A stretch of 64,000 nucleotides of DNA, from assembly GCA_045543655.1 (NCBI GenBank), contig JAZPXN010000085.1:422-64421 (forward strand), given 5' to 3'. This document shows positions 1-64,000 of the stretch, one piece after another (within the stretch, counting starts at the first letter, position 1; every line of letters starts with the position of its first letter). This stretch comes from Eubacteriales bacterium (GTDB taxonomy: Bacteria > Bacillota > Clostridia > Oscillospirales > UBA644). The translations under genes were made by a program, and so were the position numbers. The notes under the pieces are model-generated. The model did not search any database. It had not been told where the DNA came from and worked only from the letters and a program-made list of their open reading frames with translations.

Positions 1-195
1 TCCGGGGATACCACCGACGGCACCGGTACTGCGACCGACACGACCGATTCTGCCATTCCCGACGGCGGCGCCAAAGAGACCGGCCTTTCTGCCGGAGTGA
101 TCGTTGCCATTGTTTCCGGCGGCGTGATCCTTCTGGGCGGCGGTGCGGCGCTCGCCTGGCTTCTGCTCCGGAAAAAAGCTGCGCCCAAAGCCTGA
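1..195 (+). CDS. 3' end of a membrane-anchored surface protein (partial)
   Basis: Frame 1 is open to TGA at 193-195. It reads a Thr/Asp-rich linker (SGDTTDGTGTATDTTDS), a hydrophobic helix (VIVAIVSGGVILLGGGAALAWLLL) and a basic tail (RKKAAPKA). Confidence 0.8.
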   Translation, partial: SGDTTDGTGTATDTTDSAIPDGGAKETGLSAGVIVAIVSGGVILLGGGAALAWLLLRKKAAPKA

Positions 196-343
196 GTTCC
201 GTTTTCGAAACGGCTCTTGGGGCTACAATACGCCTTCTTCCCGATGACGGGGCCCGTTTCCTGCCTTAGCGGTCGTTTCCGCTGTGGGAACGGCAATCCG
301 TCGACCTCTTCCCTCCAGCAAATAAAAAAAGGAGATGTACGTT

Positions 344-2737
344 ATGAATCTAAAAAAATCCTTTCTCGCCCTGGCTTTGGCGCTGATGCTGTGCCTCGGC
401 CTCGTCGTCGCCACGCCGGCGGAGGAAGCTGAATTCGGCGCCGCGACGTCGATGCAGACCGGGGAATATATCCTGGTCGTTTCCGGCATCGAGCCCACGG
501 GGATGTCCCGGGGGAACTATTATATCACCGCCGAAGAGGCCAAGAATCCCGGGCTTCTTTTCGCCGCTTACGACGAAGACGACGTCGACGGTGCCACCTA
601 TTGGAAGGTGACCCGGGTCTCCGACACGGAATGCACCATCCAGAACCCCGAAAAGGGGGATAACGGCTACCTGAATATGTCTGCCAATACCCTGAAATAC
701 GGTAAAAAGCAGAATTTGAAATATCAGTGGGCGGCCGGGCAGTGCAAGTTCTACGTCACCGTGGGCGGAACCAATTATTATATCCGCTTCACCAACAGCA
801 CCAACAACGAATCCCGCTTCCACGCCGGCACCGGGGACGGAAGCAATCTGTTCAAGCTTTACGGCATGGTAACCCCCGAAAAAGAGCCGGATCTTCCCAC
901 CAACTCCGATGCGGATCAGCCCCTTCCCAAGGGCGATCCTCTGCTGACGGTGGCCTGCGTTTCCGACCTTCACGCCGACTACGGTCTGCAGGGACAAAAG
1001 CCCTACGTCCGTAATTCGGTCATTGAGACGCTGAACCGTATTTCCAAGGAGGAAAACGCGGATATCGTGCTGGTCGGCGGGGATAATACCTCCGATAACG
1101 GCCGGGTCTCCGACCAGGGCGGTTGGGCTCCCGATATCTTCCAGAGCGTAATCGATACTTATACCACTATTTTCGACGAGGCCACCGAATCGGGCCGCTC
1201 CCTTTGGGCCTGCGGGAATCACGACTCCGAGGCCGGGGAAGACGAGGGCTACGATTCCTACGCCGCCTACGAGGAGATTATGAAATCCTGCGGCGAGCCT
1301 CTGTCGGTCTATCGGCAGAAGGACGATAAAACCGTCTCCGATCAGCGCTATCCCGAGCATATTATGGGCATCCATTATAACGTGGAGGGCTTTGACTTTA
1401 TCGTCATCAATCCTCCCTACGCCCAGGCGCTGAACTATTCCACCGGGCTGTATCAGTGGCTCAGCTGGCGTCTTGCCGGCATTGCCGATACCCGCACGGT
1501 CTTCGTTCTCTCCCATTATCCCTTCACCGACGGCCGGGGCATTTCCACCCCCACCTACGGGCTTTCCGGCGGCGCCTACACCGCTCTGACCGGGATTCTG
1601 AAGAAATATCCCAACGTCATTTATCTTTACGGCCATAACCACGGCAATGCGGAATCGGTCTATATCTCCGAGGATACCTTTGAGCGGATCAATTCCTACA
1701 CTGCCGACGGCGGCGTGGTCAACAACCGCAACGTGATCCCCACCTCCTTTATTACCTCCTTTATGGGCTCTATGTCCTATTATAACTATTATCTTAATCC
1801 CGGCGGACTTGCGGCGGAGGATCCTGAGATCGTTCAGGCTCTGATGATCTACGTTTACGCCGACCGGGTGGTCTTCCAGATGAAGAACTACGGTGAGCAT
1901 CCCGACCACGCCGACAAGGTTCTGAAGCCCTGGACGGTCATGCGGGACGTGAAGGGGTCTCTGGACGACGCCAACCCCGAGGTTCAGAAGGATCAGTTCT
2001 TTACCGGTGCCAACGGAAGTGGCTCCGGCAACGACGGCAACGGCGGCGATTCCGGCAACTCCGGCGGCGTGGGCAACCGTCTGCCCTACGTGCCCCCCGT
2101 TATGGGTGACGTTCTGGTCACCGAAGGGGTCAACGATGCCGTGGTCTACGATCCCGCCCTGTCCATCCGAAAGACCGATCTTGCCAAGGGTGCCGTGACC
2201 CTGAAGATCGACGAAAATTCCTCCATTTCCGGCGCCGACCTGCGGGAGGGCATGGAGGTTATTCTGCGTCCCGTCACCTCCGGCCCCAACTACAGCATTC
2301 TCACCTACGGGCTGAAGAAGGCGGTCAACGAATTCAACGGCTACGAGATCATCATCAAAGAAAACGGAGAGGATTTCCGTCCCTCCGGTATGGTGAAGAT
2401 CACCCTGCCGATCCCCGAGGATTTCGCAGACCGGGCCAAGGATATCACCTTCGGCGCTTATTACGTGCAGAATACCAATCCCTACATGACCGACGTGGAG
2501 TTGAGCAAGGACGGAAAGACCGTCACCTTCCTGCTTCCCGAGTTGCGTCCCTTCGCCATTTCCGCCCGTTCCATCGTTCCCTACGATCTGGAGAATCCCT
2601 CCCCCGCCTTGGGCGGCACTCTGGAGATCGTCCTTGCCGTTTCCGGGGGCGTGATTGCCGTTGGCGGCATCGTGGTGCTGATTCTGGTTCTGCGGAAAAT
2701 GTGGAAAAAGGATCGGGAGACTCCCTATCAGTCCTGA
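344..2737 (+). CDS. Secreted, C-terminally anchored calcineurin-like metallophosphoesterase
   Basis: AGGAG RBS at 330-334 precedes ATG 344. There is an N-terminal signal peptide, metallophosphoesterase motifs SDLH, GGDNT, GNHD, SHYP and GHNH, a Gly/Asn linker, and a C-terminal TM helix with a basic tail. Confidence 0.85.
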   Translation: MNLKKSFLALALALMLCLGLVVATPAEEAEFGAATSMQTGEYILVVSGIEPTGMSRGNYYITAEEAKNPGLLFAAYDEDDVDGATYWKVTRVSDTECTIQNPEKGDNGYLNMSANTLKYGKKQNLKYQWAAGQCKFYVTVGGTNYYIRFTNSTNNESRFHAGTGDGSNLFKLYGMVTPEKEPDLPTNSDADQPLPKGDPLLTVACVSDLHADYGLQGQKPYVRNSVIETLNRISKEENADIVLVGGDNTSDNGRVSDQGGWAPDIFQSVIDTYTTIFDEATESGRSLWACGNHDSEAGEDEGYDSYAAYEEIMKSCGEPLSVYRQKDDKTVSDQRYPEHIMGIHYNVEGFDFIVINPPYAQALNYSTGLYQWLSWRLAGIADTRTVFVLSHYPFTDGRGISTPTYGLSGGAYTALTGILKKYPNVIYLYGHNHGNAESVYISEDTFERINSYTADGGVVNNRNVIPTSFITSFMGSMSYYNYYLNPGGLAAEDPEIVQALMIYVYADRVVFQMKNYGEHPDHADKVLKPWTVMRDVKGSLDDANPEVQKDQFFTGANGSGSGNDGNGGDSGNSGGVGNRLPYVPPVMGDVLVTEGVNDAVVYDPALSIRKTDLAKGAVTLKIDENSSISGADLREGMEVILRPVTSGPNYSILTYGLKKAVNEFNGYEIIIKENGEDFRPSGMVKITLPIPEDFADRAKDITFGAYYVQNTNPYMTDVELSKDGKTVTFLLPELRPFAISARSIVPYDLENPSPALGGTLEIVLAVSGGVIAVGGIVVLILVLRKMWKKDRETPYQS

Positions 2738-2783
2738 TTTTTGGGAAAAACGGGGCAATTTTGCGGAAAAACCCGTCGCCCCG

Positions 2784-2812
2784 TTGACCTTTTCCCTCTT
2801 TTGTGTTACAAT
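2784..2812 (+). promoter_or_regulatory. Sigma-A promoter with extended -10
   Basis: TTGACC-17 bp-TACAAT, with TG at the extended -10 position. Confidence 0.65.
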
Positions 2813-2867
2813 AGAAGCAGAGGGGGATCACTCCGATCCCCCATGACCCACAGAAAGGAACGATTCC

Positions 2868-3542
2868 GTGGATTCCGATAAGAAGAAGATTCAGGAACCC
2901 TTAACCACCTACGCCGAGCGGATTCTGGAGGATGAAGAAAGCCTCCACCTGCTGAACGGATATCTCCGTCTGCAGCAGGTCTATAACGCCGCCATCCGGG
3001 AAGTGACTACCAAGCTTCAGATCCTGGACGAGGAATTTCAGTACCGATACGATCACAACCCCATCCATCACATGGAATCCCGCCTCAAATCTCCCCGATC
3101 CATCGTAGGAAAGCTCCGCCGTCGGGAGGTCGAGATCAGCGCCGATTCCGCCCGGAAGAATCTGACCGATATTGCCGGGATCCGGGTGATCTGCTGTTAT
3201 ATTGAGGACGTTTACCGCATCGAAGAATTGCTCCTTCACCAGGACGACGTAACCCTTCTGCGCCGCTCCGATTACATCAAGGAGCCCAAGCCCAACGGCT
3301 ACCGATCGCTCCACCTGGTGATTCAGGTGCCGGTCTATCTTTCCGATCGCACCGAGCGCGTCCCCGTGGAGGTGCAGATCCGCACGGAGGGCATGGATTT
3401 CTGGGCCAGCCTGGAGCATCAGATGCACTATAAATCCACCCGTCCCGTTTCGCAGGAGCTTCAGCGGCAGTTGTGGGAATGCGCCGAGGAGCTGGCGGAT
3501 ATCGACCGCAAGATGCAACGGATTTACAAGCATTTGCAATAA
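2868..3542 (+). CDS. Small alarmone synthetase (RelA/SpoT-domain GTP pyrophosphokinase, YwaC/YjbM type)
   Basis: Motifs RLKSPRSI, DIAGIRVIC, KPNGYRSLH and EVQIRT..MDFWASLEH. 224 aa. Confidence 0.9.
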   Translation: MDSDKKKIQEPLTTYAERILEDEESLHLLNGYLRLQQVYNAAIREVTTKLQILDEEFQYRYDHNPIHHMESRLKSPRSIVGKLRRREVEISADSARKNLTDIAGIRVICCYIEDVYRIEELLLHQDDVTLLRRSDYIKEPKPNGYRSLHLVIQVPVYLSDRTERVPVEVQIRTEGMDFWASLEHQMHYKSTRPVSQELQRQLWECAEELADIDRKMQRIYKHLQ

Positions 3543-3585
3543 TATTCGTCTCCGTGTCCATACTAAAGGGCACGGAGGTTTTTTT

Positions 3586-4734
3586 ATGGATTTATTATCG
3601 TATGCAAAATCGTTGTCCCCCCGGCTTTCGGATTTACGCCGAAGGCTTCACGCCTGCCCGGAAACCGGATTCTCCCTCCCCCAAACGACGGCCTTGATTC
3701 GGGCGGAGCTGGAAGAGATCGGTCTGGACCCCGTGATAGGGAAAAGCGGCTTTATTACCGCCGAAATCGGCCCCGGAGACGGGGAGACGGTACTGCTTCG
3801 GGCAGACGTGGATGCTCTGCCTCTTCGGGAGGAGGCCCCGGAGGCCTTTGCCGCCCAAAACGGAAATATGCACGCCTGCGGTCACGATCTCCACGCCGCC
3901 TCCCTTCTGGGTGCTGCCCGGATCTTGAAGGCGACGGAGGGGAGCATGACCCGGAGGGTGCGGTTTCTGTTCCAGCCGGCGGAGGAATTGCTGGAGGGCG
4001 CCGCCGCGGCGGTGGAGGAAGGGATCTGCGAGGGGGTTTCGGCGGCCTATATGCTTCACGTGGCGGTGAATACCGGTCTTCCGGCAGGGACGGTGATCCT
4101 TCCTCCGGAGGGACAGATCGCCCCTTCTGCGGACTATTTTGAGATCTCTCTCCGGGGGAAGGGGTGCCACGGGGCCGATCCTGCGTCGGGCGTGGACCCC
4201 CTATCCGGAGCCGCGCGGATTCTCCTGGGGCTTCAGCACCTGACTTCCCGGGAGCTTCCCTCCGGAGCGTCTGCGGTGGTGACGGTGGGATCGGTTCACG
4301 GGGGAGACGCCTATAACGTCATTCCCGATTCGGCCCGTCTGCAAGGCTCTCTCCGGTGCTACGGCGACCGTTTCCGTCTTCGCCTGCAAAGCCGTATCGA
4401 AGAAATTTCCCGGTATACGGCGCAAGCCTTCGGCCTTTCCTCCGAAGTGCGGTTTCCTGCCGGATGCCCCTCTCTGATCAACGATCCCGCTTTGCGGCGG
4501 ACCGCTCTCCCCATCCTGCAGTCCCTGCTCAACGACCGGCTCCTCGTGGCACCCCAAGGGCCTTCCGGCACTGCCGGCTCGGAGGATTTCGCCGTTATTT
4601 CCCGGGCGGTTCCTTCTCTGATGCTGGCTTTGGCCGCCGGGGATCCGGGGGTGGGACTCCATCATCCGGCCGTCACCTTCGACGAATCGTCCCTGCCTTA
4701 CGGCGCCGCCACCCTGGCTTCGCTGGCGCTGTAA
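3586..4734 (+). CDS. M20D family amidohydrolase
   Basis: Motifs RRLHACPE, LRADVDALP, MHACGHD, FQPAEE, GKGCHG, GSEDF and LHHP. Confidence 0.9.
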   Translation: MDLLSYAKSLSPRLSDLRRRLHACPETGFSLPQTTALIRAELEEIGLDPVIGKSGFITAEIGPGDGETVLLRADVDALPLREEAPEAFAAQNGNMHACGHDLHAASLLGAARILKATEGSMTRRVRFLFQPAEELLEGAAAAVEEGICEGVSAAYMLHVAVNTGLPAGTVILPPEGQIAPSADYFEISLRGKGCHGADPASGVDPLSGAARILLGLQHLTSRELPSGASAVVTVGSVHGGDAYNVIPDSARLQGSLRCYGDRFRLRLQSRIEEISRYTAQAFGLSSEVRFPAGCPSLINDPALRRTALPILQSLLNDRLLVAPQGPSGTAGSEDFAVISRAVPSLMLALAAGDPGVGLHHPAVTFDESSLPYGAATLASLAL

Positions 4735-4762
4735 GAAGGTGCGGCGCAGGAAATTTCGAAAG

Positions 4763-4802
4763 AAGAACCCCTCTTCCACAAAGTGGTGGAAGAGGGGTTC
4801 TT
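4763..4802. terminator. Hairpin between convergent genes (likely terminator)
   Basis: AAGAACCCCTCTTCCAC-loop-GTGGAAGAGGGGTTCTT lies between the amidohydrolase and htrA stop codons. Confidence 0.7.
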
Positions 4803-4829
4803 GCGACCGTATTTCGTTTTTTTGCGATC

Positions 4830-6002
4830 TTATTCCGCGTTCAGTTCCTCCAGAACCAGGGTTGCGGTGTGGACGGCATCCTCCCGGATATAGGTGAGCA
4901 GCACCGAATCGCCGATCTTCATGCTTTGCAGCTCCGATTTCAGCTCGTCGATGGTCTTGATCTCCTTGTCTCCGGCCTTGATGATGATATCGCCGGGCTG
5001 CAGGCCTGCCTTTTCCGCAGGGCCGCCGGGAACGACGGAATAAACGTAAGCGCCCTGGATATCGTTTTCATCGTAGTTCATACCCGTGATGCCGATGCCG
5101 GGGCGAGAGATCTTTCCGGTGTTCATCAGCTCCTCCGCCAGGGGCAGAACGTCGTCAATAGGCAGAGCGAAACCGAGATTTTCGAAGGTCCCGGAGATCT
5201 TGATGGAGTTGATCCCCACCACCTGTCCGTAGACGTTGACCAAAGGTCCGCCGGAGTTGCCGGAGTTGATGGCCGCGTCGTGCTGAATCAGGTTCAGGGT
5301 ATAGCCCAACTCGGGGAAGCTCAGATCCTCCCGCAGGGCGGAAACGATTCCCATGGTGGCCGTGTAGGCCAGATTGGTATCGTAGGGCGTGCCGATGGCA
5401 ATGACCGTATCTCCGGGGACCAGCGCCGAGGATTTGCCGAATTCTGCCGGGGTAAGGCCGGAGGCGTTGATCTTGATGACCGCCGTATCCGATTGGGAAT
5501 CGGAGCCGACGACGGTGGCAGAATAGGTCTTGCCGTAATAGTCGGTGACGGTAATGGTTCTCGCACCGTCAACGACGTGATCGTTGGTCAGAATATGCCC
5601 CTGATCGGTAAATATAATGCCGGTGCCGAAGCCTGCGGCAGGCTTTCCTTCTTCGTTTACCCCTTCCACCGCAACGGTTACTACGGAGGGGGAGACCTTT
5701 GCGATGATCTCCTGGGGCGTCAGCGCGTCTCCTTCTTTCACGTCGTCCCGGTAGTTATAGGTGGGGGTGTTGCTCTGGGGAAGGTCGAAGGAGGGTTTGG
5801 AATTCCCCGCCGCCCAGATGGCGAAAACACCCATGAGCAACACAAAGCAGATCGCCATAATGGCAACGACGATCCAGACGCCGTTCACGCCCTTCTTTTT
5901 CGGCTCTTCCGACGGTGCGGGTGCGGCCTGCGCAGGGACGGGCTGAGGGAGGGGGGTCTGCTCCATAGAGGAGGTTTCGGGGGAAAAATCGTATTGTTCC
6001 AT
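4830..6002 (-). CDS. htrA: HtrA/DegP-like S1C serine protease with PDZ domain
   Basis: N-terminal TM helix, catalytic motifs LTNDHVV, SDTAVIKI and INSGNSGGPL, and a C-terminal PDZ domain (GGPAEKAGLQPGDII). Start placed at ATG 6002 after an AGGAG RBS. Confidence 0.88.
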   Translation of the reverse strand: MEQYDFSPETSSMEQTPLPQPVPAQAAPAPSEEPKKKGVNGVWIVVAIMAICFVLLMGVFAIWAAGNSKPSFDLPQSNTPTYNYRDDVKEGDALTPQEIIAKVSPSVVTVAVEGVNEEGKPAAGFGTGIIFTDQGHILTNDHVVDGARTITVTDYYGKTYSATVVGSDSQSDTAVIKINASGLTPAEFGKSSALVPGDTVIAIGTPYDTNLAYTATMGIVSALREDLSFPELGYTLNLIQHDAAINSGNSGGPLVNVYGQVVGINSIKISGTFENLGFALPIDDVLPLAEELMNTGKISRPGIGITGMNYDENDIQGAYVYSVVPGGPAEKAGLQPGDIIIKAGDKEIKTIDELKSELQSMKIGDSVLLTYIREDAVHTATLVLEELNAE

Positions 6003-6209
6003 ATTGTTATCTCCTTGAAAGGATAGATTCGACGTCGTCGGAAGCGATCGCCGCAGGAGCCTTAGCAAAGGGCGTCTGGGGCGATCCTTCACGTAAGAAG
6101 TGGTATTTCAACTTCCGTGCTTTCAGTATAACCGATTTTCTTGGTCTTCCTATGACGGATTTTTGGGAATTTTATGGGATATCTTCAGTATACTTCGGGA
6201 AATTAAATT

Positions 6210-6794
6210 TTATTTAAGAAAATCCCATCGGGTAACGTGGTATTGCAGGCAGTCCGCCGTTTTTCCCCGCAGGGAAACGTAGGCGGGTAGGGTCTTTTGG
6301 TAGCGATATCCGGCCTTTTCCAGTACCCGCAGGGAGGCCGCGTTCTCCGGATGGCAGACGGCGACGATCTCGTCCATCCGCAGGGTATTCAGGGCGTATT
6401 CGCCCAAAGCCTTCAGGCATTCGGTGGCGTATCCCTGCCCCCAGCATTTTCGGGTCAGCCAATACCCCACCTCCGCAGAGCGGTTGAAAAAGTCGATCTT
6501 GTTCAGGTGAATCAGCCCCAGAACCTTCGCGTCGTCCTTCCGCTCCACCGCCCATTCGGTACAAAGGCCGCTTTCCAACTGAGCGAGAACGTTTTCGATC
6601 ATTTGCACCGTTTCTTCCCGGTCGTAGGGGCCCCAGGGCTCGTATTTCGTCACCCGGGGATCCGAGGTCGCTTCGTACAGATCGTCCGCGTCCTCCCGGA
6701 AGACCCGCCGCAATCGCAGACGGTCGGTTTCGATGACCGGATAGGGATCCATCAGCCGAAGGAAATCCCGTTCAAACTGCTTTGACGGCTTCAT
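6210..6794 (-). CDS. RimJ/RimL-type GNAT N-acetyltransferase
   Basis: Motifs IETDRLRLR, AEVGYWL...WGQGYATE and NAASLRVLEKAGY. Confidence 0.88.
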   Translation of the reverse strand: MKPSKQFERDFLRLMDPYPVIETDRLRLRRVFREDADDLYEATSDPRVTKYEPWGPYDREETVQMIENVLAQLESGLCTEWAVERKDDAKVLGLIHLNKIDFFNRSAEVGYWLTRKCWGQGYATECLKALGEYALNTLRMDEIVAVCHPENAASLRVLEKAGYRYQKTLPAYVSLRGKTADCLQYHVTRWDFLK

Positions 6795-7828
6795 TCTTGA
6801 TTGGCTCCGTATTTTGCCACGAATTCCTCGTAGGCAAGACCCTCGGACATGATGATCTTTGCCGCTTCCTTGCCCACGTACCGATAGTGCCAGGGCTCGT
6901 AAATAATCTTCGTGATATCGGTTTTATCCTTTGCGTACCGGAGGATAAAGCCGTATTCGGCGCAATGGGCGTAGAGCCACCGGAAGGCCTCGGTTTTGTC
7001 AAAATCCGCGTTCAGCCGGTTGAATTCCGGGCAGGTAATATCCGCCGCAAGTCCGGTATGATGCTCCGAGGTGCCGGGGACGGCCACGATGGTGGCGGCA
7101 ATCTTGGTGGCCTCTTCTCTGGAATAGCCGTAGCCGATATATTCGTTGACCTTCGCGTTAAAGCTGTCGGTCTGCAGCTTGATGCCCCGGTAAGTAGAGC
7201 GCAGATACAGGGTAATGCCGTCGGCCTTCGCCGCGTTGACCATGTCCCGGAAGGGCTGGGCGCAGAGGGAGTTGACCTGCCGGTCAAGCCCGTTGAGGGA
7301 GACCCACTCCAGCTTCAGGGGATAGTTATCCGGGATGGGGTTGTCCGGATTGACCAGCACCAGATTCCAGGCGGAAAAATCAAAGCTTCCGTCGGCGTTG
7401 ATCCCCGGGTTTGCGTCGGTGGTGTGCCAGTCGTGAGAGCCGGAGCCTTGATTGTTATTCGTGGCGGTATTGGTATTCGTGTTCGTAGCGGAATTGGTAT
7501 TCGTGGGTCTGCTTGACGAGGTGCCGTCGGTTTCGGAATCGGTGGCAGGCTCGGAAGAGACCGAATCGGTGGTGTCGTCGGTGACGCTGTCGGTCGAAAG
7601 GTCGGACGTTTCGTCGGATGGGGAATCGGTCACCGATCCGCTTCCCGTTTTGCCGTCCGAAGTTACTGCCGCACTGTCCGTGCCGGGGCCGGCCGGATCG
7701 TCTCCGGCGTTGCCGAAGGGCAGAAATTTGACGGCCAGAAGGCACAGCACGGCCAAAACGATCACTACGGTGAGAATCAGCAGGTTGCGGGTGCGCTTCT
7801 TCGCGTTCCTGCGGGCAGTTCTGCTCAT
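6791..7828 (-). CDS. M15B (VanY-type) D-alanyl-D-alanine carboxypeptidase, membrane anchored
   Basis: N-terminal TM helix, a Ser/Thr/Asp-rich linker, and motifs LVN, STYR, PGTSEHHTGLAAD, YGFILRY and YEPWHYRYVG. Start 7828 follows GGAGG. Confidence 0.88.
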   Translation of the reverse strand: MSRTARRNAKKRTRNLLILTVVIVLAVLCLLAVKFLPFGNAGDDPAGPGTDSAAVTSDGKTGSGSVTDSPSDETSDLSTDSVTDDTTDSVSSEPATDSETDGTSSSRPTNTNSATNTNTNTATNNNQGSGSHDWHTTDANPGINADGSFDFSAWNLVLVNPDNPIPDNYPLKLEWVSLNGLDRQVNSLCAQPFRDMVNAAKADGITLYLRSTYRGIKLQTDSFNAKVNEYIGYGYSREEATKIAATIVAVPGTSEHHTGLAADITCPEFNRLNADFDKTEAFRWLYAHCAEYGFILRYAKDKTDITKIIYEPWHYRYVGKEAAKIIMSEGLAYEEFVAKYGANQE

Positions 7829-8625
7829 GGTTTTTCCTCCAAAATATGTAGATTTCGCATCATCGTTGCCTTTCCCTTCCATGCAAAGGCCCGGTCGACG
7901 TATTTTTCCCGGAATTGCCGGTCGGACAATCCTTCGATCTCTTCGATGGAAAGTCGGGGGAGAATTTCGTTGGGAGGCAGAGCGATGGGCGCTACGGAAA
8001 GACCTCGGTTATGGGGGCAGACCTCCGAGCAGCGGTCGCATCCCCAAGCCATGCCGTTGTTGCGGATGGCGGCGCGCTCTTCTTTGGTCAATTCTCCTTT
8101 TTTCTGGGTCAGGTAGGCCAGACATTTGGTATAATCAAAGCCGGCTTCGGTCAAAGCGCCGTTGGGGCAGGCCTTGATGCATTCGTTGCAATCCCCGCAT
8201 TTCCGGATCACGGGAGGTGGCGTTACGGTAAAATCGCCGTCGGTGACGATCTCTCCCAGGAAGATAAAGGATCCCTTGTCGGTGATGCAGAGGTTGTTCT
8301 TCCCCTTCACCGCAAGGCCTCCCAGCAACGCCGCCTTCTGCTCGTCCACCGGGGAATTGTCGGTAAAGGGCTTGAAAAAGCGTTCGGGATATTGCTCGCT
8401 CAATTCCTCCGCAATTTCCTTCAGAATATCGCCGAAATAGCGGTGATAATCGGGGAGCGCCGCAAATCGGGCCAGGGTCTGTCCCGGCACCGTGGGGAAA
8501 TAGTAGGGCAACGCGGTGATCAGCACCGTTTTTGCCCCGTCGATCGGCCGGAGCCCCGTTTGGTCAAAGGGGGCGGAAGCTACGGTCAGACCCCGCCGGG
8601 AAAAAACTTCGGAAACGGAATCCAT
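7825..8625 (-). CDS. queG: Epoxyqueuosine reductase QueG-like Fe-S protein
   Basis: Motifs DYH, GKNN, FLGEI, CGDCNECIKACP and WGCDRCSEVCP (two 4Fe-4S cluster motifs). Confidence 0.75.
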   Translation of the reverse strand: MDSVSEVFSRRGLTVASAPFDQTGLRPIDGAKTVLITALPYYFPTVPGQTLARFAALPDYHRYFGDILKEIAEELSEQYPERFFKPFTDNSPVDEQKAALLGGLAVKGKNNLCITDKGSFIFLGEIVTDGDFTVTPPPVIRKCGDCNECIKACPNGALTEAGFDYTKCLAYLTQKKGELTKEERAAIRNNGMAWGCDRCSEVCPHNRGLSVAPIALPPNEILPRLSIEEIEGLSDRQFREKYVDRAFAWKGKATMMRNLHILEEKP

Positions 8626-8659
8626 TGCCGTCGCTTCCTTTCCTTATTATAATAGAGAT

Positions 8660-10663
8660 TTATTCTTCGCTCTTGGGTGCTTCGTCGGAGTCGGAAGGGG
8701 TTTCTGCAGGTTCCGTGACCGATTCTTCCGTTGCTACCTTCTCCTTTTCCACCGTTTCTTCGGCGGGCTTCGCTTCCCCGACGGGGACGTCGTCCGGCTC
8801 TGCGGAGAAGACCTCTGCAGGATCGGTGCCGTCAAGCAGGGCGCGGAACTGATCGCCGGTGATCTTCTCGTGGAGGATCAGCTGCTCTGCGATCACGTGC
8901 AACTGGGGCAGATGCTCTTCCAGAATCTTCTTTGCCCGGGCGTACTGCTCGTCGATAATCCGCTTGATTTCCTCGTCGATGGTGGCGGCCACCTTTTCGG
9001 AATAGGTCTTGGATTCGGCGGTAAAGTCACGGCCCAGGAACACTTCCTCCCGGCCGGTGCCGAAGAGGATGGGACCCAGCTTTTCGGACATGCCGTACCG
9101 CATGACCATCTGGCGGGCAATATCGGTGGCCTGCTGGATATCCCCGGAGGCCCCGGTGGAAATATCGTCGAGGCACAGCTCTTCTGCGGCTCTGCCGCCC
9201 ATGCCGTGAACGATGCGGTCCAGCATTTCCTTCTTGGACATATAGCTCTTATTCTCCACGGGCAGGTAGGAGGTATAACCGCCGGCCATGCCCCGGGGAA
9301 TGATGGAAATTTCGTTTACCTTGCTGTTGCCGTCGGCCACCACGGTGACGATGGCGTGCCCCGCTTCGTGATAAGCGGTCAGCTTCTTTTCCTTATCGGT
9401 GATCAGGCGGGATTTCTTTTCAACCCCCAACTCCACCTTCATGATGGCGTCGGTGATCTCCTCCATGGTGATCTTCTTCCGGTTTGCGCGGGCCGCCAGC
9501 AGAGCCGCCTCGTTCAGTACGTTCTCCAGCTCGGCGGGCGCAAAGCCGGAGGTGGCCTTCGCCACGTCCTCGAAGGAGATCTTGGGATCCATGGGTTTTT
9601 TGCGGGAATGAACCTTCAGGATTTCTTCCCGGGCCTTCACGTCGGGGAGATGAATGACGATCTGACGGTCAAACCGGCCGGGACGGAGCAGTGCGCTGTC
9701 CAGAACGTCGGGGCGGTTGGTGGCCGCCATGACGATGACGCCTTCGTTTTGTTCAAAGCCGTCCATTTCCACCAGCAGCTGGTTCAGCGTCTGTTCCCGT
9801 TCGTCGTTTCCGCCGCCTAAGCCCGCGCCTCTCTGCCGGCCTACGGCGTCGATTTCGTCGATGAAAATGATGCAGGGGGCGTTCTTTTTCGCCTGCTCGA
9901 AGGTATCCCGTACCCGGGAGGCGCCTACGCCCACGTAAAGCTCCACGAAGTCGGAGCCGGAAATGCTGAAGAAGGGGACTCCCGCTTCGCCTGCGGTGGC
10001 CTTGGCCATATAGGTCTTACCGGTGCCCGGAGGGCCCACCATCAGCACGCCCCGGGGAATCCGGGCGCCGAGATCGGTGTATTTCTTGGGATTTTTCAGA
10101 AACTCCACGATCTCCATCAGTTCTTCTTTTTCCTCGTCTGCCCCGGCAACGTCTTTAAAGGTAATGGCGTTTTTGCCGGTATCTGCCAGTCTCAGCTTTG
10201 CGCGGCTGAAGCCCATGGCGCCGTTTTTGCCGCCGCCGGACATCTGCTTCATCATGACCCAGCCGAAGAAGCACACTGCTCCGATGATAAAGACGTAGGG
10301 AATTGCGGTGACCCACAGGGGAATGGACGCCGCCTGCTGGATATCGTAGCCCTCGGCGAGAACGCCGTTGGCCACGGCGGAGTCGATATAGGGCTGAACC
10401 TGATCCAGGAAACGGGCGGTGCTGTAAAGCACGAAGGATTCCTCCTTCGCCTCCGCGCCCTCGGCGGGCTTCAGCTTATAGGTCAGCTTGTTTCCGACGA
10501 TCTCGAATTCCGTGACCTGCTCGGTTTTAAAATAATTGACGATGTCGGAATACTTTGCTTTTTCATTCCGGGTCACGTTGGCGATGAGGGTGGCTGCGAT
10601 AATGCAGATCACGATCAGCACGGCCCAGGAAATGAAACTGCGGATACGGTTGTTTCTGTTCAA
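8660..10663 (-). CDS. ftsH: ATP-dependent zinc metalloprotease FtsH
   Basis: Two TM helices, Walker [29 protein letters not shown] and the HEAGH zinc motif. Confidence 0.97.
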
Positions 10664-10703
10664 GGGGATTGCCTCCTGTACGTTTGAAGTGGGTTAAAAT
10701 AGG

Positions 10704-11234
10704 TTATTCTTCGATGAATTCCACCATTCCTACGTAGGGCAGATGGCGGTATTTTTCGCTGTAGTCCAGGCCGTATCCCACGACGAATTTGTCGGGAATG
10801 ACGAAGCCGGTATATTCCACGGGAACCACGTGGGTGTGACGGGCGGGCTTGTCGAGCAGGGCGACGACCTTCAGAGAATTGACGCCGCGGCTCCGCAAGA
10901 TCTCCACCACCTTCGAAAGGGTATTTCCGCTGTCCAGAATATCTTCTACGATCAGCACGTCCTTTCCGGCGATATCCACCGAAAGGTCCTTGACGATCTT
11001 CACCCGGCCGCTGGATTCCGTGCCGTCCCCGTAGCTGGAGACGACCATAAAGTCAATGGTAACGTCGCCGTCCACCGCCCGCATCAGGTCGGTGAGGAAC
11101 ACCACCGCGCCCTTCAGGATGGACACCATCAGGATTTCCTTTCCTCTGTAATCTTCGGAGATCTGGGCGGCCAGCTCCTTGACCCGGTTCCGCAGCTCTT
11201 CTTCGGTGATGTAAGGGGTAATTTTGTATTCCAT
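10704..11234 (-). CDS. hpt: Hypoxanthine phosphoribosyltransferase
   Basis: PRPP motif VLIVEDILDSGNTL and FVVGYGLD. Lies in the tilS-hpt-ftsH synteny. Confidence 0.96.
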   Translation of the reverse strand: MEYKITPYITEEELRNRVKELAAQISEDYRGKEILMVSILKGAVVFLTDLMRAVDGDVTIDFMVVSSYGDGTESSGRVKIVKDLSVDIAGKDVLIVEDILDSGNTLSKVVEILRSRGVNSLKVVALLDKPARHTHVVPVEYTGFVIPDKFVVGYGLDYSEKYRHLPYVGMVEFIEE

Positions 11235-11275
11235 AACAGGAATCCTCCGTACGTAATATGAAATATTTTTTTATT

Positions 11276-12544
11276 TTATTGTTCCGAGAGAGAGACGAAA
11301 TATCCCTCTTCCGTATTTTTCGGTAACGCGTCCGGATCGGTTCCGAGTCCTTCGCACCATAAGATGCGGCCTTCCGCGGCAAGAAGCCACAGCCGATCCC
11401 GGTCGGGTTGGGGAATTTTTTCGGCGGCCATGCGATCCGACAGGGTCTTTCCCGTGCCCATCCGATCTCCGGGCTTACGGGGGCGGAGTGTCAGGGGTAA
11501 AACCGCCGGAATCAAGGCTTTTCGGTCGGTCTCCCGGGTGCTTTTCCGTTCCAGTCGCAGGATCCGTCCGTCGGGAAGGCGGGTGATCTCGTCTTTGATC
11601 AAAACCGTGGGCAGGGGGTCTCTCTTTTGAGAAAAGATCAGCCGGTTCTGCCCCAGATGGAGGCGGTATTTCCGGTCGAATTCCACGGAGCCCGTTTCTT
11701 TCTTTAAAAGCTCCAGGGCTTGCTCCGTCTGCTCGAAGGAAAGGGTTTTTCCCATTTCTTCAAATTTTTTCCGCAAGATCTCTGCCCGTTCTCCCTCCGG
11801 CAAGGATCGCAGCTCGTCCGCGGGAAGTCCTTCGGGATGGGTGGCGAGAAAGGCCTCTGCTCGCGCTTCGGCGGCGGCTTGCGTCATGCGCAGGCTTTCT
11901 GCCGTGCGGCACAGGGCTCTTCGGACGTTTGGATTGATCCTTTCCATCTCCGGCAAAAGTAGGTGTCGCACCCGGTTCCGGGTATAGGAAAGATCGTCGT
12001 TCGAGGCGTCGGTCGCGTAGGGGACGGCGTTGTCCCGGCAATAGGCGATCAGCTCGCTTTTCCCGCAGGAAAGCAGGGGACGGACGACGGTCAGAGTTCC
12101 CTCCTTACGGAGGGGAAGGATGCCGCGCAGACCTCTCGCGCCTGCCCCGTGCAGCAGATGAAGCAGCACCGTTTCGCACTGATCGTCCCGGGTATGGGCG
12201 GTGGCCAGATGGGTGGCTCCGGTTTCCTTTGCCACTGACCGGAAAAAAGCGTAGCGGATGCGCCGGGCGGCGGATTCCACCGTTTCCCCCTTTTGCATTT
12301 CCCTTTTTACGTCGGCCCTGCGGACGAAGCAGGGGATGCCGTGCGCCTCGCAATAGTCCCGCACCAGGGCTTCTTCTCCGTCGGACTCCGGCCTGAGGCC
12401 GTGGTTGACGTGGGCCACCGTTAGGGGAAAGGGGGGACGGGCTTTTACGTGCTGATCCAGCATGGCCATGGAGTCCGGCCCGCCGGAGACGGCTAACAGT
12501 AAACCCTTGCAGCCCTCGTAAAGGGGCGTCGGATCAGTTGCCAT
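11276..12544 (-). CDS. tilS: tRNA(Ile)-lysidine synthetase
   Basis: PP-loop AVSGGPDS and motifs HVNHGLR, ATAHTRDDQCET and YTRNRVR. Confidence 0.95.
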   Translation of the reverse strand: MATDPTPLYEGCKGLLLAVSGGPDSMAMLDQHVKARPPFPLTVAHVNHGLRPESDGEEALVRDYCEAHGIPCFVRRADVKREMQKGETVESAARRIRYAFFRSVAKETGATHLATAHTRDDQCETVLLHLLHGAGARGLRGILPLRKEGTLTVVRPLLSCGKSELIAYCRDNAVPYATDASNDDLSYTRNRVRHLLLPEMERINPNVRRALCRTAESLRMTQAAAEARAEAFLATHPEGLPADELRSLPEGERAEILRKKFEEMGKTLSFEQTEQALELLKKETGSVEFDRKYRLHLGQNRLIFSQKRDPLPTVLIKDEITRLPDGRILRLERKSTRETDRKALIPAVLPLTLRPRKPGDRMGTGKTLSDRMAAEKIPQPDRDRLWLLAAEGRILWCEGLGTDPDALPKNTEEGYFVSLSEQ

Positions 12545-13910
12545 CGCCGTAGCCCTCCGGCACGGTCACGTGGGTCGCCGGGGAGGTAAAGGCCGTATAC
12601 CGGCCGTCCCAGTTCAGGGTGATCTTCCCGACGGAGCCGTGGCGGTTTTTGGAAATATGCACCACGCAGGTGTTCTTCTTGGAAGCGTCTTTTTCGTAAT
12701 AGTCCCGGGCAAGGAAGACGATGACGTCGGCGTCCTGCTCGATGGACCCCGATTCCCGCAGGTCGGACAGCTGGGGGGTGGGATCCTCTCGCTTTTCAAT
12801 TCCGCGGGACAGCTGGGACAGTAGAATAACGGGGACGTTCAATTCTTTCGCCATCAGCTTCAAGGATCGGGTGATGGCGGAAATTTCCTGCACCCGGTTA
12901 TCCCGGGCAGATCCGGTGGCGGAAGACATCAGCTGCAGATAGTCGATGACCACCAGCCCCAGATTGGGAACCTTCCGCAGCTGGGATTTCATATCCAGCG
13001 CCGTGATGTTTCCGGTTTCGCTGATCAGGAACTTGATATCCCGCAGATTGGTGCGCCATACCCGCAGCAATTCCTCCCAATCCTTTGCGTCCAGCTTGCC
13101 GAGGCGAAGCTTTTCGCTCTCGATCTTGCAGGCCGAGGAGATGATTCGGCGGGCCAGCTGCTCTTTGGACATTTCCAAAGAAAAGAATACCACCGTTTTT
13201 GGGGGATTGTATTGCGAAGACATGGCAATATTGTAAGCAATATTCAACGCAAAAGAGGTTTTCCCCACGCCGGGGCGGGCGGCGAGGATGAAGAGGTCGC
13301 TGTTGTTCAGACCGCCTAAGAAATTATCGAAATCGGAAATGCCCACCTTAATGGGAGCGAATTTCCCGGTCTCGTCCTTTTCCATTTCGGTCAACCGCCC
13401 GATCTCTCCCTTTGCCACGTCTCCCAGCAGGTGAAGGCCGGTATTCTGCTTTCCGTTGGAGATATCGTAAAATTTCTGCTCCGCAAGGCCCAGCACCGTA
13501 GAAAGATCCGTGCCTGTAAAGGACAGGTCCGTAATATCCTTGCAGGCCTCGATGACCTGCCGCAGCTTGGCGGTATCGGAAATAATTTTGGTGTAATAGT
13601 CAATGCTCTTGACCGTGGAGGCGTTCTCCGCCAGGAGCAGGAGATATTGGCTGTCGTCTTCGGAGGTGAATTCGCCCTCCTCCCGGAGTCTGGACAGCAC
13701 CAATACCCCTTCCACGGGCTGATTGTTGTCGTACATTTCCAGCATCACGCGGAAGATGGCCTGATGCCGCTTTGCGTAAAAATGCTCCACCTGTACCGCT
13801 TCGGAGACCGTCGCAATGCTTTCCGGGTCCAGAAGGACCGAGCCCAGAACGATCTGCTCCGCCTCGATATTATGGGGCAATTGCCGGTCAAATTCGTATT
13901 TCTGTTCCAT
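12534..13910 (-). CDS. dnaB: Replicative DNA helicase
   Basis: Motifs PHNIEAEQ, AARPGVGKT, FSLEMS, IDYLQL and SDLRESGSIEQDAD. Confidence 0.97.
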   Translation of the reverse strand: MEQKYEFDRQLPHNIEAEQIVLGSVLLDPESIATVSEAVQVEHFYAKRHQAIFRVMLEMYDNNQPVEGVLVLSRLREEGEFTSEDDSQYLLLLAENASTVKSIDYYTKIISDTAKLRQVIEACKDITDLSFTGTDLSTVLGLAEQKFYDISNGKQNTGLHLLGDVAKGEIGRLTEMEKDETGKFAPIKVGISDFDNFLGGLNNSDLFILAARPGVGKTSFALNIAYNIAMSSQYNPPKTVVFFSLEMSKEQLARRIISSACKIESEKLRLGKLDAKDWEELLRVWRTNLRDIKFLISETGNITALDMKSQLRKVPNLGLVVIDYLQLMSSATGSARDNRVQEISAITRSLKLMAKELNVPVILLSQLSRGIEKREDPTPQLSDLRESGSIEQDADVIVFLARDYYEKDASKKNTCVVHISKNRHGSVGKITLNWDGRYTAFTSPATHVTVPEGYGDGN

Positions 13911-13969
13911 GGATTATATTCTTTCTGCGCCCGTGTGGGGCGTTATTTGCAGTGGTAACGATTCCGGCG

Positions 13970-14350
13970 TCAGTCGACGGGATCGAGATCTAAGGGCTTG
14001 TCTCCCTCCAGCTCCAATCGGTAGGTTCCGTCTGCAACGACCCGGGCAAGGATGGTGAAGAAGAGATAATCTCCCGTCTTCATTCCGCTCAGATCCACCT
14101 TCCCCGTCTGCAGATCTCCGGCAGGTCCGGTCAGCTTCCATTGCAGGAAATCGTCGCTCCACAAGATCCCCGGACGGCGGTAGACCATGCGGATCCGGAC
14201 CGTGATGCCTAAAAGTCCGTTTTCGTCCAGGTGGCGGGCGGTCTTGACGCCGAGATAGCGGGTTTTCGTCATGAAGCCGTCCCGGAAGACCGCTTCCATG
14301 ATCCTGCTGTCGGAGACGACCCGGATCTGCAATCGCTTCGGATTAGGCAT
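13970..14350 (-). CDS. Hypothetical protein (126 aa)
   Basis: The ORF fills the gap between rplI and dnaB and overlaps the rplI stop. No recognisable motif. Confidence 0.6.
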
Positions 14351-14792
14351 CCTGCTCTACCAGAACGGTCATTTCTCCTGTGATTTCCGGATACAGCTTG
14401 ACGTCTGCGGTGTATTTGCCAAAGCCCCGGACGGGCAGCTTCATGGAGATCTTTTTCTTGTCCACTTCAATCCCGGTCTGGGCCTTCAGGGCTTCTGCGA
14501 TATCCTTGGTGGTCACGGATCCCTGCAGGCATCCGTTTGCCCCCACCTTGCCCTTGACGACTACCTTGACGGTGGAGAGCCGGGCCCGCATTTCTTCCGC
14601 GGCTTTCTTTTCCTCCGCTTTCCGATGGGCGGCGGCCGCTTGCTGGGAATTGTAAACGTTCAGATTCTCCGCATTGGCTTCCACGGCCAGATTGCGGGGG
14701 AAGAGGTAATTGCGGGCGTATCCGTCGGAGGTGTTGACCAGTTCGCCCTTCTTGCCGAGGGCTTTGACGTCGGCTTTCAAAATAACTTTCAT
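14343..14792 (-). CDS. rplI: 50S ribosomal protein L9
   Basis: Sequence [32 protein letters not shown]. Confidence 0.97.
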
Positions 14793-14819
14793 ATTATTTC
14801 ATCCTTTCGGGTTTTCGTT

Positions 14820-16796
14820 TTATTTCAGGGGGCTTCCCGGCAGGGATTCCTCCAGATATTCGTCAATATATCCTTTCAGCTGAGCCATCGCTTCGTTGAC
14901 GCCGGTCTTTTCGGCCAACGCCCCCGCCATGGTCAGATGTCCGCCGCCGTTCTTGAATTTTTCCAGAATCAGCTGCACGTTCACCTCTCCGTAAGAGCGG
15001 CCGGAAATATTGGTGTTGCCGTTCTTGTCGGTGAAGAGGGTGAAGGACGCCTTTGCATTTTCGATGGACATCATCTCGTCGGCGGCCTGGGCGGCGGCGA
15101 TCTTCAGATTCCCGACGCCCTCTCCGGAAAGATGGGCGATGGCGAAATTCCTCCGGTACAGCTCCGCTGCCGAGACGAATTTGACCTTATTGAGATAGGT
15201 ATCCATATCGGTCTGGAAATATTGCTTCACCGTTACCGTATCTGCGCCTGCCTTCCGCAGGGTTGCCAGAGCGTCGAAGGTGCAGGTGTTGGTGCGGATG
15301 GTGAAATTCTTGGTGTCCAGACAGATGCCGGCCATCAGGGCGTTGGCTTCGATGGCGGGGAAGGAATAGACTTCCATGTAATGGAAGAGCTCCGTGATCA
15401 TTTCGCAGGTAGAAGAGGCGTAGGGCTCCTGGTAGAGCAGCGTCGGCTCCTGGATGCAATCCACGCCCTTCCGGTGATGGTCGATGACGTAGACGGTTTT
15501 TGCCTTCTTCAGAATCTCCGGCGCTACCGTATTTTCCGCCCGATGGGTGTCTACTACCACCACGGCGGTCTTTTTGCCCAGATAATCCGGGGCTTCCTTC
15601 CGGTTAATGAACCATTCGCTGTGGACGGGATCGGATTTCAGATCGTGCAGAAGCCGGCCGGTCAGGTCGGTCGCTTCGTCCACGACGATCTTCGCTTCGA
15701 TGCCCCGCTGACTGGCAATGCGCGCCATTCCAACCGCGGCTCCGAGACAGTCCATATCGCCGTAGGCGTGGCCCATGATCAGCAGGGTGTCGATCTCCTT
15801 CAGATGCTCGGTCAAGGCGTTTGCGATGACCCGGGTCTTCACCCGCGTGCGGCGGGCTCCCGCGTTGCTCCGTCCTCCGTAGAAGGTGTACCCGCCGGCG
15901 TGCTTCACCGCCGCCTGGTCTCCGCCCCGGGAGAGGGCCATATCCAAGGCTCCCCGGGCCGCTTCCTCCGCCTTTGCAAAGCTTTCCGCATCGGCGCCCA
16001 CGCCGATGGACAGCGTGGGGGACAGCTTGGAGGGAGTCTGCATATTACGGATGCGATCCATGATGTCAAAGCGGGCCTTCTCAAATTCCTTCAACGCCCG
16101 GTTTTCGAAGACGAACAGATACCGTTCCCGCTCCCCGTGGCAGAGAATGCCCCCGGAGGCCTGAGCCCATTCGTCGATGGTTTCGTCGATCAGAGCCATG
16201 GCGTTGGAGCGCTCGGTCTCCTTCAGCCCGGTGAATACCTCGTCGTAGTTGTCCACCATCAGATGGGCTACCACCGGACGGGATGCTTCGTATTCCTTCT
16301 GCAATTCCCGATGCTCGGTGGTGTCGAAGAGATAAAAGATGAACATTTCGCTGTTCTCGCTGAACTGGTAACAATCCATGAAGGCGGAATAGCTTTTGCC
16401 GTCGAAGTCCAGATCGGTGATCCGCTGATCGAGGATCCGCTTGTTCAATTGACGGACGTTGTGCAGGGCTAGCAGGGCCTGCTCCGAGGTGGCGTCGATA
16501 AAGGCCTCGTTGTACCAGAGGATAATGCCTTTTTCATCGGATATGACGATGGGAACGGGAAAATCCACCAGCCTCTTTTGGGAGGTCATGTTCAGCATAT
16601 CCACGATGGCGTGGGCCAGCTTTTTCTTTTTCCGACCCGAGAAGAAAAGTCGGATCTCGTTTGCCAGAATGCAGGTGGCAAACAGGGCGCAAAGGGGCAC
16701 CCAGACCGTCCGGTCCGTGGTCAGTCCCGCCCAGATCCCGCCGGGGATCAGGAAGAGATAGCAGAGCCGGTCAAAAAATGGGCTGAGCCGTTTCAT
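14820..16796 (-). CDS. gdpP: c-di-AMP phosphodiesterase GdpP (PAS, degenerate GGDEF, DHH/DHHA1)
   Basis: Two TM helices and motifs DNYDE, RGGDQ, IMGH...DMD, VIDHHR and GGGH. Upstream of rplI, as is typical. Confidence 0.92.
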   Translation of the reverse strand: MKRLSPFFDRLCYLFLIPGGIWAGLTTDRTVWVPLCALFATCILANEIRLFFSGRKKKKLAHAIVDMLNMTSQKRLVDFPVPIVISDEKGIILWYNEAFIDATSEQALLALHNVRQLNKRILDQRITDLDFDGKSYSAFMDCYQFSENSEMFIFYLFDTTEHRELQKEYEASRPVVAHLMVDNYDEVFTGLKETERSNAMALIDETIDEWAQASGGILCHGERERYLFVFENRALKEFEKARFDIMDRIRNMQTPSKLSPTLSIGVGADAESFAKAEEAARGALDMALSRGGDQAAVKHAGGYTFYGGRSNAGARRTRVKTRVIANALTEHLKEIDTLLIMGHAYGDMDCLGAAVGMARIASQRGIEAKIVVDEATDLTGRLLHDLKSDPVHSEWFINRKEAPDYLGKKTAVVVVDTHRAENTVAPEILKKAKTVYVIDHHRKGVDCIQEPTLLYQEPYASSTCEMITELFHYMEVYSFPAIEANALMAGICLDTKNFTIRTNTCTFDALATLRKAGADTVTVKQYFQTDMDTYLNKVKFVSAAELYRRNFAIAHLSGEGVGNLKIAAAQAADEMMSIENAKASFTLFTDKNGNTNISGRSYGEVNVQLILEKFKNGGGHLTMAGALAEKTGVNEAMAQLKGYIDEYLEESLPGSPLK

Positions 16797-17914
16797 AGAT
16801 AAGTCCCACCTCCGAAGGTTTTCCGCAGATCCCGTCCGGCCGAGAAAAGCCCCAGCAGGACCAGGATCGATCCGCCGCAGGACGAGACGCTGACCGCTAC
16901 CGTGGCAAGGATCAGGAAAATTCTGCCTGCCTTAGCGCGCACGCGGGTGTTGATAACGTAGAGGATCAAAGAGAATCCGGCGTAGGTCAATACCGCCGAC
17001 AGCACCGTCACCACGTTCATGGCGGCGATCTGGAATCCCGATCCGGGTTCGGTCAGAAGATTTGCGATGACGAAGAGAAGATACAGCGTGGGAAGGATCC
17101 TTCCGGGCACGTAGCCGTCGATGCGCCCCATGTATTTCACTTCCGTATTCCGGGTTCGCATCAGGATGGCCTTCATGCCCCACCAGGTGGCACAGCAAAG
17201 GACGAGGACGGCCACCGCAAAGACCGAGGGCATCACGCTCAACAGGGTATCCACTGCGTTTTTTGCAAATTCTTCGGGGGAATAGGCCGAGAGAAAATCC
17301 GTCAGCGAGGTTCCGTCGGGCAAGGGGATGGGCTCCTTTTGCGCGGCGGCGGAAAGCTCCGCAAAAACGGTGGAAAAGGCGTTCCCGATCACGTCGGTCA
17401 GCCGGGTATAGCAGTATTTGAGATCAAAGGTATTTCCGGGAGAAGAGACCCAGACCTGCAACGCGCCCGCAATGCCGGTCAGCACCGACGCAGAGATCAG
17501 TCCGGTCTGCATGGAGAGACCGAATTCCTGCCGCCCCAGCACGCAGGCCACCAGGGGGAATCCGACGCCGCCCCAGGTGAAGAGCACGAGAAGGCCGACG
17601 AGAGGGGATTTGGTGATCAGCCCCGCCGCCACCGCCAACAGCAGCGCAAGAAGGGCGGGGAGGATGGGGACGCGAAAGGCCTGTACGTCGATCTCTTCCG
17701 GTTCATCTTCGGAAAAGTTTGCCATGGGATTGCTCCGGCGGACGGTTTTCGATTCGGTTCCGCAGACGATCCCGGCGGCGAAGAAGGCGTTTGCCGCAAC
17801 GCACAGCACGCCCCAGAGCAGAATCATGCCCAGAAGGAGGGCCCCCGTTCCCAGCAGAGCGCAGACCGCGCCCAGGACGGGATATAAAATTTTCGGATCT
17901 TTTATAAGCTTCAT
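16793..17914 (-). CDS. Polytopic membrane protein, YybS/DUF2232-like
   Basis: Multiple hydrophobic helices. Overlaps the gdpP start at the position YybS occupies in Firmicutes. Confidence 0.65.
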   Translation of the reverse strand: MKLIKDPKILYPVLGAVCALLGTGALLLGMILLWGVLCVAANAFFAAGIVCGTESKTVRRSNPMANFSEDEPEEIDVQAFRVPILPALLALLLAVAAGLITKSPLVGLLVLFTWGGVGFPLVACVLGRQEFGLSMQTGLISASVLTGIAGALQVWVSSPGNTFDLKYCYTRLTDVIGNAFSTVFAELSAAAQKEPIPLPDGTSLTDFLSAYSPEEFAKNAVDTLLSVMPSVFAVAVLVLCCATWWGMKAILMRTRNTEVKYMGRIDGYVPGRILPTLYLLFVIANLLTEPGSGFQIAAMNVVTVLSAVLTYAGFSLILYVINTRVRAKAGRIFLILATVAVSVSSCGGSILVLLGLFSAGRDLRKTFGGGTYL

Positions 17915-17985
17915 GAATGATAACTCCGGTTTCCGTCCCTCGGCACGGGGACTTACAGGATTTTCGTGATATAAGAGTACTAAAT

Positions 17986-18014
17986 ATTATACTATATATT
18001 ATAGCCAATGTCAA
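17986..18014 (-). promoter_or_regulatory. Consensus sigma-A promoter for the DUF2232-gdpP-rplI-dnaB operon
   Basis: The minus strand reads TTGACA-17 bp-TATAAT. Confidence 0.8.
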
Positions 18015-18115
18015 GCCCACCCCGCAAAAAACCATAAAATGTTAAGAAAATACCGAAAATTCAAGGCCGTCGGGGGGATTCATGAAAATGACACAAAGTG
18101 TTTACAATTTATCCA

Positions 18116-18144
18116 TTGAAAAAGCGGAAAATAATGGATATAAT
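18116..18144 (+). promoter_or_regulatory. Sigma-A promoter of groESL
   Basis: TTGAAA-17 bp-TATAAT directly upstream of the CIRCE element. Confidence 0.75.
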
Positions 18145-18148
18145 AGTT

Positions 18149-18175
18149 TTAGCACTTAAACCGCGAGAGTGCTAA
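18149..18175 (+). promoter_or_regulatory. CIRCE element (HrcA operator)
   Basis: TTAGCACTT-N9-GAGTGCTAA, one mismatch to TTAGCACTC-N9-GAGTGCTAA, upstream of groES. Confidence 0.93.
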
Positions 18176-18199
18176 TTTGAAAAAATTACATTACATTGA

Positions 18200-18499
<300 letters not shown>

Positions 18500-18511
18500 G
18501 GAGTTGACTGA

Positions 18512-20155
<1,644 letters not shown>

Positions 20156-20180
20156 TCCGCATAAAGCCTCACCGTAAAGC

Positions 20181-20213
20181 GCCTCCCGACGGTTCTCCGC
20201 CGGGAGGCTTTTT
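20181..20213 (+). terminator. Intrinsic terminator after groEL
   Basis: GCCTCCCG...CGGGAGGC followed by TTTTT. Confidence 0.8.
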
Positions 20214-20256
20214 CTCGCCTATGACCGATGTGAAATGTTGTATTTGCCTTTCGGAC

Positions 20257-20285
20257 TTGACAAATCTTCTTATTTGTGGTATAAT
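20257..20285 (+). promoter_or_regulatory. Consensus sigma-A promoter ~230 nt upstream of the CNNM gene
   Basis: TTGACA-17 bp-TATAAT with an extended -10 TG. Confidence 0.85.
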
Positions 20286-20319
20286 ATTGCTCAACGACAG
20301 GAATTATTTCCTACTATGA

Positions 20320-20472
20320 AAGAGACGGTGAGAGCGGAATGGACGATTGCGGCAGTAGGACGGGGGGAGACCCCCTGCCTCAGGTTGCACACCATCTGCT
20401 TTTATAAGAGAAACGAGCGTACCTTATGGCTCTCGAGAAGGGGCATAGGGTGGGCTCGTATTTGTCTTTTTT
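20320..20472 (+). ncRNA. Candidate cis-regulatory leader RNA or attenuator
   Basis: AGACGGTG (20323-20330) can pair with CACCATCT (20390-20397) around a GGGGG-GAGA-CCCCC hairpin. A long ACGAGC...GCTCGT hairpin and a U-rich tract follow, before the RBS. Confidence 0.5.
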
Positions 20473-20517
20473 AAGCGATTTTTACGGAATACGGTTCATT
20501 ATAAGGAGAATTTTGAA

Positions 20518-21822
20518 ATGATAGGTCCCATAATCTTACAGATCGTGTTGATCATTCTGAACGCGATTTTTGCATCGGCGGAGACGGCCATGGTCTCGTC
20601 CAATACCACCCGCATTGAGCACCTTGCGTCGGAGGGCGATAAGCGTGCGAAGCGTCTTTTGGCCCTCACCGCCAATCCCTCCCGCTTCCTTTCCACCGTC
20701 CAGGTCACCATTACCCTGGCCGGGTTTTTGGGAAGTGCCTTCGCGGCGGAAAACTTTGCAGATCCCCTGGTGGATTTTCTGCTGGCCCGGGGACTGCCTC
20801 TGAGTGAGGCGGTGCTCGATTCCATCTGCGTATTTCTGATCACCATCCTACTCTCGTTTTTCAGCATCGTCTTCGGCGAATTGGTTCCCAAGCGGGTAGC
20901 CCTGAAGGATCCCGATAAATCGGCGCTGGCTTTGGCGGGGCTTCTCAATTTCGTTTCGGTCATCTTTGCCCCCTTCGTTTGGATTCTGACCAAATCCACC
21001 AACGCGGTCCTGCGGATGATGCGCATCGACCCCAACGAAAGCGACGACGAGGTCACCGAAGAGGACGTGCGGATTATGCTGGAATCCGGCAGTGAAAAAG
21101 GCACGATCGACAAGGCGGAAACCGAGATGATCCGCAATATTTTTGAATTCGACGATACCGACCTCAGCGAGATCTGCACCCATCGCAGGGACGTGGTAAT
21201 TCTGTACGAAAACGAATCGGCCGAGACCTGGGAAAAGATCCTGCTTGAGACCCGGTTTTCCTATTATCCCATCTGCGGCGAGACTGCCGACGACATCCGG
21301 GATATTCTGGATGCGGACAAATTCTTCCGCACCGTGGGGCAGTTGGGCTTCGAGGCCGCCGTGGCTGACGCCCGCAGCAAGCCCATGTTCGTCCCCGAAC
21401 ACGGCAAGGCCGATATGCTCTTCTCCAAAATGAAGGAGACCGGAGAGACCTTCGCCGTGCTGATCGACGAATACGGCGGAATGCAGGGCGTGGTCACCTT
21501 CCACGATCTGCTGGATTGTCTGGTGGGCAATCTCCGGGGCAAGGAGGCGGAGGAGATCCGTTCTTTGGGCGAGAATCGCTGGGCCGTCAAGGGCTCCGCT
21601 TCCCCCGATCTGGTGGCAGAGACCTTGCATATCGAGCTGGAAACCGAGGGCTACGAGACCTTCGGCGGCTACGTTCTGGATTTGCTGGGCGCCATTCCCG
21701 AAGACGGTTCTCATCCCGAGACCGAAACCGACGACCTGCTTCTGCAGGTAACCAAGGTAGGGGACCGGCGCATTGAGTGGGTCACCGTCACCAAAAAGCC
21801 GAAGGAAGAAACCGAAGAATAA
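20518..21822 (+). CDS. CNNM/CorC (HlyC/hemolysin-family) CBS-domain membrane protein, putative Mg2+/Co2+ efflux
   Basis: DUF21-like LNAIFASAETA and FGELVPK, CBS-region IDEYGG, and a CorC_HlyC-like ETFGGYV...IP tail. Confidence 0.9.
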   Translation: MIGPIILQIVLIILNAIFASAETAMVSSNTTRIEHLASEGDKRAKRLLALTANPSRFLSTVQVTITLAGFLGSAFAAENFADPLVDFLLARGLPLSEAVLDSICVFLITILLSFFSIVFGELVPKRVALKDPDKSALALAGLLNFVSVIFAPFVWILTKSTNAVLRMMRIDPNESDDEVTEEDVRIMLESGSEKGTIDKAETEMIRNIFEFDDTDLSEICTHRRDVVILYENESAETWEKILLETRFSYYPICGETADDIRDILDADKFFRTVGQLGFEAAVADARSKPMFVPEHGKADMLFSKMKETGETFAVLIDEYGGMQGVVTFHDLLDCLVGNLRGKEAEEIRSLGENRWAVKGSASPDLVAETLHIELETEGYETFGGYVLDLLGAIPEDGSHPETETDDLLLQVTKVGDRRIEWVTVTKKPKEETEE

Positions 21823-21840
21823 CGCCGGAATCCGACGTTG

Positions 21841-21870
21841 GGAGAGAGGAGAGGTCCTCTCTCCTTTTTT
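21841..21870 (+). terminator. Intrinsic terminator
   Basis: GGAGAGAGGA-GAGG-TCCTCTCTCC followed by a T run. Confidence 0.8.
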
Positions 21871-21994
21871 ATATCAAAATCGGTGAATTCCGGTAAAAAT
21901 CGGAAGATATTGATAAAACCCCGGAAAAATGCGATAGATATTCCCCGGCGGACGTGGTATAATGAGAGCATAAAATATACGGAGGTTTTTTGCT

Positions 21995-23437
21995 ATGGAA
22001 CGCTTGCTTCCCATCGGAAAAATCAAAACGAAGCCGTCGAAGGAGATCCCCTTTTCCCGCATCGGCATCGGATTCGAAAAACTGGACCGGGACGTTTTCG
22101 ATCCCGAAAAGGCTTACGATAAGGTTGCGGCTCTGGGGGTAAAATCCGCCCGCCTGCAATCGGGTTGGGCTCGCTGTGAGAAAGAAAATGGCGTCTATGA
22201 TTTCGCCTGGCTGGACGCGATCGTGGATCGGTTTCTGTCTCTTTCCATCGAGCCCTGGATCAATCTTTCCTACGGAAATCCCCTCTATACCGAATGTGCC
22301 CGTAAGTCCTTCGGCTCCGTGGGATGCCCTCCCATTAACTGCGAAGAGGCCATGAACGCCTGGATCGCTTACGTCAAGGCCGTCGTCCGTCATTTTGAGG
22401 GAAGAGTTACTTATTACGAAATTTGGAACGAGCCCGATTGCGATTACAGCTGGAAGCACGACGGCGAAGCCGTCCCCCGCCCCGACGCCGCCGAATACGG
22501 CGTCTTCTGCCGGGAGACCGCCAAGGCGATTCACGAGGTGAGCGCTACGGCAAAAACCATGGGCTTCGGGCTTTCAAATCTGGTGAAAAATCTGGATTTC
22601 GTGGCCGGCGCTTTTGATCAGGGGGCTCTGGAGCATCTGGACGCCGTCGCCTATCATTCCTATTCCGTGGACGATTTCAACCGTCTTCAGCGCATCGAGG
22701 ATCTGCGTACCCTTTGCCGTTTCCGGGGCAAAGAGGTGGATATCGTGCAGGGGGAGACCGGCTCCCAATCCCGTAGCGACGGTTGCGGCGCCATGCACGG
22801 CTTCCAATGGACGCCGGAATTGCAGGTCAAGCATCTTCTGCGGTGCATGACCGTGGATCTCTACGCCGACGTTCTGTTTACCTCTCACTTCACCACCGTG
22901 GATATGATCGAAGCTCTGCGGGGAGTTGTGGGAAACAAGGCTTCTTATTTGGATTACGGCTATTTCGGCGTGCTCGGCGCCGATTTTGACGAGGACGGCC
23001 ACTCCACCGGAGAATATACCCCCAAACCCTCCTATTACGCCCTGCAAAATATGGCGGCGGTCTTTCAAGGGGAATGGAAGCCATCCTTGCTTCCCATCTC
23101 CCGCCAGCGGTTGGGATCCCGGAGAGTCAATGGGGAAGATTGCAACGATCCCACAATGATGGGCTGCGGCTTTGTGCGCCCCGACGGTACGGCCCTTTAC
23201 GCCTATTGGAACGCCGTCCCCATGCTGACCCACACCTACCGGGGAACCGTTTCCTATTTCATTGACCGCTCCCTTCCCGTTCCCCGTCTGGTAAACCCTG
23301 CCGACGGCGCCGTATACGGGATTCCGGAAGGGATGATCGAAGCTCGTCCCGGCGGATTTTTACTGAAAAATCTCCCCGTCACCGATATTCCGCTGATGTT
23401 GATCTTCGGCGATTTCGCGGAGGTCGAGCCCCGATAA
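21995..23437 (+). CDS. Clan GH-A glycoside hydrolase (GH39/GH5-like), cytoplasmic
   Basis: Motifs GVYDFAWLD, YYEIWNEPD (acid/base), AYHSY, QGETG (nucleophile region) and PKPSYYA. No signal peptide. Confidence 0.75.
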   Translation: MERLLPIGKIKTKPSKEIPFSRIGIGFEKLDRDVFDPEKAYDKVAALGVKSARLQSGWARCEKENGVYDFAWLDAIVDRFLSLSIEPWINLSYGNPLYTECARKSFGSVGCPPINCEEAMNAWIAYVKAVVRHFEGRVTYYEIWNEPDCDYSWKHDGEAVPRPDAAEYGVFCRETAKAIHEVSATAKTMGFGLSNLVKNLDFVAGAFDQGALEHLDAVAYHSYSVDDFNRLQRIEDLRTLCRFRGKEVDIVQGETGSQSRSDGCGAMHGFQWTPELQVKHLLRCMTVDLYADVLFTSHFTTVDMIEALRGVVGNKASYLDYGYFGVLGADFDEDGHSTGEYTPKPSYYALQNMAAVFQGEWKPSLLPISRQRLGSRRVNGEDCNDPTMMGCGFVRPDGTALYAYWNAVPMLTHTYRGTVSYFIDRSLPVPRLVNPADGAVYGIPEGMIEARPGGFLLKNLPVTDIPLMLIFGDFAEVEPR

Positions 23438-23464
23438 CAGTACCTGCATTTTACGGTAAAACAA

Positions 23465-23497
23465 AGGACGGAGCATCCGCAAATGCTCCGTCCTATT
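23465..23497 (+). terminator. Terminator hairpin after the glycoside hydrolase
   Basis: AGGACGGAGCAT-CCGCAA-ATGCTCCGTCCT, a perfect 12-bp stem. Confidence 0.75.
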
Positions 23498-23544
23498 TGT
23501 ATCTTATTCTCTTCAAAAAAACAATCCGGCAACCCCCGGCAATA

Positions 23545-23570
23545 TTTCGCAGAGGTAGGTACTCTGCGAT
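23545..23570 (+). repeat. Left 26-bp inverted repeat (putative recombinase site)
   Basis: TTTCGCAGAGGTAGGTACTCTGCGAT is the exact reverse complement of 23814-23839. Confidence 0.95.
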
Positions 23571-23780
23571 TTTATCCTTTCCCCCGTAGTACGATTCCGG
23601 AAAACGACGGCAGATTTGACGGCGCATCCCGCACAACGCTTTCGAAATATCCGTTTGTTTCAAGGCATTCCCGACGGCAACGGGGACGGCGCAAAATAAA
23701 TAAAGACGCATTTTCCCCCTCTTGCGTCGGTTTAATAATCAAACTTTCTGTTAAATTTTGAAAAAGTCATAGAAAAAATG

Positions 23781-23809
23781 TTGCATTTTTCTCTATAATG
23801 TGGTAGAAT
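23781..23809 (+). promoter_or_regulatory. Sigma-A promoter inside the invertible segment
   Basis: TTGCAT-17 bp-TAGAAT with an extended -10 TG, ending 4 bp before the right inverted repeat. Confidence 0.7.
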
Positions 23810-23813
23810 AGTG

Positions 23814-23839
23814 ATCGCAGAGTACCTACCTCTGCGAAA
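23814..23839 (-). repeat. Right 26-bp inverted repeat (putative recombinase site)
   Basis: ATCGCAGAGTACCTACCTCTGCGAAA lies between the promoter and the RBS (GAGGAGG) of the 957-aa gene. Confidence 0.95.
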
Positions 23840-23868
23840 CAAAAATATCCTTATGAGGAGGAAAAGCA

Positions 23869-26742
23869 ATGCAAAAACACACGAAAAAAGCATTGATGCT
23901 CAGCGTTCTGTCTTTGATTCTCTGCGTATCCATGCTGGTCGGCACCACCTTCGCGTGGTTCACCGACTCCGTCACCACCGGTGTCAACGTTATTCAATCC
24001 GGCAATCTGGACATCGAATTGGAATATTCCAAGACGATGGCTGATGACGATTGGGATGACGCCAAAGACGCCACCGACCTGCTGAACCCCGCTGCCCGTT
24101 GGGAACCCGGCCACACCGAGGTCGTCTACCTTCGGATTACCAACGCAGGCGATCTTGCCCTGAAATATCAGTTCCTCATGAAAATTGAGAGTTCTGTTAT
24201 CGGCAAGAGCGTTCTTGGCAACGATATCGATCTTGCAGACTACTTGAAGTACGATATTGTTGACGTCACTGCTGCCTTTGAGAATCGTGCCGCCGCCCGC
24301 GCCGCCGTTGTGGATGGGAAAAACCTGATCGGCGAAAGCGTTTCCGGCGAAATGCTCCCCAAGGCTGCCCCCAGAACCCTCGCTCTTATCGTTTATATGC
24401 CTGAAACCGTGGGCAATGAGGCCAACTACCGCGGCGATGCTATCCCCACGATCAACGTTCTGTTCGACCTCTTTGCCACCCAGTATACTCATGAGTCCGA
24501 CTCCTTCAACAATCAGTACGATAAGGCTGCTCCCTGGACGGGCGACGTGGATACTCATTGGTACTTCGACGATCCTACGGCTACGGAATTCACCATTGAT
24601 TCTGCGGCCGAGCTTGCCGGTCTTGCGGCAATCGTCAACGGTACCGCTACCGCTCCTTCCACCACCTTCTCCCTGAGAAGCACCCCCGCCGTCGTTCAGG
24701 ACACCTTTGAAGGCAAGACCGTTTATCTTGGTGCGGACATTGACCTGAGAGAGCTCCCCTGGACTCCCATCGGCAGAACCGGTGCTACCACCACCGATTT
24801 CACCTATGCTTTCCGTGGGACCTTTGACGGCAAGAATCACACCGTTTCCAATCTCTACGTTGCCAACGAAGGTTGGGCCGGCCTCTTCGGTATCGCTTAT
24901 AAAGCAACCTTGAAGAACGTGAAGATTTCCAATGCCTCCATTCAGAGTAACCGCATGGCCGGTGCACTGGTTGGTCAGCTTTACGGCAGCATCGATAATT
25001 GCCACGTGGACGGTGCTGATATCATGGTCGTTCCCAATGCAGTTGGGGATTCCTATGACAATGGCGATAAGGTCGGCGGCATCGTCGGATGGCTCGGCGA
25101 CAACGGAAACAACCGCACCCTTACTAACTGCTCTGTGAAGAATGCTAAAATCGGTGCCTACCGTGATGTCGGCGGCATTGCCGGTTACGTCGCTTCTTCT
25201 ACTACCGTTTCCGGGAATGCCGTTGCCAACGTTCAGATTACCGTTGACCAGACTTCCTTCTTCTATGGTGAAAAGGATGTCAATGCCGGTTTGATTTACG
25301 GTAGAACCGGCGGTGCTATCAATGATGATAATACGAATAGCTCTGATGAAGAAAGCTCCATTGAAGCGACTTACAGCAAAGACGGCTTGACCCTGAAATC
25401 TGGGTCCGAGTATGAAGGAGCAATCCTTTATCTTGTTCCCGCAGATTACGACAAGACTACCGTGAACGTTCCTGAAGGCGTTACCACGATTGGTAATTAT
25501 GCATTTGCTTACAATAGCAATGTTGAAACCGTCACTCTGTCTTCTTCCGTGAGAGATCTTGGTCGCGGTTTTGATTCCAGTAGCGTTAAGAAGGTTGTCT
25601 TGAATGAAGGCCTTAAAGTTATTAGCAGCCGCGCATTTAGAAGCACTACTGCTCTTGAGGAGGTTGTAATCTCCTCCACCGTTACCGAGATTTCGGACAA
25701 TGCTTTCCAAAAGTCCAGCATCAAAGAAATTGTGATTCCTGCCAATGTGAAGACGGTTGGCGAAACTGCCTTCGGTGCTTCCTTGATTGAAAAGGTTACC
25801 TTTGAAGGCGATATTGCTATTCAGGGTTATGCATTCCGCGGCTGTCCCAAACTTCATACCGTGGTTATGAACGGTTATGACGTGACCTTCGTTGCGTCTA
25901 CCCTCAACGGCAGAAATTCCATGTGGTTCTGCAACGGTGAATCCAACAACCCCAACGTCAGTGATATCGATTTCTACGTAAAGAATGCGGTTGTTAAGGA
26001 AAGAGTTCTGACCGCAATGGGTGCCGAAAGAAACAACACCGATGTTTATATTGCAACTGAAAACGGTGGTTACTATGTTGATGCACAGGGCAACGCCCAT
26101 GCGTACGATGCAGAAACTCTGGTAGCTGCTTTGGAAGCGGGCAAGGGCGTTACTCTTCACGAAGATTCCAAAATCGATCCCGCCGGCATGAGCAATGCGT
26201 ACGGCACCACCGGGATCAACGTGAAGAACGGCCAGACCATCGACGGCGGCGGCAATATCCTTGATATCAAGGGCGCCGGCGGCACTTGGGACTCTGGGAT
26301 CAACACTACCGGTGGTCTGATTAAGAACATCACCGTTACCGGCTCCTTCCGTGGCATCTTTATCAATCACAATAGTGATCACTCCGAAAAGGTCGTTCTG
26401 GAAAACGTCATCATTGACGGTACCACCTACACCATCAGCTGTGATCAGGGTACCAATAATGGGCTTGAAGCCACCAATTGTACCTTTAACGGCTGGACTT
26501 CCTATGCCGCTACTCTCGGCGATGCGAAGTTTGTTGACTGCTCCTTCGGTGAAGGCAACGGTTACGCTTTCTGCCGTCCCTACGCTCCCACCGAATTCGT
26601 GGGCTGCGATTTCGAGGCTGGTTATACCGTTGATCCGAGAGCTAACGTAGTTTTTGAGAACTGCACCATTGGCGGCGTCGCTCTGACTGCCGGAAACGTT
26701 GCAGACCTCGTTACCGACATTGCAAAAGTCACCGTAAAATAA
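23869..26742 (+). CDS. Surface protein with a SipW-type signal peptide, TasA/camelysin-like N-terminus, GLUG-like beta-helix and BspA-type leucine-rich repeats
   Basis: N-terminus LVGTTFAWFTD....N....GNLD and YLRITNAGDLALKY. Middle region FRGTFDGKNHTVSNL, GLFG and VGGIVG. LRR_5-like repeats VPEGVTTIGNYAF, VTEISDNAF and IPANVKTVGETAF. Confidence 0.82.
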   Translation: MQKHTKKALMLSVLSLILCVSMLVGTTFAWFTDSVTTGVNVIQSGNLDIELEYSKTMADDDWDDAKDATDLLNPAARWEPGHTEVVYLRITNAGDLALKYQFLMKIESSVIGKSVLGNDIDLADYLKYDIVDVTAAFENRAAARAAVVDGKNLIGESVSGEMLPKAAPRTLALIVYMPETVGNEANYRGDAIPTINVLFDLFATQYTHESDSFNNQYDKAAPWTGDVDTHWYFDDPTATEFTIDSAAELAGLAAIVNGTATAPSTTFSLRSTPAVVQDTFEGKTVYLGADIDLRELPWTPIGRTGATTTDFTYAFRGTFDGKNHTVSNLYVANEGWAGLFGIAYKATLKNVKISNASIQSNRMAGALVGQLYGSIDNCHVDGADIMVVPNAVGDSYDNGDKVGGIVGWLGDNGNNRTLTNCSVKNAKIGAYRDVGGIAGYVASSTTVSGNAVANVQITVDQTSFFYGEKDVNAGLIYGRTGGAINDDNTNSSDEESSIEATYSKDGLTLKSGSEYEGAILYLVPADYDKTTVNVPEGVTTIGNYAFAYNSNVETVTLSSSVRDLGRGFDSSSVKKVVLNEGLKVISSRAFRSTTALEEVVISSTVTEISDNAFQKSSIKEIVIPANVKTVGETAFGASLIEKVTFEGDIAIQGYAFRGCPKLHTVVMNGYDVTFVASTLNGRNSMWFCNGESNNPNVSDIDFYVKNAVVKERVLTAMGAERNNTDVYIATENGGYYVDAQGNAHAYDAETLVAALEAGKGVTLHEDSKIDPAGMSNAYGTTGINVKNGQTIDGGGNILDIKGAGGTWDSGINTTGGLIKNITVTGSFRGIFINHNSDHSEKVVLENVIIDGTTYTISCDQGTNNGLEATNCTFNGWTSYAATLGDAKFVDCSFGEGNGYAFCRPYAPTEFVGCDFEAGYTVDPRANVVFENCTIGGVALTAGNVADLVTDIAKVTVK

Positions 26743-26763
26743 TTTCATCCGAAATGATTTTCG

Positions 26764-26794
26764 TCCCTCACCCTTCGGGGTGGGGGATTTTTTT
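26764..26794 (+). terminator. Intrinsic terminator
   Basis: TCCCTCACCC-TTCG-GGGTGGGGGA followed by a T run. Confidence 0.85.
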
Positions 26795-26827
26795 GTCGTT
26801 GCGCGTTTGTTTTTTTTGTTTTGGGGG

Positions 26828-26886
26828 TTGACAAGGGGCGGGGAATGTGGTATAATAATAACAGGTGATATATAACATCTGTTATT
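26828..26886 (+). promoter_or_regulatory. Consensus promoter plus probable TetR operator
   Basis: TTGACA-17 bp-TATAAT (26828-26856) is followed immediately by the 30-bp imperfect palindrome AATAACAGGTGATATATAACATCTGTTATT. Confidence 0.75.
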
Positions 26887-26901
26887 TATGGAGGTGTCGA
26901 A

Positions 26902-27462
26902 ATGCCGCCGAAGGTTCGGATCACGAAAAAAGAGATCGTTGCCGCCGCCGTGGAGCTGGTGCGTAGCCGGGGAGAAGAGGCGCTGAACGCCCGGGAATTG
27001 GCCGGCTGTCTGGGGTGCTCCACCCAGCCGATTTTTTCCAATTTTGCGTCCATGGAGCAGGTTCGTCAGGCCGTGGTGGATGCCGCGGAAGAGACCTACG
27101 GGGAGTACGTTTGCCGGGAAAATGAATCCGGAAAATACCCGCCCTATAAGGCCTCCGGCATGGCGTATATCCGCTTTGCCCGGGAGGAAAAAGAGCTGTT
27201 TCGCCTGCTTTTTATGCGGGATCGGACGGGGGAAGCCATCCCGGAGCAGACCGACCTGGGAGACCGGGCGGAGGAGCAGGTGCGCCGGAATACGGGGCTA
27301 GATCCTGCGGAGGCGAAACTGTTTCATTTGGAAATGTGGGCTTTCGTTCATGGAATTGCCTCCATGACCGCCACCGGATATTTGGATCTGGAGTGGGAGT
27401 TGGTCAGCCGGATGCTCACCGATTCCTATCAGGGATTGAAGAGCCGCTTTGGAAAGGAGTAA
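26902..27462 (+). CDS. TetR/AcrR family transcriptional regulator
   Basis: N-terminal HTH (NARELAGCLGCSTQPIFSNF) and C-terminal WAFVHGIA. Confidence 0.9.
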   Translation: MPPKVRITKKEIVAAAVELVRSRGEEALNARELAGCLGCSTQPIFSNFASMEQVRQAVVDAAEETYGEYVCRENESGKYPPYKASGMAYIRFAREEKELFRLLFMRDRTGEAIPEQTDLGDRAEEQVRRNTGLDPAEAKLFHLEMWAFVHGIASMTATGYLDLEWELVSRMLTDSYQGLKSRFGKE

Positions 27463-27465
27463 GGG

Positions 27466-28194
27466 ATGGACGCCATCGTATTGAAAAATTTGACGAAACG
27501 GTACCGTGATACCCTGGCGGTGGACGGCCTGTCTCTGTCGGTACGGCAGGGGGAGATCTTTGCGCTTTTAGGGGTGAACGGTGCGGGGAAAACCACCACC
27601 GTCCGAATGCTCTCCGGGCTGACGGCCCCTACGGCAGGGGAGGCTTTTCTGATGGGGAAAAGCATCCGTACCGAGGGGGCAGAGATCAAAAAGATCATCG
27701 GTGTTTCGCCCCAGGAAACGGCGGTGGCTCCGGGCTTGACCGTCCGGGAAAATCTGGAGCTGCTCTGCGGACTTTACGGATTTTCCAAGGAAAAGCGCCG
27801 GGAGAAAACGGAGGAATTGACCGCAATTTTCGGCCTTTCGAAGATACTGAAGAAGAAAGCCGGAAAATTATCCGGAGGCTGGCAACGGCGGCTGAGCATC
27901 GCTATGGCGTTGATCTGTGAGCCGGAAATTTTGTTTTTAGACGAGCCGACCCTGGGACTGGACGTATTGGCCCGGAGCGATCTTTGGGATCTGATCCGAG
28001 GCCTGCGGGGGAAGGTAACGGTAGTGTTGACCACCCATTATATGGAAGAAGCGGAGTTCCTCTCTGATCGGGTGGCGATTCTGAAAGACGGGCGGCTTCT
28101 GGCCCTGGGAACGCCGGCGGAGATCAACGCATCCGCCGGGTGCGACCGCCTGGAAGAGGCCTTCGTGCGGATCGTGAAAGGAGAAAGGATATGA
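27466..28194 (+). CDS. ABC-2 type exporter, ATP-binding subunit
   Basis: Motifs GVNGAGKTT, LSGGWQRR, LFLDEPT and TTHYMEEA. Confidence 0.93.
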   Translation: MDAIVLKNLTKRYRDTLAVDGLSLSVRQGEIFALLGVNGAGKTTTVRMLSGLTAPTAGEAFLMGKSIRTEGAEIKKIIGVSPQETAVAPGLTVRENLELLCGLYGFSKEKRREKTEELTAIFGLSKILKKKAGKLSGGWQRRLSIAMALICEPEILFLDEPTLGLDVLARSDLWDLIRGLRGKVTVVLTTHYMEEAEFLSDRVAILKDGRLLALGTPAEINASAGCDRLEEAFVRIVKGERI

Positions 28195-28922
28195 GGACGT
28201 TGTTTTTCGCCGGACGGAATGCCCGGGAGATTTTGCGGGATCCTCTGAACCTGGCCTTCGGGCTGGGGTTTCCGGTGGCGCTCTTGCTGCTGTTGTCTGC
28301 CATTCAGGCCAATATTCCGGTATCTCTCTTTGAGATCGATCATCTGGCGCCGGGCATCAGCGTGTTTGGTCTTTCGTTTATGACGTTGTTCTCTGCGACG
28401 GTGATCGCAAAAGATCGGGGAAGCGCTTTTCTTGCCCGGCTGTACACCACGCCCCTGACTGCCGGGGATTTCATCTTGGGCTATACCTTGCCGATGCTCC
28501 TGATTTCTCTGGTGCAGACCGGAATTTGCTACGGGTTGGCGCTGATTCTGGGGCTGGAGCCTTCGGTGCGGATTCTGTGGGGGATTTTGTGGAATTTGCC
28601 GGCGGCGCTGTTGTTTGTGGGACTGGGGCTTCTTTGCGGAAGCCTTCTGAACGATAAGCAGGTGGGCGGGATCTGCGGTGCGCTCTTGACCAATCTTTCG
28701 GCCTGGCTTTCGGGGATCTGGTTCGATCTGGATCTGGCGGGCGGCCTTTTCCGGAAGATCGCAAACTTCCTGCCCTTCGTCCATGCGGTGGAACTGCAGC
28801 GGGCGGTAATTTCCGGGGATTTCGGGGCGGTTTTCCCTCATTTCTGCTGGGTATTTGCCTATGGGCTGGCCGTCCTGATTGCGGCGATTTTCTGCTTCCT
28901 GCGGCAGATGAAGAGCCGGTGA
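28191..28922 (+). CDS. ABC-2 type exporter permease
   Basis: About six hydrophobic segments. The ATGA start overlaps the ATPase stop. Confidence 0.88.
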   Translation: MRTLFFAGRNAREILRDPLNLAFGLGFPVALLLLLSAIQANIPVSLFEIDHLAPGISVFGLSFMTLFSATVIAKDRGSAFLARLYTTPLTAGDFILGYTLPMLLISLVQTGICYGLALILGLEPSVRILWGILWNLPAALLFVGLGLLCGSLLNDKQVGGICGALLTNLSAWLSGIWFDLDLAGGLFRKIANFLPFVHAVELQRAVISGDFGAVFPHFCWVFAYGLAVLIAAIFCFLRQMKSR

Positions 28923-28940
28923 GGGGTATCGTAAAATATA

Positions 28941-28969
28941 AAAAGGAGCCTGCTCGTTGAGCAGGCTCC
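28941..28969 (-). terminator. Terminator between convergent genes
   Basis: An A run followed by GGAGCCTGCTC-GTT-GAGCAGGCTCC. Confidence 0.75.
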
Positions 28970-28984
28970 GATTGCGCTTCGGCG

Positions 28985-29365
28985 TTATTCCAAAAAGATT
29001 TTGCGGGTTACGAAATTGAAGACCATGACGATGCCCGTGGCCAGGATCTTGACGAGCATATAGTTCCAGACCAGGACGTTGACGCCCAGGTGCATCAAAA
29101 GCTCCGTCAAAAGCAGCCCGATGACGCTGAAGACGACGAACAGGATGAAGTTGCGGGCCTTGCTCTTCTTTTTATCCACCGCAAAGACGAATTTCACGCT
29201 GAGATAATAATTTGCGATGACCGAGACCGTGAAGGCGATGGCCGAGGAGATCAGCACGTTTATTTGCGCAAGGTCGGTCAGCACGAACAGCACGGCGAAG
29301 TCGATGAGGAAGCAAAGCACCCCAACGCCGCCGAATTTAACGATCTGATAAAGTATCTTTTTCAT
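28985..29365 (-). CDS. GtrA family membrane protein (putative lipid-sugar flippase)
   Basis: Motifs QIVKFGGVG..FLIDF, NYYLS.KFVF and FNFVTRKIF, with four TM helices. Confidence 0.9.
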   Translation of the reverse strand: MKKILYQIVKFGGVGVLCFLIDFAVLFVLTDLAQINVLISSAIAFTVSVIANYYLSVKFVFAVDKKKSKARNFILFVVFSVIGLLLTELLMHLGVNVLVWNYMLVKILATGIVMVFNFVTRKIFLE

Positions 29366-30281
29366 TGCTCAACACCTGCCGCCGGAATTCAAATTCCCGC
29401 TTTTCTTTTTGTACGGAGCTATCCAGAATCAATCCGCTGAAGAAGGATATGATCGCGGTAAGGAAGGTAAAGCCGCAAGCCACCAGGGTGGGGATGCGCT
29501 CCACGAGTCCGGTCTGGAGGAAGGGGATCAGAACCAGGGGGATAAAGAAGCCTGCCGCAATGAGAACCAATACCAGCGCCAGGGTAGAGAAGAAATGGAA
29601 GGGCTTGTAATTCTTCCAGAGGCGGAAGATCACGCCCAGAACCTTCATGCCGTCCATGACGGTGTTCAGCTTCGAAACGCTTCCGGCGGGACGGTCCTTG
29701 TAGTTGATGATGACCGTTTCCAGCTGCATATTTTTATCGATGGCGTGGACGGTCATTTCGGTCTCGATCTCAAAGCCCCGGGAAAGAACGGGGAAGGTTT
29801 TGGCGAAATCGTAGCTGAAGCCCCGGTAGCCGGTCATGATATCCTTGATATCGCCCTTGAAAATGGTGTTGATGCCGAACCGCACCAAACGGTTGCCGAA
29901 ATTATGGAAGGGGCGCTTGTTTTCGGTGAAATAGGTGGAGGAAAGACGGTCTCCGATGACCATATCCGCATTTTTATTCAGCACAAGATCGGCGATTTCC
30001 CGGGCGTGCTCGGCGGGGTAGGTGTCGTCGCCGTCCACCATGATATAGCACTCGGCGTTGATCTCCCGGAACATCCGCTTGACCACGTTTCCCTTACCCT
30101 GCATATACTCGTGCCGTACTACGGCGCCGGCCTTGGTAGCCAGCTCCACGGTGCGGTCGGTGGAGTTATTGTCGTATACGTAGACGACGGCTTCGGGGAG
30201 GGCGTTTTTAAAATCGGTAACCACCTTTTCGATGGTGATTTCTTCGTTGTAGCAGGGAATCAAAACGGCAATTTTGTCCAT
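29337..30281 (-). CDS. GT2 polyprenol-phosphate glycosyltransferase (GtrB/DPM-like)
   Basis: Motifs IPCYNEE, DNNSTD, VDGDDTY and GFEIETE, plus two C-terminal TM helices. Start placed at MDKIAV (30281). Confidence 0.9.
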   Translation of the reverse strand: MDKIAVLIPCYNEEITIEKVVTDFKNALPEAVVYVYDNNSTDRTVELATKAGAVVRHEYMQGKGNVVKRMFREINAECYIMVDGDDTYPAEHAREIADLVLNKNADMVIGDRLSSTYFTENKRPFHNFGNRLVRFGINTIFKGDIKDIMTGYRGFSYDFAKTFPVLSRGFEIETEMTVHAIDKNMQLETVIINYKDRPAGSVSKLNTVMDGMKVLGVIFRLWKNYKPFHFFSTLALVLVLIAAGFFIPLVLIPFLQTGLVERIPTLVACGFTFLTAIISFFSGLILDSSVQKEKREFEFRRQVLSNEKDTLSDR

Positions 30282-30285
30282 AAAT

Positions 30286-32043
30286 TTATTCTCCTTTTTC
30301 GGAACTTGTATTTTGGGCGCTGAGACAGACGACGGCGAGGAAGGGCAGGGAGGTAAAGATGCTGTAAGCGTAGCGGAATTCACAGTAGACCGGGGTGGCG
30401 ACCAGCAGGGTGCCCACGATCATCAGCGGCACGATGCACAAAAGCATTTCCGGCCGTTTTTTGATTACGCAGACGACGAAGGCTCCAAACACGATCCAGA
30501 CGTGGAGACCGACGCTATGAAGGGGCTGCAGAATCTCCAAGTCGTAAAATTCGTCGAAATAATCCTGGAACCAATCCTGCACCCGATTGGGCTGAACCTG
30601 CGTGGAGAGGGAAAAATCGTTGGGATCGTTGATTCCCTGACTGTAGATCCAGTATCGATATCCACCGTTGAAATAGCCCCGGGTCTGGTCTACCCAAGCC
30701 TTGACGTATTCCCCCGGGTATTTTAGTCCAAGATTGATCCAGAGCTTGAGGTATTCGAATTTATGCTCAATCAGATACTGCTGATTCTTGGAGCGAATCT
30801 CGTTTTTTACGGGATCCGAAATGTAAAACTGGTAGATTTCGGGAATCTCCTCCACGTCCACGACCTGAGAGAGCAGATCGTATTCCTCGTCCGTGAGGGC
30901 GTATCCTTCGCTGATCACCCGCGCTACCTGCTGAACCGGGATCGACAGCGATTCCACCAGATCCGGCTGGCTGACGTTCATCATAGAGAGCACCGGACCT
31001 TTCATAAACCACGAAATTACCACGGCGCCGCAGACCACGAGGACGGTGGCGATCAGCTTTTGCTTGTAGATCACGCAATACAAAACGAGACAGACGGCGA
31101 AGGCTACCAAGGCAAGCCATCCGTTGGATCTCCATACGCCGACGGCAACTCCGCAGAAGAACAGGCCGATGAGATTCAGGACGGGGCGTCCGATTTTTTT
31201 CAATCCCCGGTAGAGGGTAACTACAAACAGCAGCACCGCTCCCCCGAAGACCACGTCCTTCCACATGGTAACGCTGTAGGCGATGTGATAGGGGAGCAGG
31301 GCGTAGCCTGCGCCGCACAGCAGGAGGACCGCCTTCGAGGCGCCGGCCCGATAAAGGGTGGACAGCGCATAGGCAAAGCACGCCGCCATAAACAAGGCCG
31401 ACGCTACGCTGTACAGCGCGACTCCGGCAACGGAGGTGCCGAACAGGGAAAGGCCCGTATTATAAAACAGAGAGATCACCACGGAATGCCAGAAGGGATG
31501 GTGATTGGAGGTGTAGCCGTTGACGATCTGGTCAATTTGCGTAAGGCTGTCCGTCGTCAACGTTCCGGGATACACGGAGAAGAAGAGGTAGATCAGGTCG
31601 ATTGCCGCAATCACCGCAAAGGAAACGAAAAAGACCGTGAGGGGCTTCCAGGTCTTGCAGACCCGATGTTCCTTCGGGTGGAACAGGTCCGCCCGGGCGA
31701 AATACGCAAGAATATTCCAGGCGACGAAGATCCCGCCCAGAAAGACCGTAACGATCCGGAATCGGTTTTCCGCCATGGGAAGGTAAAGGGCATAGTTTGC
31801 CAGGGTTACGGCAATGCTGAACAGGAGGGAGGCGACCGAAAGAATTACGATTTCTGATTTCTTCCAGCGGTCGCTTCTGCCATACCGCAGACACGCGCAG
31901 ACCGTGCTCAGAAGCGCACAACAGAGATAGGGGCTGAAATACGAATAGGTATCCAACAAAAACTCTGCCCAGAAGAAGATGAAAATCAACTGGACCGGCA
32001 GGAAAATTTTGCGGAAATCAAAGCTTTTGAAGTTGATTTTCAT
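30286..32043 (-). CDS. Polytopic membrane protein (DUF6020-like; candidate GT-C transferase)
   Basis: More than 10 TM segments and motifs YPG..T.DS..Q, NHHPFWH, WKD and EFRY. Co-oriented with the GT2 and GtrA genes. Confidence 0.65.
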   Translation of the reverse strand: MKINFKSFDFRKIFLPVQLIFIFFWAEFLLDTYSYFSPYLCCALLSTVCACLRYGRSDRWKKSEIVILSVASLLFSIAVTLANYALYLPMAENRFRIVTVFLGGIFVAWNILAYFARADLFHPKEHRVCKTWKPLTVFFVSFAVIAAIDLIYLFFSVYPGTLTTDSLTQIDQIVNGYTSNHHPFWHSVVISLFYNTGLSLFGTSVAGVALYSVASALFMAACFAYALSTLYRAGASKAVLLLCGAGYALLPYHIAYSVTMWKDVVFGGAVLLFVVTLYRGLKKIGRPVLNLIGLFFCGVAVGVWRSNGWLALVAFAVCLVLYCVIYKQKLIATVLVVCGAVVISWFMKGPVLSMMNVSQPDLVESLSIPVQQVARVISEGYALTDEEYDLLSQVVDVEEIPEIYQFYISDPVKNEIRSKNQQYLIEHKFEYLKLWINLGLKYPGEYVKAWVDQTRGYFNGGYRYWIYSQGINDPNDFSLSTQVQPNRVQDWFQDYFDEFYDLEILQPLHSVGLHVWIVFGAFVVCVIKKRPEMLLCIVPLMIVGTLLVATPVYCEFRYAYSIFTSLPFLAVVCLSAQNTSSEKGE

Positions 32044-32117
32044 AAGTATCCTTTCCGTCTTATGCAAAGGTTTTCTTATATTATATCATAGATTTGCACA
32101 TTTGTAAAGAGGGGGCG

Positions 32118-32603
32118 TCAGAGCAGGCGGTTGAGGGTCTCGAAGACGTGGTCGACGGCGGCGGTGCGCACGGCGGCGCGGCCGAGGTCCCCGAAGCGGA
32201 CCGTTTCGGTGGTGACGGTGCCGTTGACCGAAAAGCCGAAGCAGACGGTGCCGACGGGTTTTTCGTCGGTGCCTCCCCCGGGGCCGGCAATGCCGGTGAT
32301 GCCTACGCCTACCTGGGCGCGATTGGCTCTTGCCACGCCGGCCGCCATCTGACAGGCGGTTTCTTCGCTGACGGCGCCGAAGGCGTTCAGGGTTTCGCGG
32401 GATACCCCCAGAAGATTCTCCTTCGCCTCGTTGGCGTAGGTGACGAAGGATGCATTCAGCACCTTTGACGCGTTGGGCACGTCTACCAGTCGGGCGCAGG
32501 CCATCCCCCCGGTGCAGGACTCCGCAAAAGAGATCGTCCAGCCCTTTTCGATCAGCTTGTCCACCACGGCGTTTGCCGTTTCAAAAGCGGTATTTTCAGT
32601 CAT
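32118..32603 (-). CDS. CinA C-terminal domain protein (NMN deamidase, PncC-like)
   Basis: Motifs AESCTGG, TYANEAK, GAVSEE and GITGIAGPGGG...KPVGTV. Confidence 0.9.
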   Translation of the reverse strand: MTENTAFETANAVVDKLIEKGWTISFAESCTGGMACARLVDVPNASKVLNASFVTYANEAKENLLGVSRETLNAFGAVSEETACQMAAGVARANRAQVGVGITGIAGPGGGTDEKPVGTVCFGFSVNGTVTTETVRFGDLGRAAVRTAAVDHVFETLNRLL

Positions 32604-32669
32604 TTTTCACCTCATAGGAAAGAAAGGAGATACCCCTTGCGATATCTCCTTTCCGTTACGACGATTTTT

Positions 32670-32831
32670 TTATTTTTTCTTATTGGTTGCGGCGTTCAGC
32701 ACCGTGACCGTCAGGATAATGGCGATGGTGACGATGAAGATGCCCAGCATCCCCTTTCCCATGATGGGCAGGGCTTCGAGAAGCCCGGGGACGTCGAATT
32801 TCTGCAACAGATTCTGAAAAAATTCCATCAT
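32670..32831 (-). CDS. Small (53 aa) single-pass membrane protein, OadG-like partner of the decarboxylase beta subunit
   Basis: Too short for the ORF track. Hand translation gives MMEFFQNLLQKFDVPGLLEALPIMGKGMLGIFIVTIAIILTVTVLNAATNKKK. An AGGAGG RBS abuts the oadB stop. Confidence 0.75.
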   Translation of the reverse strand: MMEFFQNLLQKFDVPGLLEALPIMGKGMLGIFIVTIAIILTVTVLNAATNKKK

Positions 32832-32845
32832 AATTCAAGCCCTCC

Positions 32846-34012
32846 TTACGCTAAGAACGACAGGATCAGACCGCCGGCGATGACCGAAGCCACCTGACCG
32901 GAGACGTTGACCCCGATGGCGTGCATGAGCAGGAAGTTCTGATCGTCTTCCGCCAGCCCCATTTTGTTGACTACGCGGCCTGCCATGGGGAATGCGGAGA
33001 TCCCGGCGGCCCCGATCATGGGATTGATCTTTTTCTTCAGGAAGAGGTTCATGATCTTGGCAAGCATGACGCCGCCGAAGGTATCGAAGATGAAGGCGAA
33101 CAGACCGAGGCCCATGATCAGCAGGGTTTCCCACTGCAGGAATTCGTCGGCCTTCATCTGGAAGGCGATGGTGATTCCGAGGAAGATGGTGACCAGATTG
33201 GCCAGAACCTTCTGGGCGGTTTCGGAGAGAGAATTCAGAACGCCGCATTCCCGGATCAGATTCCCGAACATCAAAAAGCCGATGAGAGAGACGGCGTCGG
33301 GGGCGACGAAGCCCACCAGGATGGTGACGATGATGGGGAACAGAATGCGGGTGGTCTTGGAGACCTCCCGAGCGCCGGAATCATCCATACGGATGAGCCG
33401 TTCCTTCCGGGTGGTACAGCATTTGATGACCACGGGCTGGATCAGGGGCACGAGCGCCATATAAGAATAGGCGGCGACCATGATGGCGGCCAGATAGCCG
33501 GATTCCAGCACCTGGGCCACGAAAATCGCGGTGGGGCCGTCGGCGGCGCCGATGATGGCGATAGAAGCGGCGTCGTTCATGTCAAAGCCCACGAACCGGG
33601 CGAGGCACAGGGTGAAGAAAATCCCGAACTGCGCGGCGGCGCCGAAGAGCATATAGCGGGGATTGCGGAGCAGCGGTCCGAAATCGATCATGGCACCGAT
33701 GCCGATAAACAGAATCAGCGGCATCAGTTCGCCGTTCTCGATTCCGATATTGAAGAGGCGTTCCAGGGTGTGGAACGCACCGTTTTGCGCTACGATTTCG
33801 CCACCTACCGTTTCGATGCCGGGCAGGTTGACGAGGATGGCGCCGAAGCCCATGGGGAGAAGCAGGGTAGGCTCCATGTCCTTCTTGATGGCAAGATAGA
33901 TCAGAATCCCGCCGATGACCCACATGGCGATCTGCTTGATCAGAAGGATCGAGCCGCCTTCTGCGGTGACCTGTTCAATGATCGGCGCAAACAGGTCGGT
34001 GAAAATACTCAT
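32846..34012 (-). CDS. Na+-translocating decarboxylase beta subunit (OadB/GcdB/MmdB family)
   Basis: Motifs EPTLLLPMGFG, FGAAAQFGIF, IIGAADGPTAIF, AAYSYMALVP and IGAAGISAFP. Confidence 0.93.
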   Translation of the reverse strand: MSIFTDLFAPIIEQVTAEGGSILLIKQIAMWVIGGILIYLAIKKDMEPTLLLPMGFGAILVNLPGIETVGGEIVAQNGAFHTLERLFNIGIENGELMPLILFIGIGAMIDFGPLLRNPRYMLFGAAAQFGIFFTLCLARFVGFDMNDAASIAIIGAADGPTAIFVAQVLESGYLAAIMVAAYSYMALVPLIQPVVIKCCTTRKERLIRMDDSGAREVSKTTRILFPIIVTILVGFVAPDAVSLIGFLMFGNLIRECGVLNSLSETAQKVLANLVTIFLGITIAFQMKADEFLQWETLLIMGLGLFAFIFDTFGGVMLAKIMNLFLKKKINPMIGAAGISAFPMAGRVVNKMGLAEDDQNFLLMHAIGVNVSGQVASVIAGGLILSFLA

Positions 34013-34076
34013 GTTTCGTATCTCCTTTGTTTTTTCTGTATTTTAACGGAGTTTCTCTTAAAGCCGTACATCCCAT

Positions 34077-34105
34077 ATTATACCACAAACCGGAGACTTT
34101 TTCAA
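34077..34105 (-). promoter_or_regulatory. Sigma-A promoter of the oadB-like gene
   Basis: The minus strand reads TTGAAA-17 bp-TATAAT with an extended -10 TG. Confidence 0.7.
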
Positions 34106-34191
34106 CCCCTTTTCGTGTTTGTCAAAAAAAATGCATAATTGAAGGAGGTGTTCCCTATAGGGAACGCCTCCTTGCGACCGTATTCCGTTTT

Positions 34192-36063
34192 TTATCCCTC
34201 GAAGATGACCGCTGCAAGAGGCGGCAGGACGAGGGAGTCGGTCCACCGCTTCCCGGTGAGAAGATCGGTGCGGGCGCCGTCAACGGCGACGGCTTTTTCC
34301 TGTCGCCCGCAGTTGACCGCCACGGTGACGGGGCGATGGGATTTGTCGGTGCGCTTATAAATAACGAGCCCCTGATCGGCGTAGGAGATCTCCAGATCTC
34401 CCTCCCGGAAGACGGGGTGCTTTCTTCGGATCGCCCCCAGTCTTGCCACGAAATCCCGCAGATCCCGGTTTTCCTTGCCCCAGGGGTAGAAGCACCGGTT
34501 CAAGGGGTCGTGACCGCCCTGCATTCCCGCCTCGTCTCCGTAATAGACCGAGGGGATTCCCGGCAGGGTGAACATGAGCAGATCTGCGATCTTCAGCCGC
34601 TTCAGGGCTTCCGCCGTCTGCGCTTCGGTCAGGGTTAGCGCCACCTGCGCCGCCGGATCCTTGGGCAGCTCGACGCCGCTTAATACCGTCAGCGCCCGGG
34701 GCGTATCGTGGGTCCCGATGAGATTCATGGCGCAATGAAGCCCCAGGGGCGGATAATTTTCGGTCAGTCCCCGCATCTGCTCGGCAAAGACCTCGCTGTC
34801 TCCCGTCAGCGCGAAGGCCAGCACGGCGTCCTTCAGCACGTAATTCATCACGCTGTCCAGCTGTCTCCCGAGAAGATACCGCCGCCGCGTGCCGTAGGAT
34901 TCCTTGTTGGTGGCGTCTTCCCACACCTCGCCGAGGAACAGCGCGTCGGGGTTTTCCTCCTTGATGGCCTTCTGGGCCGCCTCCAGAAAATCGTCGGGCA
35001 GCTCGTCGGCCACGTCAAAGCGCCATCCGTCGGCTCCCGCCCGCATCCAGCGGCGGAGGATGCCGTCTTTTCCGGTGACGAATTCCAGATAATCCGGCAG
35101 GGATTCGTTGACCTCCGGATGAAGCTTGATGCCCCACCAGGATTCGTAATCCTCGGGCCATTTTTTGAATTTGAACCAGGGGTAATAGGGGGATTCCTTG
35201 GACTGATAGGCCCCCACCCCGGGATAGGTCCCGTATTTGTTGAAATAGATACTGTCGTCCCCCGTATGGCTGAAAACGCCGTCCAGCATCACCTTCATGC
35301 CCCGCTTATGGGCGGCCCTGCAGAGGGATCGGAAGTCGGCCTCGGTGCCGAGAATGGGGTCGATTTTCGTATAATCCGCCGTATCGTACCGATGGTTCGA
35401 CCGGGCCAGAAAAATAGGATTCAGGTACAGGGCCGTAACGCCCAGATCCCGCAGATAATCCAGCTTGGATTCAATGCCCTTCAGATTGCCGCCGAAGAAG
35501 TCGGTGGTGTCCAGGTCTCCGTTTTCCGCCCGTTCCCAGGTAGGCAATTCTCCGGGGGCGCGGAAGGTCGCGTATTCCTTTCCGGCCGGTACGGCTTGCT
35601 TGCCGGAGCGGCAGAAGCGGTCGGGGAAGATCTGATAAAAGGTGCCCCCCGCCCAGCCCTTGGGCAGGGACTCGTCTTTATCGTAGACCGTCATCTGCCA
35701 CGCCGCCGGGTTCTGCCGTCCGCAGACGGGATTGTTTTTTGCGTCTCTGCCGTAGACCAGCATCCTCTCCGGCGTTTCCACCCGGAAGGTATACCAGTAT
35801 ATCCCCGGCGTTTCGGGGGTAACGGTGGCCGTCCAGCGCTGATACTGCCGGATGTTTTCCGCAAAAACCAGTTGCGTTTCTTCCGCCGGGCGTCCGTCCT
35901 CGGAAAACCAGACCGAAACCCTTCCTGGGCATTCCCCCCGGGGAATGAGCAGGGAAAAGGTAACGGCGGTTCCGTGGGGGACCGCTCCTACGGGGGCGCG
36001 GTAAAAGGAATCTCGCGAATCAAAGAGAAGGCCGGTCTGCCGATCGGATACCGGGGGGATCAC
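34192..36063 (-). CDS. GH13 neopullulanase/amylopullulanase-like glycogen-debranching enzyme
   Basis: Motifs FYQIFPDRF, YLNPIF, DGVFSH, DGWRFDVADE, GEVWE and THD. The GTG start at 36063 overlaps the glgP stop. Confidence 0.88.
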   Translation of the reverse strand: MIPPVSDRQTGLLFDSRDSFYRAPVGAVPHGTAVTFSLLIPRGECPGRVSVWFSEDGRPAEETQLVFAENIRQYQRWTATVTPETPGIYWYTFRVETPERMLVYGRDAKNNPVCGRQNPAAWQMTVYDKDESLPKGWAGGTFYQIFPDRFCRSGKQAVPAGKEYATFRAPGELPTWERAENGDLDTTDFFGGNLKGIESKLDYLRDLGVTALYLNPIFLARSNHRYDTADYTKIDPILGTEADFRSLCRAAHKRGMKVMLDGVFSHTGDDSIYFNKYGTYPGVGAYQSKESPYYPWFKFKKWPEDYESWWGIKLHPEVNESLPDYLEFVTGKDGILRRWMRAGADGWRFDVADELPDDFLEAAQKAIKEENPDALFLGEVWEDATNKESYGTRRRYLLGRQLDSVMNYVLKDAVLAFALTGDSEVFAEQMRGLTENYPPLGLHCAMNLIGTHDTPRALTVLSGVELPKDPAAQVALTLTEAQTAEALKRLKIADLLMFTLPGIPSVYYGDEAGMQGGHDPLNRCFYPWGKENRDLRDFVARLGAIRRKHPVFREGDLEISYADQGLVIYKRTDKSHRPVTVAVNCGRQEKAVAVDGARTDLLTGKRWTDSLVLPPLAAVIFEG

Positions 36064-38501
36064 TTCTTTTCTCCCAGAGGCTTCATATTCCAGATGCCTT
36101 CCGCATAGTCCCGGATGCTCCGGTCGGAGGAGAAGAAGCCGGCTTTCGCGATATTGATCAGAGATTTCCGGTTCCATTGGGTGGGGGCATTGGCGTATTC
36201 CTTGCCGATGACGCTCTGGATCTGCCGATAGGATTCAAAGTCCGCCAATACCATATAGGGATCGGAGAAGCGGCTGCCCATGGTCAGACTGTCCGCAAGG
36301 TCGGCAAAGGACTCCCCGCCGATGCCTGCCCGCATGGTATCGACAATGCGGCGGAGTCGGGGGTTGGAATTGTAGTATTCCACGGGGCGGTAGCCTCTGC
36401 GGTAGAGCTCCGCTACTTCCTCGGTGCGAAGGCCGAAGAGGAAAATGTTCTCGTCGCCCACTTCCTTGTGAATCTCTACGTTCGCGCCGTCGAGGGTCCC
36501 GACGGTCAAAGCGCCGTTGATCATCAGCTTCATGTTTCCCGTGCCGCTGGCTTCGGTGCCGGCCTGGGAGATCTGCTCGGAAAGGTCGGCGGCGGGCATG
36601 AGATATTCCGCCATGGTGACCCGGTAATTCTCCGCAAAGATGACCCGCAGCTTTTTATTGACGGTGGGATCGGTGTTGATCATCCGGGCAACGTGGGAAA
36701 TGAACATAATGATGCGCTTGGCCATATAGTAGCCGGAGGCGGCTTTTGCGGCGAAGAGGAAGGTGCGGGGGGTGAATTCCATTTCCGGATGATCCTTCAG
36801 CTCCAGATACAGATTCAGAATGTGCATGGCGTTCAGCAGCTGACGCTTATATTCGTGAAGCCGCTTGACCTGAACGTCCAGCATGATTTCGGGATCGGGC
36901 AGGACCTCGCATCCTTCCCGCTTGAGGAATTTGGCGAAGCGCTCCTTGTTTTCTTTTTTGATCTTCGTCAGCTGCTCCAATACCTGCGAATCGTCCTGAT
37001 ATTTCAGGAATTCGCTCATCTTAGAGGCGTCGTTGATGAAGCCGTCGCCGATGCATTCGGTCAAAAGCCTGGTCAGACCGGGGTTGGACTGACAGAGCCA
37101 GCGGCGATGGTCGATGCCGTTGGTGACGTTGGTGAATTTGCCGGGATAAACGTCGTTGAAATCCTTGAAGACCCGATCCTTCAGAATCTGGCTGTGAAGG
37201 GCGGAAACGCCGTTGACCTTATCGGATCCGATGACCGAAAGATTTGCCATGCGCACCGATCCGTTGGCCAGGATCGCCATGCGGGAAATCTTGTCCCAGT
37301 CTCCGTTGGTCTTGGCGAACATTTCGTCGCAGAAGCGGCGGTTGATCTCCTTGACGATGGAGTGGATCCGGGGCAGGATGGCCTGGAAGGTGGCTTCGTT
37401 CCAGGTTTCCAGGGCTTCGGACATGACGGTGTGATTGGTGTAGTTGATGGTCTTGCAGACGATCTCCCAGGATTCCTCCCAGCCGTAGCCGCATTCGTCG
37501 ATGAAAATACGCATCAGCTCGGGAATACAAAGGGAGGGGTGGGTGTCGTTGATGTGGATGACCGCCTTTTCGGGCAGGGTTTTCAGGTCTTCGAACTTGG
37601 CCAGATGGGTCTTGATGATATTCTGCAGGGCGGCGGAGACCAGGAAATACTGCTGACGCAGACGGAGGGATTTCCCCTGAAGATGGTTATCGGGGGGATA
37701 CAGGATCTTGGAGATCATCTCGGCGTTGGTATTTTCTTCTGCCGCACGGATATAATCCCCCTGAGAGAAGAGGTTCATATCTACGGGATTTTTCGCCGAG
37801 GCCTTCCAGAGGCGCAGGCGGCTGACCCCTTCGGTATCGTAGCCGGGGATCATCAGATCGTAGGGGGTCGCACGGATGACGGTGGCGTTATAGTGACGCA
37901 CTACCAGCCGGCCGTTTTCCCAGGATTCCTCCACGTGGCCGCCCAGGGGAACGTCCACCGCTTCGTCCAGACGGGGGGAGAGCCATACCTCTCCCATGGG
38001 GAGCCAGTTGTCGGACAGCTCCATCTGCCAGCCGTCCACGATCTTCTGCTTGAACATTCCCAACTCGTAGCAGATGCTGTGGCCGGTGGCCAGATAATTG
38101 CGGGAGGCCATGGATTCCATAAAGCAGGCCGCAAGACGGCCAAGACCGCCGTTGCCCAGCCCTGCATCGGGCTCCAGCCGATAGAGATCCTTGGGCTTCA
38201 GCCCGTATTCCTTCAGGGCTTTTTCAAAGGCTTCTTCGCCGAACAGAGAATACACGCAGTTCTTCAGGCTTCTGCCCAGAAGAAACTCCATGCACATATA
38301 ATACACGTGCTTTCCGTCTTTTTCTTCCACTTCCTTTTCGAAGGCAAGACGCTTGCGGACGGCTTCGTCCCGGGCGACGGTGATGGCGCTTTTGTAGATC
38401 TGCTCCAGATCCGCGTCCTTGGGATCGGTGCCGTAATAGCGGAGCAGATTTTCGTTGATCCGCCGCTTCAGCTCTGCGGCGGTGACGGTAGGTTTGTTCA
38501 T
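36060..38501 (-). CDS. glgP: Glycogen phosphorylase
   Basis: Motifs GLGNGGLGRLAAC, INDTHP, KRLHEYKRQ and EASGTGNMK (PLP lysine). Confidence 0.97.
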   Translation of the reverse strand: MNKPTVTAAELKRRINENLLRYYGTDPKDADLEQIYKSAITVARDEAVRKRLAFEKEVEEKDGKHVYYMCMEFLLGRSLKNCVYSLFGEEAFEKALKEYGLKPKDLYRLEPDAGLGNGGLGRLAACFMESMASRNYLATGHSICYELGMFKQKIVDGWQMELSDNWLPMGEVWLSPRLDEAVDVPLGGHVEESWENGRLVVRHYNATVIRATPYDLMIPGYDTEGVSRLRLWKASAKNPVDMNLFSQGDYIRAAEENTNAEMISKILYPPDNHLQGKSLRLRQQYFLVSAALQNIIKTHLAKFEDLKTLPEKAVIHINDTHPSLCIPELMRIFIDECGYGWEESWEIVCKTINYTNHTVMSEALETWNEATFQAILPRIHSIVKEINRRFCDEMFAKTNGDWDKISRMAILANGSVRMANLSVIGSDKVNGVSALHSQILKDRVFKDFNDVYPGKFTNVTNGIDHRRWLCQSNPGLTRLLTECIGDGFINDASKMSEFLKYQDDSQVLEQLTKIKKENKERFAKFLKREGCEVLPDPEIMLDVQVKRLHEYKRQLLNAMHILNLYLELKDHPEMEFTPRTFLFAAKAASGYYMAKRIIMFISHVARMINTDPTVNKKLRVIFAENYRVTMAEYLMPAADLSEQISQAGTEASGTGNMKLMINGALTVGTLDGANVEIHKEVGDENIFLFGLRTEEVAELYRRGYRPVEYYNSNPRLRRIVDTMRAGIGGESFADLADSLTMGSRFSDPYMVLADFESYRQIQSVIGKEYANAPTQWNRKSLINIAKAGFFSSDRSIRDYAEGIWNMKPLGEKK

Positions 38502-38613
38502 GAATGACCTGCTTTCTGTATACTGAAATTTATATTAAGGGAAAAACAGGGATTTTCCCCCTAACGGGCGTTCTGAGCCGGGACGGAGTCCCTTTGCACC
38601 GTGAAAAACGACC

Positions 38614-38648
38614 CGGATACCGGAGAGGGTGCCCGTCTCCGGTATCCG
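38614..38648 (-). other. Strong intergenic stem-loop between glgA and glgP
   Basis: CGGATACCGGAGA-loop-TCTCCGGTATCCG, a 13-bp stem. Confidence 0.6.
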
Positions 38649-38664
38649 AAGAAGAGAAGTATGG

Positions 38665-40089
38665 TTATCCGATCAGCTCGTGATACATTTCCACGTATTG
38701 CCTTGCCGAGGCGTCCCAGGAGAAATCGCATTTCAGCGCCCGCAGAAGCAGGGCTCTCCACGCTTTTTTGTCCTGATACAGCGCCACTGCCCGCTCAATG
38801 GCGGAGAGCATCTCGTGGGCGTTGTAGTTGTCGAAGGTAAAGCCGTTGCCGCCGAGGGAGGCGTCGAAGACCGAGTCCTTCAGACCGCCGGTGCGGCGGA
38901 CAATGGGGGCGGCTCCGTAACGGCAGGCGACCATCTGTACGAGGCCGCAGGGCTCGCTTTGGGAGGGCATCAGAATGATATCCGCAGAGCCGTAAATACG
39001 GCTGGCAAGCCGGCTGTTGAAATCGATGGTGACCGACATTTTATCGGGATACTGCTCCCGGATGTTGGTCAGGGCCGTTTCGTATTCCGCATCTCCGGTG
39101 CCCAACACCACGAACTGGAGGGGAAGGTGAAGAATATCGTGGATGACCCGCAGGATCAGATCCAGTCCCTTATGGGAGACCAGCCGGGAGATGATGCCGA
39201 TCATGGGGACGTCCTTGTCGACGGGGAGTCCCAGGTCCTTTTGCAGATCCAGCTTGTTTTTTACCTTCTGGGCGGGAGTCCGGGTGGAGAAGGGATGGAG
39301 CAACGCTTTGTCGGTCATAGGATCGTAGCGGACGGTGTCGATTCCGTTCAGAATGCCCGTCAGCTTGCCCTTGTTCCGGGTCAGGATCCCTTCCAGACCG
39401 TGGGCGTAGTAGGCGTAGAGGATCTCTTCCGCATAGGTGGGAGAGACGGTGGAGACCCGGTCCGCCGTTTCCACGGCCCCCTTCATCAGGTTCAGCGCTC
39501 CGTTGAATTCCGCCAGATGAGCGGATTCGTCGGGAATGTTGAACAGATCGTTGTGACGGTCGTAGTCGAAGACTCCCTGATACTGAATATTGTGGATGGT
39601 AAATACGGTTTTGATTCCCTTGTATTCCGGCAGTACGGCGTATTTGGTGCGGTACAGCACCGGCACCAGGGCCGTATGCCAATCGTGGGCGTGGAGGATG
39701 TCGGGATAGAAGCCCACGTGGGGCAGGATCTCCAGGCAGGCGGTGGAGAAGAAGGCGAAGCGTTCGCCGTCGTCGTAATCTCCGTACAGCTTGCTTCCCC
39801 GCTTGAAATAATATTCGTTATCGATAAAATACCAGATAACGCCTTCGTATTTCAACTCGAAGATGCCGCAATACTGGTTTCTCCAGCCCACGGGAACGGT
39901 AATGCTCCGAAGAAAGGTCATCTGACCTCTCAGCTCGTCGGAGATCTTTCCGTAGAGGGGCAGAACCACCCGGATATCGTTTCCTTCGATCTTGGCCAAG
40001 GTCTTGGGCAGAGCTCCGATCACGTCCCCCAGTCCGCCGGAAACGGCGAAGGGAAAGGCCTCGGAGGCGGTGAATAAAATCTTTGCCAT
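38665..40089 (-). CDS. glgA: Glycogen synthase
   Basis: Motifs GGLGDV, HAHDWHT, SRLVSHKG and EPCGL. Confidence 0.96.
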   Translation of the reverse strand: MAKILFTASEAFPFAVSGGLGDVIGALPKTLAKIEGNDIRVVLPLYGKISDELRGQMTFLRSITVPVGWRNQYCGIFELKYEGVIWYFIDNEYYFKRGSKLYGDYDDGERFAFFSTACLEILPHVGFYPDILHAHDWHTALVPVLYRTKYAVLPEYKGIKTVFTIHNIQYQGVFDYDRHNDLFNIPDESAHLAEFNGALNLMKGAVETADRVSTVSPTYAEEILYAYYAHGLEGILTRNKGKLTGILNGIDTVRYDPMTDKALLHPFSTRTPAQKVKNKLDLQKDLGLPVDKDVPMIGIISRLVSHKGLDLILRVIHDILHLPLQFVVLGTGDAEYETALTNIREQYPDKMSVTIDFNSRLASRIYGSADIILMPSQSEPCGLVQMVACRYGAAPIVRRTGGLKDSVFDASLGGNGFTFDNYNAHEMLSAIERAVALYQDKKAWRALLLRALKCDFSWDASARQYVEMYHELIG

Positions 40090-40107
40090 AATTTATTTTC
40101 CCCGGGA

Positions 40108-41226
40108 TCAGACCCGGCTTCCTTTCTCAATGACGATGGGGTATGTGGGGGCCCCGGACAGATTGCGGTCGGGGGCGATATAGGCGTTTTTGTCGATGAT
40201 GGCGCAATCCACGGTGGCTCCTGCGGAGACCGACACCCCCTGCATCAGCAGGGAATTGCGCACCACGGCGCCCTTCGCTACGTAGACGCCCCGGCCGAGG
40301 ATGGAATTTTCCACCGTGCCTTCAATGCGGCAGCCGTTGGCGATCAGAGACCCGCTGGCCTTGGCCTCCGGCGCGTAATAGACGGGGCATTCGTCGTGGA
40401 TCTTGGTGTAGATGGGGCGCTCTCTGGGGAACAGCTCCTTGCGGACTTCGGCCTTCAGTAGGGCCATGCCTGCCCGGTAATAGCCGGGGACGGAGCGGAT
40501 CTGCTCGACGAAGCCGTCAAAGCCGTAGCCCAGAATTTTCCAGTCCTTGCAATGCTTGCCCAGCACGTCCCGTTCCAGGCTTCCCTTGCCGGTGGCCTGT
40601 GCGTCGTCGATGATGCGGACCAGAAGATCCTTTTTCATCACCCAGATGCCGAGAGAATTGTTCACGGTTCCGGCGGAGATCCGGGGATCCACCAGGACGG
40701 CGCTGATCCGGCCGTCGGCGTTCACGTCGTAGAGCACCCGGTCTTTGGCGTTCTTTTCCTTCAGATCCACGTTGTGATAAACGCAGGTGATGTCCGCGTC
40801 GTTCTCTTCGTGGAAGGCAAGGACCTTCTCCAGATCAATATTCAGGATCAGGTTGCTGTCTGCCAGCACGGCGTATTCCTCTCTGGCCCGGACGATATAG
40901 CTCAGCACCGTCTTCAAGGCCTCCAGCCGACCGTGATAGAGGCCTGTGCCGGCGGTGGAATAGGGCGGGAAAATGGTCAGCCCGCCGAATTTCCGGGAAA
41001 GATCCCATTCCTTTCCCGATCCCAGATGGTTCACCAGAGAATGATAGTTGTTCCGGGCGATGACTCCCACGGAGGAGATGCCGGAATTGACCATATTCGA
41101 AAGGATAAAGTCGATCAGACGGTATCGGCCGCCCAGAGGCACGGCGCCCAGGGTGCGGTTCCGGGTCAGCTGGGGCAGGGCGTCGTCGTGAATATTCGAA
41201 AAAATAATACCGAAAGCGTTAGCCAT
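40108..41226 (-). CDS. glgD: ADP-glucose pyrophosphorylase subunit GlgD
   Basis: Motifs [13 protein letters not shown] and [10 protein letters not shown]. Follows glgC. Confidence 0.93.
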
Positions 41227-42439
41227 TGTTCGTACCTTCTTTCTTTACGTCGTCCCGGTCAACGATCTCGCCGGCGGGGACGGTTTCGTTCTCCCCTACG
41301 GTGCAGCCGGGGCCCACCACGGTGATGACGGGATTTTTCCCCTCCTCCGCAGGAGCGCCGACGGTGGCGCCGGCCTTGATGACGGCACCCTCGCCGATGA
41401 TGGCGTTATAGACCTTTGCGCCGGCCTCCAGAGTGGCGTGCTGCATCAGCACGGAGCCCTCCGAAAGAGCGCCTTCCTCCAGGGTGACCTTATAGGAAAC
41501 CACGGAGTTGTTCACCTTGCCGTAAATATTGCCTCCCTCGGAGACGATGGAATTGGTGATGGAAGCGTTCGGACCGGTGTAGTGGGGCGGAGATACGGGA
41601 TTTCTGGCGTAGATCTTCCAATCGGGATTGTCGATCTTCAGCTGATCGGGATGGAAGATCAGATCCATATTCGCTTCCCAGAGGCTGTCGATGGTGCCCA
41701 CGTCCTTCCAGTACCCGTGGAAGGAATAGGCGAAGAGCTTCTGGTTATCGTTGAGCATGGTGGGGATGATGTTCTTTCCGAAGTCGTTGGAGGACGCGGG
41801 ATCGGCTTCGTCCCGTTCCAGGTATTCCTTCAGCTTGCTCCATTTAAAAATATAGATGCCCATGGAGGCCTGATTGGACTTGGGCACGGCGGGCTTTTCC
41901 TGGAATTCGGTGATCCGGCCTTCCTCGTCGGTGGCAAGGATTCCGAAGCGGGAAGCCTCTTCCATGGGAACGTCGATGACCGCCACGGTGGCGTCGGCGT
42001 CGGAGCGCTCGTGGGCCTCCAGCATCTTGGAATAGTCCATGGTATAGATGTGATCCCCGGACAGAATCAGAACGTGCTCGGGATCGTACTGCTCGATGAA
42101 GGGGAAGTTCTGATAAATGGCGTTTGCCGTACCCTTATACCAGTCGGCGCCGGAATTCTGCTGATAGGGCGGCAGAACGTAGACCCCTCCGTACAGCCGG
42201 TCCAGATCCCAGGGATCCCCGGTGCGGATGTAGCGGTTCAGCACCAGGGGCTGATATTGGGTCAGGACCCCCACCACGGTGATGTCCGAGTTGATGCAGT
42301 TGGACAGGGGGAAGTCGATGATGCGGTATTTCGCCCCAAAGGGAACGGCGGGTTTTGCGACGTTCTTCGTCAGCACCTTCAGACGGCTGCCCTGGCCGCC
42401 GGCAAGGAGCATCGCAATGCACTTTTTCTTTTGGATCAT
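41219..42439 (-). CDS. glgC: Glucose-1-phosphate adenylyltransferase
   Basis: Motifs [30 protein letters not shown] and YWKDVGT. Start 42439 follows a GAGGAGG RBS. Confidence 0.96.
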
Positions 42440-42549
42440 TACGGGACCCTCCTCTTTTTTGGTTTGCGTTTTTTTATGTGACGGTGGAAATCCGGTCGGG
42501 GTTTTTCTTTCTGTCTCGTCTCGGTCGGTTTTTCGCCGTTGGATACGGG

Positions 42550-44487
42550 TTATTTTCGCGCGGACCGCTTCGCCGTCCCCGTCCGGGGCGCTTTCTCCTT
42601 CGGACCGACGGTCGGCTCCTTGCGGGGCGGCTTCCGCTTCAGTACGATGGCGCCCAGGGGCGGCAACGTGACCTCCGTGGAGCAGTTGCGGCCGTGCCAG
42701 GGAATGCGGTTGACGGTGATCTCCCCATTCTTGACGCCACCGCCGCCGAAGGCGGCATCGTCGGAATTGAAGATCTCTTCGTATTTGCCGTATTTCGGAA
42801 GCCCGAACCGGTAATTTTCCCACCGCTGGGGGGAGAAATTCACGGCGACGACCAATTCCTCCTCCTTGCACCGGCGGAGGAAGACCACCACGTTGTTCCG
42901 GTTGTCGTCGGGGGAGATCCATTCGAAGCCCTCGGGGGAGCAATCCTCCTCCCACAGGGCCGGGTGGGCCAGATAGAACAGGTTCAGCGTCCGGGTAAAA
43001 TCCTTCAGCCGCCGGTGGGGCTCGTAATCCAGCATGAACCACTCCAGCTCGTTTTCAAAATCCCATTCCCGGAAGGGGCCGTATTCGCTGCCCATAAAGA
43101 GCAGCTTTTTCCCCGGATGGGTATACATATAACTGAGGAACGCCCGGAAGCCGGCGAATTTGTTTTCGTAGGGCCCGGGGATCTTATCCAGCAACGATTT
43201 CTTTCCGTGCACCACCTCGTCGTGGGAGATGGGAAGCACGTAATTCTCCGAAAAGGCGTACATGAACGAGAAGGTAAGATACCCGTGATGATCCTTCCGG
43301 AAAAAAGGATCCAGCTCGATATAGTCGAGCATATCGTTCATCCAGCCCATATTCCATTTGAAGTTAAATCCGAGTCCTCCCTGATCCGGGTCCTTCGTGA
43401 CCTTTGCCCAGGAGGTGGATTCTTCTGCGATCATCAAGGCGTCGGGGACCCGGCCGTGAACGGCGGTATTCAGCTTCTGCAGGAAGGCCACGGCCTCCTT
43501 GTTCTCTTCGGTGCCCTCGGCGTTGCGTACTTCGAACTCCTTGCCGAAGCTGAGGTACAGCATGGACGTGACTGCGTCCACCCGCAGGCCGTCCGCATGG
43601 TATTGCTCCAGCCAGAACAGGGCGGAGGAGATGAGAAACGACTGCACCTCCGGCCGGCCGTAATCGAAGACCACCGTGCCCCATTGGGGCTGCTCCCGCT
43701 TTTCGTGGGATTTGTATTCGTATTGATATTCGCCGTCAAAGCGATAAAGCCCGTGGGCGTCCTTGGGATAATGGGAAGGCACCCAGTCCAGAATCACGCC
43801 CATGCCCTGCCGGTGGCATTCGTCGATGAAATACATCAGATCGTGGGGCGTTCCGAACCGGGAGGTGGGGGCAAAATAGCCGCAGCACTGATATCCCCAG
43901 GATTCCTCCAGCGGATGCTCGGTAATGGGCAGAAGCTCAATATGGGTGTATCCCATCTGCCGGGCGTAGGGGATCAGCTCTTCCGCCAGCTTCCGGTAGG
44001 AGAAGGGATTGCCGTCGGCAAAGCGTCTCCAGGAGCCGGCGTGAACCTCGTAGATATTCATGGGGGATCTGTAGGGGTTCGTCCCTTTGCGGGCGGTCAG
44101 CCAGTTCTGGTCTCCCCATTCGTAGCCGTTAAGGTCAAAAACGCGGGATTCCGTCGCCACGCCCCAGCCGCTGTGGAAGGCGTAGGGATCGGCCTTCTCG
44201 AAAACCTCCCCCTGCTTGGACAGGATGCGGTATTTATATTGATCGTAAGTCTTCACTCCGGGGATAAAGGCCTCCCAGATGCCGCCGTGGCATTCCATGG
44301 GGGCGGCCGCCGGATCCCAGCCGTTAAAAGAGCCGATTATCGACACCTCTGCGGCGTTGTCCGCCCAGACCCGGAAGCGGTATCCCTTTACCCCTTCCGA
44401 AACGTCCGGATGGGCGCCGAAAAAGCGATAACTTTCAAAATTCGTTCCCTGGCGGAACAGATAAACGGGCAGGTCTCTTTCGGTCAC
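42550..44487 (-). CDS. glgB: 1,4-alpha-glucan branching enzyme
   Basis: Motifs [34 protein letters not shown] and SHDEVVHGK. Confidence 0.96.
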
Positions 44488-44537
44488 GGTATCACTCCTT
44501 TTCCCGGGAATTTGGGGGACGTTATCCCATTGCTTCT

Positions 44538-44566
44538 ATTATAGCACATTCCGAATCTGTTTTCAA
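44538..44566 (-). promoter_or_regulatory. Sigma-A promoter of the glg operon
   Basis: The minus strand reads TTGAAA-17 bp-TATAAT with an extended -10 TG. Confidence 0.7.
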
Positions 44567-44590
44567 TGGTAATTCCGTCGAAAAATAGAC

Positions 44591-44605
44591 AATTTTCATA
44601 AAATT
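44591..44605. promoter_or_regulatory. Candidate CodY box
   Basis: AATTTTCATAAAATT matches AATTTTCWGAAAATT at 14 of 15 positions, just upstream of the glg -35. Confidence 0.5.
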
Positions 44606-44808
44606 CACAAAATGTATCGTGCGCCTTTGTGAAATTGTACAAAACTCGACGGGAGTTCTTATGAAAAATTACCATACGACGTAACCCGCGTTTGAAAATT
44701 TGAATAAAAACCGACAAAAGCGGAACGATTTTGTAAGGTTTATTGCAATTTGCATCCGTATGTGGTATTATAATATTATCTCTAAATTTATCAACACGCG
44801 AGGAATTT

Positions 44809-45972
44809 ATGAAATACGAACTGATCGCCCCTGCCGCCTTCGGGCTGGAGGCGGTGACTGCCCGGGAATTGCAGAATCTGGGCTTTGAGGATACCCGTAC
44901 CGAAGACGGGCGGGTCTTTTTCTCCGGGGACGAATCCGCCGTGGCCAAGGCAAACCTGTGGTTGCGCACCGCCGCCCGGGTGCAGATCTGTCTGGCCCGG
45001 TTTCGGGCCGTCACCTTCGAAGAGCTGTTTCAAGGGGTAAAGGCGCTTCCCTGGGGGGAGATCCTGCCGGAAAACGCCCGCTTCCCCGTGGACGGAAGGT
45101 CGGTCAAATCCACCCTGTTCAGCATTTCCGACTGTCAGGCCGTTTCGAAGAAGGCCATCGTGGAAAAACTGAAGGAAAAATATCACCGGGACTTTTTCGA
45201 GGAGACGGGGGATCTGTACCGCATCGAGGTGGCCCTTCTGAAGGATACGGTCACCGTCACCCTGGACACCACCGGCGCCGGGCTTCATAAACGGGGCTAC
45301 CGAAGGATTGCCGGAGAGGCTCCGTTAAAAGAGACCATGGCCGCCGCCCTGATCGATCTCACCTTCTGGAAGCCGGGGCGCATTCTGGTGGACCCCATGT
45401 GCGGCACCGGCACCATTCCCATTGAAGCCGCCCTGATTGCGGAAAACCGGGCTCCGGGGCTGACCCGTACCTTCACGGCGGAATCCTGGCCTGCCTTTGC
45501 CAAAGCCTTTGCCGCTGCCCGGGAGGAAGCGAAGGCGCTGATTTGTCCCGCCACCGAGATTACGATCCTCGGCCGGGATATCGACGCAAAGGCCGCCGAC
45601 GTTTCCCAGACCTGCGCCCGCCTTGCGGGGGTGGAGAAGGCCGTCCGGTTCGAGCGGGCGGATATGCGGAAATTTACCTCCGACGAAAAATACGGCTTTA
45701 TCCTTACCAATCCGCCCTACGGCGAGCGGCTGGGGCAGGAGGAAGAGGTGCAGGCCATTTACCGGGATATGGGCAAGGTGTTCCGCTCTCTGGATACCTG
45801 GTCTTATTACGTGCTTACCGCCCATCCGGAGTTCGAGCGTCTCTTCGGCCGGAAGGCGGATAAACGCCGAAAGCTGTTCAACGGCCGGCTCCCCTGCCAG
45901 TATTATCAGTATCTCGGTCCGAAGCCTCCCCGTCCTCCGAGAGGGGAAGAAGGACCCGATTCGGCAAAATGA
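44809..45972 (+). CDS. THUMP-domain 23S rRNA m2G methyltransferase (RlmL/YpsC-like)
   Basis: Motifs FGLE, ANLWLR, LHKRGYR, APLKETMAA, DPMCGTGT and NPPYGERL. Confidence 0.92.
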   Translation: MKYELIAPAAFGLEAVTARELQNLGFEDTRTEDGRVFFSGDESAVAKANLWLRTAARVQICLARFRAVTFEELFQGVKALPWGEILPENARFPVDGRSVKSTLFSISDCQAVSKKAIVEKLKEKYHRDFFEETGDLYRIEVALLKDTVTVTLDTTGAGLHKRGYRRIAGEAPLKETMAAALIDLTFWKPGRILVDPMCGTGTIPIEAALIAENRAPGLTRTFTAESWPAFAKAFAAAREEAKALICPATEITILGRDIDAKAADVSQTCARLAGVEKAVRFERADMRKFTSDEKYGFILTNPPYGERLGQEEEVQAIYRDMGKVFRSLDTWSYYVLTAHPEFERLFGRKADKRRKLFNGRLPCQYYQYLGPKPPRPPRGEEGPDSAK

Positions 45973-45994
45973 TCTCATAAAAAGGAGAAAGCGT

Positions 45995-47155
45995 ATGTTG
46001 AAAAAAATTCTTGCCCTGCTCTTTTGCACCGCACTGCTCTGTTCCTTTGCGGCCTGCGGGGAAACGCCCGTTGCCACCGATTCCGATCTTCCTTCCTCGG
46101 GCAGCACCGCCGGGAATACGGATTCCGCCGTTTCCGGGTCTTCGGATCAGGTCGATGCTTCGGATGAGCCCGTGAAGTACGAAAGCTACGATCCCGAGCT
46201 GGAGCATAAGGTAATGTTTTCGAGAACCGGCGGCGTTTTGTGGGTTCTGGATCTGGACAAGGCCGGCGATGTTTCCGCTCTTTCCAGTCTGGACGACGCC
46301 GTGGTCTGGGAATGGGATCCTGCGGAATGCCCGAACATCAAATATCCTGAGCGGGCCGGCTCTGCCGGGCTGAAATTCCGTCATTCCTCCTATTGGGACA
46401 CCGACGTGATCCTGCTGGCTCAGTCCAACGGCTGGGTGGGCGTCGTGGATTACGAAACGAAGGAAATGCTTTTTGAGCAGCAGCTCAAGGCCGGTCCCCA
46501 TTGTATCGAGCTGATGCCCAACGGCGATCTGGTGGTTGCTTCCTCCGGCAACGGAGACGAGAGCATTGCCGGGCTCTATTATTTCCCCCTCTCCACCGGC
46601 ACGGAGGAAAAGTCCGATTTCTCCCTCTTCAAGGGTGCCCACGGGGTCTGCTACGATCCCGAAAACGAGTGTCTCTGGGCTCTGGGGGACGACGAGGTCC
46701 GTTGCTACGTCGTGCAGAATTACGGCAAAGCCGACGCCAAGCTGAAGTGGATTCAGGGGGAAGGAGATTCGTTGGTGGAGCTGAACGATATCGGCGGCCA
46801 TAACCTGACGCCGGTCTACGGTCAGCCCGGCAAATACTGGGTCACCTCCATCAAGGGGATGTATCTCTTCGATTCTTCTACCGGCAAGCTTTCCAAAACG
46901 TACAAGGACCGCAAAGATCTTTCGTATCCCAACATCAAGGGCATCGCTTATTTTGCCGACGGCACCGCCGTGCAGTCCGGCTACGTGGGCGAGGGCGGGA
47001 ATCCGGATTATTGCTCCACCGCCCTGCGGATCATTACGCTGGAGGAGATCGGCGGCAAGGTAACCTCCGTCCGCCCCGTTACCCGGGAGATTCCCTTTGA
47101 GATAACCGGGGATCAAACCTATAAGGTTCAGGCCTTCAACAAAGATTATCAATAA
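45995..47155 (+). CDS. Beta-propeller-like lipoprotein, array member 1 (DUF6528-like)
   Basis: Lipobox FAAC, an Asp/Ser linker, motifs PHCIELMPNG, HGVCYDP and GHNLTP, ending YKVQAFNKDYQ. Start moved to MLKK after AGGAG. Confidence 0.85.
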   Translation: MLKKILALLFCTALLCSFAACGETPVATDSDLPSSGSTAGNTDSAVSGSSDQVDASDEPVKYESYDPELEHKVMFSRTGGVLWVLDLDKAGDVSALSSLDDAVVWEWDPAECPNIKYPERAGSAGLKFRHSSYWDTDVILLAQSNGWVGVVDYETKEMLFEQQLKAGPHCIELMPNGDLVVASSGNGDESIAGLYYFPLSTGTEEKSDFSLFKGAHGVCYDPENECLWALGDDEVRCYVVQNYGKADAKLKWIQGEGDSLVELNDIGGHNLTPVYGQPGKYWVTSIKGMYLFDSSTGKLSKTYKDRKDLSYPNIKGIAYFADGTAVQSGYVGEGGNPDYCSTALRIITLEEIGGKVTSVRPVTREIPFEITGDQTYKVQAFNKDYQ

Positions 47156-47176
47156 TTTCACCGGGAGGTTTCTCAT

Positions 47177-48301
47177 ATGAAACGGATCCTTGTTCTTCTT
47201 CTCTGCGGTCTTCTGCTCTGCGGCCTTGTTGCCTGCGGCGAAGCGCCCGTCGTTCCCGATTCCGACCTCCCTTCCACCGGAGCCTCCTCCGATGCCGGCA
47301 CTTCGGATTCGGAAAAGCCCGGTGCGGTGCTCTTTGACCCTGACGTTGAGCATAAGTTTCTCGCCTGCGACGTTCTGAACCACAGCATCGTGGTTTACGA
47401 TATGAACGCCTGCGACGAGGTCTACGATAATCTGAAAAACGACCGTTGTATCGTCTGGGAATGGGATGCCGACGACGACGCCACCTGCAAGGGAAAGCCC
47501 ACCTCCGGACTGGACGCCGCCAAGATCCGCTATTCCGATTATTACGAATGCGACGTGGTCATCGTCTGCTCCTCCGAGGGCTGGGCGGGGATTGTGGACT
47601 ACGAGACGAAGACCACCCTGTGGGAGACCGAAATTCCCGGCAGTAATCTCCACTCCGTGGAAATGATGCCCAACGGCGATCTGGTGCTGGTGGGGTCGGG
47701 AGAAGAGGGGAAGGTCTATTACGTCCCCCTGTCCGCCAACGTGACCGAATATACCGCCACCATCGACGCGCCCTCCGGTCACGGCGCCTGCTACGATCCC
47801 GTCAACGATTGGCTGTGGATTCTGGATTACGACGAGATCTTTGCCTGCAAGGTGGAGAATTACGGTGAGAAGGACGTTGCCCTTACCCGGGTCAACGGGA
47901 AATCCTATAATTTCACCACCCGCAACAAGGAGGCCAGCGGTCACGTGCTGACTCCCGTGGCCGGTCAGCCCGGAAAATACTGGATGGCCGCCGAACGCCT
48001 CTGGATTTTCGATAGCAACGAAATGACCCTGACCCGGAGCTACGATTACGCCGGGGTTTACAGCGCAAAAGAATCCGATTGGATGAAGGGCGTGGCTCAT
48101 TTTGAAGACGGCACCATGGTCCAGACCGTTCCCAAGTGGGGCGGCAAGACTCTGACCGACGCCACCTGCGGCGGATTCCGGGTTATCGTCCGGGAGGACG
48201 ACGGCAGCGGAAAGGCGGACGTGAACGTCTACAAGATCGTCTTCCAGCCCCGCAACCGGGAATTTTATAAAGTTACCGCCTTCTCCAAAAATTATCAGTA
48301 A
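47177..48301 (+). CDS. Beta-propeller-like lipoprotein, array member 2
   Basis: Lipobox LVAC, motifs LHSVEMMPNG, HGACYDP and GHVLTP, ending FYKVTAFSKNYQ. Confidence 0.85.
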   Translation: MKRILVLLLCGLLLCGLVACGEAPVVPDSDLPSTGASSDAGTSDSEKPGAVLFDPDVEHKFLACDVLNHSIVVYDMNACDEVYDNLKNDRCIVWEWDADDDATCKGKPTSGLDAAKIRYSDYYECDVVIVCSSEGWAGIVDYETKTTLWETEIPGSNLHSVEMMPNGDLVLVGSGEEGKVYYVPLSANVTEYTATIDAPSGHGACYDPVNDWLWILDYDEIFACKVENYGEKDVALTRVNGKSYNFTTRNKEASGHVLTPVAGQPGKYWMAAERLWIFDSNEMTLTRSYDYAGVYSAKESDWMKGVAHFEDGTMVQTVPKWGGKTLTDATCGGFRVIVREDDGSGKADVNVYKIVFQPRNREFYKVTAFSKNYQ

Positions 48302-48319
48302 TTCCGGGAGGTACGAACG

Positions 48320-49480
48320 ATGAAAAAGCTTTTCGCCTTTCTCCTGTGCGGCGTTATTCTCTGTGGCCTTGCGGCCTGCGGTGAGACGCCCGTCCCCGCC
48401 GATTCCGATTCCTCCGCCTCTTCCGGGGCGGTCTCCGATTCCGCGACCGGGGATTCCGTCGCCTCTTCCGATGAGGCCGACGTCTCCGACACTTCCGATG
48501 AGGAAGAAGTCAAAATTCCGGTTTTCGATCCCGCCGTGGATCATAAGATCATCATGGACGTCTCTGCCCGGGGCATCCTCGTGGTGGATCTGGACGAAAC
48601 CGGGGATCATCCCGAAAATTGGAGCGTGGAAGACGGAATTATTTGGGAATGGAGCACCGACGATCTGACGGAAGGCAAAATGAAGGGCGTTTCGGTCACC
48701 ATGGACTCGGCCCGTCTCAGGTATTCCCCCTATTACGAAAGCGACGTGATCGTATTCTGCGGCTCCGGCGGCTGGGTCGGCGTTGTGGATTACGCCACGA
48801 AGGAGCTGCTTTTTGAGGACAATCCCGGCAAGGGCCCCCATTCTGCGGAGCTGCTGCCCAACGGGGATCTGGTTCTCGCCTGCTCCGGGAATTCCAACAG
48901 CGAGGAGGGGTGCGTTCTTTATTATCCCCTTTCCTCCGGTCTGACGAGAAGCACCTCCACCTACCCCCTCATCTCCGCCCACGGGGTCTGCTACGATCCC
49001 GAGCAGGACGTGATCTGGGCGCTGGGCGGCTATGAGATCGTTGCTCTGAGCGTTTCCGGCAAGGGGACCGAGAAAGCAAAGATCTCTCCCGTCAGCGGCA
49101 TGGGCGTGAAGCTGCCCTCCAATGGCGGACACGAGTTGTCCCCCGCCTACGGACATCCGGGGAAATACTGGGTCTCCGGCGGTAAGGAGGTTTGGGTCTT
49201 CGATTCCGTGAACGGAAGTATCTCCGCCACCGATCTCCAGGCCAAGAAATATACCAACAAGAACGTCAAGGGAATGGCCTATTTTTCCGACGGTACCATG
49301 GTTCAGACCTCTCACGATCAGGGCGGCACCGGCACCTACCGCTCGTCTCTCTTCCGGGTCATGTATCTGGCGGAATCCTCCGGCAAGATCAAGACCTCCG
49401 TGGTCAAGGAGCTGATGATCCCCCACGCCGGCGATTATCAGTCCTATAAGGTCGACGTTTTCTGTAAAGATTATCAGTAA
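48320..49480 (+). CDS. Beta-propeller-like lipoprotein, array member 3
   Basis: Lipobox LAAC, motifs PHSAELLPNG, HGVCYDP and GHELSP, ending YKVDVFCKDYQ. Confidence 0.85.
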   Translation: MKKLFAFLLCGVILCGLAACGETPVPADSDSSASSGAVSDSATGDSVASSDEADVSDTSDEEEVKIPVFDPAVDHKIIMDVSARGILVVDLDETGDHPENWSVEDGIIWEWSTDDLTEGKMKGVSVTMDSARLRYSPYYESDVIVFCGSGGWVGVVDYATKELLFEDNPGKGPHSAELLPNGDLVLACSGNSNSEEGCVLYYPLSSGLTRSTSTYPLISAHGVCYDPEQDVIWALGGYEIVALSVSGKGTEKAKISPVSGMGVKLPSNGGHELSPAYGHPGKYWVSGGKEVWVFDSVNGSISATDLQAKKYTNKNVKGMAYFSDGTMVQTSHDQGGTGTYRSSLFRVMYLAESSGKIKTSVVKELMIPHAGDYQSYKVDVFCKDYQ

Positions 49481-49498
49481 GAAACGGAGTCTTCCGCG

Positions 49499-50641
49499 AT
49501 GAAACGAATTCTTTCCCTTCTTTTGTGCTGCCTTCTGGCCTTTGGGCTTGCGGCCTGCGGCGGGCAGACCGGGCCGGTGGTCTCCGATTACGGAAGCGCT
49601 TCTTCCGCCCCTTCCTCGGTCTCCGATACGGACGACGCTTCTGATGCTTCCGGCAAGACCGATTCTAACGCCGTCTCCGACGCGGTGGTTTTCGACCCCG
49701 GAATCGAGCATCAGATCCTGGTCTGTGATATCATGAACCATTCCGTCGTCCAGCTGGATCTGAACGTCTGCAACGGCGATTACAAGCTTCTTCGGGAGGA
49801 ATCCGCCGTGGTCTGGGAATGGGATGCGGACGAGGACCCCAATTGCCACCTGAAGCCCGGCTCCGGCATCGACGACGCCAAGATCCGGTATTCTCCCTAT
49901 TACGAAAAAGACGTTGTCATCGCTACCTCCTCCGGCGGCAAGGCCTACGTCGTCGATTATGAAAACAAGACCGTTCTCTGGGAAACCTCTCAATCCAACG
50001 GCCCCCACTCCATTGAAATGATGCCCAACGGGGACGTGGTCGTGGCCGGCTCCGGCGGGAGCAATTGGGAAACTGCAGGGAGCCTGGTTTACTACCCCCT
50101 GTCCACCGGCGCCGTGGGGAGAGGGCACGAATACTCCGTTCCTTCCTGTCACGGCGTGCAATGGGACCCCGTGCAGGAGGTGCTGTGGGTTCTGGGGTAT
50201 TACGGCGTGGAGGCGCTGGTCGTCAAGGACGGCAGGCTGTCTCCGGTTTCCGGCCTTTCCGTGGAATTTGACGGAGACGTCGGAGGACACGACCTTGCCC
50301 CCGTTTACGGGCAGCCCGGAAAATATTGGGTCACCGCTCATAAATATCTGTGGCTCTTCGATTCCGTGGAAATGACGCTTGTGAACCGATACGAATATTC
50401 CAACCGTCTCTCCGAAAAGAATCTGAAGGGCGTCGCCTCCTTTGCCGACGGCACTATGGTGCAGTGCGTGGCCAACGTTGGCTCCGATCTGCACGCTACC
50501 TGGTCTACCAAGGCCCTGCGGATTCTGTGGCCGCAAAGGACCGACGGAAAGGTCTCAAAGGTGAAAATGGAGGATTCGACCATTATGTTCTCCGACCGGG
50601 AATTCTATAAGGTCCATACCTTCTGTAAAGATTATCAATAA
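49499..50641 (+). CDS. Beta-propeller-like lipoprotein, array member 4
   Basis: Lipobox LAAC, motifs PHSIEMMPNG, HGVQWDP and GHDLAP, ending FYKVHTFCKDYQ. Confidence 0.85.
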   Translation: MKRILSLLLCCLLAFGLAACGGQTGPVVSDYGSASSAPSSVSDTDDASDASGKTDSNAVSDAVVFDPGIEHQILVCDIMNHSVVQLDLNVCNGDYKLLREESAVVWEWDADEDPNCHLKPGSGIDDAKIRYSPYYEKDVVIATSSGGKAYVVDYENKTVLWETSQSNGPHSIEMMPNGDVVVAGSGGSNWETAGSLVYYPLSTGAVGRGHEYSVPSCHGVQWDPVQEVLWVLGYYGVEALVVKDGRLSPVSGLSVEFDGDVGGHDLAPVYGQPGKYWVTAHKYLWLFDSVEMTLVNRYEYSNRLSEKNLKGVASFADGTMVQCVANVGSDLHATWSTKALRILWPQRTDGKVSKVKMEDSTIMFSDREFYKVHTFCKDYQ

Positions 50642-50680
50642 AACCGTTGCGATACGCTTCGATAAAAGGAGATTTTACTT

Positions 50681-51835
50681 ATGTTGAAAAAGATTCTTTC
50701 CCTTCTGTTATGCTCCCTGATGCTTCTGTCCCTTGCGGCCTGCGGCCCCACGGAAGATCCCTCCGGCACGAATACGGCCGGCTCCGACGCTCCTTCCGGG
50801 ACCGAGGGAGGAAACGACGCTTCCTCCGACGACAAAAAAGAAGGGGATCTGGTGGTTTACGATCCTGACATCGACCATCTGTTTTTGGCCACCGATATCT
50901 GCAACCACAGCATCGTGCTGTACGATCTGGACCGTTGTGAAGACGTTTACGAGAATCTTCTGACCGACAAGTGCGTGGTCTGGGAATGGGACGCCGACGA
51001 AGACCCCAACTGCAAGGGCAACGTGGGCGCCGGCATCGACGCTGCCAAATACCGCTATTCTCCCTATTATGAGAAAGACGTCATTATTGCCTGCTCCTCC
51101 TCCGGCTGGGCAGGGGTCATCGACTATGAAGAAAAGACCGTTCTGTGGGAATATGCCATCGGTTCCGGCCCTCACTCCATTGAGATGATGCCCAACGGCG
51201 ACGTGGTCGTAGCCTGCTCCGGCGGGGAATTCGAGGGCAAGCTGTCCTACGTTCCTCTGTCTGCCGGCGCGACCAAGCCCTCTCACGAAATTTTCTGCCC
51301 CTCCGGTCACGGCGTATCCTACGATCCCGTCAACGAATGTCTGTGGGTCCTGGAATTTGAACAGGTCTTCGCCGTCAACGTGCAGGGCTACGGCACCGCC
51401 AAGGCCAAGCTGGTTCGCCTCAACGGCACCGGATACGATTTCGGCGCGTCCAAGGAAGATACCTCCGGTCACGTTCTGTCCCCCAAATACGGGGAGCCCG
51501 GAAAATATTGGGTTGCCGGCGGGAAGCTGTGGATTTTCGATACTGCCACCGAAAAACTGTCGAAGGCCTATCCCCACAGCAGCGCCTATAACCACAAATC
51601 CGCCAACTGGATGAAGGGCGTTGCCTATTTTGAAGACGGCACCATGATCCAGACCGTGCCGGGGTCCGGCGGTGACACCACTTACGACTGGTCCTGCGGC
51701 GGCTTCCGTATTACGGTTCTGGAGGAATCCACCGGCAAGGTGAAAAAGGCCGTAGCCAAGACCCACGAGATCTATTTTGAAAGAACCGACCGTGAATTTT
51801 ACAAGGTCCATCCCTTCAACAAGAACTATCAGTGA
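50681..51835 (+). CDS. Beta-propeller-like lipoprotein, array member 5
   Basis: Lipobox LAAC, motifs PHSIEMMPNG, HGVSYDP and GHVLSP, ending FYKVHPFNKNYQ. Confidence 0.85.
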   Translation: MLKKILSLLLCSLMLLSLAACGPTEDPSGTNTAGSDAPSGTEGGNDASSDDKKEGDLVVYDPDIDHLFLATDICNHSIVLYDLDRCEDVYENLLTDKCVVWEWDADEDPNCKGNVGAGIDAAKYRYSPYYEKDVIIACSSSGWAGVIDYEEKTVLWEYAIGSGPHSIEMMPNGDVVVACSGGEFEGKLSYVPLSAGATKPSHEIFCPSGHGVSYDPVNECLWVLEFEQVFAVNVQGYGTAKAKLVRLNGTGYDFGASKEDTSGHVLSPKYGEPGKYWVAGGKLWIFDTATEKLSKAYPHSSAYNHKSANWMKGVAYFEDGTMIQTVPGSGGDTTYDWSCGGFRITVLEESTGKVKKAVAKTHEIYFERTDREFYKVHPFNKNYQ

Positions 51836-51853
51836 TTCACGGAAAGGTAAGTC

Positions 51854-53275
51854 ATGAAAAAGCGTATTTTTGCGGGGTTTCTCGCTCTTTTGCTCCTTCT
51901 TTCCTTTGCCGCCTGCGGAGATCCCGCCGAACCTTCCGACGGTTCGGGGAGTGATTCGGTTTCCGGCGTTTTCACCGATGCGTCTGCAGATCCGTCCTCT
52001 GACGCCGTGACCGACGGGACCTCCGACGGGTCTTCCGTGGAAGCGTCCGATTCCGCTACCGATTCCGCTACCGATTCCGCTTCTTCCGCCTCCGGATCGG
52101 TCACCGATTCCGACGAAGCGACCGACGAGACCTACGAGTCCGACGACGAGACCGTCCCCGACGGCCCCACCTACGGGGATTACGACGACGCGCCTCCGGA
52201 GGGCGGTGAGGATACCGACGTGTATCTGCCCGGATTTGCTCCCTCCCTGACCCCCTCCACCTCCGACGGGACGGGCTCCGGGCTTCCTACCGAGGACGAG
52301 CAGGATCCCCCTGCGGCGAACGACACCGTCGTAGGCAATACCCTCTCCGGTCTTATGGCCATCACCGACCAGCGCAACGGACAGATTGCCGTGGTGGATC
52401 TGGCCAACCCGGATATCACCTCCGCTTCCGCTCTGAAATGGCTCTGGTCTCCCACCATGCACGGGGACGTGACCGTGAACAGCACGGGGAAGCATCTGGA
52501 CGACGTCGTGGTCCGGGAGGTTCACGCCGGGCTTTTTGACGGCACCGTGGTGGGCGTTTCCAATTCCGGCGGCTTTGTCGCCGTGGTGGAATATCCCTCC
52601 GGAAAATGCCTTTTTAACGTCAGCATTCCGGGTTACGGTCCTCACGATATCGAGATTCTCCCCAACGGACTCGTCGTTGTGGCCTGCTCCGGCAACGGGA
52701 ACGAGGACAGAGCCTGTCTGCGGGTTTATCGGGCAAGATCCAAGAACGATACCGTCTGCGCCTCGGTGTTCCTTTCCAGTGCCCACGGGGTATTGTGGGA
52801 TCCCGACCGGCAATGGGTCTGGGCCTTGGGGAACGTCAGTCTGAACGCCTATACCATCAGCGGAAGCCCCTCCACCACCCCCAAGATCTCTGCCGTCAAC
52901 GGCGTGGGTGCCGTTGGATTTTCCGGTGGACATTGCCTCTCTCCCGTCTACGGGAATCCCGACCGGCTTTGGATTTCTGCGGGATCGAAGGTCTACCAGG
53001 TGGATAAAGATACGGGAAAGCTTTATACCGATTACGTGGGGGCTGAGCGGATCAACACCTCCGCCATCAAGAGCGTCAACTCCTTTGCAAACGGTACCAC
53101 CGTCTGGACCCGTGCCGACAGCGCAAACGCCACCGCGACCCACAATACCGACGTGGTCAATATTCTTTATTACAACGTTTACGCCTCCGGGAAGAGGGTC
53201 AGGGCCTATATGAACGTTAAATTCTCCAATCGGGATTTTTACAAGGTGAGACCCTTCGTTACCGCCTATCAATAA
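51854..53275 (+). CDS. Beta-propeller-like lipoprotein, array member 6 (long acidic stalk)
   Basis: Lipobox FAAC, a ~140-aa Asp/Ser/Thr linker, motifs PHDIEILPNG, HGVLWDP and GHCLSP, ending FYKVRPFVTAYQ. Confidence 0.85.
   Translation: MKKRIFAGFLALLLLLSFAACGDPAEPSDGSGSDSVSGVFTDASADPSSDAVTDGTSDGSSVEASDSATDSATDSASSASGSVTDSDEATDETYESDDETVPDGPTYGDYDDAPPEGGEDTDVYLPGFAPSLTPSTSDGTGSGLPTEDEQDPPAANDTVVGNTLSGLMAITDQRNGQIAVVDLANPDITSASALKWLWSPTMHGDVTVNSTGKHLDDVVVREVHAGLFDGTVVGVSNSGGFVAVVEYPSGKCLFNVSIPGYGPHDIEILPNGLVVVACSGNGNEDRACLRVYRARSKNDTVCASVFLSSAHGVLWDPDRQWVWALGNVSLNAYTISGSPSTTPKISAVNGVGAVGFSGGHCLSPVYGNPDRLWISAGSKVYQVDKDTGKLYTDYVGAERINTSAIKSVNSFANGTTVWTRADSANATATHNTDVVNILYYNVYASGKRVRAYMNVKFSNRDFYKVRPFVTAYQ
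52047..52081 (+). repeat. 12-bp tandem repeat (about 3 copies) in the linker of member 6
   Basis: CCGATTCCGCTA twice plus CCGATTCCGCT, encoding DSATDSATDSA. Confidence 0.85.
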
Positions 53276-53288
53276 ACAGAAAGCGTGT

Positions 53289-54215
53289 ATGCCGATGAAA
53301 CCGAAATGGATTGCTCTGACCGATCAGCGCAACGACGAGATCGTCGTCCTGGATCTCTCCTCCAAGGATTTTGCGGATCCGGTCTGGCGCTGGTCTCCCA
53401 CGGGACGGGGGGATCTTTCCTATCCGGGCGAGAAGAACCGCCGTCTTGATTCCTTTACCCTGCGCAAGGTGAACGCCGGCCTTTTTCACGGCCCCGTGGC
53501 AGGAGTGACCAAATCCGGCGGCATGGTCGCCGTGGTGGAGTATCCCTCCGGGAAATGTCTGTTTAACGTAGACGCTTCCGGCTACGGCCCCCACGATATC
53601 GATATATTGCCCAACGGGTGCGTTGCGGTGGCCTGCTCCGGAAACGGAAACGCCGCCATGGCGGAGCTTCGGGTCTATCGGGCCGGAACCAAGGATGAGG
53701 ACGCCCGGGTCTCGGTTCCTCTCCCCGGCGTGCACGGGGTTCTGTGGGACCCCTCCCTGGAGATTCTCTGGTGCCTGAGTTATTCGGAATTGCGTGCCTA
53801 TCGCATTTCCCTTTCCTTTGAGGGAATGCCCATCTTATCCCGGGTCAAGGATCGGGGCGTGGGCGGCCTTCGCTCCGGCCACTGTCTGTCTCCGGTTTAC
53901 GGAGCCCCCGATCGGCTTTGGATTACCGACGCCGACGGCGTGTATCAGTATTCCAAGTCTATGGATACCTTCTGTGACGGGTATCCCGGAAAATCGAAGG
54001 TCTGTATCCCCAGCGTCAAGAGCATTAACAGCTATGCCGACGGGACTCTGGTCATGACCGTGGCTGACGGCAAGCGCAACGCTACCGCGCCTCACAACAC
54101 CGATACGGTGCGCATCCTCGTCCCCGATAAGACGGGGGAATACGTTTCCCGGGATCTGAAGTTCGAGAACCGTGATTTTTATAAGGTACGTATCTTCGAT
54201 CCGTCGTATCAATGA
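53289..54215 (+). CDS. Array member 7, propeller domain without signal peptide
   Basis: Starts directly at WIALTDQRN. Motifs PHDIDILPNG, HGVLWDP and GHCLSP, ending FYKVRIFDPSYQ. Confidence 0.82.
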   Translation: MPMKPKWIALTDQRNDEIVVLDLSSKDFADPVWRWSPTGRGDLSYPGEKNRRLDSFTLRKVNAGLFHGPVAGVTKSGGMVAVVEYPSGKCLFNVDASGYGPHDIDILPNGCVAVACSGNGNAAMAELRVYRAGTKDEDARVSVPLPGVHGVLWDPSLEILWCLSYSELRAYRISLSFEGMPILSRVKDRGVGGLRSGHCLSPVYGAPDRLWITDADGVYQYSKSMDTFCDGYPGKSKVCIPSVKSINSYADGTLVMTVADGKRNATAPHNTDTVRILVPDKTGEYVSRDLKFENRDFYKVRIFDPSYQ

Positions 54216-54270
54216 TCCTTCCGGGAATTCCGGAAAATGTGAAAAATATTCGAAATAATCCAAAATCCTC

Positions 54271-54299
54271 TTGCTTTTTTACTGCAGATGGTGTATAAT
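54271..54299 (+). promoter_or_regulatory. Sigma-A promoter of tRNA-Ser
   Basis: TTGCTT-17 bp-TATAAT. Confidence 0.7.
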
Positions 54300-54334
54300 A
54301 GTCCACGGTGACTTTCCGAAGCCGCCGTGAATAT

Positions 54335-54426
54335 GGAGAGATGGCTGAGCTGGTCTAAGGCGCACGACTGGAAATCGTGTAAGGGCTAATAACTCTTCGG
54401 GGGTTCGAATCCCCCTCTCTCCGCCA
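54335..54426 (+). tRNA. tRNA-Ser(GGA)
   Basis: Acceptor stem GGAGAGA/TCTCTCC, anticodon arm CACGA-CTGGAAA-TCGTG, a long variable arm, GGTTCGAATCC T-arm, discriminator G and encoded CCA. Confidence 0.97.
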
Positions 54427-54428
54427 TG

Positions 54429-54458
54429 AAGCACCTGCAGTTTTGCGGGTGCTTTTTG
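54429..54458 (+). terminator. Terminator after tRNA-Ser
   Basis: AAGCACCTGCA...TGCGGGTGCTT followed by TTT. Confidence 0.7.
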
Positions 54459-54493
54459 TTATACCGAAAATTGATTTTAAGGTGTTTTTTGCT

Positions 54494-55453
54494 ATGAAAA
54501 AAATTGCGCTTCTTTTGGCTCTGCTGTTCTCTCTGTCCCTTCTTGCCGGGTGTATGCCTATGCGTATGGAGCCGGCGCCGGTGGAGCCTCAGCGGATTCT
54601 GATTACCGATCAGCTTCACGAGGAGCTGCGGATCTACGATCTGCGCAACGAGGATCTTTCCGAGCCGGAATGGTCCTGGGGCTGCGACGAGGAAACCTTC
54701 CGCAGCGTGGACGGGGCGAAGTATCGCTTCGACCCCATTTCCGGGGTCAACGTCATTGCCTTCTGCTCCTCCGGAGGCTTTGCCGGCATCGTCACCTATC
54801 CCGTGGGAGAGCTGATTTCTTACGTTTCCTATGCGGGAAGCAATCCCCATTCGGTGGAAATTTTGCCCGACGGCGCGCTGGCGGTGGCATCGTCTACCGG
54901 GAACACGGTGCGCATTTATCCCCGGATTCCCTACGGCGACGCGGAGCTGACCGAATATACCCAGGTGGAGCTTTCCAGCGCTCACGGCGTTCTGTGGGAT
55001 CCTGCCGAGGAGGTTCTGTGGGCGTTGGGGATGAACGATCTGGTTGCTTACGAGGTGACGGAGGATCACGAAATGATCGAGCGGGACGATCTGTCCATTC
55101 ATCTGCCCTACGGCGGCGGACACGATCTTCAGCCGGTCTTCGGCACGGAGGATCTGTTCTGGGTTACCGGGAACAGCAACGTGATGCAGGTCAACAAGAC
55201 CACCGGCGAGGTTTCGATCCGTTATCCCGGCTGGGGGACGGTCAGCGCCCTTACGGCGGTGAAGGGGATCGGCAATTTTGACGACGGAACCCTGCTGATG
55301 GCCCAGCAGAACGGTACTTATAAAGAATGGAACACCAATACCGTTACTCTGGGCTATTACGATGCGAAGGATAACCTGTATCATCTGGAGCAGCGGGTGA
55401 TCCCCGACGTGGCCTTTTACAAAGTACGGGTGTTTGAGAAAAGTTACCGATAA
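54494..55453 (+). CDS. Beta-propeller-like lipoprotein, array member 8 (almost no linker)
   Basis: Lipobox LAGC, motifs PHSVEILPDG, HGVLWDP and GHDLQP, ending FYKVRVFEKSYR. Start at MKKIAL after TAAGGTG. Confidence 0.85.
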   Translation: MKKIALLLALLFSLSLLAGCMPMRMEPAPVEPQRILITDQLHEELRIYDLRNEDLSEPEWSWGCDEETFRSVDGAKYRFDPISGVNVIAFCSSGGFAGIVTYPVGELISYVSYAGSNPHSVEILPDGALAVASSTGNTVRIYPRIPYGDAELTEYTQVELSSAHGVLWDPAEEVLWALGMNDLVAYEVTEDHEMIERDDLSIHLPYGGGHDLQPVFGTEDLFWVTGNSNVMQVNKTTGEVSIRYPGWGTVSALTAVKGIGNFDDGTLLMAQQNGTYKEWNTNTVTLGYYDAKDNLYHLEQRVIPDVAFYKVRVFEKSYR

Positions 55454-55498
55454 TGCTTTCTCTTCACGATAAAAAACCAAAGAAAGAGGTACTACGTT

Positions 55499-56578
55499 AT
55501 GAAACGAATTCTGTCTCTTCTGCTTCTTCTCGTTATGGTTGCGGGGCTGGTAGCTTGCGGGGAAACGGCGGGGAACACCGATTCCTCCGGGACCGATTCC
55601 GCAGTCCCCGGCACCGGCTCTGTGGGCGGAAGCTCCTCCGACGCCGTAAATTCCGACGACGCCGAGGAAGAATGGAAGCCCGGCACCGAGCCCAATCTGG
55701 TCATGGCCTGCGATCAGTGGAACCACCGTATCGTGGTCTACGATATGGCGCTCCTCGATGAGAAGGGCAGCCTGGATAAGGCGGAGGTCCTGGAGATCCA
55801 CGATGCTCACACCGCCGGCCTGAAATATCGTGAAGACACGGTCTACGGGGACGTGATCATCTATTCCGATACCCATATCGTTTCTTATCCCGAAGGGGAA
55901 AAGATCTGGAGCGCTCCCGGAAAGGCCGGCTCCAATCCTCACTCTATTGAGATCCTTCCCAGCGGGAATATCGTTACCGCTTCCTCCACCGACGGGCAGG
56001 TTTCCATCTTCAACACCTACGCCAATCTGAAGGAGGGCGCGGCGCTGAAGGTTTCTTATTATTCGCTGCCCGGCGCTCACGGGGTTCTGTGGGATCCCGA
56101 AAACGAATTGGTCTGGGCCATCGGCGACTACGATCTGGTGGCCTATCAGGTACGGGAAAAGGACGGCGTGGAGATCCTTTCGAAGGTCAACGGCATCGGC
56201 GCCAAGCTGCCCACCACCGGCGGCCACGATCTCTCTGCAGATCTGACCGACACCAACTTCCTGTGGTGCACCACCAACAGCGGCGTTTATCATTTCGATA
56301 AGGAAGCCAACGAGTTTATCACCAAATTCAATCAGTACGCCAAGCTGAGCAAGAAGTCGGTCAAAGGCTTCGGCAATAACCGCAACGGCAATTTCTTCTT
56401 CTGCTTCCCCAACCACGGCCCCGGCCGGGAATGGGAAAAGGAAGGGATCGCCGATTGGTGTACCGACACCATTTATTACGCTTATTGGAAGAGCGAAAAT
56501 TTCCTGTACGTACAGCCCTGCGTATCGGAAAAGTCCGCCTTCTATAAGGTCCGCGTTCTCTGCGGTCAATATCAATAA
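55499..56578 (+). CDS. Beta-propeller-like lipoprotein, array member 9
   Basis: Lipobox LVAC, motifs PHSIEILPSG, HGVLWDP and GHDLSA, ending FYKVRVLCGQYQ. Confidence 0.85.
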   Translation: MKRILSLLLLLVMVAGLVACGETAGNTDSSGTDSAVPGTGSVGGSSSDAVNSDDAEEEWKPGTEPNLVMACDQWNHRIVVYDMALLDEKGSLDKAEVLEIHDAHTAGLKYREDTVYGDVIIYSDTHIVSYPEGEKIWSAPGKAGSNPHSIEILPSGNIVTASSTDGQVSIFNTYANLKEGAALKVSYYSLPGAHGVLWDPENELVWAIGDYDLVAYQVREKDGVEILSKVNGIGAKLPTTGGHDLSADLTDTNFLWCTTNSGVYHFDKEANEFITKFNQYAKLSKKSVKGFGNNRNGNFFFCFPNHGPGREWEKEGIADWCTDTIYYAYWKSENFLYVQPCVSEKSAFYKVRVLCGQYQ

Positions 56579-56599
56579 CTTTTTAAAGGAGAAACCGCT

Positions 56600-57691
56600 A
56601 TGAAAAAGCTGCTTGCGATTTTTTTGATCCTGACCCTTACCCTTGCCCTCGTAGCCTGCGGCGGAGACCCTGCCGAAAATCCCACCGATTCCGGATCTGC
56701 CGGTGACAGCGTCGTTTCCGACACCGACAAGACCCCCGCCTCCGACGATGAGGAAAGTGAAGATTCCGAAAAGGAATGGGAGCCTTTGGAGGTTGCCGCA
56801 AACAAATTCATCGTATCCGATTACCTCAACCGTCGTCTGGTGGTTTACGATCTGGATCTCGTTCCCGAAGAGGGCGATCTGTCTTTGGGCGAAATCTGGG
56901 CCCTTGAAGGGGTCTATTCCGCTTCGGTCAAATACCGGGAAAATACCAAATACGGTACCGTGGTTCTCACCACCCATAACGGTCCCGTCATCACCGATTT
57001 CGAGACCAAGGAAGAGATCTGGTGCGGCGGCGCCGGCAAGGCGGGCTCCAACCCCCACTCCATTGAAATTCTGCCCAGCGGCAATATCGTTACCGCCTCC
57101 TCCACCGACGGTCTGGTCCGTATTTTCAATACCTACGATATGGTGACGAACGGCGCTCCCATTAAGCATAAGAGCTACGAGCTGCCCAGCGCTCACGGCG
57201 TTCTGTGGGATCCGGAAAGCGAATTGCTTTGGGCTCTTGGGGAAACGGAGCTGATTGCGTACGTGGTGAAGGAGCAGGACGGCATGGAGGTTCTCCAGAA
57301 GGTCAACGGCATCGGTGCCAAGCTGCCTACCTACGGCGGTCACGATCTTTCCGCCGATCTGATGGACTCCAATTTCCTGTGGTGCACCACCAACAAAGGC
57401 GTCTATCATTTTGATAAGGAAGCCAACGAATTCGACGAAAAATACAATCAGTACGCCAAACTGAACAAGGGTGCCGTCAAGGGCTTCGGCAACAACAAGA
57501 ACGGCAATTTCATCTTCTCTCAGGCCAAGGGTGACGACGACGAGACCCTGCCCACCGGCGCTCCCGGCTGGAGCACCGACGTGATCACCTTCGGCTTCTG
57601 GAAGAGCGAAAACTTCCTGTACCTCCGGGAAATTCAGTGCAAAGACTGCGCCTTCTACAAGGCCCGTGTGCTCCACGGTGATTATCAATAA
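56600..57691 (+). CDS. Beta-propeller-like lipoprotein, array member 10
   Basis: Lipobox LVAC, motifs PHSIEILPSG, HGVLWDP and GHDLSA, ending FYKARVLHGDYQ. Confidence 0.85.
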   Translation: MKKLLAIFLILTLTLALVACGGDPAENPTDSGSAGDSVVSDTDKTPASDDEESEDSEKEWEPLEVAANKFIVSDYLNRRLVVYDLDLVPEEGDLSLGEIWALEGVYSASVKYRENTKYGTVVLTTHNGPVITDFETKEEIWCGGAGKAGSNPHSIEILPSGNIVTASSTDGLVRIFNTYDMVTNGAPIKHKSYELPSAHGVLWDPESELLWALGETELIAYVVKEQDGMEVLQKVNGIGAKLPTYGGHDLSADLMDSNFLWCTTNKGVYHFDKEANEFDEKYNQYAKLNKGAVKGFGNNKNGNFIFSQAKGDDDETLPTGAPGWSTDVITFGFWKSENFLYLREIQCKDCAFYKARVLHGDYQ

Positions 57692-57708
57692 TTCTCTGTG
57701 AGGACCTT

Positions 57709-58794
57709 ATGATGAAACGAATCGTATCGCTTCTTCTTCTTTCCACCCTTATTCTTGGAGCTCTGGTCGGATGCGTTCCTCAGAGCACTCCCGTTTCCGA
57801 TTCCTCCGCCGGAAACCAATCCGCCGTCTCCGATTCCGCCTCCGTCGATTCCTCCGATTCCGCCGACAAGCCGGAGAAGCGCTCCGCTCAGGAGATTCTG
57901 GAGGCCTCCGAGCATCTGGTGGGGCTTTGCGATCAGGGAAACAGCCGCATTATCGTCAGCGATCTTGCGGTGGAGGATTGGGAAAACGACAACGCCGTGG
58001 TCTGGGAATACAAGGACGATTCCTGCCGGTCCGTGGCCGGCATCAAGCTGCGCTGGAGCGAGGTTTTCCAGGAGCTGGTGGTAGCCTATTGCTGGCACGG
58101 CGGGGCGGCTATCGTTTCCTATGAAGACAAAAAAGAGTTGTACAGCACCAACCTCACCGGTGTCAATCCCCACTCGGTGGAGATTTTGCCCGACGGTCAT
58201 CTGATTGTGGCCTCGTCCACCGACAACGACGTGCGGCTTTACGATGCGGAGGATCAGAAAAACGGCAAGGGACGCCATTGCCAGAAGATTGACTTTCCCA
58301 ACGCTCACGGGGTTCTGTGGGATCCGGAATACGAGGTGGTCTGGCTGTGGGGAACCGATCAGCTGTCCGCCTATTCCGTGGTGGAAAAGGACGGCAAGCC
58401 CTGGCTTGCGCCTATGGGCGGCATGACCTACAAGGCTCCGAAATCCGGCGCTCACGATCTCTGCCCCGTATACGGAAATAAGGATCAGATGTTCATTACC
58501 TGCGGCAACGGTATTATGATCTTCGATAAATCCACCGAGGAATTTTCCTTCGCCTACCCCGGCGGCTCGGTGGGACGGAAGCATTCCTACGCCCCCGGTA
58601 CCGGCAATTTTGAGCAGGACGGCGTGTTCTTCTTCACCTCCATCAAGGACGATACCATGGTTCTGAACGATTGGTGCACCAATATCGTTTTCGTTTACGT
58701 GCCGAACGCCGACGGCGTGGGGAAGCTGCTCCGCCGCAAGGCTCCCAACGACGCCTATTATAAGGTCCGCACCTGGTCTCCCGATTATCAATAA
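57709..58794 (+). CDS. Beta-propeller-like lipoprotein, array member 11
   Basis: Lipobox LVGC, motifs PHSVEILPDG, HGVLWDP and AHDLCP, ending YYKVRTWSPDYQ. Confidence 0.85.
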   Translation: MMKRIVSLLLLSTLILGALVGCVPQSTPVSDSSAGNQSAVSDSASVDSSDSADKPEKRSAQEILEASEHLVGLCDQGNSRIIVSDLAVEDWENDNAVVWEYKDDSCRSVAGIKLRWSEVFQELVVAYCWHGGAAIVSYEDKKELYSTNLTGVNPHSVEILPDGHLIVASSTDNDVRLYDAEDQKNGKGRHCQKIDFPNAHGVLWDPEYEVVWLWGTDQLSAYSVVEKDGKPWLAPMGGMTYKAPKSGAHDLCPVYGNKDQMFITCGNGIMIFDKSTEEFSFAYPGGSVGRKHSYAPGTGNFEQDGVFFFTSIKDDTMVLNDWCTNIVFVYVPNADGVGKLLRRKAPNDAYYKVRTWSPDYQ

Positions 58795-58802
58795 CTGAAA
58801 AC

Positions 58803-58879
58803 GATCTCCGGATCCGGGTTCTTTGCCGATCCGGAGATTCTTTTTCGTACTTGACAAGTCGTCCGGGATATGGTATACT
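58803..58879 (+). promoter_or_regulatory. Terminator followed by an internal promoter within the array
   Basis: Hairpin ATCTCCGGATC...GATCCGGAGAT with a T run, then TTGACA-17 bp-TATACT (58851-58879) with an extended -10 TG. Confidence 0.72.
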
Positions 58880-58915
58880 GACCCTATGAAACCAATTGTT
58901 ACGGAGGATTACCTC

Positions 58916-60028
58916 ATGCGGCGAATTTTCTCTGTCTTGCTTCTTTTTGCGTTGATTTTCGGGCTTTTTTCCGGCTGTGAGTCCGACAATCCCCCTTCTT
59001 CCGACGTCCCGGGGGCGCAGACCGGATCGGTTTCCGATTCTGCGGAAGCGTCTTCCGATGAGGTGTCCGACGGTACGGAAGGAGGCGACGCTTCCGATTC
59101 CAAGCCGGAGAAGCGCTCCGCTCAGGAGATTCTGGAGGCCTCCGAGCATCTGGTCGGGCTTTGCGACCAGGGCAACCGTCGCATTATCGTCAGCGATCTT
59201 GCGGTGGAGGATTGGGAGAACGACAACGCCGTGGTCTGGGAGTACAAGGACGATTCCTGCCGGTCCGTGGCCGGCATCAAGCTGCGCTGGAGCGAGGTTT
59301 TCCAGGAGCTGGTGGTGGCTTATTGCTGGGGCGGCGGGGCGGCCGTCGTTTCTTACGAGGATAGGGTGGAGCTGTACCGTACCACCCGCACCGGAGAGAA
59401 TCCCCATTCCGTGGAGATTTTGCCCGACGGTCATCTGATCGTGGCGTCGTCCACCGACAACGACGTGCGCCTTTACGATGCCGAAGCGCTGGCCTCCGGT
59501 GACCAAAAGCATTGTCAGAGGCTGGAATTCCCCAACGCCCACGGGGTTTTGTGGGATCCGGAATACGAGGTGGTCTGGCTTTGGGGAACCGATCAGCTGG
59601 GAGCCTATTCCCTGATTGAAAAGGACGGAAAGCCCTGGCTTGCGCCTATGAGCGGAATGCGCTATACCGCGCCCAAGAGCGCCGCTCACGATCTTTGCCC
59701 CGTCTACGGAAACAAGGATCAGCTCTTTATTACCTGCGCCAAAGGGATCATGATCTTCGATAAGCAGACCGAAAAATTTTCCTTTTCTTATCCCGGCGGG
59801 TCGGTAGGGCAGAAGCATCCCTACGCCCCCGGTACCGGCAATTTTGAGCAGGACGGCGTGTTCTTCTTCACCTCCATCACCAAGGAGACCATGGTGGTCA
59901 ACGATTACAGCACCAATATCGTTTTCGTATACGTGCCGAAGGCCGACGGGGTGGGGAAGCTGCTCCGCCGCAAGGCCTCCAACGACGTTTATTATAAAGT
60001 CCGCACCTGGTCCCCGGATTATCAGTAA
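58916..60028 (+). CDS. Beta-propeller-like lipoprotein, array member 12
   Basis: Start MRRIFS after GGAGG, lipobox FSGC, domain nearly identical to member 11, ending YYKVRTWSPDYQ. Confidence 0.85.
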   Translation: MRRIFSVLLLFALIFGLFSGCESDNPPSSDVPGAQTGSVSDSAEASSDEVSDGTEGGDASDSKPEKRSAQEILEASEHLVGLCDQGNRRIIVSDLAVEDWENDNAVVWEYKDDSCRSVAGIKLRWSEVFQELVVAYCWGGGAAVVSYEDRVELYRTTRTGENPHSVEILPDGHLIVASSTDNDVRLYDAEALASGDQKHCQRLEFPNAHGVLWDPEYEVVWLWGTDQLGAYSLIEKDGKPWLAPMSGMRYTAPKSAAHDLCPVYGNKDQLFITCAKGIMIFDKQTEKFSFSYPGGSVGQKHPYAPGTGNFEQDGVFFFTSITKETMVVNDYSTNIVFVYVPKADGVGKLLRRKASNDVYYKVRTWSPDYQ

Positions 60029-60050
60029 CGCATTTTGAAAGGAGAATTCC

Positions 60051-61151
60051 GTGAAAAAGAATTTTGCTCTGTTGCTGGTGCTTCTTCTTTGCGCAGGACT
60101 TCTGACCGCTTGCGGTCCGGGAGCGGATCCGGAGAAAAATACGAATGGCGATCCCGACCCGGATCGGGCCTCGGATTCTATCTCCGTCACCGATTCCGAG
60201 GGGTCGAAGCATTCTTCGCTTTCCGTTTCCATGCCGCCGGCCTACACGAAGCCGTCCACCGATTCCTCGGCGCCGACCAAGCTGGAAAAGGGGAAATATC
60301 TGGTGGGACTCACCGACCAGAAGAACAGCCGCCTCATCGTCTGCGACCTTGCCGTGGAAAACTGGGCCAACGACCGGGCCGTCGTCTGGGAATACGGGGG
60401 AATCTCCGCCGGCGGCATCAAATTCCGGGAGAACGATTATTGGGGCGGGGAGGTGGTCTTGTATTGCGGCGGCAAAAACGCAGGGATTATTTCCTACGCC
60501 TCCAAAAAGCTGCTCCTTTCCGTGGAAACCGTTCCGGGGAATCCCCACTCGGTGGAGCTTTTGCCCAACGGCGTTTTCATCGTGGTGGGTTCTACCGGAA
60601 ACGAGACCTACGTATACGGCGCCGGCAAGACCGAGCCCTCCTTCACCTTGCCCCTTACCAAAGGCCACGGGGCGCTGTGGGACCCGAAATACGGGGTTTT
60701 GTGGCTGGAGGGGGATAATCTCCTGCAGGCTTACAAGGTCACGGGAACGGCGGAAAATCCCGCTCTGGAGAAGGTTAAGGGCATGACCTACCATCCCAAC
60801 ACCTCTCTGCACGATATGGCGCCGGTCTACGGCAATCCCGACGCCCTCCTCCTTACGGGGGCAAACGGCGTCGTGCTGTTTGACAAGACCACCGGACAGG
60901 CTTCCCATAATTATCCTGCCGGCGGCTATCTCAAGGCTCAGACCTACGTTCCCGGCGTGGGCAATTATCCCGGGGATTCGGTCTACGTTTTCACCACCAT
61001 CCGGGAGGATACCCTCACCTATAAGGAATGGGGAAGCGACCGCGTCGAGATCTTCGTTTCCTTTGGCGACGGCCGGGGCAAGGTGCTGACCCGGCAGGCG
61101 AAGGGGGATGCGTATTATAAAGCGCGGGCCTGGATCTCCGATTACCAATAA
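60051..61151 (+). CDS. Beta-propeller-like lipoprotein, array member 13
   Basis: GTG start after AAGGAG, lipobox LTAC, motifs PHSVELLPNG, HGALWDP and LHDMAP, ending YYKARAWISDYQ. Confidence 0.85.
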   Translation: MKKNFALLLVLLLCAGLLTACGPGADPEKNTNGDPDPDRASDSISVTDSEGSKHSSLSVSMPPAYTKPSTDSSAPTKLEKGKYLVGLTDQKNSRLIVCDLAVENWANDRAVVWEYGGISAGGIKFRENDYWGGEVVLYCGGKNAGIISYASKKLLLSVETVPGNPHSVELLPNGVFIVVGSTGNETYVYGAGKTEPSFTLPLTKGHGALWDPKYGVLWLEGDNLLQAYKVTGTAENPALEKVKGMTYHPNTSLHDMAPVYGNPDALLLTGANGVVLFDKTTGQASHNYPAGGYLKAQTYVPGVGNYPGDSVYVFTTIREDTLTYKEWGSDRVEIFVSFGDGRGKVLTRQAKGDAYYKARAWISDYQ

Positions 61152-61221
61152 ATGAATAAACCGGGGTTTTCTTCTGTATAATGCATATTTTCACCCCGCG
61201 TTTGTGAAATAAATGTTAAAC

Positions 61222-61274
61222 TTAGCATATTTATTCAGCAATTGCTTGACAATTCCGCCGGAATGTGTTATTCT
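61222..61274 (+). promoter_or_regulatory. Promoter with a candidate ARG box
   Basis: AGCATATTTATTCA (reverse complement TGAATAAATATGCT) lies just upstream of TTGACA-17 bp-TATTCT (61246-61274). Confidence 0.55.
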
Positions 61275-61316
61275 ATTAAAACCAAACTTACCATCAAACA
61301 GAAAGAGGTATCCGTC

Positions 61317-62081
61317 ATGAAAAAAATTCTTGCATTGATGCTGGCCGTCCTGATGGGTCTGTGCCTGCTTACCGCCTGCGGCCCTGCCGAAGACGATTCC
61401 GACAAGCTGGTCATGGCCACCAACGCCAACTTCCCTCCCTACGAATACATGGAAGGGGAAGAATACGCCGGTATTGATATCGAGCTGGCTCAGAAGATCG
61501 CCGAAAAGCTCGGCAAAGAGCTGGTGATCGAAAACATCGAATTCGGCGCCATCGTCGCCGGGGTTGAAACCGGGAAATACGACGTTGGTATTGCCGGCCT
61601 TACCGTGACCGACGAGCGCAAGCTCCAGGTCAACTTCACCGATTCTTACGCCACCGGCGTGCAGGTCGTTATCGTCAAGGAAGGCGGCTCCGTCAATTCT
61701 CTCGACGATCTGAGCGGTGAAAACATCATGATCGGCGTTCAGCAGGACACCACCGGTCATATCTACGCCTCCGATACCGTTGAAAACGGCGGTTACGGCG
61801 AAGATCACGTTACCGCTTATCTGAACGGCGCCGACGCCGTTGCCGCTCTCGTTGCCGGCAAGGTCAACGCCGTGATCATCGATAACGAACCCGCCAAATC
61901 CTTCGTTGCTGCCAACGAAGGTCTGAAGATCCTCGATACCGAATGGCTCACCGAGGATTACGCCATCGCCGTCAATAAGGGTGACGCTCAGCTTCTCGCC
62001 GACATCAACAAGGCCCTTGCCGAGCTGAAGGCCGACGGCACCATTGCCAAGATTGTCGCCAAGTACATCAAGGCTGAATAA
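61317..62081 (+). CDS. Polar amino acid ABC transporter substrate-binding lipoprotein
   Basis: Lipobox LTAC and SBP family 3 motifs ATNANFPPYEY, GIDIE, TDERK..VNFTDSY and KADGT. Confidence 0.93.
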   Translation: MKKILALMLAVLMGLCLLTACGPAEDDSDKLVMATNANFPPYEYMEGEEYAGIDIELAQKIAEKLGKELVIENIEFGAIVAGVETGKYDVGIAGLTVTDERKLQVNFTDSYATGVQVVIVKEGGSVNSLDDLSGENIMIGVQQDTTGHIYASDTVENGGYGEDHVTAYLNGADAVAALVAGKVNAVIIDNEPAKSFVAANEGLKILDTEWLTEDYAIAVNKGDAQLLADINKALAELKADGTIAKIVAKYIKAE

Positions 62082-62175
62082 TCCGCCGAAAAAATTCTTC
62101 TGAAACGAAAACCGGGGGGTGCCCGCGCATCCCTCGGTTTTTTCGCCGTATTTTCATCGGAAAGGAATCTGATCC

Positions 62176-62973
62176 GTGATCTCTTACGTCTCCGTCGGAA
62201 CCTGGTTTGCCGATCTTTGGAGCGCCGTCTCTGCATGGCTCTCGGAATGGTGGACCGATTTTTCCGCCGATTTTTACGTCAATTTTATCGCCAGCGATCG
62301 CTGGAAGTCTTTGTTCAAGGGCTTGGGCGCAACCCTTGAAATTACCTTTTTTGCCCTTCTTATCGGCCTCGTCATCGGCATCGTCGTCGCCGCCGTCCGT
62401 TCTTCTTACGACAAGAACAAGGAGACTCTGGCGAAGCGGGGCGGCTTCGGCTGGTTTATCATGCGGCTGGCCAACGGCATCTGCAATCTGTATCTGACCG
62501 TCTTCCGGGGCACCCCCGTGGTGGTGCAGCTGATGATCTTCTATTTCATCATCTTCGCCTCCTCCCGCAACGGGATTCTCATCGCCATCATCGCCTTCGG
62601 CATCAACTCCGGGGCCTACGTGGCGGAGATCTTCCGCAGCGGCATTCTGTCGGTGGACGCCGGGCAGTTCGAGGCCGGCCGTTCCCTTGGCTTCGGCTAT
62701 CTGCAGACCATGCTTTATATCATCATTCCCCAGGCCTTCAAAAACGTTCTTCCCACTCTGTGCAACGAGTTCATCGTTCTGCTGAAGGAGACCTCCGTCG
62801 CCGGTTACGTGGGCGTGGTGGATCTGACCAAGGCCGGGGATATTATCCGGGGGCGCACCTTCTCCGCCTTTATGCCCCTGATCGCCGTAGCGCTGATTTA
62901 TCTGGTGATGGTCATCATCCTCACTCAGTTGGTACGGCTTCTGGAAAGGAGGCTGCAGCGCAGTGAACGATAA
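62176..62973 (+). CDS. Polar amino acid ABC transporter permease
   Basis: Motifs [30 protein letters not shown] and LLKETS. Confidence 0.93.
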
Positions 62974-63706
62974 CGCCATTATCTCCGTCCGGGGGCTGAA
63001 AAAGCATTACCGGGGCGGCGTCATCCGGGCCCTCGACGGCATTGACGTGGATATCAACCGGGGCGAGGTGGTCGTGGTCATCGGCCCCTCCGGGTCGGGA
63101 AAATCCACCTTCCTGCGGAGCCTGAATCTGATGGAAAACCCCACCGCCGGCGCCATCGTGGTGGACGGCGTGGATATCAACGGCAAACGGGTCAACGTCA
63201 ACCGTCACCGCCAGAAAATGGGAATGGTCTTCCAGCATTTTAATCTCTTCCCCCATATGACCATTCTGAAAAATATGACCGTGGCTCCCATGAAGCTGAA
63301 GAAAATGCCCAAGGAGCAGGCCGAGGCCAAGGCCATGGAGCTGTTGCGCCGCGTGGGGCTGGAGGATCGGGCCAATACCTATCCCTCCCAGCTGTCCGGC
63401 GGACAGAAGCAGCGGGTCGCCATCGTCCGCGCTCTTTGCATGGATCCCGAGGTGCTTCTCTTCGACGAGCCCACCTCCGCCCTTGACCCCGAAATGGTGG
63501 GCGAGGTTCTCGACGTTATGAAGGATCTTGCCAAGGGGGGCATGACCATGGTGGTGGTCACCCACGAAATGGGCTTTGCCAAGGAGGTCGGCTCCCGGGT
63601 CATCTTCATGGACGAAGGCCGCATTCTGGAGCAGAACACCCCCGAAGAATTCTTCGCCAATCCCCAGACCGACCGGGCAAAGGAATTTTTGTCCAAGGTT
63701 CTGTAA
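62963..63706 (+). CDS. Polar amino acid ABC transporter ATP-binding protein (GlnQ/ArtM-like)
   Basis: Motifs [28 protein letters not shown] and [11 protein letters not shown]. Confidence 0.95.
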
Positions 63707-63730
63707 TCCTCCGAAAAACCGCGAAAAAGC

Positions 63731-63760
63731 GCGCTCCGCACCACCGTGCGGAGCGTTTTT
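63731..63760. terminator. Bidirectional terminator
   Basis: CGCTCCGCAC-CACC-GTGCGGAGCG with flanking A and T runs. Confidence 0.8.
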
Positions 63761-63776
63761 GTATCGTTAACCGTCT

Positions 63777-64000
63777 TCAATCGTCAATCGTTATGTAGTA
63801 GTCCGGACATACGTAATACATGTCGGGGCGCTTTTCCAGCAGCTTAACCGCGTTCAACGCGTTTTCTTTTGAAGGATGTGCAAGTACCAAAGTCAGGTCG
63901 ACGTATCTTTTTTCCGGATTGTCCGGGTAATAAATATATCGTTTGATTTCTGTGAATTCACATTCGGGAAAATCTTCCGGCGTGTACTCCTTTTCGCTTG
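63777..64000 (-). CDS. 3' end of a hypothetical protein (partial)
   Basis: The minus frame is open from the window edge to TGA and reads SEKEYTPEDFPECEFTEIKR...PSKENALNAVKLLEKRPDMYYVCPDYYITIDD. Confidence 0.65.
   Translation of the reverse strand, partial: SEKEYTPEDFPECEFTEIKRYIYYPDNPEKRYVDLTLVLAHPSKENALNAVKLLEKRPDMYYVCPDYYITIDD

Follow-up and report, generated by a model that had tools for sequence, protein, structure and literature searches.

A 291-bp invertible promoter most probably switches a 957-aa protein on and off in the 64,000-nucleotide stretch of an Eubacteriales genome analysed here (the window), being flipped in trans by a 373-aa tyrosine recombinase encoded on another contig, C77. 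The switch itself is probably a miniature, lacking a recombinase, of a larger cassette, and expression of the 957-aa gene likely follows the orientation of the segment, as judged from the arrangement of sites, promoter and start codon. The genome (label G000) comprises 2.6 Mb in 98 contigs and is 94% complete.

The first-pass annotation of the window had described a pair of perfect 26-bp inverted repeats with a lox-like architecture, and both points hold. The repeats are exact reverse complements spaced 243 bp apart, each follows the pattern TCGCAGAG-N7-CTCTGCGA with palindromic 8-bp arms, and their asymmetric 7-bp cores lie in opposite orientation (Table 1). All four arms are perfect; scanning the window with this pattern gave two matches even at three mismatches, against a mean of 0.29 in shuffled sequence. 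Measured from site to site, the whole element is 291 bp long. Four GACGGC direct repeats, absent from the earlier annotation, lie in two pairs inside the segment, the first pair at offsets 59/60 and 72/73 from the promoter-distal end, as in most of the sister switches described below. They are likely arm-type sites for the N-terminal domain of the recombinase. The window had been reported to lack a recombinase, and it does: the best tblastn match to the C77 recombinase has an E value of 0.12, and the window's contig carries none of the genome's PF00589 or PF00239 matches.

Table 1. Features of the switch in front of the 957-aa gene and of NusG-linked switches elsewhere (window positions unless a locus is named)
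Feature	Position	Strand	Remarks
Upstream glycoside hydrolase-like gene, PF01229	21995..23437	+	flank, outside switch
Hairpin, terminator-like on both strands	23465..23494		computed score
Left inverted repeat	23545..23570		site 23547-23569: 8-bp arm, core GTAGGTA 23555-23561, 8-bp arm
Invertible segment	23571..23813		243 bp between repeats; promoter towards gene (ON) in this assembly
GACGGC direct repeats, first pair (23606, 23618)	23606..23623	+	sequence; sister comparison
GACGGC direct repeats, second pair (23673, 23685)	23673..23690	+	sequence; sister comparison
Predicted sigma-A-type promoter TTGCAT-17-TAGAAT, TG extension	23781..23809	+	ends 28 bases from right site's end
Right inverted repeat	23814..23839		site 23815-23837, core TACCTAC 23823-23829
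Ribosome-binding site	23855..23861	+	sequence; outside invertible segment
957-aa protein	23869..26742	+	SipW-class signal peptide, ~200-aa N-terminal domain, BspA-type leucine-rich repeats 530-636
NusG-linked switches, two Lachnospiraceae genomes	L313:3137-3706, L314:3681-4252, L315:3572-4074, L350:556-1831, L261:1501-1837		miniature or full

The promoter proposed in the first-pass annotation is found at its place, but it has only 8 of the 12 consensus bases, and a simple consensus scan does not list it. The scan instead gave an overlapping TAGAAA-18-TATAAT at 23770-23799, with one promoter found against 0.9 expected. Support for the predicted promoter comes from its positional conservation in the sister switches, since TTG and TGnTAnAAT are invariant columns across all 12 aligned switches. 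The ribosome-binding site and the ATG do sit outside the right site, as had been annotated. The hairpin beyond the left repeat likely ends the transcript of the upstream gene; in the OFF state the transcript of the inverted promoter would meet this hairpin and be stopped by it. An antisense open frame of 965 codons lies opposite the 957-aa gene (23851-26748, minus strand); similar frames lie over other paralogues and are likely an artefact of codon usage.

The 291-bp element exists in both orientations across samples. Eight of 24 listed public runs (X1-X8), all in the form of assembled contigs, were compared with the window at a likeness setting of 88, which is low enough to call for a warning about joints from other organisms. 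A search for the flipped form had been proposed, and public contigs do carry opposite-strand joints at the repeats with unchanged flanks (23543/23544/23570 at the left repeat, 23813/23839/23842 at the right). The flipped (OFF) form was present in X1, X2 and X4, that is in three of the first four runs and in three different studies, with joints exactly at the repeats. The 674-nt contig of X4 follows the plus strand from 23059 to 23544 (486 bases of left flank) and then the minus strand from 23839 to 23652, with 14 and 7 other letters, respectively. One X1 contig has the complete segment in reverse, continuing into 117 bases of the gene side, and X2 has the joint 23570/23813 at a depth of 2.2. 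The window's own (ON) form was found in X8, where a contig covering 23480-23627 on the plus strand crosses the left repeat, and weakly in X7, which reaches 18 bases past this repeat. Contigs of X3, X5 and X6 do not cover the switch and are therefore outside the orientation count. Likeness to the window is about 94-97% for the pieces from X4 and X1 and about 94-99% for the contigs overall, pointing to related strains. None of the eight runs contained both orientations, contigs being prone to drop rare forms.

The first-pass annotation had anticipated sister switches elsewhere in the genome. These were found: 12 small inverted site pairs and a large one. The small switches measure 291-307 bp and end 24-36 bases ahead of the start of a paralogous gene. 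All 12 solitary paralogues with a SipW-class signal carry such a switch, nine of them in the ON and three in the OFF orientation; the layout with the promoter inside and the start codon outside is conserved throughout, and no small switch has a recombinase nearby. Outer arms are exact in 25 of the 26 sites of the genome, and several inner arms are degenerate. Cores are identical within each of the 13 site pairs, with eight different cores between loci; as a control, among the matches listed, 3 of 119 chance outer-arm pairs from metagenomes agree over at least five inner bases.

Degenerate arms provide a hint at the crossover position. The inner arm ATCCGTGA occurs at the promoter-distal end in C24 (OFF), C60 (ON), C84 (ON) and C87 (OFF), and the direction of the core relative to the gene is constant in these four loci while the degenerate arm moves with the segment. 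As the inner arm travels with the segment and the core does not change direction, the crossover should lie outside the inner arm, which fits a crossover within the core. Near-identical elements are found in both orientations within one genome. The 12 small switches are referred to below as satellites. Six of them (C24, C27, C31, C60, C69 and C84) have the common core GTATGAA, so the core cannot be the sole address of a locus. These six might recombine between loci, swapping promoters or reshaping the chromosome. C24, C60 and C84 are close copies of one another.

In seven of the 12 satellite genes a contig end interrupts the conserved 5' part. Orphan gene bodies resembling the N-terminal domain of the targets start at contig ends in C6, C24, C62 and C91, therefore several of the cut genes presumably continue there. 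Hairpins of -14 to -27 kcal/mol stand beside all 13 elements, a figure without a shuffled control and suggestive at most. Dispersed palindromic repeats of REP- or MITE-like appearance were seen in C5, C8, C12, C28, C44, C45, C51, C66, C76 and C83. One family contains TCGCAGAG-N5-CTCGGATA beside longer hairpins, in a layout unrelated to that of the switches; matches to it were rejected as sister sites, being part of this different dispersed repeat.

The 13th site pair, on contig C77 (G000:C77:56015-57487), spans 1,473 bp and encloses the gene for the 373-aa tyrosine recombinase, which lies between the two GACGGC pairs. A trans-acting invertase had been implied by the first-pass annotation, and this candidate is indeed located on another contig, inside the same sites. 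A profile built from the 12 satellites alone matches C77 in two pieces (model positions 1-108 and 125-302) that flank the recombinase gene, therefore a satellite corresponds to the large element minus this gene. The C77 recombinase is likely the enzyme that flips the 12 satellites in trans, as suggested by the co-occurrence of its gene with the shared sites.

The C77 recombinase scores above the cut-offs of PF00589 and PF14659, and its nearest solved sequence is the Int protein 6en0 (E 4e-13). The catalytic residues of tyrosine recombinases are R-K-H-R-H-Y; by alignment they correspond to R206, K255, H317, R320, H343 and Y353, each conserved in 98% or more of the 82 relatives compared, and the reading frame is intact. 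The protein falls below the cut-offs of the FimB/FimE-type NCBIfam models of tyrosine-type DNA invertases (18 bits vs 221-222) and of XerC/XerD (TIGR02224/TIGR02225; 67 and 54 bits vs 335 and 330). In the structure model its first 65 residues (pLDDT 81) form three strands and a helix (E8-10, E16-24, E30-37, H40-57). Fold matches of this domain are weak and within the common range, both for a GCC-box domain (Z 5.1, rmsd 2.8, 53 residues aligned) and for the N-terminal domain of Tn916 Int (Z 4.5, rmsd 1.8, 49 aligned), and Foldseek returned no match for it at E 0.001. The genome has four PF00589 loci and one PF00239 locus, the latter a serine recombinase on C15. The three other PF00589 loci share 21-26% identity with the C77 enzyme and lack a site pair. 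For the recombinase gene no consensus promoter was found, and there is no excisionase-like gene among the cassette's open reading frames of at least 100 aa. The left site of the cassette forms, together with its flanks, a terminator-like hairpin of 16 pairs followed by T's on the recombinase strand (L003:1352-1388), which may end the recombinase transcript.

The cassette family was followed in a set of 80 loci from named GTDB genomes, mostly gut Clostridia (80 of 104), plus six loci from relatives (5 of 11 same-genus genomes). At 62 of the 80 uncut loci, inverted sites with the same core enclose the recombinase gene, 38 different cores being represented. Leaving out the genome's own locus and two duplicates, same-core bracketing remains in 59 of 77 loci. 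In a control with shuffled pairing, matches averaged 2.4 and never exceeded 9. The flanking cores are inverted in every pair found, and none is arranged for excision or integration between direct sites. A strict scan found no same-core pair in 18 of the 80 uncut loci; a looser scan of these 18 and two cut loci revealed pairs in two. Between matching flanks, the cassette is opposite in orientation in four of the six locus pairs compared, e.g., in L031 and L032, which are 99.7% identical over 1,448 bp. Two contigs, one of them from Extibacter muris, contain nothing but the element, which is what a break of the assembly at both repeats would produce. Among the cultured bacteria that carry the cassette are Blautia producta DSM 2950, Blautia celeris, Lachnoclostridium sp. 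An138 and E. muris.

The gene most frequently found next to the cassette is of the TetR family (30 of 85 loci, e.g., L007-L010, L014, L015, L018-L020, L024, L025 and L027-L035) and is often followed by a SipW-like peptidase gene, which suggests that the TetR neighbours are switched regulators of fibre operons. Across the 85 loci, the promoter side holds a TetR-like target in 17 cases and a SipW-like one in 13, the corresponding counts for the far side being 13 and 11; the neighbour profiles behind these counts were seeded from the same loci, and kin are not independent. Other neighbours encode large surface proteins. In 13 loci (L007, L014, L017, L018, L019, L025, L030, L031, L032, L035, L047, L051 and L087) a directly repeated third site with the same core stands some 32 or 85-110 bases past one end of the cassette. 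In the L031/L032 pair this third site remains with the flank of the target gene. Such a site could make a three-state switch or an excisable spacer; none of six third-site spacers checked has a consensus promoter.

Same-core pairs without a recombinase gene were found in seven other genomes, by following pattern hits in 36 selected loci. One genome, G099, has three miniatures of 503-572 bp with promoter and repeats in front of genes with a NusG domain, and in one of them (L313) the NusG-domain gene is followed by a polysaccharide biosynthesis gene. The NusG-linked switches resemble the invertible capsule promoters of Bacteroides with their UpxY proteins. Each of the genomes G117, G102, G061, G047, G002 and G186 has one recombinase-less pair, of 211-463 bp. 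GACGGY repeats are present in G099, G117, G102 and G061 and were not seen in G047, G002 and G186. Six of the seven genomes encode a close relative of the recombinase; the exception is G186 (100% complete by markers, 80 contigs), in which the best match to the enzyme has an E value of 5.6e-6. Neither a promoter nor GACGGY repeats were found in its 372-bp same-core pair (L359:3949-4320), which may be served by a different enzyme.

The number of satellites in G000 stands out in these sampled searches, with 16 strict sites against 8, 4, 4 and 4 in the next best genomes. The exact satellite pattern, which has 11 matches in the genome itself, has none in 40 relatives. The satellite profile gave no full-length match in 77 recombinase-carrying genomes, with 45-47 of about 500-2,800 candidates scored per genome; as it missed satellites later caught by the pattern, this is no evidence of absence. 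A site-plus-repeat pattern matched at most three times per genome in the same 77 genomes and at most twice in each of 400 genomes of the order (36 genomes with matches vs about 26 for the reversed control). A single-site pattern matched in 8 of 400 genomes of the class vs 12 for the control and was uninformative except for G186. Among the matches listed, the 119 metagenome pairs examined contained chance matches and no true satellites.

The 957-aa protein passes TIGR04088 (25.8 vs a cut-off of 19) and also matches PF12389 and PF13306. The five complete genes among the 12 paralogues have in common the TasA/camelysin-like N-terminal domain of about 200 residues and largely diverge beyond it; the same domain occurs in the 736-aa product of an operon next to the C77 cassette. 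A model of the target (pLDDT 70, built from 7 sequences) aligns with the TasA fibre 8aur (Z 7.3, rmsd 3.2, 137 residues), a match that ranks third among Ig-like folds, is tied with glycosidase domains and is not decisive. The C77 operon (L103:1641-9819) codes for two SipW-like peptidases and several proteins of 188-736 aa with a SipW signal or a similar one. One peptidase passes TIGR02228 and fails the equivalog model of Bacillus SipW (83 vs 190); the second belongs to PF10502. A 222-aa product of the operon has a C-terminal sortase-like motif, recognised by eye, and a membrane tail.

A fixed TTGAAT-17-TATAAT promoter (L003:1305-1277) is located between the C77 cassette and the first gene of the operon. 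The cassette was considered as a global on/off switch of the fibre operon, and this idea was dropped because the fixed promoter lies outside the cassette. Since the operon has a promoter of its own, the cassette is probably not its plain on/off switch and may rather add to its expression or modulate it. In the satellites there is no room for such a fixed promoter between site and start codon.

Several other explanations of these data can be considered. The invertible promoter may be real and yet flipped by another enzyme, the C77 recombinase serving its own cassette only. The genome does offer candidates in its three other tyrosine recombinases and the C15 serine recombinase (four PF00589 loci and one PF00239 locus in all, counting C77), or the gene may be missing from the 94% complete assembly. 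The similar pair in G186, a genome without a close relative of the C77 enzyme, agrees with this explanation, as does the position of the first GACGGC pair, about 10 bases nearer to the site in the satellites than in the cassette. RecV of Clostridioides difficile is likewise known to account for some switches only (accessible part of PMC5903667). We nevertheless consider a different enzyme improbable, as only the C77 gene lies between these arms, the arms accompany its family at 59 of 77 other loci and a close relative is present in six of seven other genomes with recombinase-less pairs. Somewhat less probable still is that the switches flipped in the past and are now locked in each strain, or that they flip too rarely for phase variation. 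Each run did show one orientation, and with contigs from related strains (about 94-99% alike) fixed differences between strains could be responsible, but contigs also lose minority forms. Several inner arms are degenerate and the recombinase gene lacks a consensus promoter; on the other hand, its frame and catalytic residues are intact, the outer arms are exact in all sites but one, the window's four arms are perfect and near-identical elements occur in both orientations within one genome.

The first-pass annotation had itself named a MITE and a transcription factor operator as alternatives. That we are dealing with MITE-like mobile elements or repressor operators, the two orientations being old insertions or assembly errors, is largely refuted and very hard to credit. 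A recombinase-less miniature of a recombinase-carrying element is formally similar to a non-autonomous element, the genome does contain other families of dispersed repeats, and 7 of the 12 satellites are near contig ends. However, there is no target duplication at 12 of the 13 elements (the remaining one has a 4-base AATT match), and all copies occupy an equivalent place before the start codons of paralogous genes. Cores co-vary within pairs, unlike an operator, and in three independent studies the same locus is reversed exactly between the repeats with its flanks unchanged.

By analogy, this system would unite the principle of Mpi or RecV, a single enzyme acting on many switches, with that of Hin, an enzyme encoded within the segment it inverts. 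The fimS element of E. coli is a promoter-only segment that controls a surface structure and is flipped by FimB and FimE, small tyrosine recombinases encoded next to it. Being about 300 bp long (accessible part of PMC5903667), it resembles the switch described here in size, in its promoter-only content and in its surface structure target. Unlike FimB and FimE, the C77 enzyme is encoded at a distance, has an extra N-terminal domain and scores far lower with invertase models. In lambda and Tn916 integrases the N-terminal domain binds arm-type sites. Integrases of the Tn916/Tn1549 type and lambda Int resemble the C77 system in several respects: the best solved match is an Int protein (6en0), the core sites have two arms and an overlap of 7 bp, direct repeats lie apart from them, and the N-terminal domain, weakly matched in fold, may likewise consist of three strands and a helix. 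In contrast to these integrases, its sites are inverted and local, a configuration leading to inversion and not to excision, so it would work as an invertase. Hin uses serine chemistry and an internal enhancer. In the Salmonella H segment the recombinase gene and an outward promoter lie inside the invertible segment, and an 844-bp fimbrial segment of Providencia stuartii encloses a recombinase ORF (accessible part of PMC5903667). The C77 cassette also carries its recombinase gene within and differs from Hin in recombinase class; the same part of that source describes no gene-less miniatures for either segment.

Mpi of Bacteroides fragilis is a single recombinase that acts on some 13 scattered invertible regions governing surface structures, and RecV of C. 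difficile is a tyrosine recombinase acting in trans on cwpV, flg and other small intergenic switches, the repeats of which are mostly unrelated to each other (both from the accessible part of PMC5903667). Our system is similar to Mpi in that one enzyme would serve many scattered switches of surface genes. Mpi is a serine recombinase, whereas the C77 enzyme belongs to the integrase type of tyrosine recombinases and is encoded within its own copy of the invertible element, and its sites differ from those of Mpi by locus-specific cores and internal direct repeats. With RecV it shares the clostridial tyrosine recombinase, several small intergenic switches and a surface-protein target; by description, RecV switches differ from the 13 elements found here, all of which have one site consensus, one layout and paralogous targets. 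Inverton group 139 of Clostridia, with 200-260-bp intergenic invertons and a tyrosine recombinase (invertase group 35), is also similar, but nearly all of its invertons have an invertase nearby according to the accessible part of PMC11892184 (Jin et al.), compared to none of our 12 satellites; by this description the two differ. In the literature searched, with most subscription papers outside reach, we found no description of a system in which one recombinase-carrying hub serves recombinase-less satellites, and none is given in the accessible parts of PMC11602134 and bioRxiv 10.64898/2026.10.01.755998.

We propose that the recombinase recognises the four 8-bp arms, with strand exchange taking place in the 7-8-bp core. 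It would synapse the two sites of one element, assisted by the internal repeats, so that the promoter is turned towards or away from the gene. The N-terminal domain would bind the GACGGC repeats in the way integrases use arm-type sites, thus favouring local synapsis, and the core may serve as an address of the locus because only identical cores would recombine. Satellites could derive from a large element that lost its recombinase gene, and could have spread afterwards as the 5' end of the target gene was duplicated along with them. The targets may be processed by the SipW peptidases of the C77 operon and represent alternative adhesive subunits of a TasA-type fibre or matrix; if their switches flip independently, surface display would therefore be combinatorial. 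Taken as a whole, this amounts to a hub-and-satellite network, in which a domesticated integrase would flip its own cassette and a dozen gene-less miniatures by means of arm repeats and core addresses, allowing the alternative adhesive subunits of a SipW/TasA-type fibre to be combined in up to 2^12 ways, with miniaturisation being recurrent, as in the NusG paralogues of Lachnospiraceae. We see this full picture as evenly poised between right and wrong.

Phase variation of surface proteins at multiple loci by one enzyme is well described for Bacteroides and C. difficile; here it would extend to commensal gut Clostridia, for which read-based surveys list few invertons, with a median of three per genome in Firmicutes_A (accessible part of PMC11892184). 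As a candidate enzyme can now be named along with its site consensus, internal repeats and target genes, the link between them can be tested by one plasmid assay. With 38 natural cores on a single arm sequence, the recombinase family might also become a source of orthogonal inversion switches in synthetic biology. The comparison of cassette and satellites also suggests how such networks originate, namely by deletion of the recombinase gene from a self-contained cassette and copying of the remainder with the 5' end of the target. If the proposal is true, the NusG-linked miniatures of Lachnospiraceae would be a Gram-positive parallel to the capsule switches of Bacteroides, and one distant recombinase would let cells mix and match their surface proteins.

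Follow-up and report, generated by a model that had tools for sequence, protein, structure and literature searches.

Closest described systems

The closest analogue of the proteins considered here is provided by the PAPS-independent aryl sulfotransferases (ASST), such as those of E. coli (3elq) and D. hafniense and Cpz4 (9kf6), which the predicted DUF6528 fold resembles in having six blades, a histidine in each of three successive blades, and, on the strand that closes the ring, a tyrosine with a basic neighbour. However, DUF6528 proteins lack the His-x-Asn and the blade-4 arginine of ASST, having His then Gly there, and are far more compact, with an extra lysine (Lys235). Peptidyl-alpha-hydroxyglycine lyase (PAL, 3fw0; fold match Z 17.8) is likewise six-bladed, but its three zinc-binding histidines lie on alternating blades, whereas those of DUF6528 lie on three adjacent ones. 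Beta-propeller phytases carry a calcium-binding acidic ring. In PAL, the metal acts with a Tyr/Arg dyad (PMC10303134), and no conserved arginine was found on the histidine face of DUF6528 when conservation was compared across homologue domains.

SMP-30/gluconolactonase, Drp35, PON1 and CJ1041C also have six blades, with catalytic strand-start ligands about 45 residues apart; PMC13578688 places the metal ligands of such lactonases at the starts of the inner strands, at a spacing similar to that of DUF6528. Their calcium ligands are Glu/Asn/Asn/Asp, whereas DUF6528 has His/His/His/Lys/Tyr and a different ring closure. The lyase families PL24, PL25 and PL42 resemble DUF6528 in their glycan context and in carrying a His/Tyr/basic centre at the front of the propeller (PMC8377490), but are seven-bladed and neutralise with an arginine. 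The Bacillus subtilis teichoicases GlpQ and PhoD have unrelated folds and resemble DUF6528 in the job inferred for it, the cutting of phosphodiester wall polymers; substituted teichoic acids block the exo-enzyme GlpQ, and further enzymes are therefore expected (PMC7086022).

The array and its relatives

The window, a stretch of 64,000 nucleotides, comes from an uncultured gut Clostridia bacterium. As originally noted, its positions 45995-61151 hold 13 co-oriented, intact paralogues (308-473 aa, without frameshifts), here assigned to DUF6528 (PF20138); an RlmL/THUMP methyltransferase gene precedes them and an amino-acid ABC operon follows. The features are as follows.

44806..45972, + strand: RlmL-like THUMP RNA methyltransferase, fixed upstream anchor; 22-bp gap to gene 1
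45995..47155, + strand: gene 1, DUF6528 lipoprotein, subfamily A
47177..48301, + strand: gene 2, subfamily A; below the Pfam cut-off, every invariant residue kept
48320..49480, + strand: gene 3, subfamily A
49499..50641, + strand: gene 4, subfamily A
50681..51835, + strand: gene 5, subfamily A
51854..53275, + strand: gene 6, subfamily B; acidic stalk of 128 aa
53289..54215, + strand: gene 7, subfamily B; signal peptide lacking, predicted to be cytoplasmic, all centre residues kept
54335..54426, + strand: tRNA-Ser(GGA), splitting the array
54428..54455, + strand: terminator-like hairpin 3' of the tRNA-Ser, 12 pairs and a T tail
54494..55453, + strand: gene 8, subfamily C; stalk nearly absent (3 aa); modelled from 54560 onward
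54848..55423, + strand: predicted active-site ring of gene 8, with His97 at 54848, His142 at 54983 and His188 at 55121
55262 and 55418-55423, + strand: remainder of this ring, Lys235 and Tyr287-Lys288 (residue numbering starts at 54560)
55499..56578, + strand: gene 9, subfamily D
56600..57691, + strand: gene 10, subfamily D
57709..58794, + strand: gene 11, subfamily E; Pro in place of Lys235
58851..58879, + strand: sigma-70-like promoter before gene 12; 11/12 matches, extended -10
58916..60028, + strand: gene 12, subfamily E; youngest duplicate, domain 85% identical to gene 11
60051..61151, + strand: gene 13, subfamily E
61242..63706, + strand: amino-acid ABC transporter genes, downstream anchor; no functional link to the array inferred

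The resemblance to DUF6528 suggested at the outset is borne out, as 12 of the 13 genes exceed the Pfam cut-off and gene 2 (17.4 bits against 23.5) still aligns over its full length with every invariant residue. In the Atlas, all nearest clusters were DUF6528 (score 0.97), and no cluster outside the family scored above 0.83. A PDB sequence search returned generic WD40/NHL/sensor blades only, NCBIfam and PHROGs matched 0/2 and 0/4 window proteins, respectively, and viral contigs yielded no relative. No paper on DUF6528, PF20138 or BACCAC_01654 was found in a literature search outside which most subscription papers lie, nor any there that links polysaccharide utilisation loci with teichoic acid, phosphodiesters and rhamnosidases. 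The motifs and subgroups named beforehand are present in the array; its domains share 27-85% identity (median 33%, 78 pairs) and form five subfamilies in a tree built by a quick method without bootstrap.

A lipobox was found in 12/13 array genes, the number noted beforehand, gene 7 being the exception, and in 23/28 copies of the genome by pattern, with two more that have GTG starts added by eye. The stalks had been described as variable in length, which holds for genes 6 and 8, while those of the other ten of the 12 lipoproteins are alike (28-47 aa), so that a general scheme in which the proteins stand at different heights lacks support.

Altogether the genome carries 28 DUF6528 copies, and the family is present in each of the genus's other 11 genomes (3-24 copies), mostly at the same locus, whereas outside the genus there are mostly one to few per genome. 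Beyond seed genomes, the family was not found in samples of 400 Bacillota and 150 Actinomycetota, searched with limited scoring. The THUMP methyltransferase is the neighbour in 9/10 arrays fetched from relatives, the tRNA-Ser between genes 7 and 8 occupies the same position there, and the five subfamilies are retained in order across species. With dN/dS values of 0.07-0.33 (14 pairs), indicative of purifying selection, the proposal of a selected, lineage-specific expansion stands. A tandem array in itself is an ordinary growth route for such families.

Predicted fold and the His/Tyr/Lys centre

AlphaFold supports the predicted beta-propeller and gives it six blades in two models (pLDDT 96 and 95.5); fold comparison gave Z 23-24 to six-bladed chains and agrees with six four-stranded blades, while Foldseek put seven-bladed proteins first and was uninformative on the fold. 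YWTD propellers, which are non-catalytic, are the best matches (Z 23-24); together with the uncharacterised BACCAC_01654 (3no2), the YWTD propellers of LRP and nidogen span Z 20-24 and have the same closure, but at 8-13% identity, and YWTD domains are protein binders in which a polar ring of this kind is not known. SGL/PON lactonases matched at Z 18-20. Neither beta-propeller phytases nor propeller lyases were among the fold matches listed, which excludes nothing, and no phytase Pfam match was obtained.

The match to the ASST 3elq was full-length and colinear (Z 18.6, rmsd 3.7, 261 aligned), and Cpz4 gave Z 17.8 with 251 aligned. Using anchors set by eye and no unrelated-propeller control, the colinear blade register was the best in 6/6 comparisons; it ranked 8-25 of 720 for two sets and 133-149 for the third. 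Aryl sulfotransferase profiles (PF05935/PF14269) gave no Pfam match at E 0.1, and hhalign to ASST profiles reached 6-38% only, out of register. An hhalign pairing of His97 with the catalytic ASST histidine involved only one generic blade and was set aside.

In the model, the three histidines, the tyrosine and a lysine form the starts of five channel-lining strands, and by DSSP each centre residue lies where the inner strand of its blade begins, with the histidines on adjacent blades; these residues may come together in a single pocket at the mouth of the channel. His97, His142, His188, Tyr287 and Lys288 are kept in 28/28 copies of the genome. Among 238 non-redundant domains the centre residues reach 97-99% and Lys235 90%, and 69-75 of 76 distant domains have the centre residues. 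Lys235 is replaced by Pro in 6/28 copies, and subfamily E lacks it. The centre is therefore nearly invariant across phyla, whereas the loops of the same face vary around it, as had been noted. Based on this invariance, the variable loops and the low dN/dS, the centre looks like an active site rather than a decoy.

Gene company

Elsewhere, DUF6528 genes follow SusC/SusD or ABC sugar-binding genes and adjoin hexosaminidases, rhamnosidases and phosphoesterases. Phosphoesterases were more frequent among near than among far genes (7/306 vs 0/275, p 0.016), as were glycosidases (11/306 vs 2/275, p 0.023). SusD lies 1-2 genes upstream in 7/69 context classes, three of which have Metallophos (calcineurin-like phosphoesterase) at most two genes away and three GH20 in a member; PhoD, GDPD, NAGPA and phospholipase C adjoin other copies. 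Metallophos is also fused to 8 of 37 long homologues, in what look like, by eye, one or few events, and fusions with it occur in Paenibacillaceae as well.

In this genome, a co-oriented glycosidase (GH30, 31, 2, 116, 20) is the immediate neighbour of 5/10 DUF6528 blocks, and 2/10 have Metallophos at most two genes away; a higher count of 7/10 blocks with a glycosidase within three genes was discarded, because the families had been picked afterwards and two loose cases were included. Neither the 13-gene array nor the purine-operon block has phosphoesterase or glycosidase neighbours. Most actinobacterial copies stand alone, and their neighbourhoods were rejected as a functional clue since they reflect lineage synteny only. 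Profile matches in the genome comprise 24 Metallophos, 8 GDPD, 7 GH20 and 1 sulfatase.

A cluster bearing ASST scored 0.82 in the Atlas and is recorded as a lead only.

Proposed function and competing explanations

Judged from sequences and models, the array proteins probably act at the cell surface as enzymes in the digestion of sugar polymers that carry phosphate. A glycan-modifying enzyme is the leading option among the readings originally offered. That DUF6528 proteins attack the phosphate groups of glycans, probably in the wall polymers of other microbes, is our preferred but tentative reading. The 13 genes are part of a genus-wide expansion of predicted lipid-anchored surface propellers. 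These would cut phosphodiester bridges in complex sugar polymers or strip phosphate decorations from them, and their most likely targets are the walls and capsules of other microbes in the gut. The lysines may bind the anionic group, while the histidines could act as nucleophile and acid-base or hold a transition metal. The loops of each paralogue may pick a different polymer and so give the paralogues different specificities; hexosaminidases, rhamnosidases and metallophosphoesterases would finish the degradation. The array probably grew by birth-and-death duplication behind housekeeping promoters.

More speculatively, and somewhat unlikely as a whole, DUF6528 might be a new His-centred phosphodiesterase family, a compact distant cousin of ASST that handles phosphate in place of sulfate via a covalent phospho-His. 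With up to 28 variants on display, this genus from the ruminant gut would then take apart the capsules and the diversely decorated wall teichoic acids that dead gut bacteria leave behind.

Several points weigh against the phosphate reading. DUF6528 has no solved relative, the closest folds being non-catalytic YWTD propellers, and most contexts are uninformative: among 58 classes with at least three neighbours, only 8 have a phosphoesterase and 9 a glycosidase. Across 12 genomes, which as kin are not independent, copy number correlates with Metallophos (rho 0.85) and GH20 (0.93), but also with estimated genome size (0.87). Sulfatase and TIM-barrel genes are likewise neighbours, subfamily E lacks Lys235, and glycan-binding proteins without catalytic activity are usually encoded right after susD too. 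Such surface proteins, binding glycans or metals with differing specificities (SGBP-like), would explain the position of DUF6528 lipoproteins directly behind susD in Bacteroidota loci or behind an ABC binding-protein gene, the ligand-binding YWTD propellers as top folds, weak profile matches to sensor-kinase propellers, the few ABC binding proteins of this genome (a cluster of 8) and one homologue fused to a lectin-like propeller. We consider this unlikely, given five polar residues invariant across phyla despite variable loops, a sole conserved aromatic (Trp257, 21/28 copies), leaderless copies that retain an intact centre, and the many homologues with binding or anchoring modules of their own (SLH, choline-binding, dockerin, NPCBM). 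Rather doubtful is a new polysaccharide-lyase-type family, in which His/Tyr would serve as acid-base and Lys would neutralise a uronate, or which would perform elimination on 3-keto glycosides. The centres that define PL24, PL25 and PL42 (PMC8377490) are consistent with it, as are rhamnosidase neighbours and xylose-isomerase-like TIM barrels (8/58 classes, one fusion), ThuA and Gfo beside DUF6528 genes, with 23 Gfo-like and 12 TIM-barrel paralogues in this genome; the seven blades and arginine of those lyases, and the absence of pectin or uronate genes among the scanned neighbours, argue against it. A hydrolase with a His-bound metal that acts on small esters or lactones (a lactonase or deacylase) in sugar catabolism would fit ring positions that equal the calcium-ligand positions of SGL/PON lactonases, the fold similarity to these, the leaderless copies and dehydrogenase neighbours, but it is distinctly unlikely, as the Glu/Asn/Asn/Asp ligands are absent, two lysines suggest an anion, and small lactones would hardly account for 25 copies at the surface. 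As ASST is a six-bladed, three-His enzyme with a colinear fold match and a colinear register that scored best, a compact relative that moves or removes sulfate via a sulfo-histidine can be envisaged, with a sulfatase neighbour at 2 loci; it appears improbable in view of the missing His-x-Asn and blade-4 Arg, the out-of-register profile matches, the uncontrolled register comparison and the single sulfatase in the genome.

Decoys or antigenically varying surface proteins for phage or immune evasion, one of the roles first suggested, could account for a tandem surface-protein array with variable loops and for genes 9-10, which are more divergent between strains. This role is very improbable, however, because dN/dS is well below 1, the old subfamilies are held in order across species, the polar centre is invariant, alleles of genes 3, 4, 10 and 11 are 98-100% identical, and the array contains no switch or recombinase. 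The assembly is a metagenome-assembled genome of 98 contigs, and mis-assembly had been named as a possible refutation. Its likelihood is negligible and it is refuted in practice, as 10/12 array junctions are bridged by contigs from three other runs, relatives share the gene order, and the copies are only 27-85% identical.

Three His, two Lys and one Tyr in a six-bladed propeller match no characterised family and, if enzymatic, would constitute a new enzyme class. If these proteins cut phosphate-bearing wall polymers, they would name a missing step in the gut recycling of microbial biomass and could serve as tools in the analysis of capsules and teichoic acids. With 13 natural variants, soluble 300-residue domains and a clear set of residues to mutate, the question is directly testable.

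Transcription of the array

The array had been described as uninterrupted, but the tRNA-Ser, which was the sole match in an Rfam search, and its terminator in mid-array, together with the internal promoter before gene 12, indicate two gene blocks, with three transcription units predicted. Given the 22-bp gap, the THUMP methyltransferase gene is probably co-transcribed with genes 1-7. Read-through from gene 6 into gene 7 was ruled out by a 13-bp gap and a different frame. RNA run X20, which had no silent control, gave zero cover over 58323-61327 and near-identical contigs of 203-406 nt on genes 1, 3, 4, 5, 6, 8 and 10.

Organization of the array

The array proteins belong to DUF6528 (PF20138), for which our literature search found no paper, and the array is real, conserved and uncharacterised; what makes it interesting is a predicted active-site arrangement for which no characterised counterpart was found, together with a substrate class that can be tested, rather than the expansion. 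As originally described, 13 intact, co-oriented paralogues (genes 1-13; 45995-61151, + strand) follow an RlmL-like THUMP methyltransferase gene and precede an amino-acid ABC operon, with the GC content of the remaining window. The suspected resemblance to DUF6528 held, as 12 of the 13 proteins pass the Pfam cut-off and gene 2, while scoring 17.4 against 23.5, aligns over its full length; pairwise domain identity is 27-85% (median 33%, 78 pairs). Twelve proteins carry the predicted lipobox, the exception being gene 7. The acidic stalks are mostly alike (28-47 residues in 10 of the 12 lipoproteins), so that height is not the main variable, contrary to the proposed display at differing heights. 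The notion of a single array stands for the common orientation of the genes but not for their continuity, which is broken by the following elements:

54335-54426, + strand: tRNA-Ser(GGA), inside the array
3' of this tRNA: terminator-like hairpin, splitting the array (tRNA and hairpin together, 54335-54455)
5' of gene 12: strong sigma-70-like, promoter-like site

The array thus consists of two gene blocks and probably three transcription units. It is not an assembly artefact, and the mis-assembly considered earlier was not seen: at least 10 of the 12 gene-to-gene junctions are bridged by contigs from three further DNA runs, which belong to three separate studies, among the 32 of 754 pieces listed, which did not include the junctions tRNA-to-gene 8 and gene 8-to-9. 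The matching runs represent gut metagenomes of sheep or other animals, and those close relatives that have names are Clostridia genomes of ruminant-gut origin. An ordinary glycogen operon (glgB, two glgC/D, glgA), with synteny kept in relatives, lies at 38665-44487 (- strand).

Copies that lack a signal peptide but keep the centre intact occur repeatedly beside exported copies of the same subfamily, also at two further loci (L017, L020), and another genome (G002) has three in a row:

53289-54215 of the window: gene 7
86422-87354 of contig C84, same genome
12841-13782 of contig C90, same genome

Distribution and evolution

The predicted lineage-specific expansion is supported by copy number. 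With 28 copies spread over 10 blocks, DUF6528 is the largest exported-protein family of the genome under study, and each of the 11 further genomes in the genus has 3-24; among 13 genomes from other genera of the same taxonomic family one has any copy, and among 16 from other families none has. More widely, there are 1,012 representatives at E 1e-10, patchily distributed (6 of 251 Paenibacillaceae), with none beyond the seed genomes in samples of 400 Bacillota and 150 Actinomycetota genomes.

Of 10 arrays retrieved from relatives, 9 have this methyltransferase gene as their upstream neighbour, the tenth being truncated by its contig; the tRNA is inside 8 and the ABC genes are reached in 4. In relatives 3-5 copies precede the tRNA and 0-7 follow it, so that the genes of the second block come and go together. 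A tree of 112 domains (quick method, no bootstrap) resolves five old subfamilies (genes 1-5, 6-7, 8, 9-10 and 11-13) whose equivalents in other species keep this order, besides species-specific duplicates. Growth of the array is ordinary birth-and-death expansion. Selection is purifying but relaxed, with dN/dS of 0.07-0.33 (14 pairs) against 0.05-0.07 for the methyltransferase (3 pairs), several dS values being near saturation.

Housekeeping units (RNA methyltransferase, tRNA, purine operon, rpsB-tsf) repeatedly precede or enclose DUF6528 blocks, in one case as four DUF6528 genes set among purine genes, which hints at constitutive expression:

44806-45972 of the window
5416-8643 of locus L102
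locus L105

Predicted fold and conserved centre

The beta-propeller-like fold proposed earlier agrees with six-bladed models of gene 8 (pLDDT 96.1) and an actinobacterial homologue (pLDDT 95.5), in which the last strand completes blade 1. Among the matches listed, YWTD propellers are best (Z 23-24, rmsd about 3, identity 8-12%), followed by 3no2 (Z 20.4), NHL domains, lactonases (Z 18-20), E. coli aryl sulfotransferase (Z 18.6, 261 residues aligned end to end) and PAL (Z 17.8). Function is not given by the fold alone; the conserved polar residues are informative. By DSSP of the predicted model, rather than from coordinates, the inner strands of blades 3, 4, 5, 6 and 1 begin with His97, His142, His188, Lys235 and Tyr287-Lys288 (gene 8 domain, counted from window position 54560). 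The three histidines, the tyrosine and Lys288 occur in 28/28 copies of the genome and in 97-99% of 238 non-redundant domains, Lys235 in 21/28 and 90%; distant domains retain the conserved polar residues in 69-75 of 76. Among 12 array members compared, the loops on the histidine face differ in length (7-20, 10-20, 7-14, 5-11 and 4-10 residues), whereas 8 of 11 on the opposite face vary by at most 2. Such an invariant polar centre with a variable rim would be expected of one catalytic chemistry with several substrates.

Comparison with known systems

The nearest analogues are aryl sulfotransferases, which, according to PMC13426309 and 10.64898/2026.10.08.757636, likewise have six blades and three histidines. 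With anchors set by eye and no outgroup control, the colinear blade register was the best of six shifts in 6/6 comparisons; its rank among 720 was 8-25 in two of the sets and 133-149 in a third. Membership was rejected, since profile matches (6-38%) were out of register and DUF6528 lacks both the His-x-Asn and the Arg that blade 4 carries in those enzymes. Lactonase calcium ligands, as given in PMC13578688, are missing; PL24/25/42 lyases are described in PMC8377490 as seven-bladed with an arginine, in contrast to the six-bladed DUF6528 models, and PMC10303134 gives PAL a propeller with a Tyr/Arg dyad.

Gene neighbourhood and proposed function

In Bacteroidota-type loci, the DUF6528 gene lies 3' of SusC/SusD in 7 of 69 context classes; of these seven, three have a metallophosphoesterase within two genes and three a member with GH20, while others have GH106, NagX or a sulfatase. 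PhoD, GDPD, NAGPA or phospholipase C genes adjoin other copies. In Paenibacillaceae, ABC sugar-binding genes precede the DUF6528 gene, and fusions to Metallophos or a xylose-isomerase-like barrel occur. Metallophos is present in 8 of 37 long homologues, others bearing SLH, choline-binding, dockerin or NPCBM modules. Counting one locus per context class, with home-made gene calls and seed searches, phosphoesterases make up 7/306 genes within three places against 0/275 farther out (p 0.016), and glycosidases 11/306 against 2/275 (p 0.023). In the genome under study, a co-oriented glycosidase adjoins 5 of 10 blocks and Metallophos lies within two genes of 2 of 10; its profile matches comprise 24 Metallophos, 8 GDPD, 7 GH20 and 1 sulfatase.

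A functional proposal can build on what was observed: the exported domains are six-bladed, their His3/Lys/Tyr set is invariant and their rims have diversified, selection is purifying, and the family is tied to glycan-uptake loci in three phyla. A glycan-catabolism enzyme of some kind is quite probable, and a pure binding protein seems unlikely. The neighbouring genes, with hexosaminidases, rhamnosidases and phosphoesterases and few sulfatases, suggest that the target is phosphate carried by the wall or capsule polymers of microbes; these polymers are diverse, and a large set of variants would therefore pay off. In the proposed mechanism the lysines would hold an anion, and the histidines would either accept the transferred group, as aryl sulfotransferases do, or coordinate a metal at the site that calcium occupies in lactonases. 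On this reading the job would resemble that of the teichoicases GlpQ/PhoD (so named in PMC7086022), with which DUF6528 has no fold in common. Against it, only 8 of 58 context classes include a phosphoesterase and 9 a glycosidase, the window array has neither as a neighbour, actinobacterial copies mostly stand alone, and copy number correlates with Metallophos and GH20 but equally with genome size. We put forward action on polymer phosphate tentatively, as a possibility somewhat short of even.

The 2.6-Mb genome has its 24 calcineurin-like phosphoesterase matches on contigs C55, C29, C35, C56 and C61, among others; several of them lie in tandem triplets and in reading frames of 1400-2500 aa, and one is at the start of the window:

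1368-2066 of contig C85: calcineurin-like phosphoesterase match

Its protein clusters include 69 AraC-like regulators, 23 Gfo/Idh/MocA dehydrogenases, 12 xylose-isomerase-like barrels and only 8 sugar-binding lipoproteins. Elsewhere, an operon of two such barrels and ThuA ends with DUF6528 (loci L028, L030 and L035:5340-8900), and a Paenibacillus protein fuses DUF6528 to a barrel (L048:6831-8726); a link to oxidation-elimination glycoside breakdown is possible. In one SusC/D locus (L203:8967-10838), a 623-aa Tat-like protein with no Pfam or NCBIfam match has two DUF6528 genes on one side and a Metallophos gene on the other. Within the genus, divergent DUF6528 domains terminate proteins of great length, reaching 3600 aa, that adjoin small pilin- or fibre-like genes (L013, L014:10277-19000, L015:3442-6933), and in two further proteins (P0353, P0354) precomputed Pfam annotation places peptidoglycan-binding domains in fusion with DUF6528.

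Follow-up and report, generated by a model that had tools for sequence, protein, structure and literature searches.

A tandem array of DUF6528 beta-propeller paralogues in a Clostridia genome carries a conserved His/His/His/Lys/Tyr-Lys ring that is likely an active site

Among described propeller enzymes, the peptidyl-alpha-hydroxyglycine lyase (PAL) of the ExiPAL type binds Zn through H95, H210 and H309, which lie 115 and 99 residues apart in the available text of its report (PMC10900485). According to the accessible part of a second source, gluconolactonase holds its metal with Glu48, Asn134, Asn191 and Asp242 on blades 2, 4, 5 and 6, and DFPase with E21, N120, N175 and D229 (PMC8820113). 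The lyases PL24, PL25 and PL42 are seven-bladed and use His, Tyr and Arg in a propeller pocket, and the catalytic site of PL42 is without metal in the portion of the source available (PMC8377490). Among the arylsulfate sulfotransferases (ASST; PF05935/PF14269), Dh_ASST_6 is a six-bladed enzyme whose histidines are spaced by 63 and 67 residues and which forms a covalent sulfo-His, and the available part of the preprint describes no active-site metal (bioRxiv 10.64898/2026.10.08.757636). In E. coli AssT (3ELQ), we located the anchor residues His252, His356-x-Asn358, Arg374, His436 and Tyr559-Arg560.

In the window (the whole 64,000-nucleotide stretch of contig JAZPXN010000085.1 that was analysed), 13 tandem, co-oriented + strand ORFs between positions 45995 and 61151 encode DUF6528 paralogues, 12 of them lipoproteins and one leaderless (Table 1). 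Housekeeping genes flank the array, and in G002, G005 and G007, too, the array follows the RlmL-like THUMP methyltransferase gene that lies on its upstream side here. Copy 7 has no signal peptide because an in-frame stop codon lies directly upstream of it. Leaderless copies, in which the three His and the YK are retained, occupy at least four separate branches, each with a lipoprotein copy as its sister (sister relations were taken from a quick tree search). The dN/dS ratio is 0.21–0.56 in five paralogue sister pairs; copies 11 and 12, which are 85% identical over the propeller, give 0.21.

Table 1. Features of the DUF6528 array and its surroundings; residue numbers are those of the copy 8 model, which starts at 54572.
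Feature	Position	Strand	Remarks
RlmL-like THUMP methyltransferase, upstream flank	44743..45972	+	
DUF6528 lipoprotein 1	45995..47155	+	386 aa; His codons 46499, 46640, 46799
DUF6528 lipoprotein 2	47177..48301	+	374 aa; 17.4 bits, under Pfam cut-off; sister of copy 5
DUF6528 lipoprotein 3	48320..49480	+	386 aa
DUF6528 lipoprotein 4	49499..50641	+	380 aa
DUF6528 lipoprotein 5	50681..51835	+	384 aa
DUF6528 lipoprotein 6	51854..53275	+	473 aa; ~150-aa Asp/Glu/Ser/Thr-rich linker
DUF6528 copy 7, leaderless	53289..54215	+	308 aa; ring intact; sister of copy 6
tRNA-Ser(GGA), within array	54335..54426	+	
Terminator-like hairpin, 3' of tRNA-Ser(GGA)	54428-54455		
DUF6528 lipoprotein 8	54494..55453	+	319 aa; linker nearly absent
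His93 (blade 3, inner-strand start; ASST His252 position)	54848..54850	+	model and ASST comparison
His138 (blade 4; ASST Asn358 position)	54983..54985	+	model and ASST comparison
His184-Asp185 (blade 5; ASST sulfo-carrier His436 position)	55121..55126	+	model and ASST comparison
Lys231 (blade 6)	55262..55264	+	alignments; Pro in copies 11-13
Tyr283-Lys284 (C-terminal strand completing blade 1; ASST Tyr559-Arg560 position)	55418..55423	+	model and ASST comparison
DUF6528 lipoprotein 9	55499..56578	+	359 aa
DUF6528 lipoprotein 10	56600..57691	+	363 aa; sister of copy 9
DUF6528 lipoprotein 11	57709..58794	+	361 aa
Sigma70-type promoter-like site, 5' of copy 12	58851..58879	+	11/12 matches, TG; consensus match only
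DUF6528 lipoprotein 12	58916..60028	+	370 aa
DUF6528 lipoprotein 13	60051..61151	+	366 aa; GTG start

Twelve of the 13 copies match Pfam PF20138 (DUF6528) at 25.4–57.8 bits, above the gathering cut-off of 23.5, and copy 2, which scores below it, groups with copy 5. DUF6528 is already catalogued in Pfam as a family of unknown function; a literature search found no paper naming it, NCBIfam gave no model matching copy 8, and DUF6528 was present in 30 of 30 ESM Atlas matches. Beyond this genus DUF6528 is seldom found and usually has one copy (0/300 Bacteroidota, 1/250 Actinomycetia; 6/400 Bacteroidales, one of them a weak stop-containing match). Within the genus it is expanded, each of the 12 genomes examined having 2–27 Pfam matches and the number of copies per genome reaching 28.

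The three histidine motifs reported in the initial annotation, (P/L)H(S/C/D)x(E/D), HG(V/A)x(W/Y)DP and (G/A/L)Hx(L/M), are each matched in all 13 copies, with 40–48 residues between the first and second His and 46–54 between the second and third, and the His codons span the array from 46499 to 60810, consistent with the coordinates given in that annotation. The invariance claimed for the near-terminal YK also stands (13/13), while the full YK..YQ ending is found in 12 copies, copy 8 ending in YR. Copy 1 shares 27–44% identity with the other copies, with 16 invariant columns, and the three His and the YK are kept in 28/28 paralogues of the genome. Across a 150-sequence alignment, whose 77 representatives have a mean identity of 29%, the three His are invariant; they are kept in 109 of 111 divergent representatives from several phyla (<50% identity, chosen among the 371 domains, of 397 found, that span the ring), in which the next-best His column reaches 0.31 at a ragged end and the one after it 0.11. 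The His/His/His/Lys/Tyr-Lys ring is also present in a Bacteroides member that scores 1e-201 to DUF6528, and its invariance spans Bacillota, Bacteroidota, Actinomycetota and Lentisphaerota. Among 11 cross-phylum sequences, all have K50, H93, H184-D185, Y283-K284 and R286, and 10 keep H138. As judged from these alignments, the conservation of the three His and the YK exceeds what chance or recent duplication would be expected to produce. The two exceptions, P0081 and P0090, are each the degenerate half of a two-propeller protein whose other ring is intact; in the degenerate domains all three His are gone together.

The AlphaFold2 model of copy 8 (from 54572 onward; pLDDT 96.8) is a six-bladed beta-propeller, in agreement with the fold that the initial annotation had proposed. 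In this model the three His begin the inner strands of consecutive blades 3–5, which would be the equivalent blade positions foreseen there, a Lys begins blade 6, and the C-terminal YK strand is predicted, again as proposed, to close the ring by completing blade 1. The top fold matches are non-enzymatic YWTD/NHL propellers. Foldseek returned no specific relative, two VIA structure searches set no enzyme family apart from other six-bladed propellers, and PDB sequence searches with three-His profiles recovered generic WD40 and sensor propellers only.

Could the three histidines bind a metal, as had been suggested by analogy with PAL? The likeness to this NHL-family enzyme (3FVZ), as far as it is described in the available text, comprises a six-bladed propeller with three conserved His and, close to the pore, one Tyr and one basic residue, and the fold match is close (3fvz; Z 19.3, rmsd 3.0, 229 residues). 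On the other hand, the PAL His are 99–115 residues apart in that text, a spacing that we read as alternate blades, whereas those of DUF6528 are 40–54 residues apart and would lie on consecutive blades. The catalytic Tyr and Arg described for ExiPAL (Y178, R225) lie between the second His and its neighbours; the invariant Tyr of DUF6528 is on the closing strand. The 3fvz match ends at model residue 269, short of the closing strand. NHL repeats also score weakly in the array (one of 13 copies above cut-off). With Lys and Tyr-Lys, and no metal ligands, on the far side of the ring, the PAL analogy does not hold. The SMP-30/gluconolactonase/PON1/DFPase family (PF08450) resembles DUF6528 in fold (Z ~18) and in its use of blade-start residues round the pore, but it uses a Glu/Asn/Asn/Asp ring to bind Ca, Mg, Zn or Fe, compared with Tyr/x/His/His/His/Lys.

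The ASSTs show a closer correspondence round the pore. Both families have six blades, three His on consecutive blades and a C-terminal closing strand with Tyr-[Arg/Lys], which is Tyr-Lys in DUF6528; H93 and H184-Asp185 fall at the blade 3 and blade 5 starts, at the positions of His252 and the sulfo-carrier His436. The blade-start pairs read YK / x[GDE] / HS / HG / HD / KG in DUF6528 and YR / xD / H[DE] / NS / HD / GS in ASST. With blade starts hand-picked post hoc and one control family, the in-register order ranked 11th of 720 permutations and was the best of six rotations (26.8 vs 12.6); the SMP-30 control, with blade starts likewise hand-picked, ranked 344th of 720, no better than random order. 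The structural match to the ASST Cpz4 (9kf6; Z 17.9, rmsd 3.6, 251 residues) has a chain span consistent with the start and the closing strand being in register.

The two families also differ. DUF6528 has a His in place of the blade-4 Asn358, lacks the His-x-Asn, and has an extra blade-6 Lys and shorter blades. Only 5 of the 111 representatives have a His at −2 from the blade-4 His, where ASST has its second catalytic His. In the same set, columns +9 to +17 after the second His, where a counterpart of Arg374 was sought, do not have Arg among their three commonest residues. The array proteins gave no PF05935/PF14269 match at E 0.1. With hhalign, DUF6528 scored 73–80% against ASST (6% in a second ASST alignment) and 84–91% against SMP-30 lactonases, and a single Vgb-like sequence gave ~1%. 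When DUF6528 was excluded, the ESM Atlas gave leads at 0.81–0.82 only, one of them, at 0.81, pointing to a cluster of which 12% is PF05935. Whole-profile similarity to ASST therefore appears only generic and not family-specific in these sequence comparisons. The ring pattern itself fits a metal-free His-ring enzyme such as ASST better than it fits PAL.

The genomic context points to glycans. Bacteroidota homologues often lie in glycan-uptake loci (7 of 12 distinct loci with SusC/SusD), and in 6 of 12 distinct Bacteroidota loci the next gene is a sulfatase, a metallophosphoesterase or a phosphodiester glycosidase. A metallophosphoesterase domain is carried by 8 of 37 scanned homologues; these eight fusions count as one event because all are in one clade. 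Together, the sulfatase/phosphoesterase neighbour and fusion links spread over five lineages; the Streptomyces, Lentisphaeraceae and Oscillospiraceae loci have no neighbours of these types. In the genome studied here, a same-strand glycoside hydrolase adjoins 5 of 9 other DUF6528 loci, and the proximity of 2 of 10 loci to a metallophosphoesterase (0.66 expected, p 0.14) is not significant. Copy number correlates with metallophosphoesterases (rho 0.89), GH20 (rho 0.92) and genome size (0.83); we discarded it as support for a metallophosphoesterase link, since the GH20 control correlates equally well. Of two unknown genes in the commonest Bacteroides locus, neither has a PDB match and one has a weak GH99-like Pfam match only.

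On the combined evidence, the array proteins are likely to be enzymes, their function is probably glycan-related, and the ring is likely their active site. A metal-dependent use of the ring, already favoured in the initial annotation, is rather unlikely but deserves weight: the three His would coordinate one Zn, Mn or Fe ion where the pore opens, and the Tyr and Lys would bind an anionic substrate and activate it for either hydrolysis or elimination. It has a precedent in the carotenoid oxygenases, whose Fe is bound by His of consecutive blades and by a fourth His across the ring. The three invariant His at equivalent positions and the PAL fold match are consistent with it, and residues of consecutive blades share one metal in the six-bladed hydrolases gluconolactonase and DFPase, as described in the accessible part of the source (PMC8820113). 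The metal sites described there, however, include a cross-pore ligand on blade 2, a position that varies in DUF6528 (D/A/S), and the DUF6528 ring has Lys and Tyr-Lys on its far side. The PAL spacing of ~100 residues in the available text (PMC10900485) also argues against it, and the three-His centre of ASST, as far as the available preprint describes it, works through a covalent intermediate instead.

A metal-free glycan lyase is improbable. It would use a His as base, a Tyr as acid and Lys/His to neutralise charge, and its reaction would be a beta-elimination with oxidised or uronic-acid sugars as substrates. Such chemistry would resemble that of PL24, PL25 and PL42, for which the available text describes the His/Tyr/Arg propeller pocket and the metal-free PL42 site (PMC8377490), and would suit the glycan loci in which DUF6528 accompanies rhamnosidases (GH78, GH106) and, in three loci (L011, L022 and L109), xylose-isomerase-like TIM barrels. 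Nevertheless, those lyases are seven-bladed in that text and the DUF6528 model is six-bladed, the PDB profile searches gave no sequence match to PL24/PL25/PL42, and the phosphoesterase neighbours and fusions would be left unexplained.

Surface glycan-binding proteins are usual in the gene position after susD, and the Bacteroidota DUF6528 gene is often found there. Non-catalytic binding, with the His/Lys ring holding an anionic sugar or phosphate and the many copies widening capture or adhesion, would also suit the 12 of 13 copies that are lipoproteins on flexible linkers, the up to 28 copies per genome and the binding propellers among which the closest fold matches lie. We consider it distinctly improbable, because five identical polar residues across phyla would be unexpected with differing ligands, leaderless cytoplasmic copies retain the ring, and two-domain proteins pair intact with degenerate rings. 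The loss of the ring in degenerate domains, its retention in leaderless copies and the glycan-degradation context favour the earlier suggestion of enzymes over passive adhesins. A purely structural role of the His and YK in the propeller is very improbable: Lys284, Lys50, Glu96, Asp143 and Pro99 are conserved to the same degree as the His, some probably for structural reasons, and even the degenerate P0081 and P0090 domains have a Lys or an Arg at position 284, but these domains, which have lost all three His, still retain a DUF6528 score, and L031, a single-domain member, has Arg in place of the second His.

The explanation that we prefer is a His-based, likely metal-free enzyme acting on anionic ester groups of glycans, which we hold to be plausible, at somewhat less than an even chance. 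Lipobox signals, acidic linkers, ring invariance and the tandem array are read from the sequence, and the fold and the strand-start ring positions are predicted. Through ASST-like His chemistry without a metal, the ring would cleave or transfer the phosphate or sulfate esters that glycans bear. Its residues would all face a single pocket at the pore mouth. There the His of blade 5 (His-Asp) would act as the nucleophile towards S or P and become the covalent carrier of the group, those of blades 3 and 4 may serve as acid/base and bind the anion, and lysines would replace the ASST arginine. Phosphoesters are the likelier targets in this genome, as it has 24 metallophosphoesterase and 3 phosphodiester-glycosidase matches vs one full-length sulfatase. 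Tandem duplication would preserve the chemistry while the loops round the pocket drift, and the outcome may be a set of surface-displayed enzymes that together deal with glycans of varied chemistry, a copy now and then being cytoplasmic. In its most specific form, our proposal is tentative and rather unlikely to hold as a whole: DUF6528 would be an unrecognised family, distantly derived from the ASST scaffold, of metal-free His-ring esterases or phospho/sulfo-transferases that remove or relocate phosphate and sulfate groups on gut glycans (e.g. teichoic acids, capsules, mucin), and one Clostridia genus would have multiplied it until as many as 28 such enzymes make up its surface panel.

The ring allows a metal site and covalent His catalysis to be separated directly by experiment. 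An ordinary Zn hydrolase would be of moderate interest. If the ASST-like reading is true, a rare chemistry, the covalent His carrier in a propeller, would reach a second family and possibly phosphate, with relevance to enzymologists and glycan engineers. Since the family sits in glycan-uptake loci in gut Bacteroides, its activity may be a missing step in their glycan pathways, and the 28-copy expansion, with the repeated loss of the export signal, suggests a heavy investment by this genus in that activity.

The 13 DUF6528 (PF20138) genes in the window (table) are co-oriented ORFs of 308-473 aa separated mostly by 13-45 bp, and 12 of the 13 products pass the Pfam cut-off. The initial annotation had held three His motifs and a terminal Tyr-Lys (YK) to be invariant, and this holds in all 13 copies (His spacings of 40-48 and 46-54 aa) and extends to the whole family. 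Twelve copies begin with a lipoprotein signal, followed in 11 by an Asp/Glu/Ser/Thr-rich linker of ~40-150 aa, and copy 7 is leaderless, with an in-frame stop immediately 5' of its start. Since the tRNA and its hairpin interrupt the gene series between copies 7 and 8, and copy 12 is preceded by a hairpin and promoter-like site, the array may comprise several transcription units.

Coordinates of the features discussed (window positions unless a host-genome contig, G000:C, or another locus, L, is named)
Feature	Location	Remarks
DUF6528 array	45995-61151	plus strand
Leaderless copy 7	53289-54215	adjoins its lipoprotein sister
Leaderless copy	G000:C84:86425-87354	adjoins its lipoprotein sister
Leaderless copy	G000:C90:12841-13779	adjoins its lipoprotein sister
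Leaderless copy	L043:10276-11184	adjoins its lipoprotein sister
tRNA-Ser, terminator-like hairpin	54335-54455	between copies 7 and 8
Hairpin, strong promoter-like site	58785-58879	ahead of copy 12
BspA-type leucine-rich-repeat protein	23869-26742	957 aa
Glycogen gene cluster	within 34192-44487	minus strand, upstream of array
Calcineurin-like phosphoesterase	335-2737	
sigma/FecR-SusC-SusD-DUF6528-metallophosphoesterase	L013:434-13891	also L100
SusC-SusD-fasciclin-two unknown genes-DUF6528-weak GH99-like gene-GH31-GH2	L014:2992-14814	Bacteroides; also L115
Four DUF6528 genes amid purine-synthesis genes	L041 (G000:C84:78000-94500)	AICAR transformylase, IMP cyclohydrolase, GARS, FGAM synthase
504-aa DUF6528 neighbour	L039:4460-5971 (G000:C32)	matches family profile, no Pfam match
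DUF6528 adjoining imuB/dnaE2-like mutagenesis cassette	L110:1538-6647	no glycan context

The literature searched yielded no paper on DUF6528 or PF20138. The host genome carries 28 copies at 10 loci, all 28 with the three His and YK; the 504-aa neighbour possibly matches the profile through a shared signal and linker alone. The family is present in 11/11 genomes of the same genus (2-24 matches each), in 1/13 remaining genomes of the host's family and in 0/16 other families of its order. Elsewhere it is rare (0/300 Bacteroidota, 6/400 Bacteroidales, 9/100 Bacteroides and 1/250 Actinomycetia, centre genomes being left out and the Bacteroidales and Bacteroides counts each taking in one weak, stop-containing match). 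Fetched proteins gave 397 domains, of which 371 span the ring; among their 111 representatives (<50% identity), 109 retain all three His and 98 the exact H,H,H,K,Y,K, and the two exceptions are single halves of two-propeller proteins. In P0081 (650 aa) and P0090 (551 aa), one propeller keeps its ring and the other has a degenerate ring from which all three His are gone; in one member taken from a locus, Arg replaces His2.

An AlphaFold2 model of copy 8, built on a 150-sequence alignment (pLDDT 96.8, pTM 0.94), has six blades by its strand list, and strand 282-287 completes blade 1, as expected from the earlier proposal that the C-terminal strand closes the propeller. His93, His138, His184, Lys231 and Tyr283 each stand at the start of their own blade's first strand. 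Because the first strand of each blade lines the pore in propellers, these residues would ring one pore mouth; among that face's loops, 1D-2A and 6B-6C show the greatest length variation. The fold by itself assigns no function, the matches to the model being generic six-bladed propellers (Z of 22-24 for YWTD, 20.8 for 3no2, ~20 for NHL, 19.3 for peptidyl-alpha-hydroxyglycine alpha-amidating lyase (PAL), ~18 for SMP-30 types and 17.9 for the arylsulfate sulfotransferase (ASST) Cpz4). We consider it likely that the ring is an active site; a structural role for its residues is hardly credible.

Could the ring work like that of the PAPS-independent ASSTs? According to the accessible text of one preprint, these enzymes have six blades, His220, His283 and His350, and a covalent sulfo-His350 (bioRxiv 10.64898/2026.10.08.757636); that of a second likewise describes three conserved His (bioRxiv 10.64898/2026.10.08.757629). 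In an alignment of 16 genome-derived ASST domains anchored on E. coli AssT, the blades start with YR, xD, H[DE], NS, HD and GS, compared with YK, x[GDE], HS, HG, HD and KG in DUF6528. Among the 720 permutations, the in-register order comes 11th (SMP-30 control, 344th), with blade starts hand-picked after the ASST idea arose. The Cpz4 match covers chain residues 74-423, and this span of 349 is the in-register start-to-end distance in the Cpz4 sequence. Membership of the ASST family was rejected: His356 and Arg374 have no counterpart in DUF6528, and whole-profile similarity to ASST is no higher than to the SMP-30 control. By analogy, DUF6528 may nevertheless work like ASST, with His138 and Lys231 standing in for the missing residues, and our preferred, tentative reading is a metal-free, ASST-like His mechanism acting on anionic ester groups of glycans.

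A metal site formed by the three His is a serious but somewhat unlikely alternative. The metalloenzyme originally proposed was modelled on PAL, an analogy that was not borne out: the Zn-binding His of PAL are separated by 115 and 99 residues in the portion of PMC10900485 available, whereas those of DUF6528 lie on consecutive blades, and the site is therefore not of the PAL type. Metal binding across consecutive blades is nonetheless possible, as in SMP-30-type hydrolases, which use blades 2, 4, 5, 6 or 2, 5, 6; in these, however, as far as the available part of PMC8820113 describes them, a ligand always lies across the pore, where the DUF6528 position is variable and flanked by lysines. A metal-free lyase (compare the accessible part of PMC8377490) is improbable, and a protein that merely binds its ligand is slightly more so.

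We examined the neighbouring genes at 12 distinct Bacteroidota loci (the pairs L013/L100, L014/L115 and L015/L106 each counted as one; a weak G721 match and additional, unfetched Bacteroides matches left out). SusC/SusD accompany DUF6528 at seven, and at six the next gene is a sulfatase (L015, L107, L109, L113), metallophosphoesterase (L013) or phosphodiester glycosidase (L112). In five of these genomes, which hold 7-81 sulfatases each (estimated chance adjacency roughly 0.5-6% per gene), a sulfatase adjoins 4/7 DUF6528 loci, an effect that is overstated because sulfatases tend to group together in glycan loci and relatives are non-independent. The 37 scanned homologues were mainly long proteins; eight contain a metallophosphoesterase domain (seven above the cut-off), and these eight form a single clade that groups weakly with copy 8 as its sister. 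Modules of the GH20-domain-2-like, dockerin, SLH or carbohydrate-binding kind occur in others of the 37. Altogether, five lineages show sulfo/phospho links, and no such neighbours occur at the Streptomyces, Lentisphaeraceae and Oscillospiraceae loci read. Glycerol-1-phosphate dehydrogenase-like, HAD phosphatase, GlpT-like transporter and glycerophosphodiesterase genes converge on the L013/L100 set, a candidate locus, judging by its gene content, for degrading sn-glycerol-1-phosphate polymers, e.g., lipoteichoic acid.

An RlmL-like gene also precedes the arrays of three other genomes, G002 (12 copies), G005 (7) and G007 (6). A quick tree, for which three fragments were removed from the 74 domains to leave 71, resolves ~6 sub-lineages, with array order mostly conserved across G000, G002, G005 and G010, recent local duplications added, and all six G007 copies from a single sub-lineage; dN/dS is 0.21-0.56 for five sister pairs. 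In this tree, leaderless copies occupy at least four separate branches, each paired with a lipoprotein copy as its sister and usually the longer of the two branches. Among database proteins, 12 of 187 examined are leaderless, including the three closest to copy 7. These separate origins, with every such copy adjoining its lipoprotein sister, suggest that the same activity was repeatedly re-routed to the cytoplasm.

In the host genome, a same-strand glycoside hydrolase (GH2, GH20, GH30, GH31 or GH116) adjoins DUF6528 at 5/9 other loci as a raw count, and proximity to metallophosphoesterases is not significant. That genome has 3 NAGPA, 2 sulfatase (one full-length) and 24 metallophosphoesterase matches, compared with a metallophosphoesterase median of 6.5 in related genomes without DUF6528; many of the 24 matches, which are calcineurin-like, fall in frames of great length (up to 2500 aa), with tandem groups on C55, C56 and C61. 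In the genus (12 genomes), the DUF6528 count correlates with metallophosphoesterases (rho 0.89), GH20 (0.92) and genome size (0.83). Because it tracks GH20 and genome size as well as metallophosphoesterases, its increase suggests an expansion of foraging in general, not one specific to phosphate.
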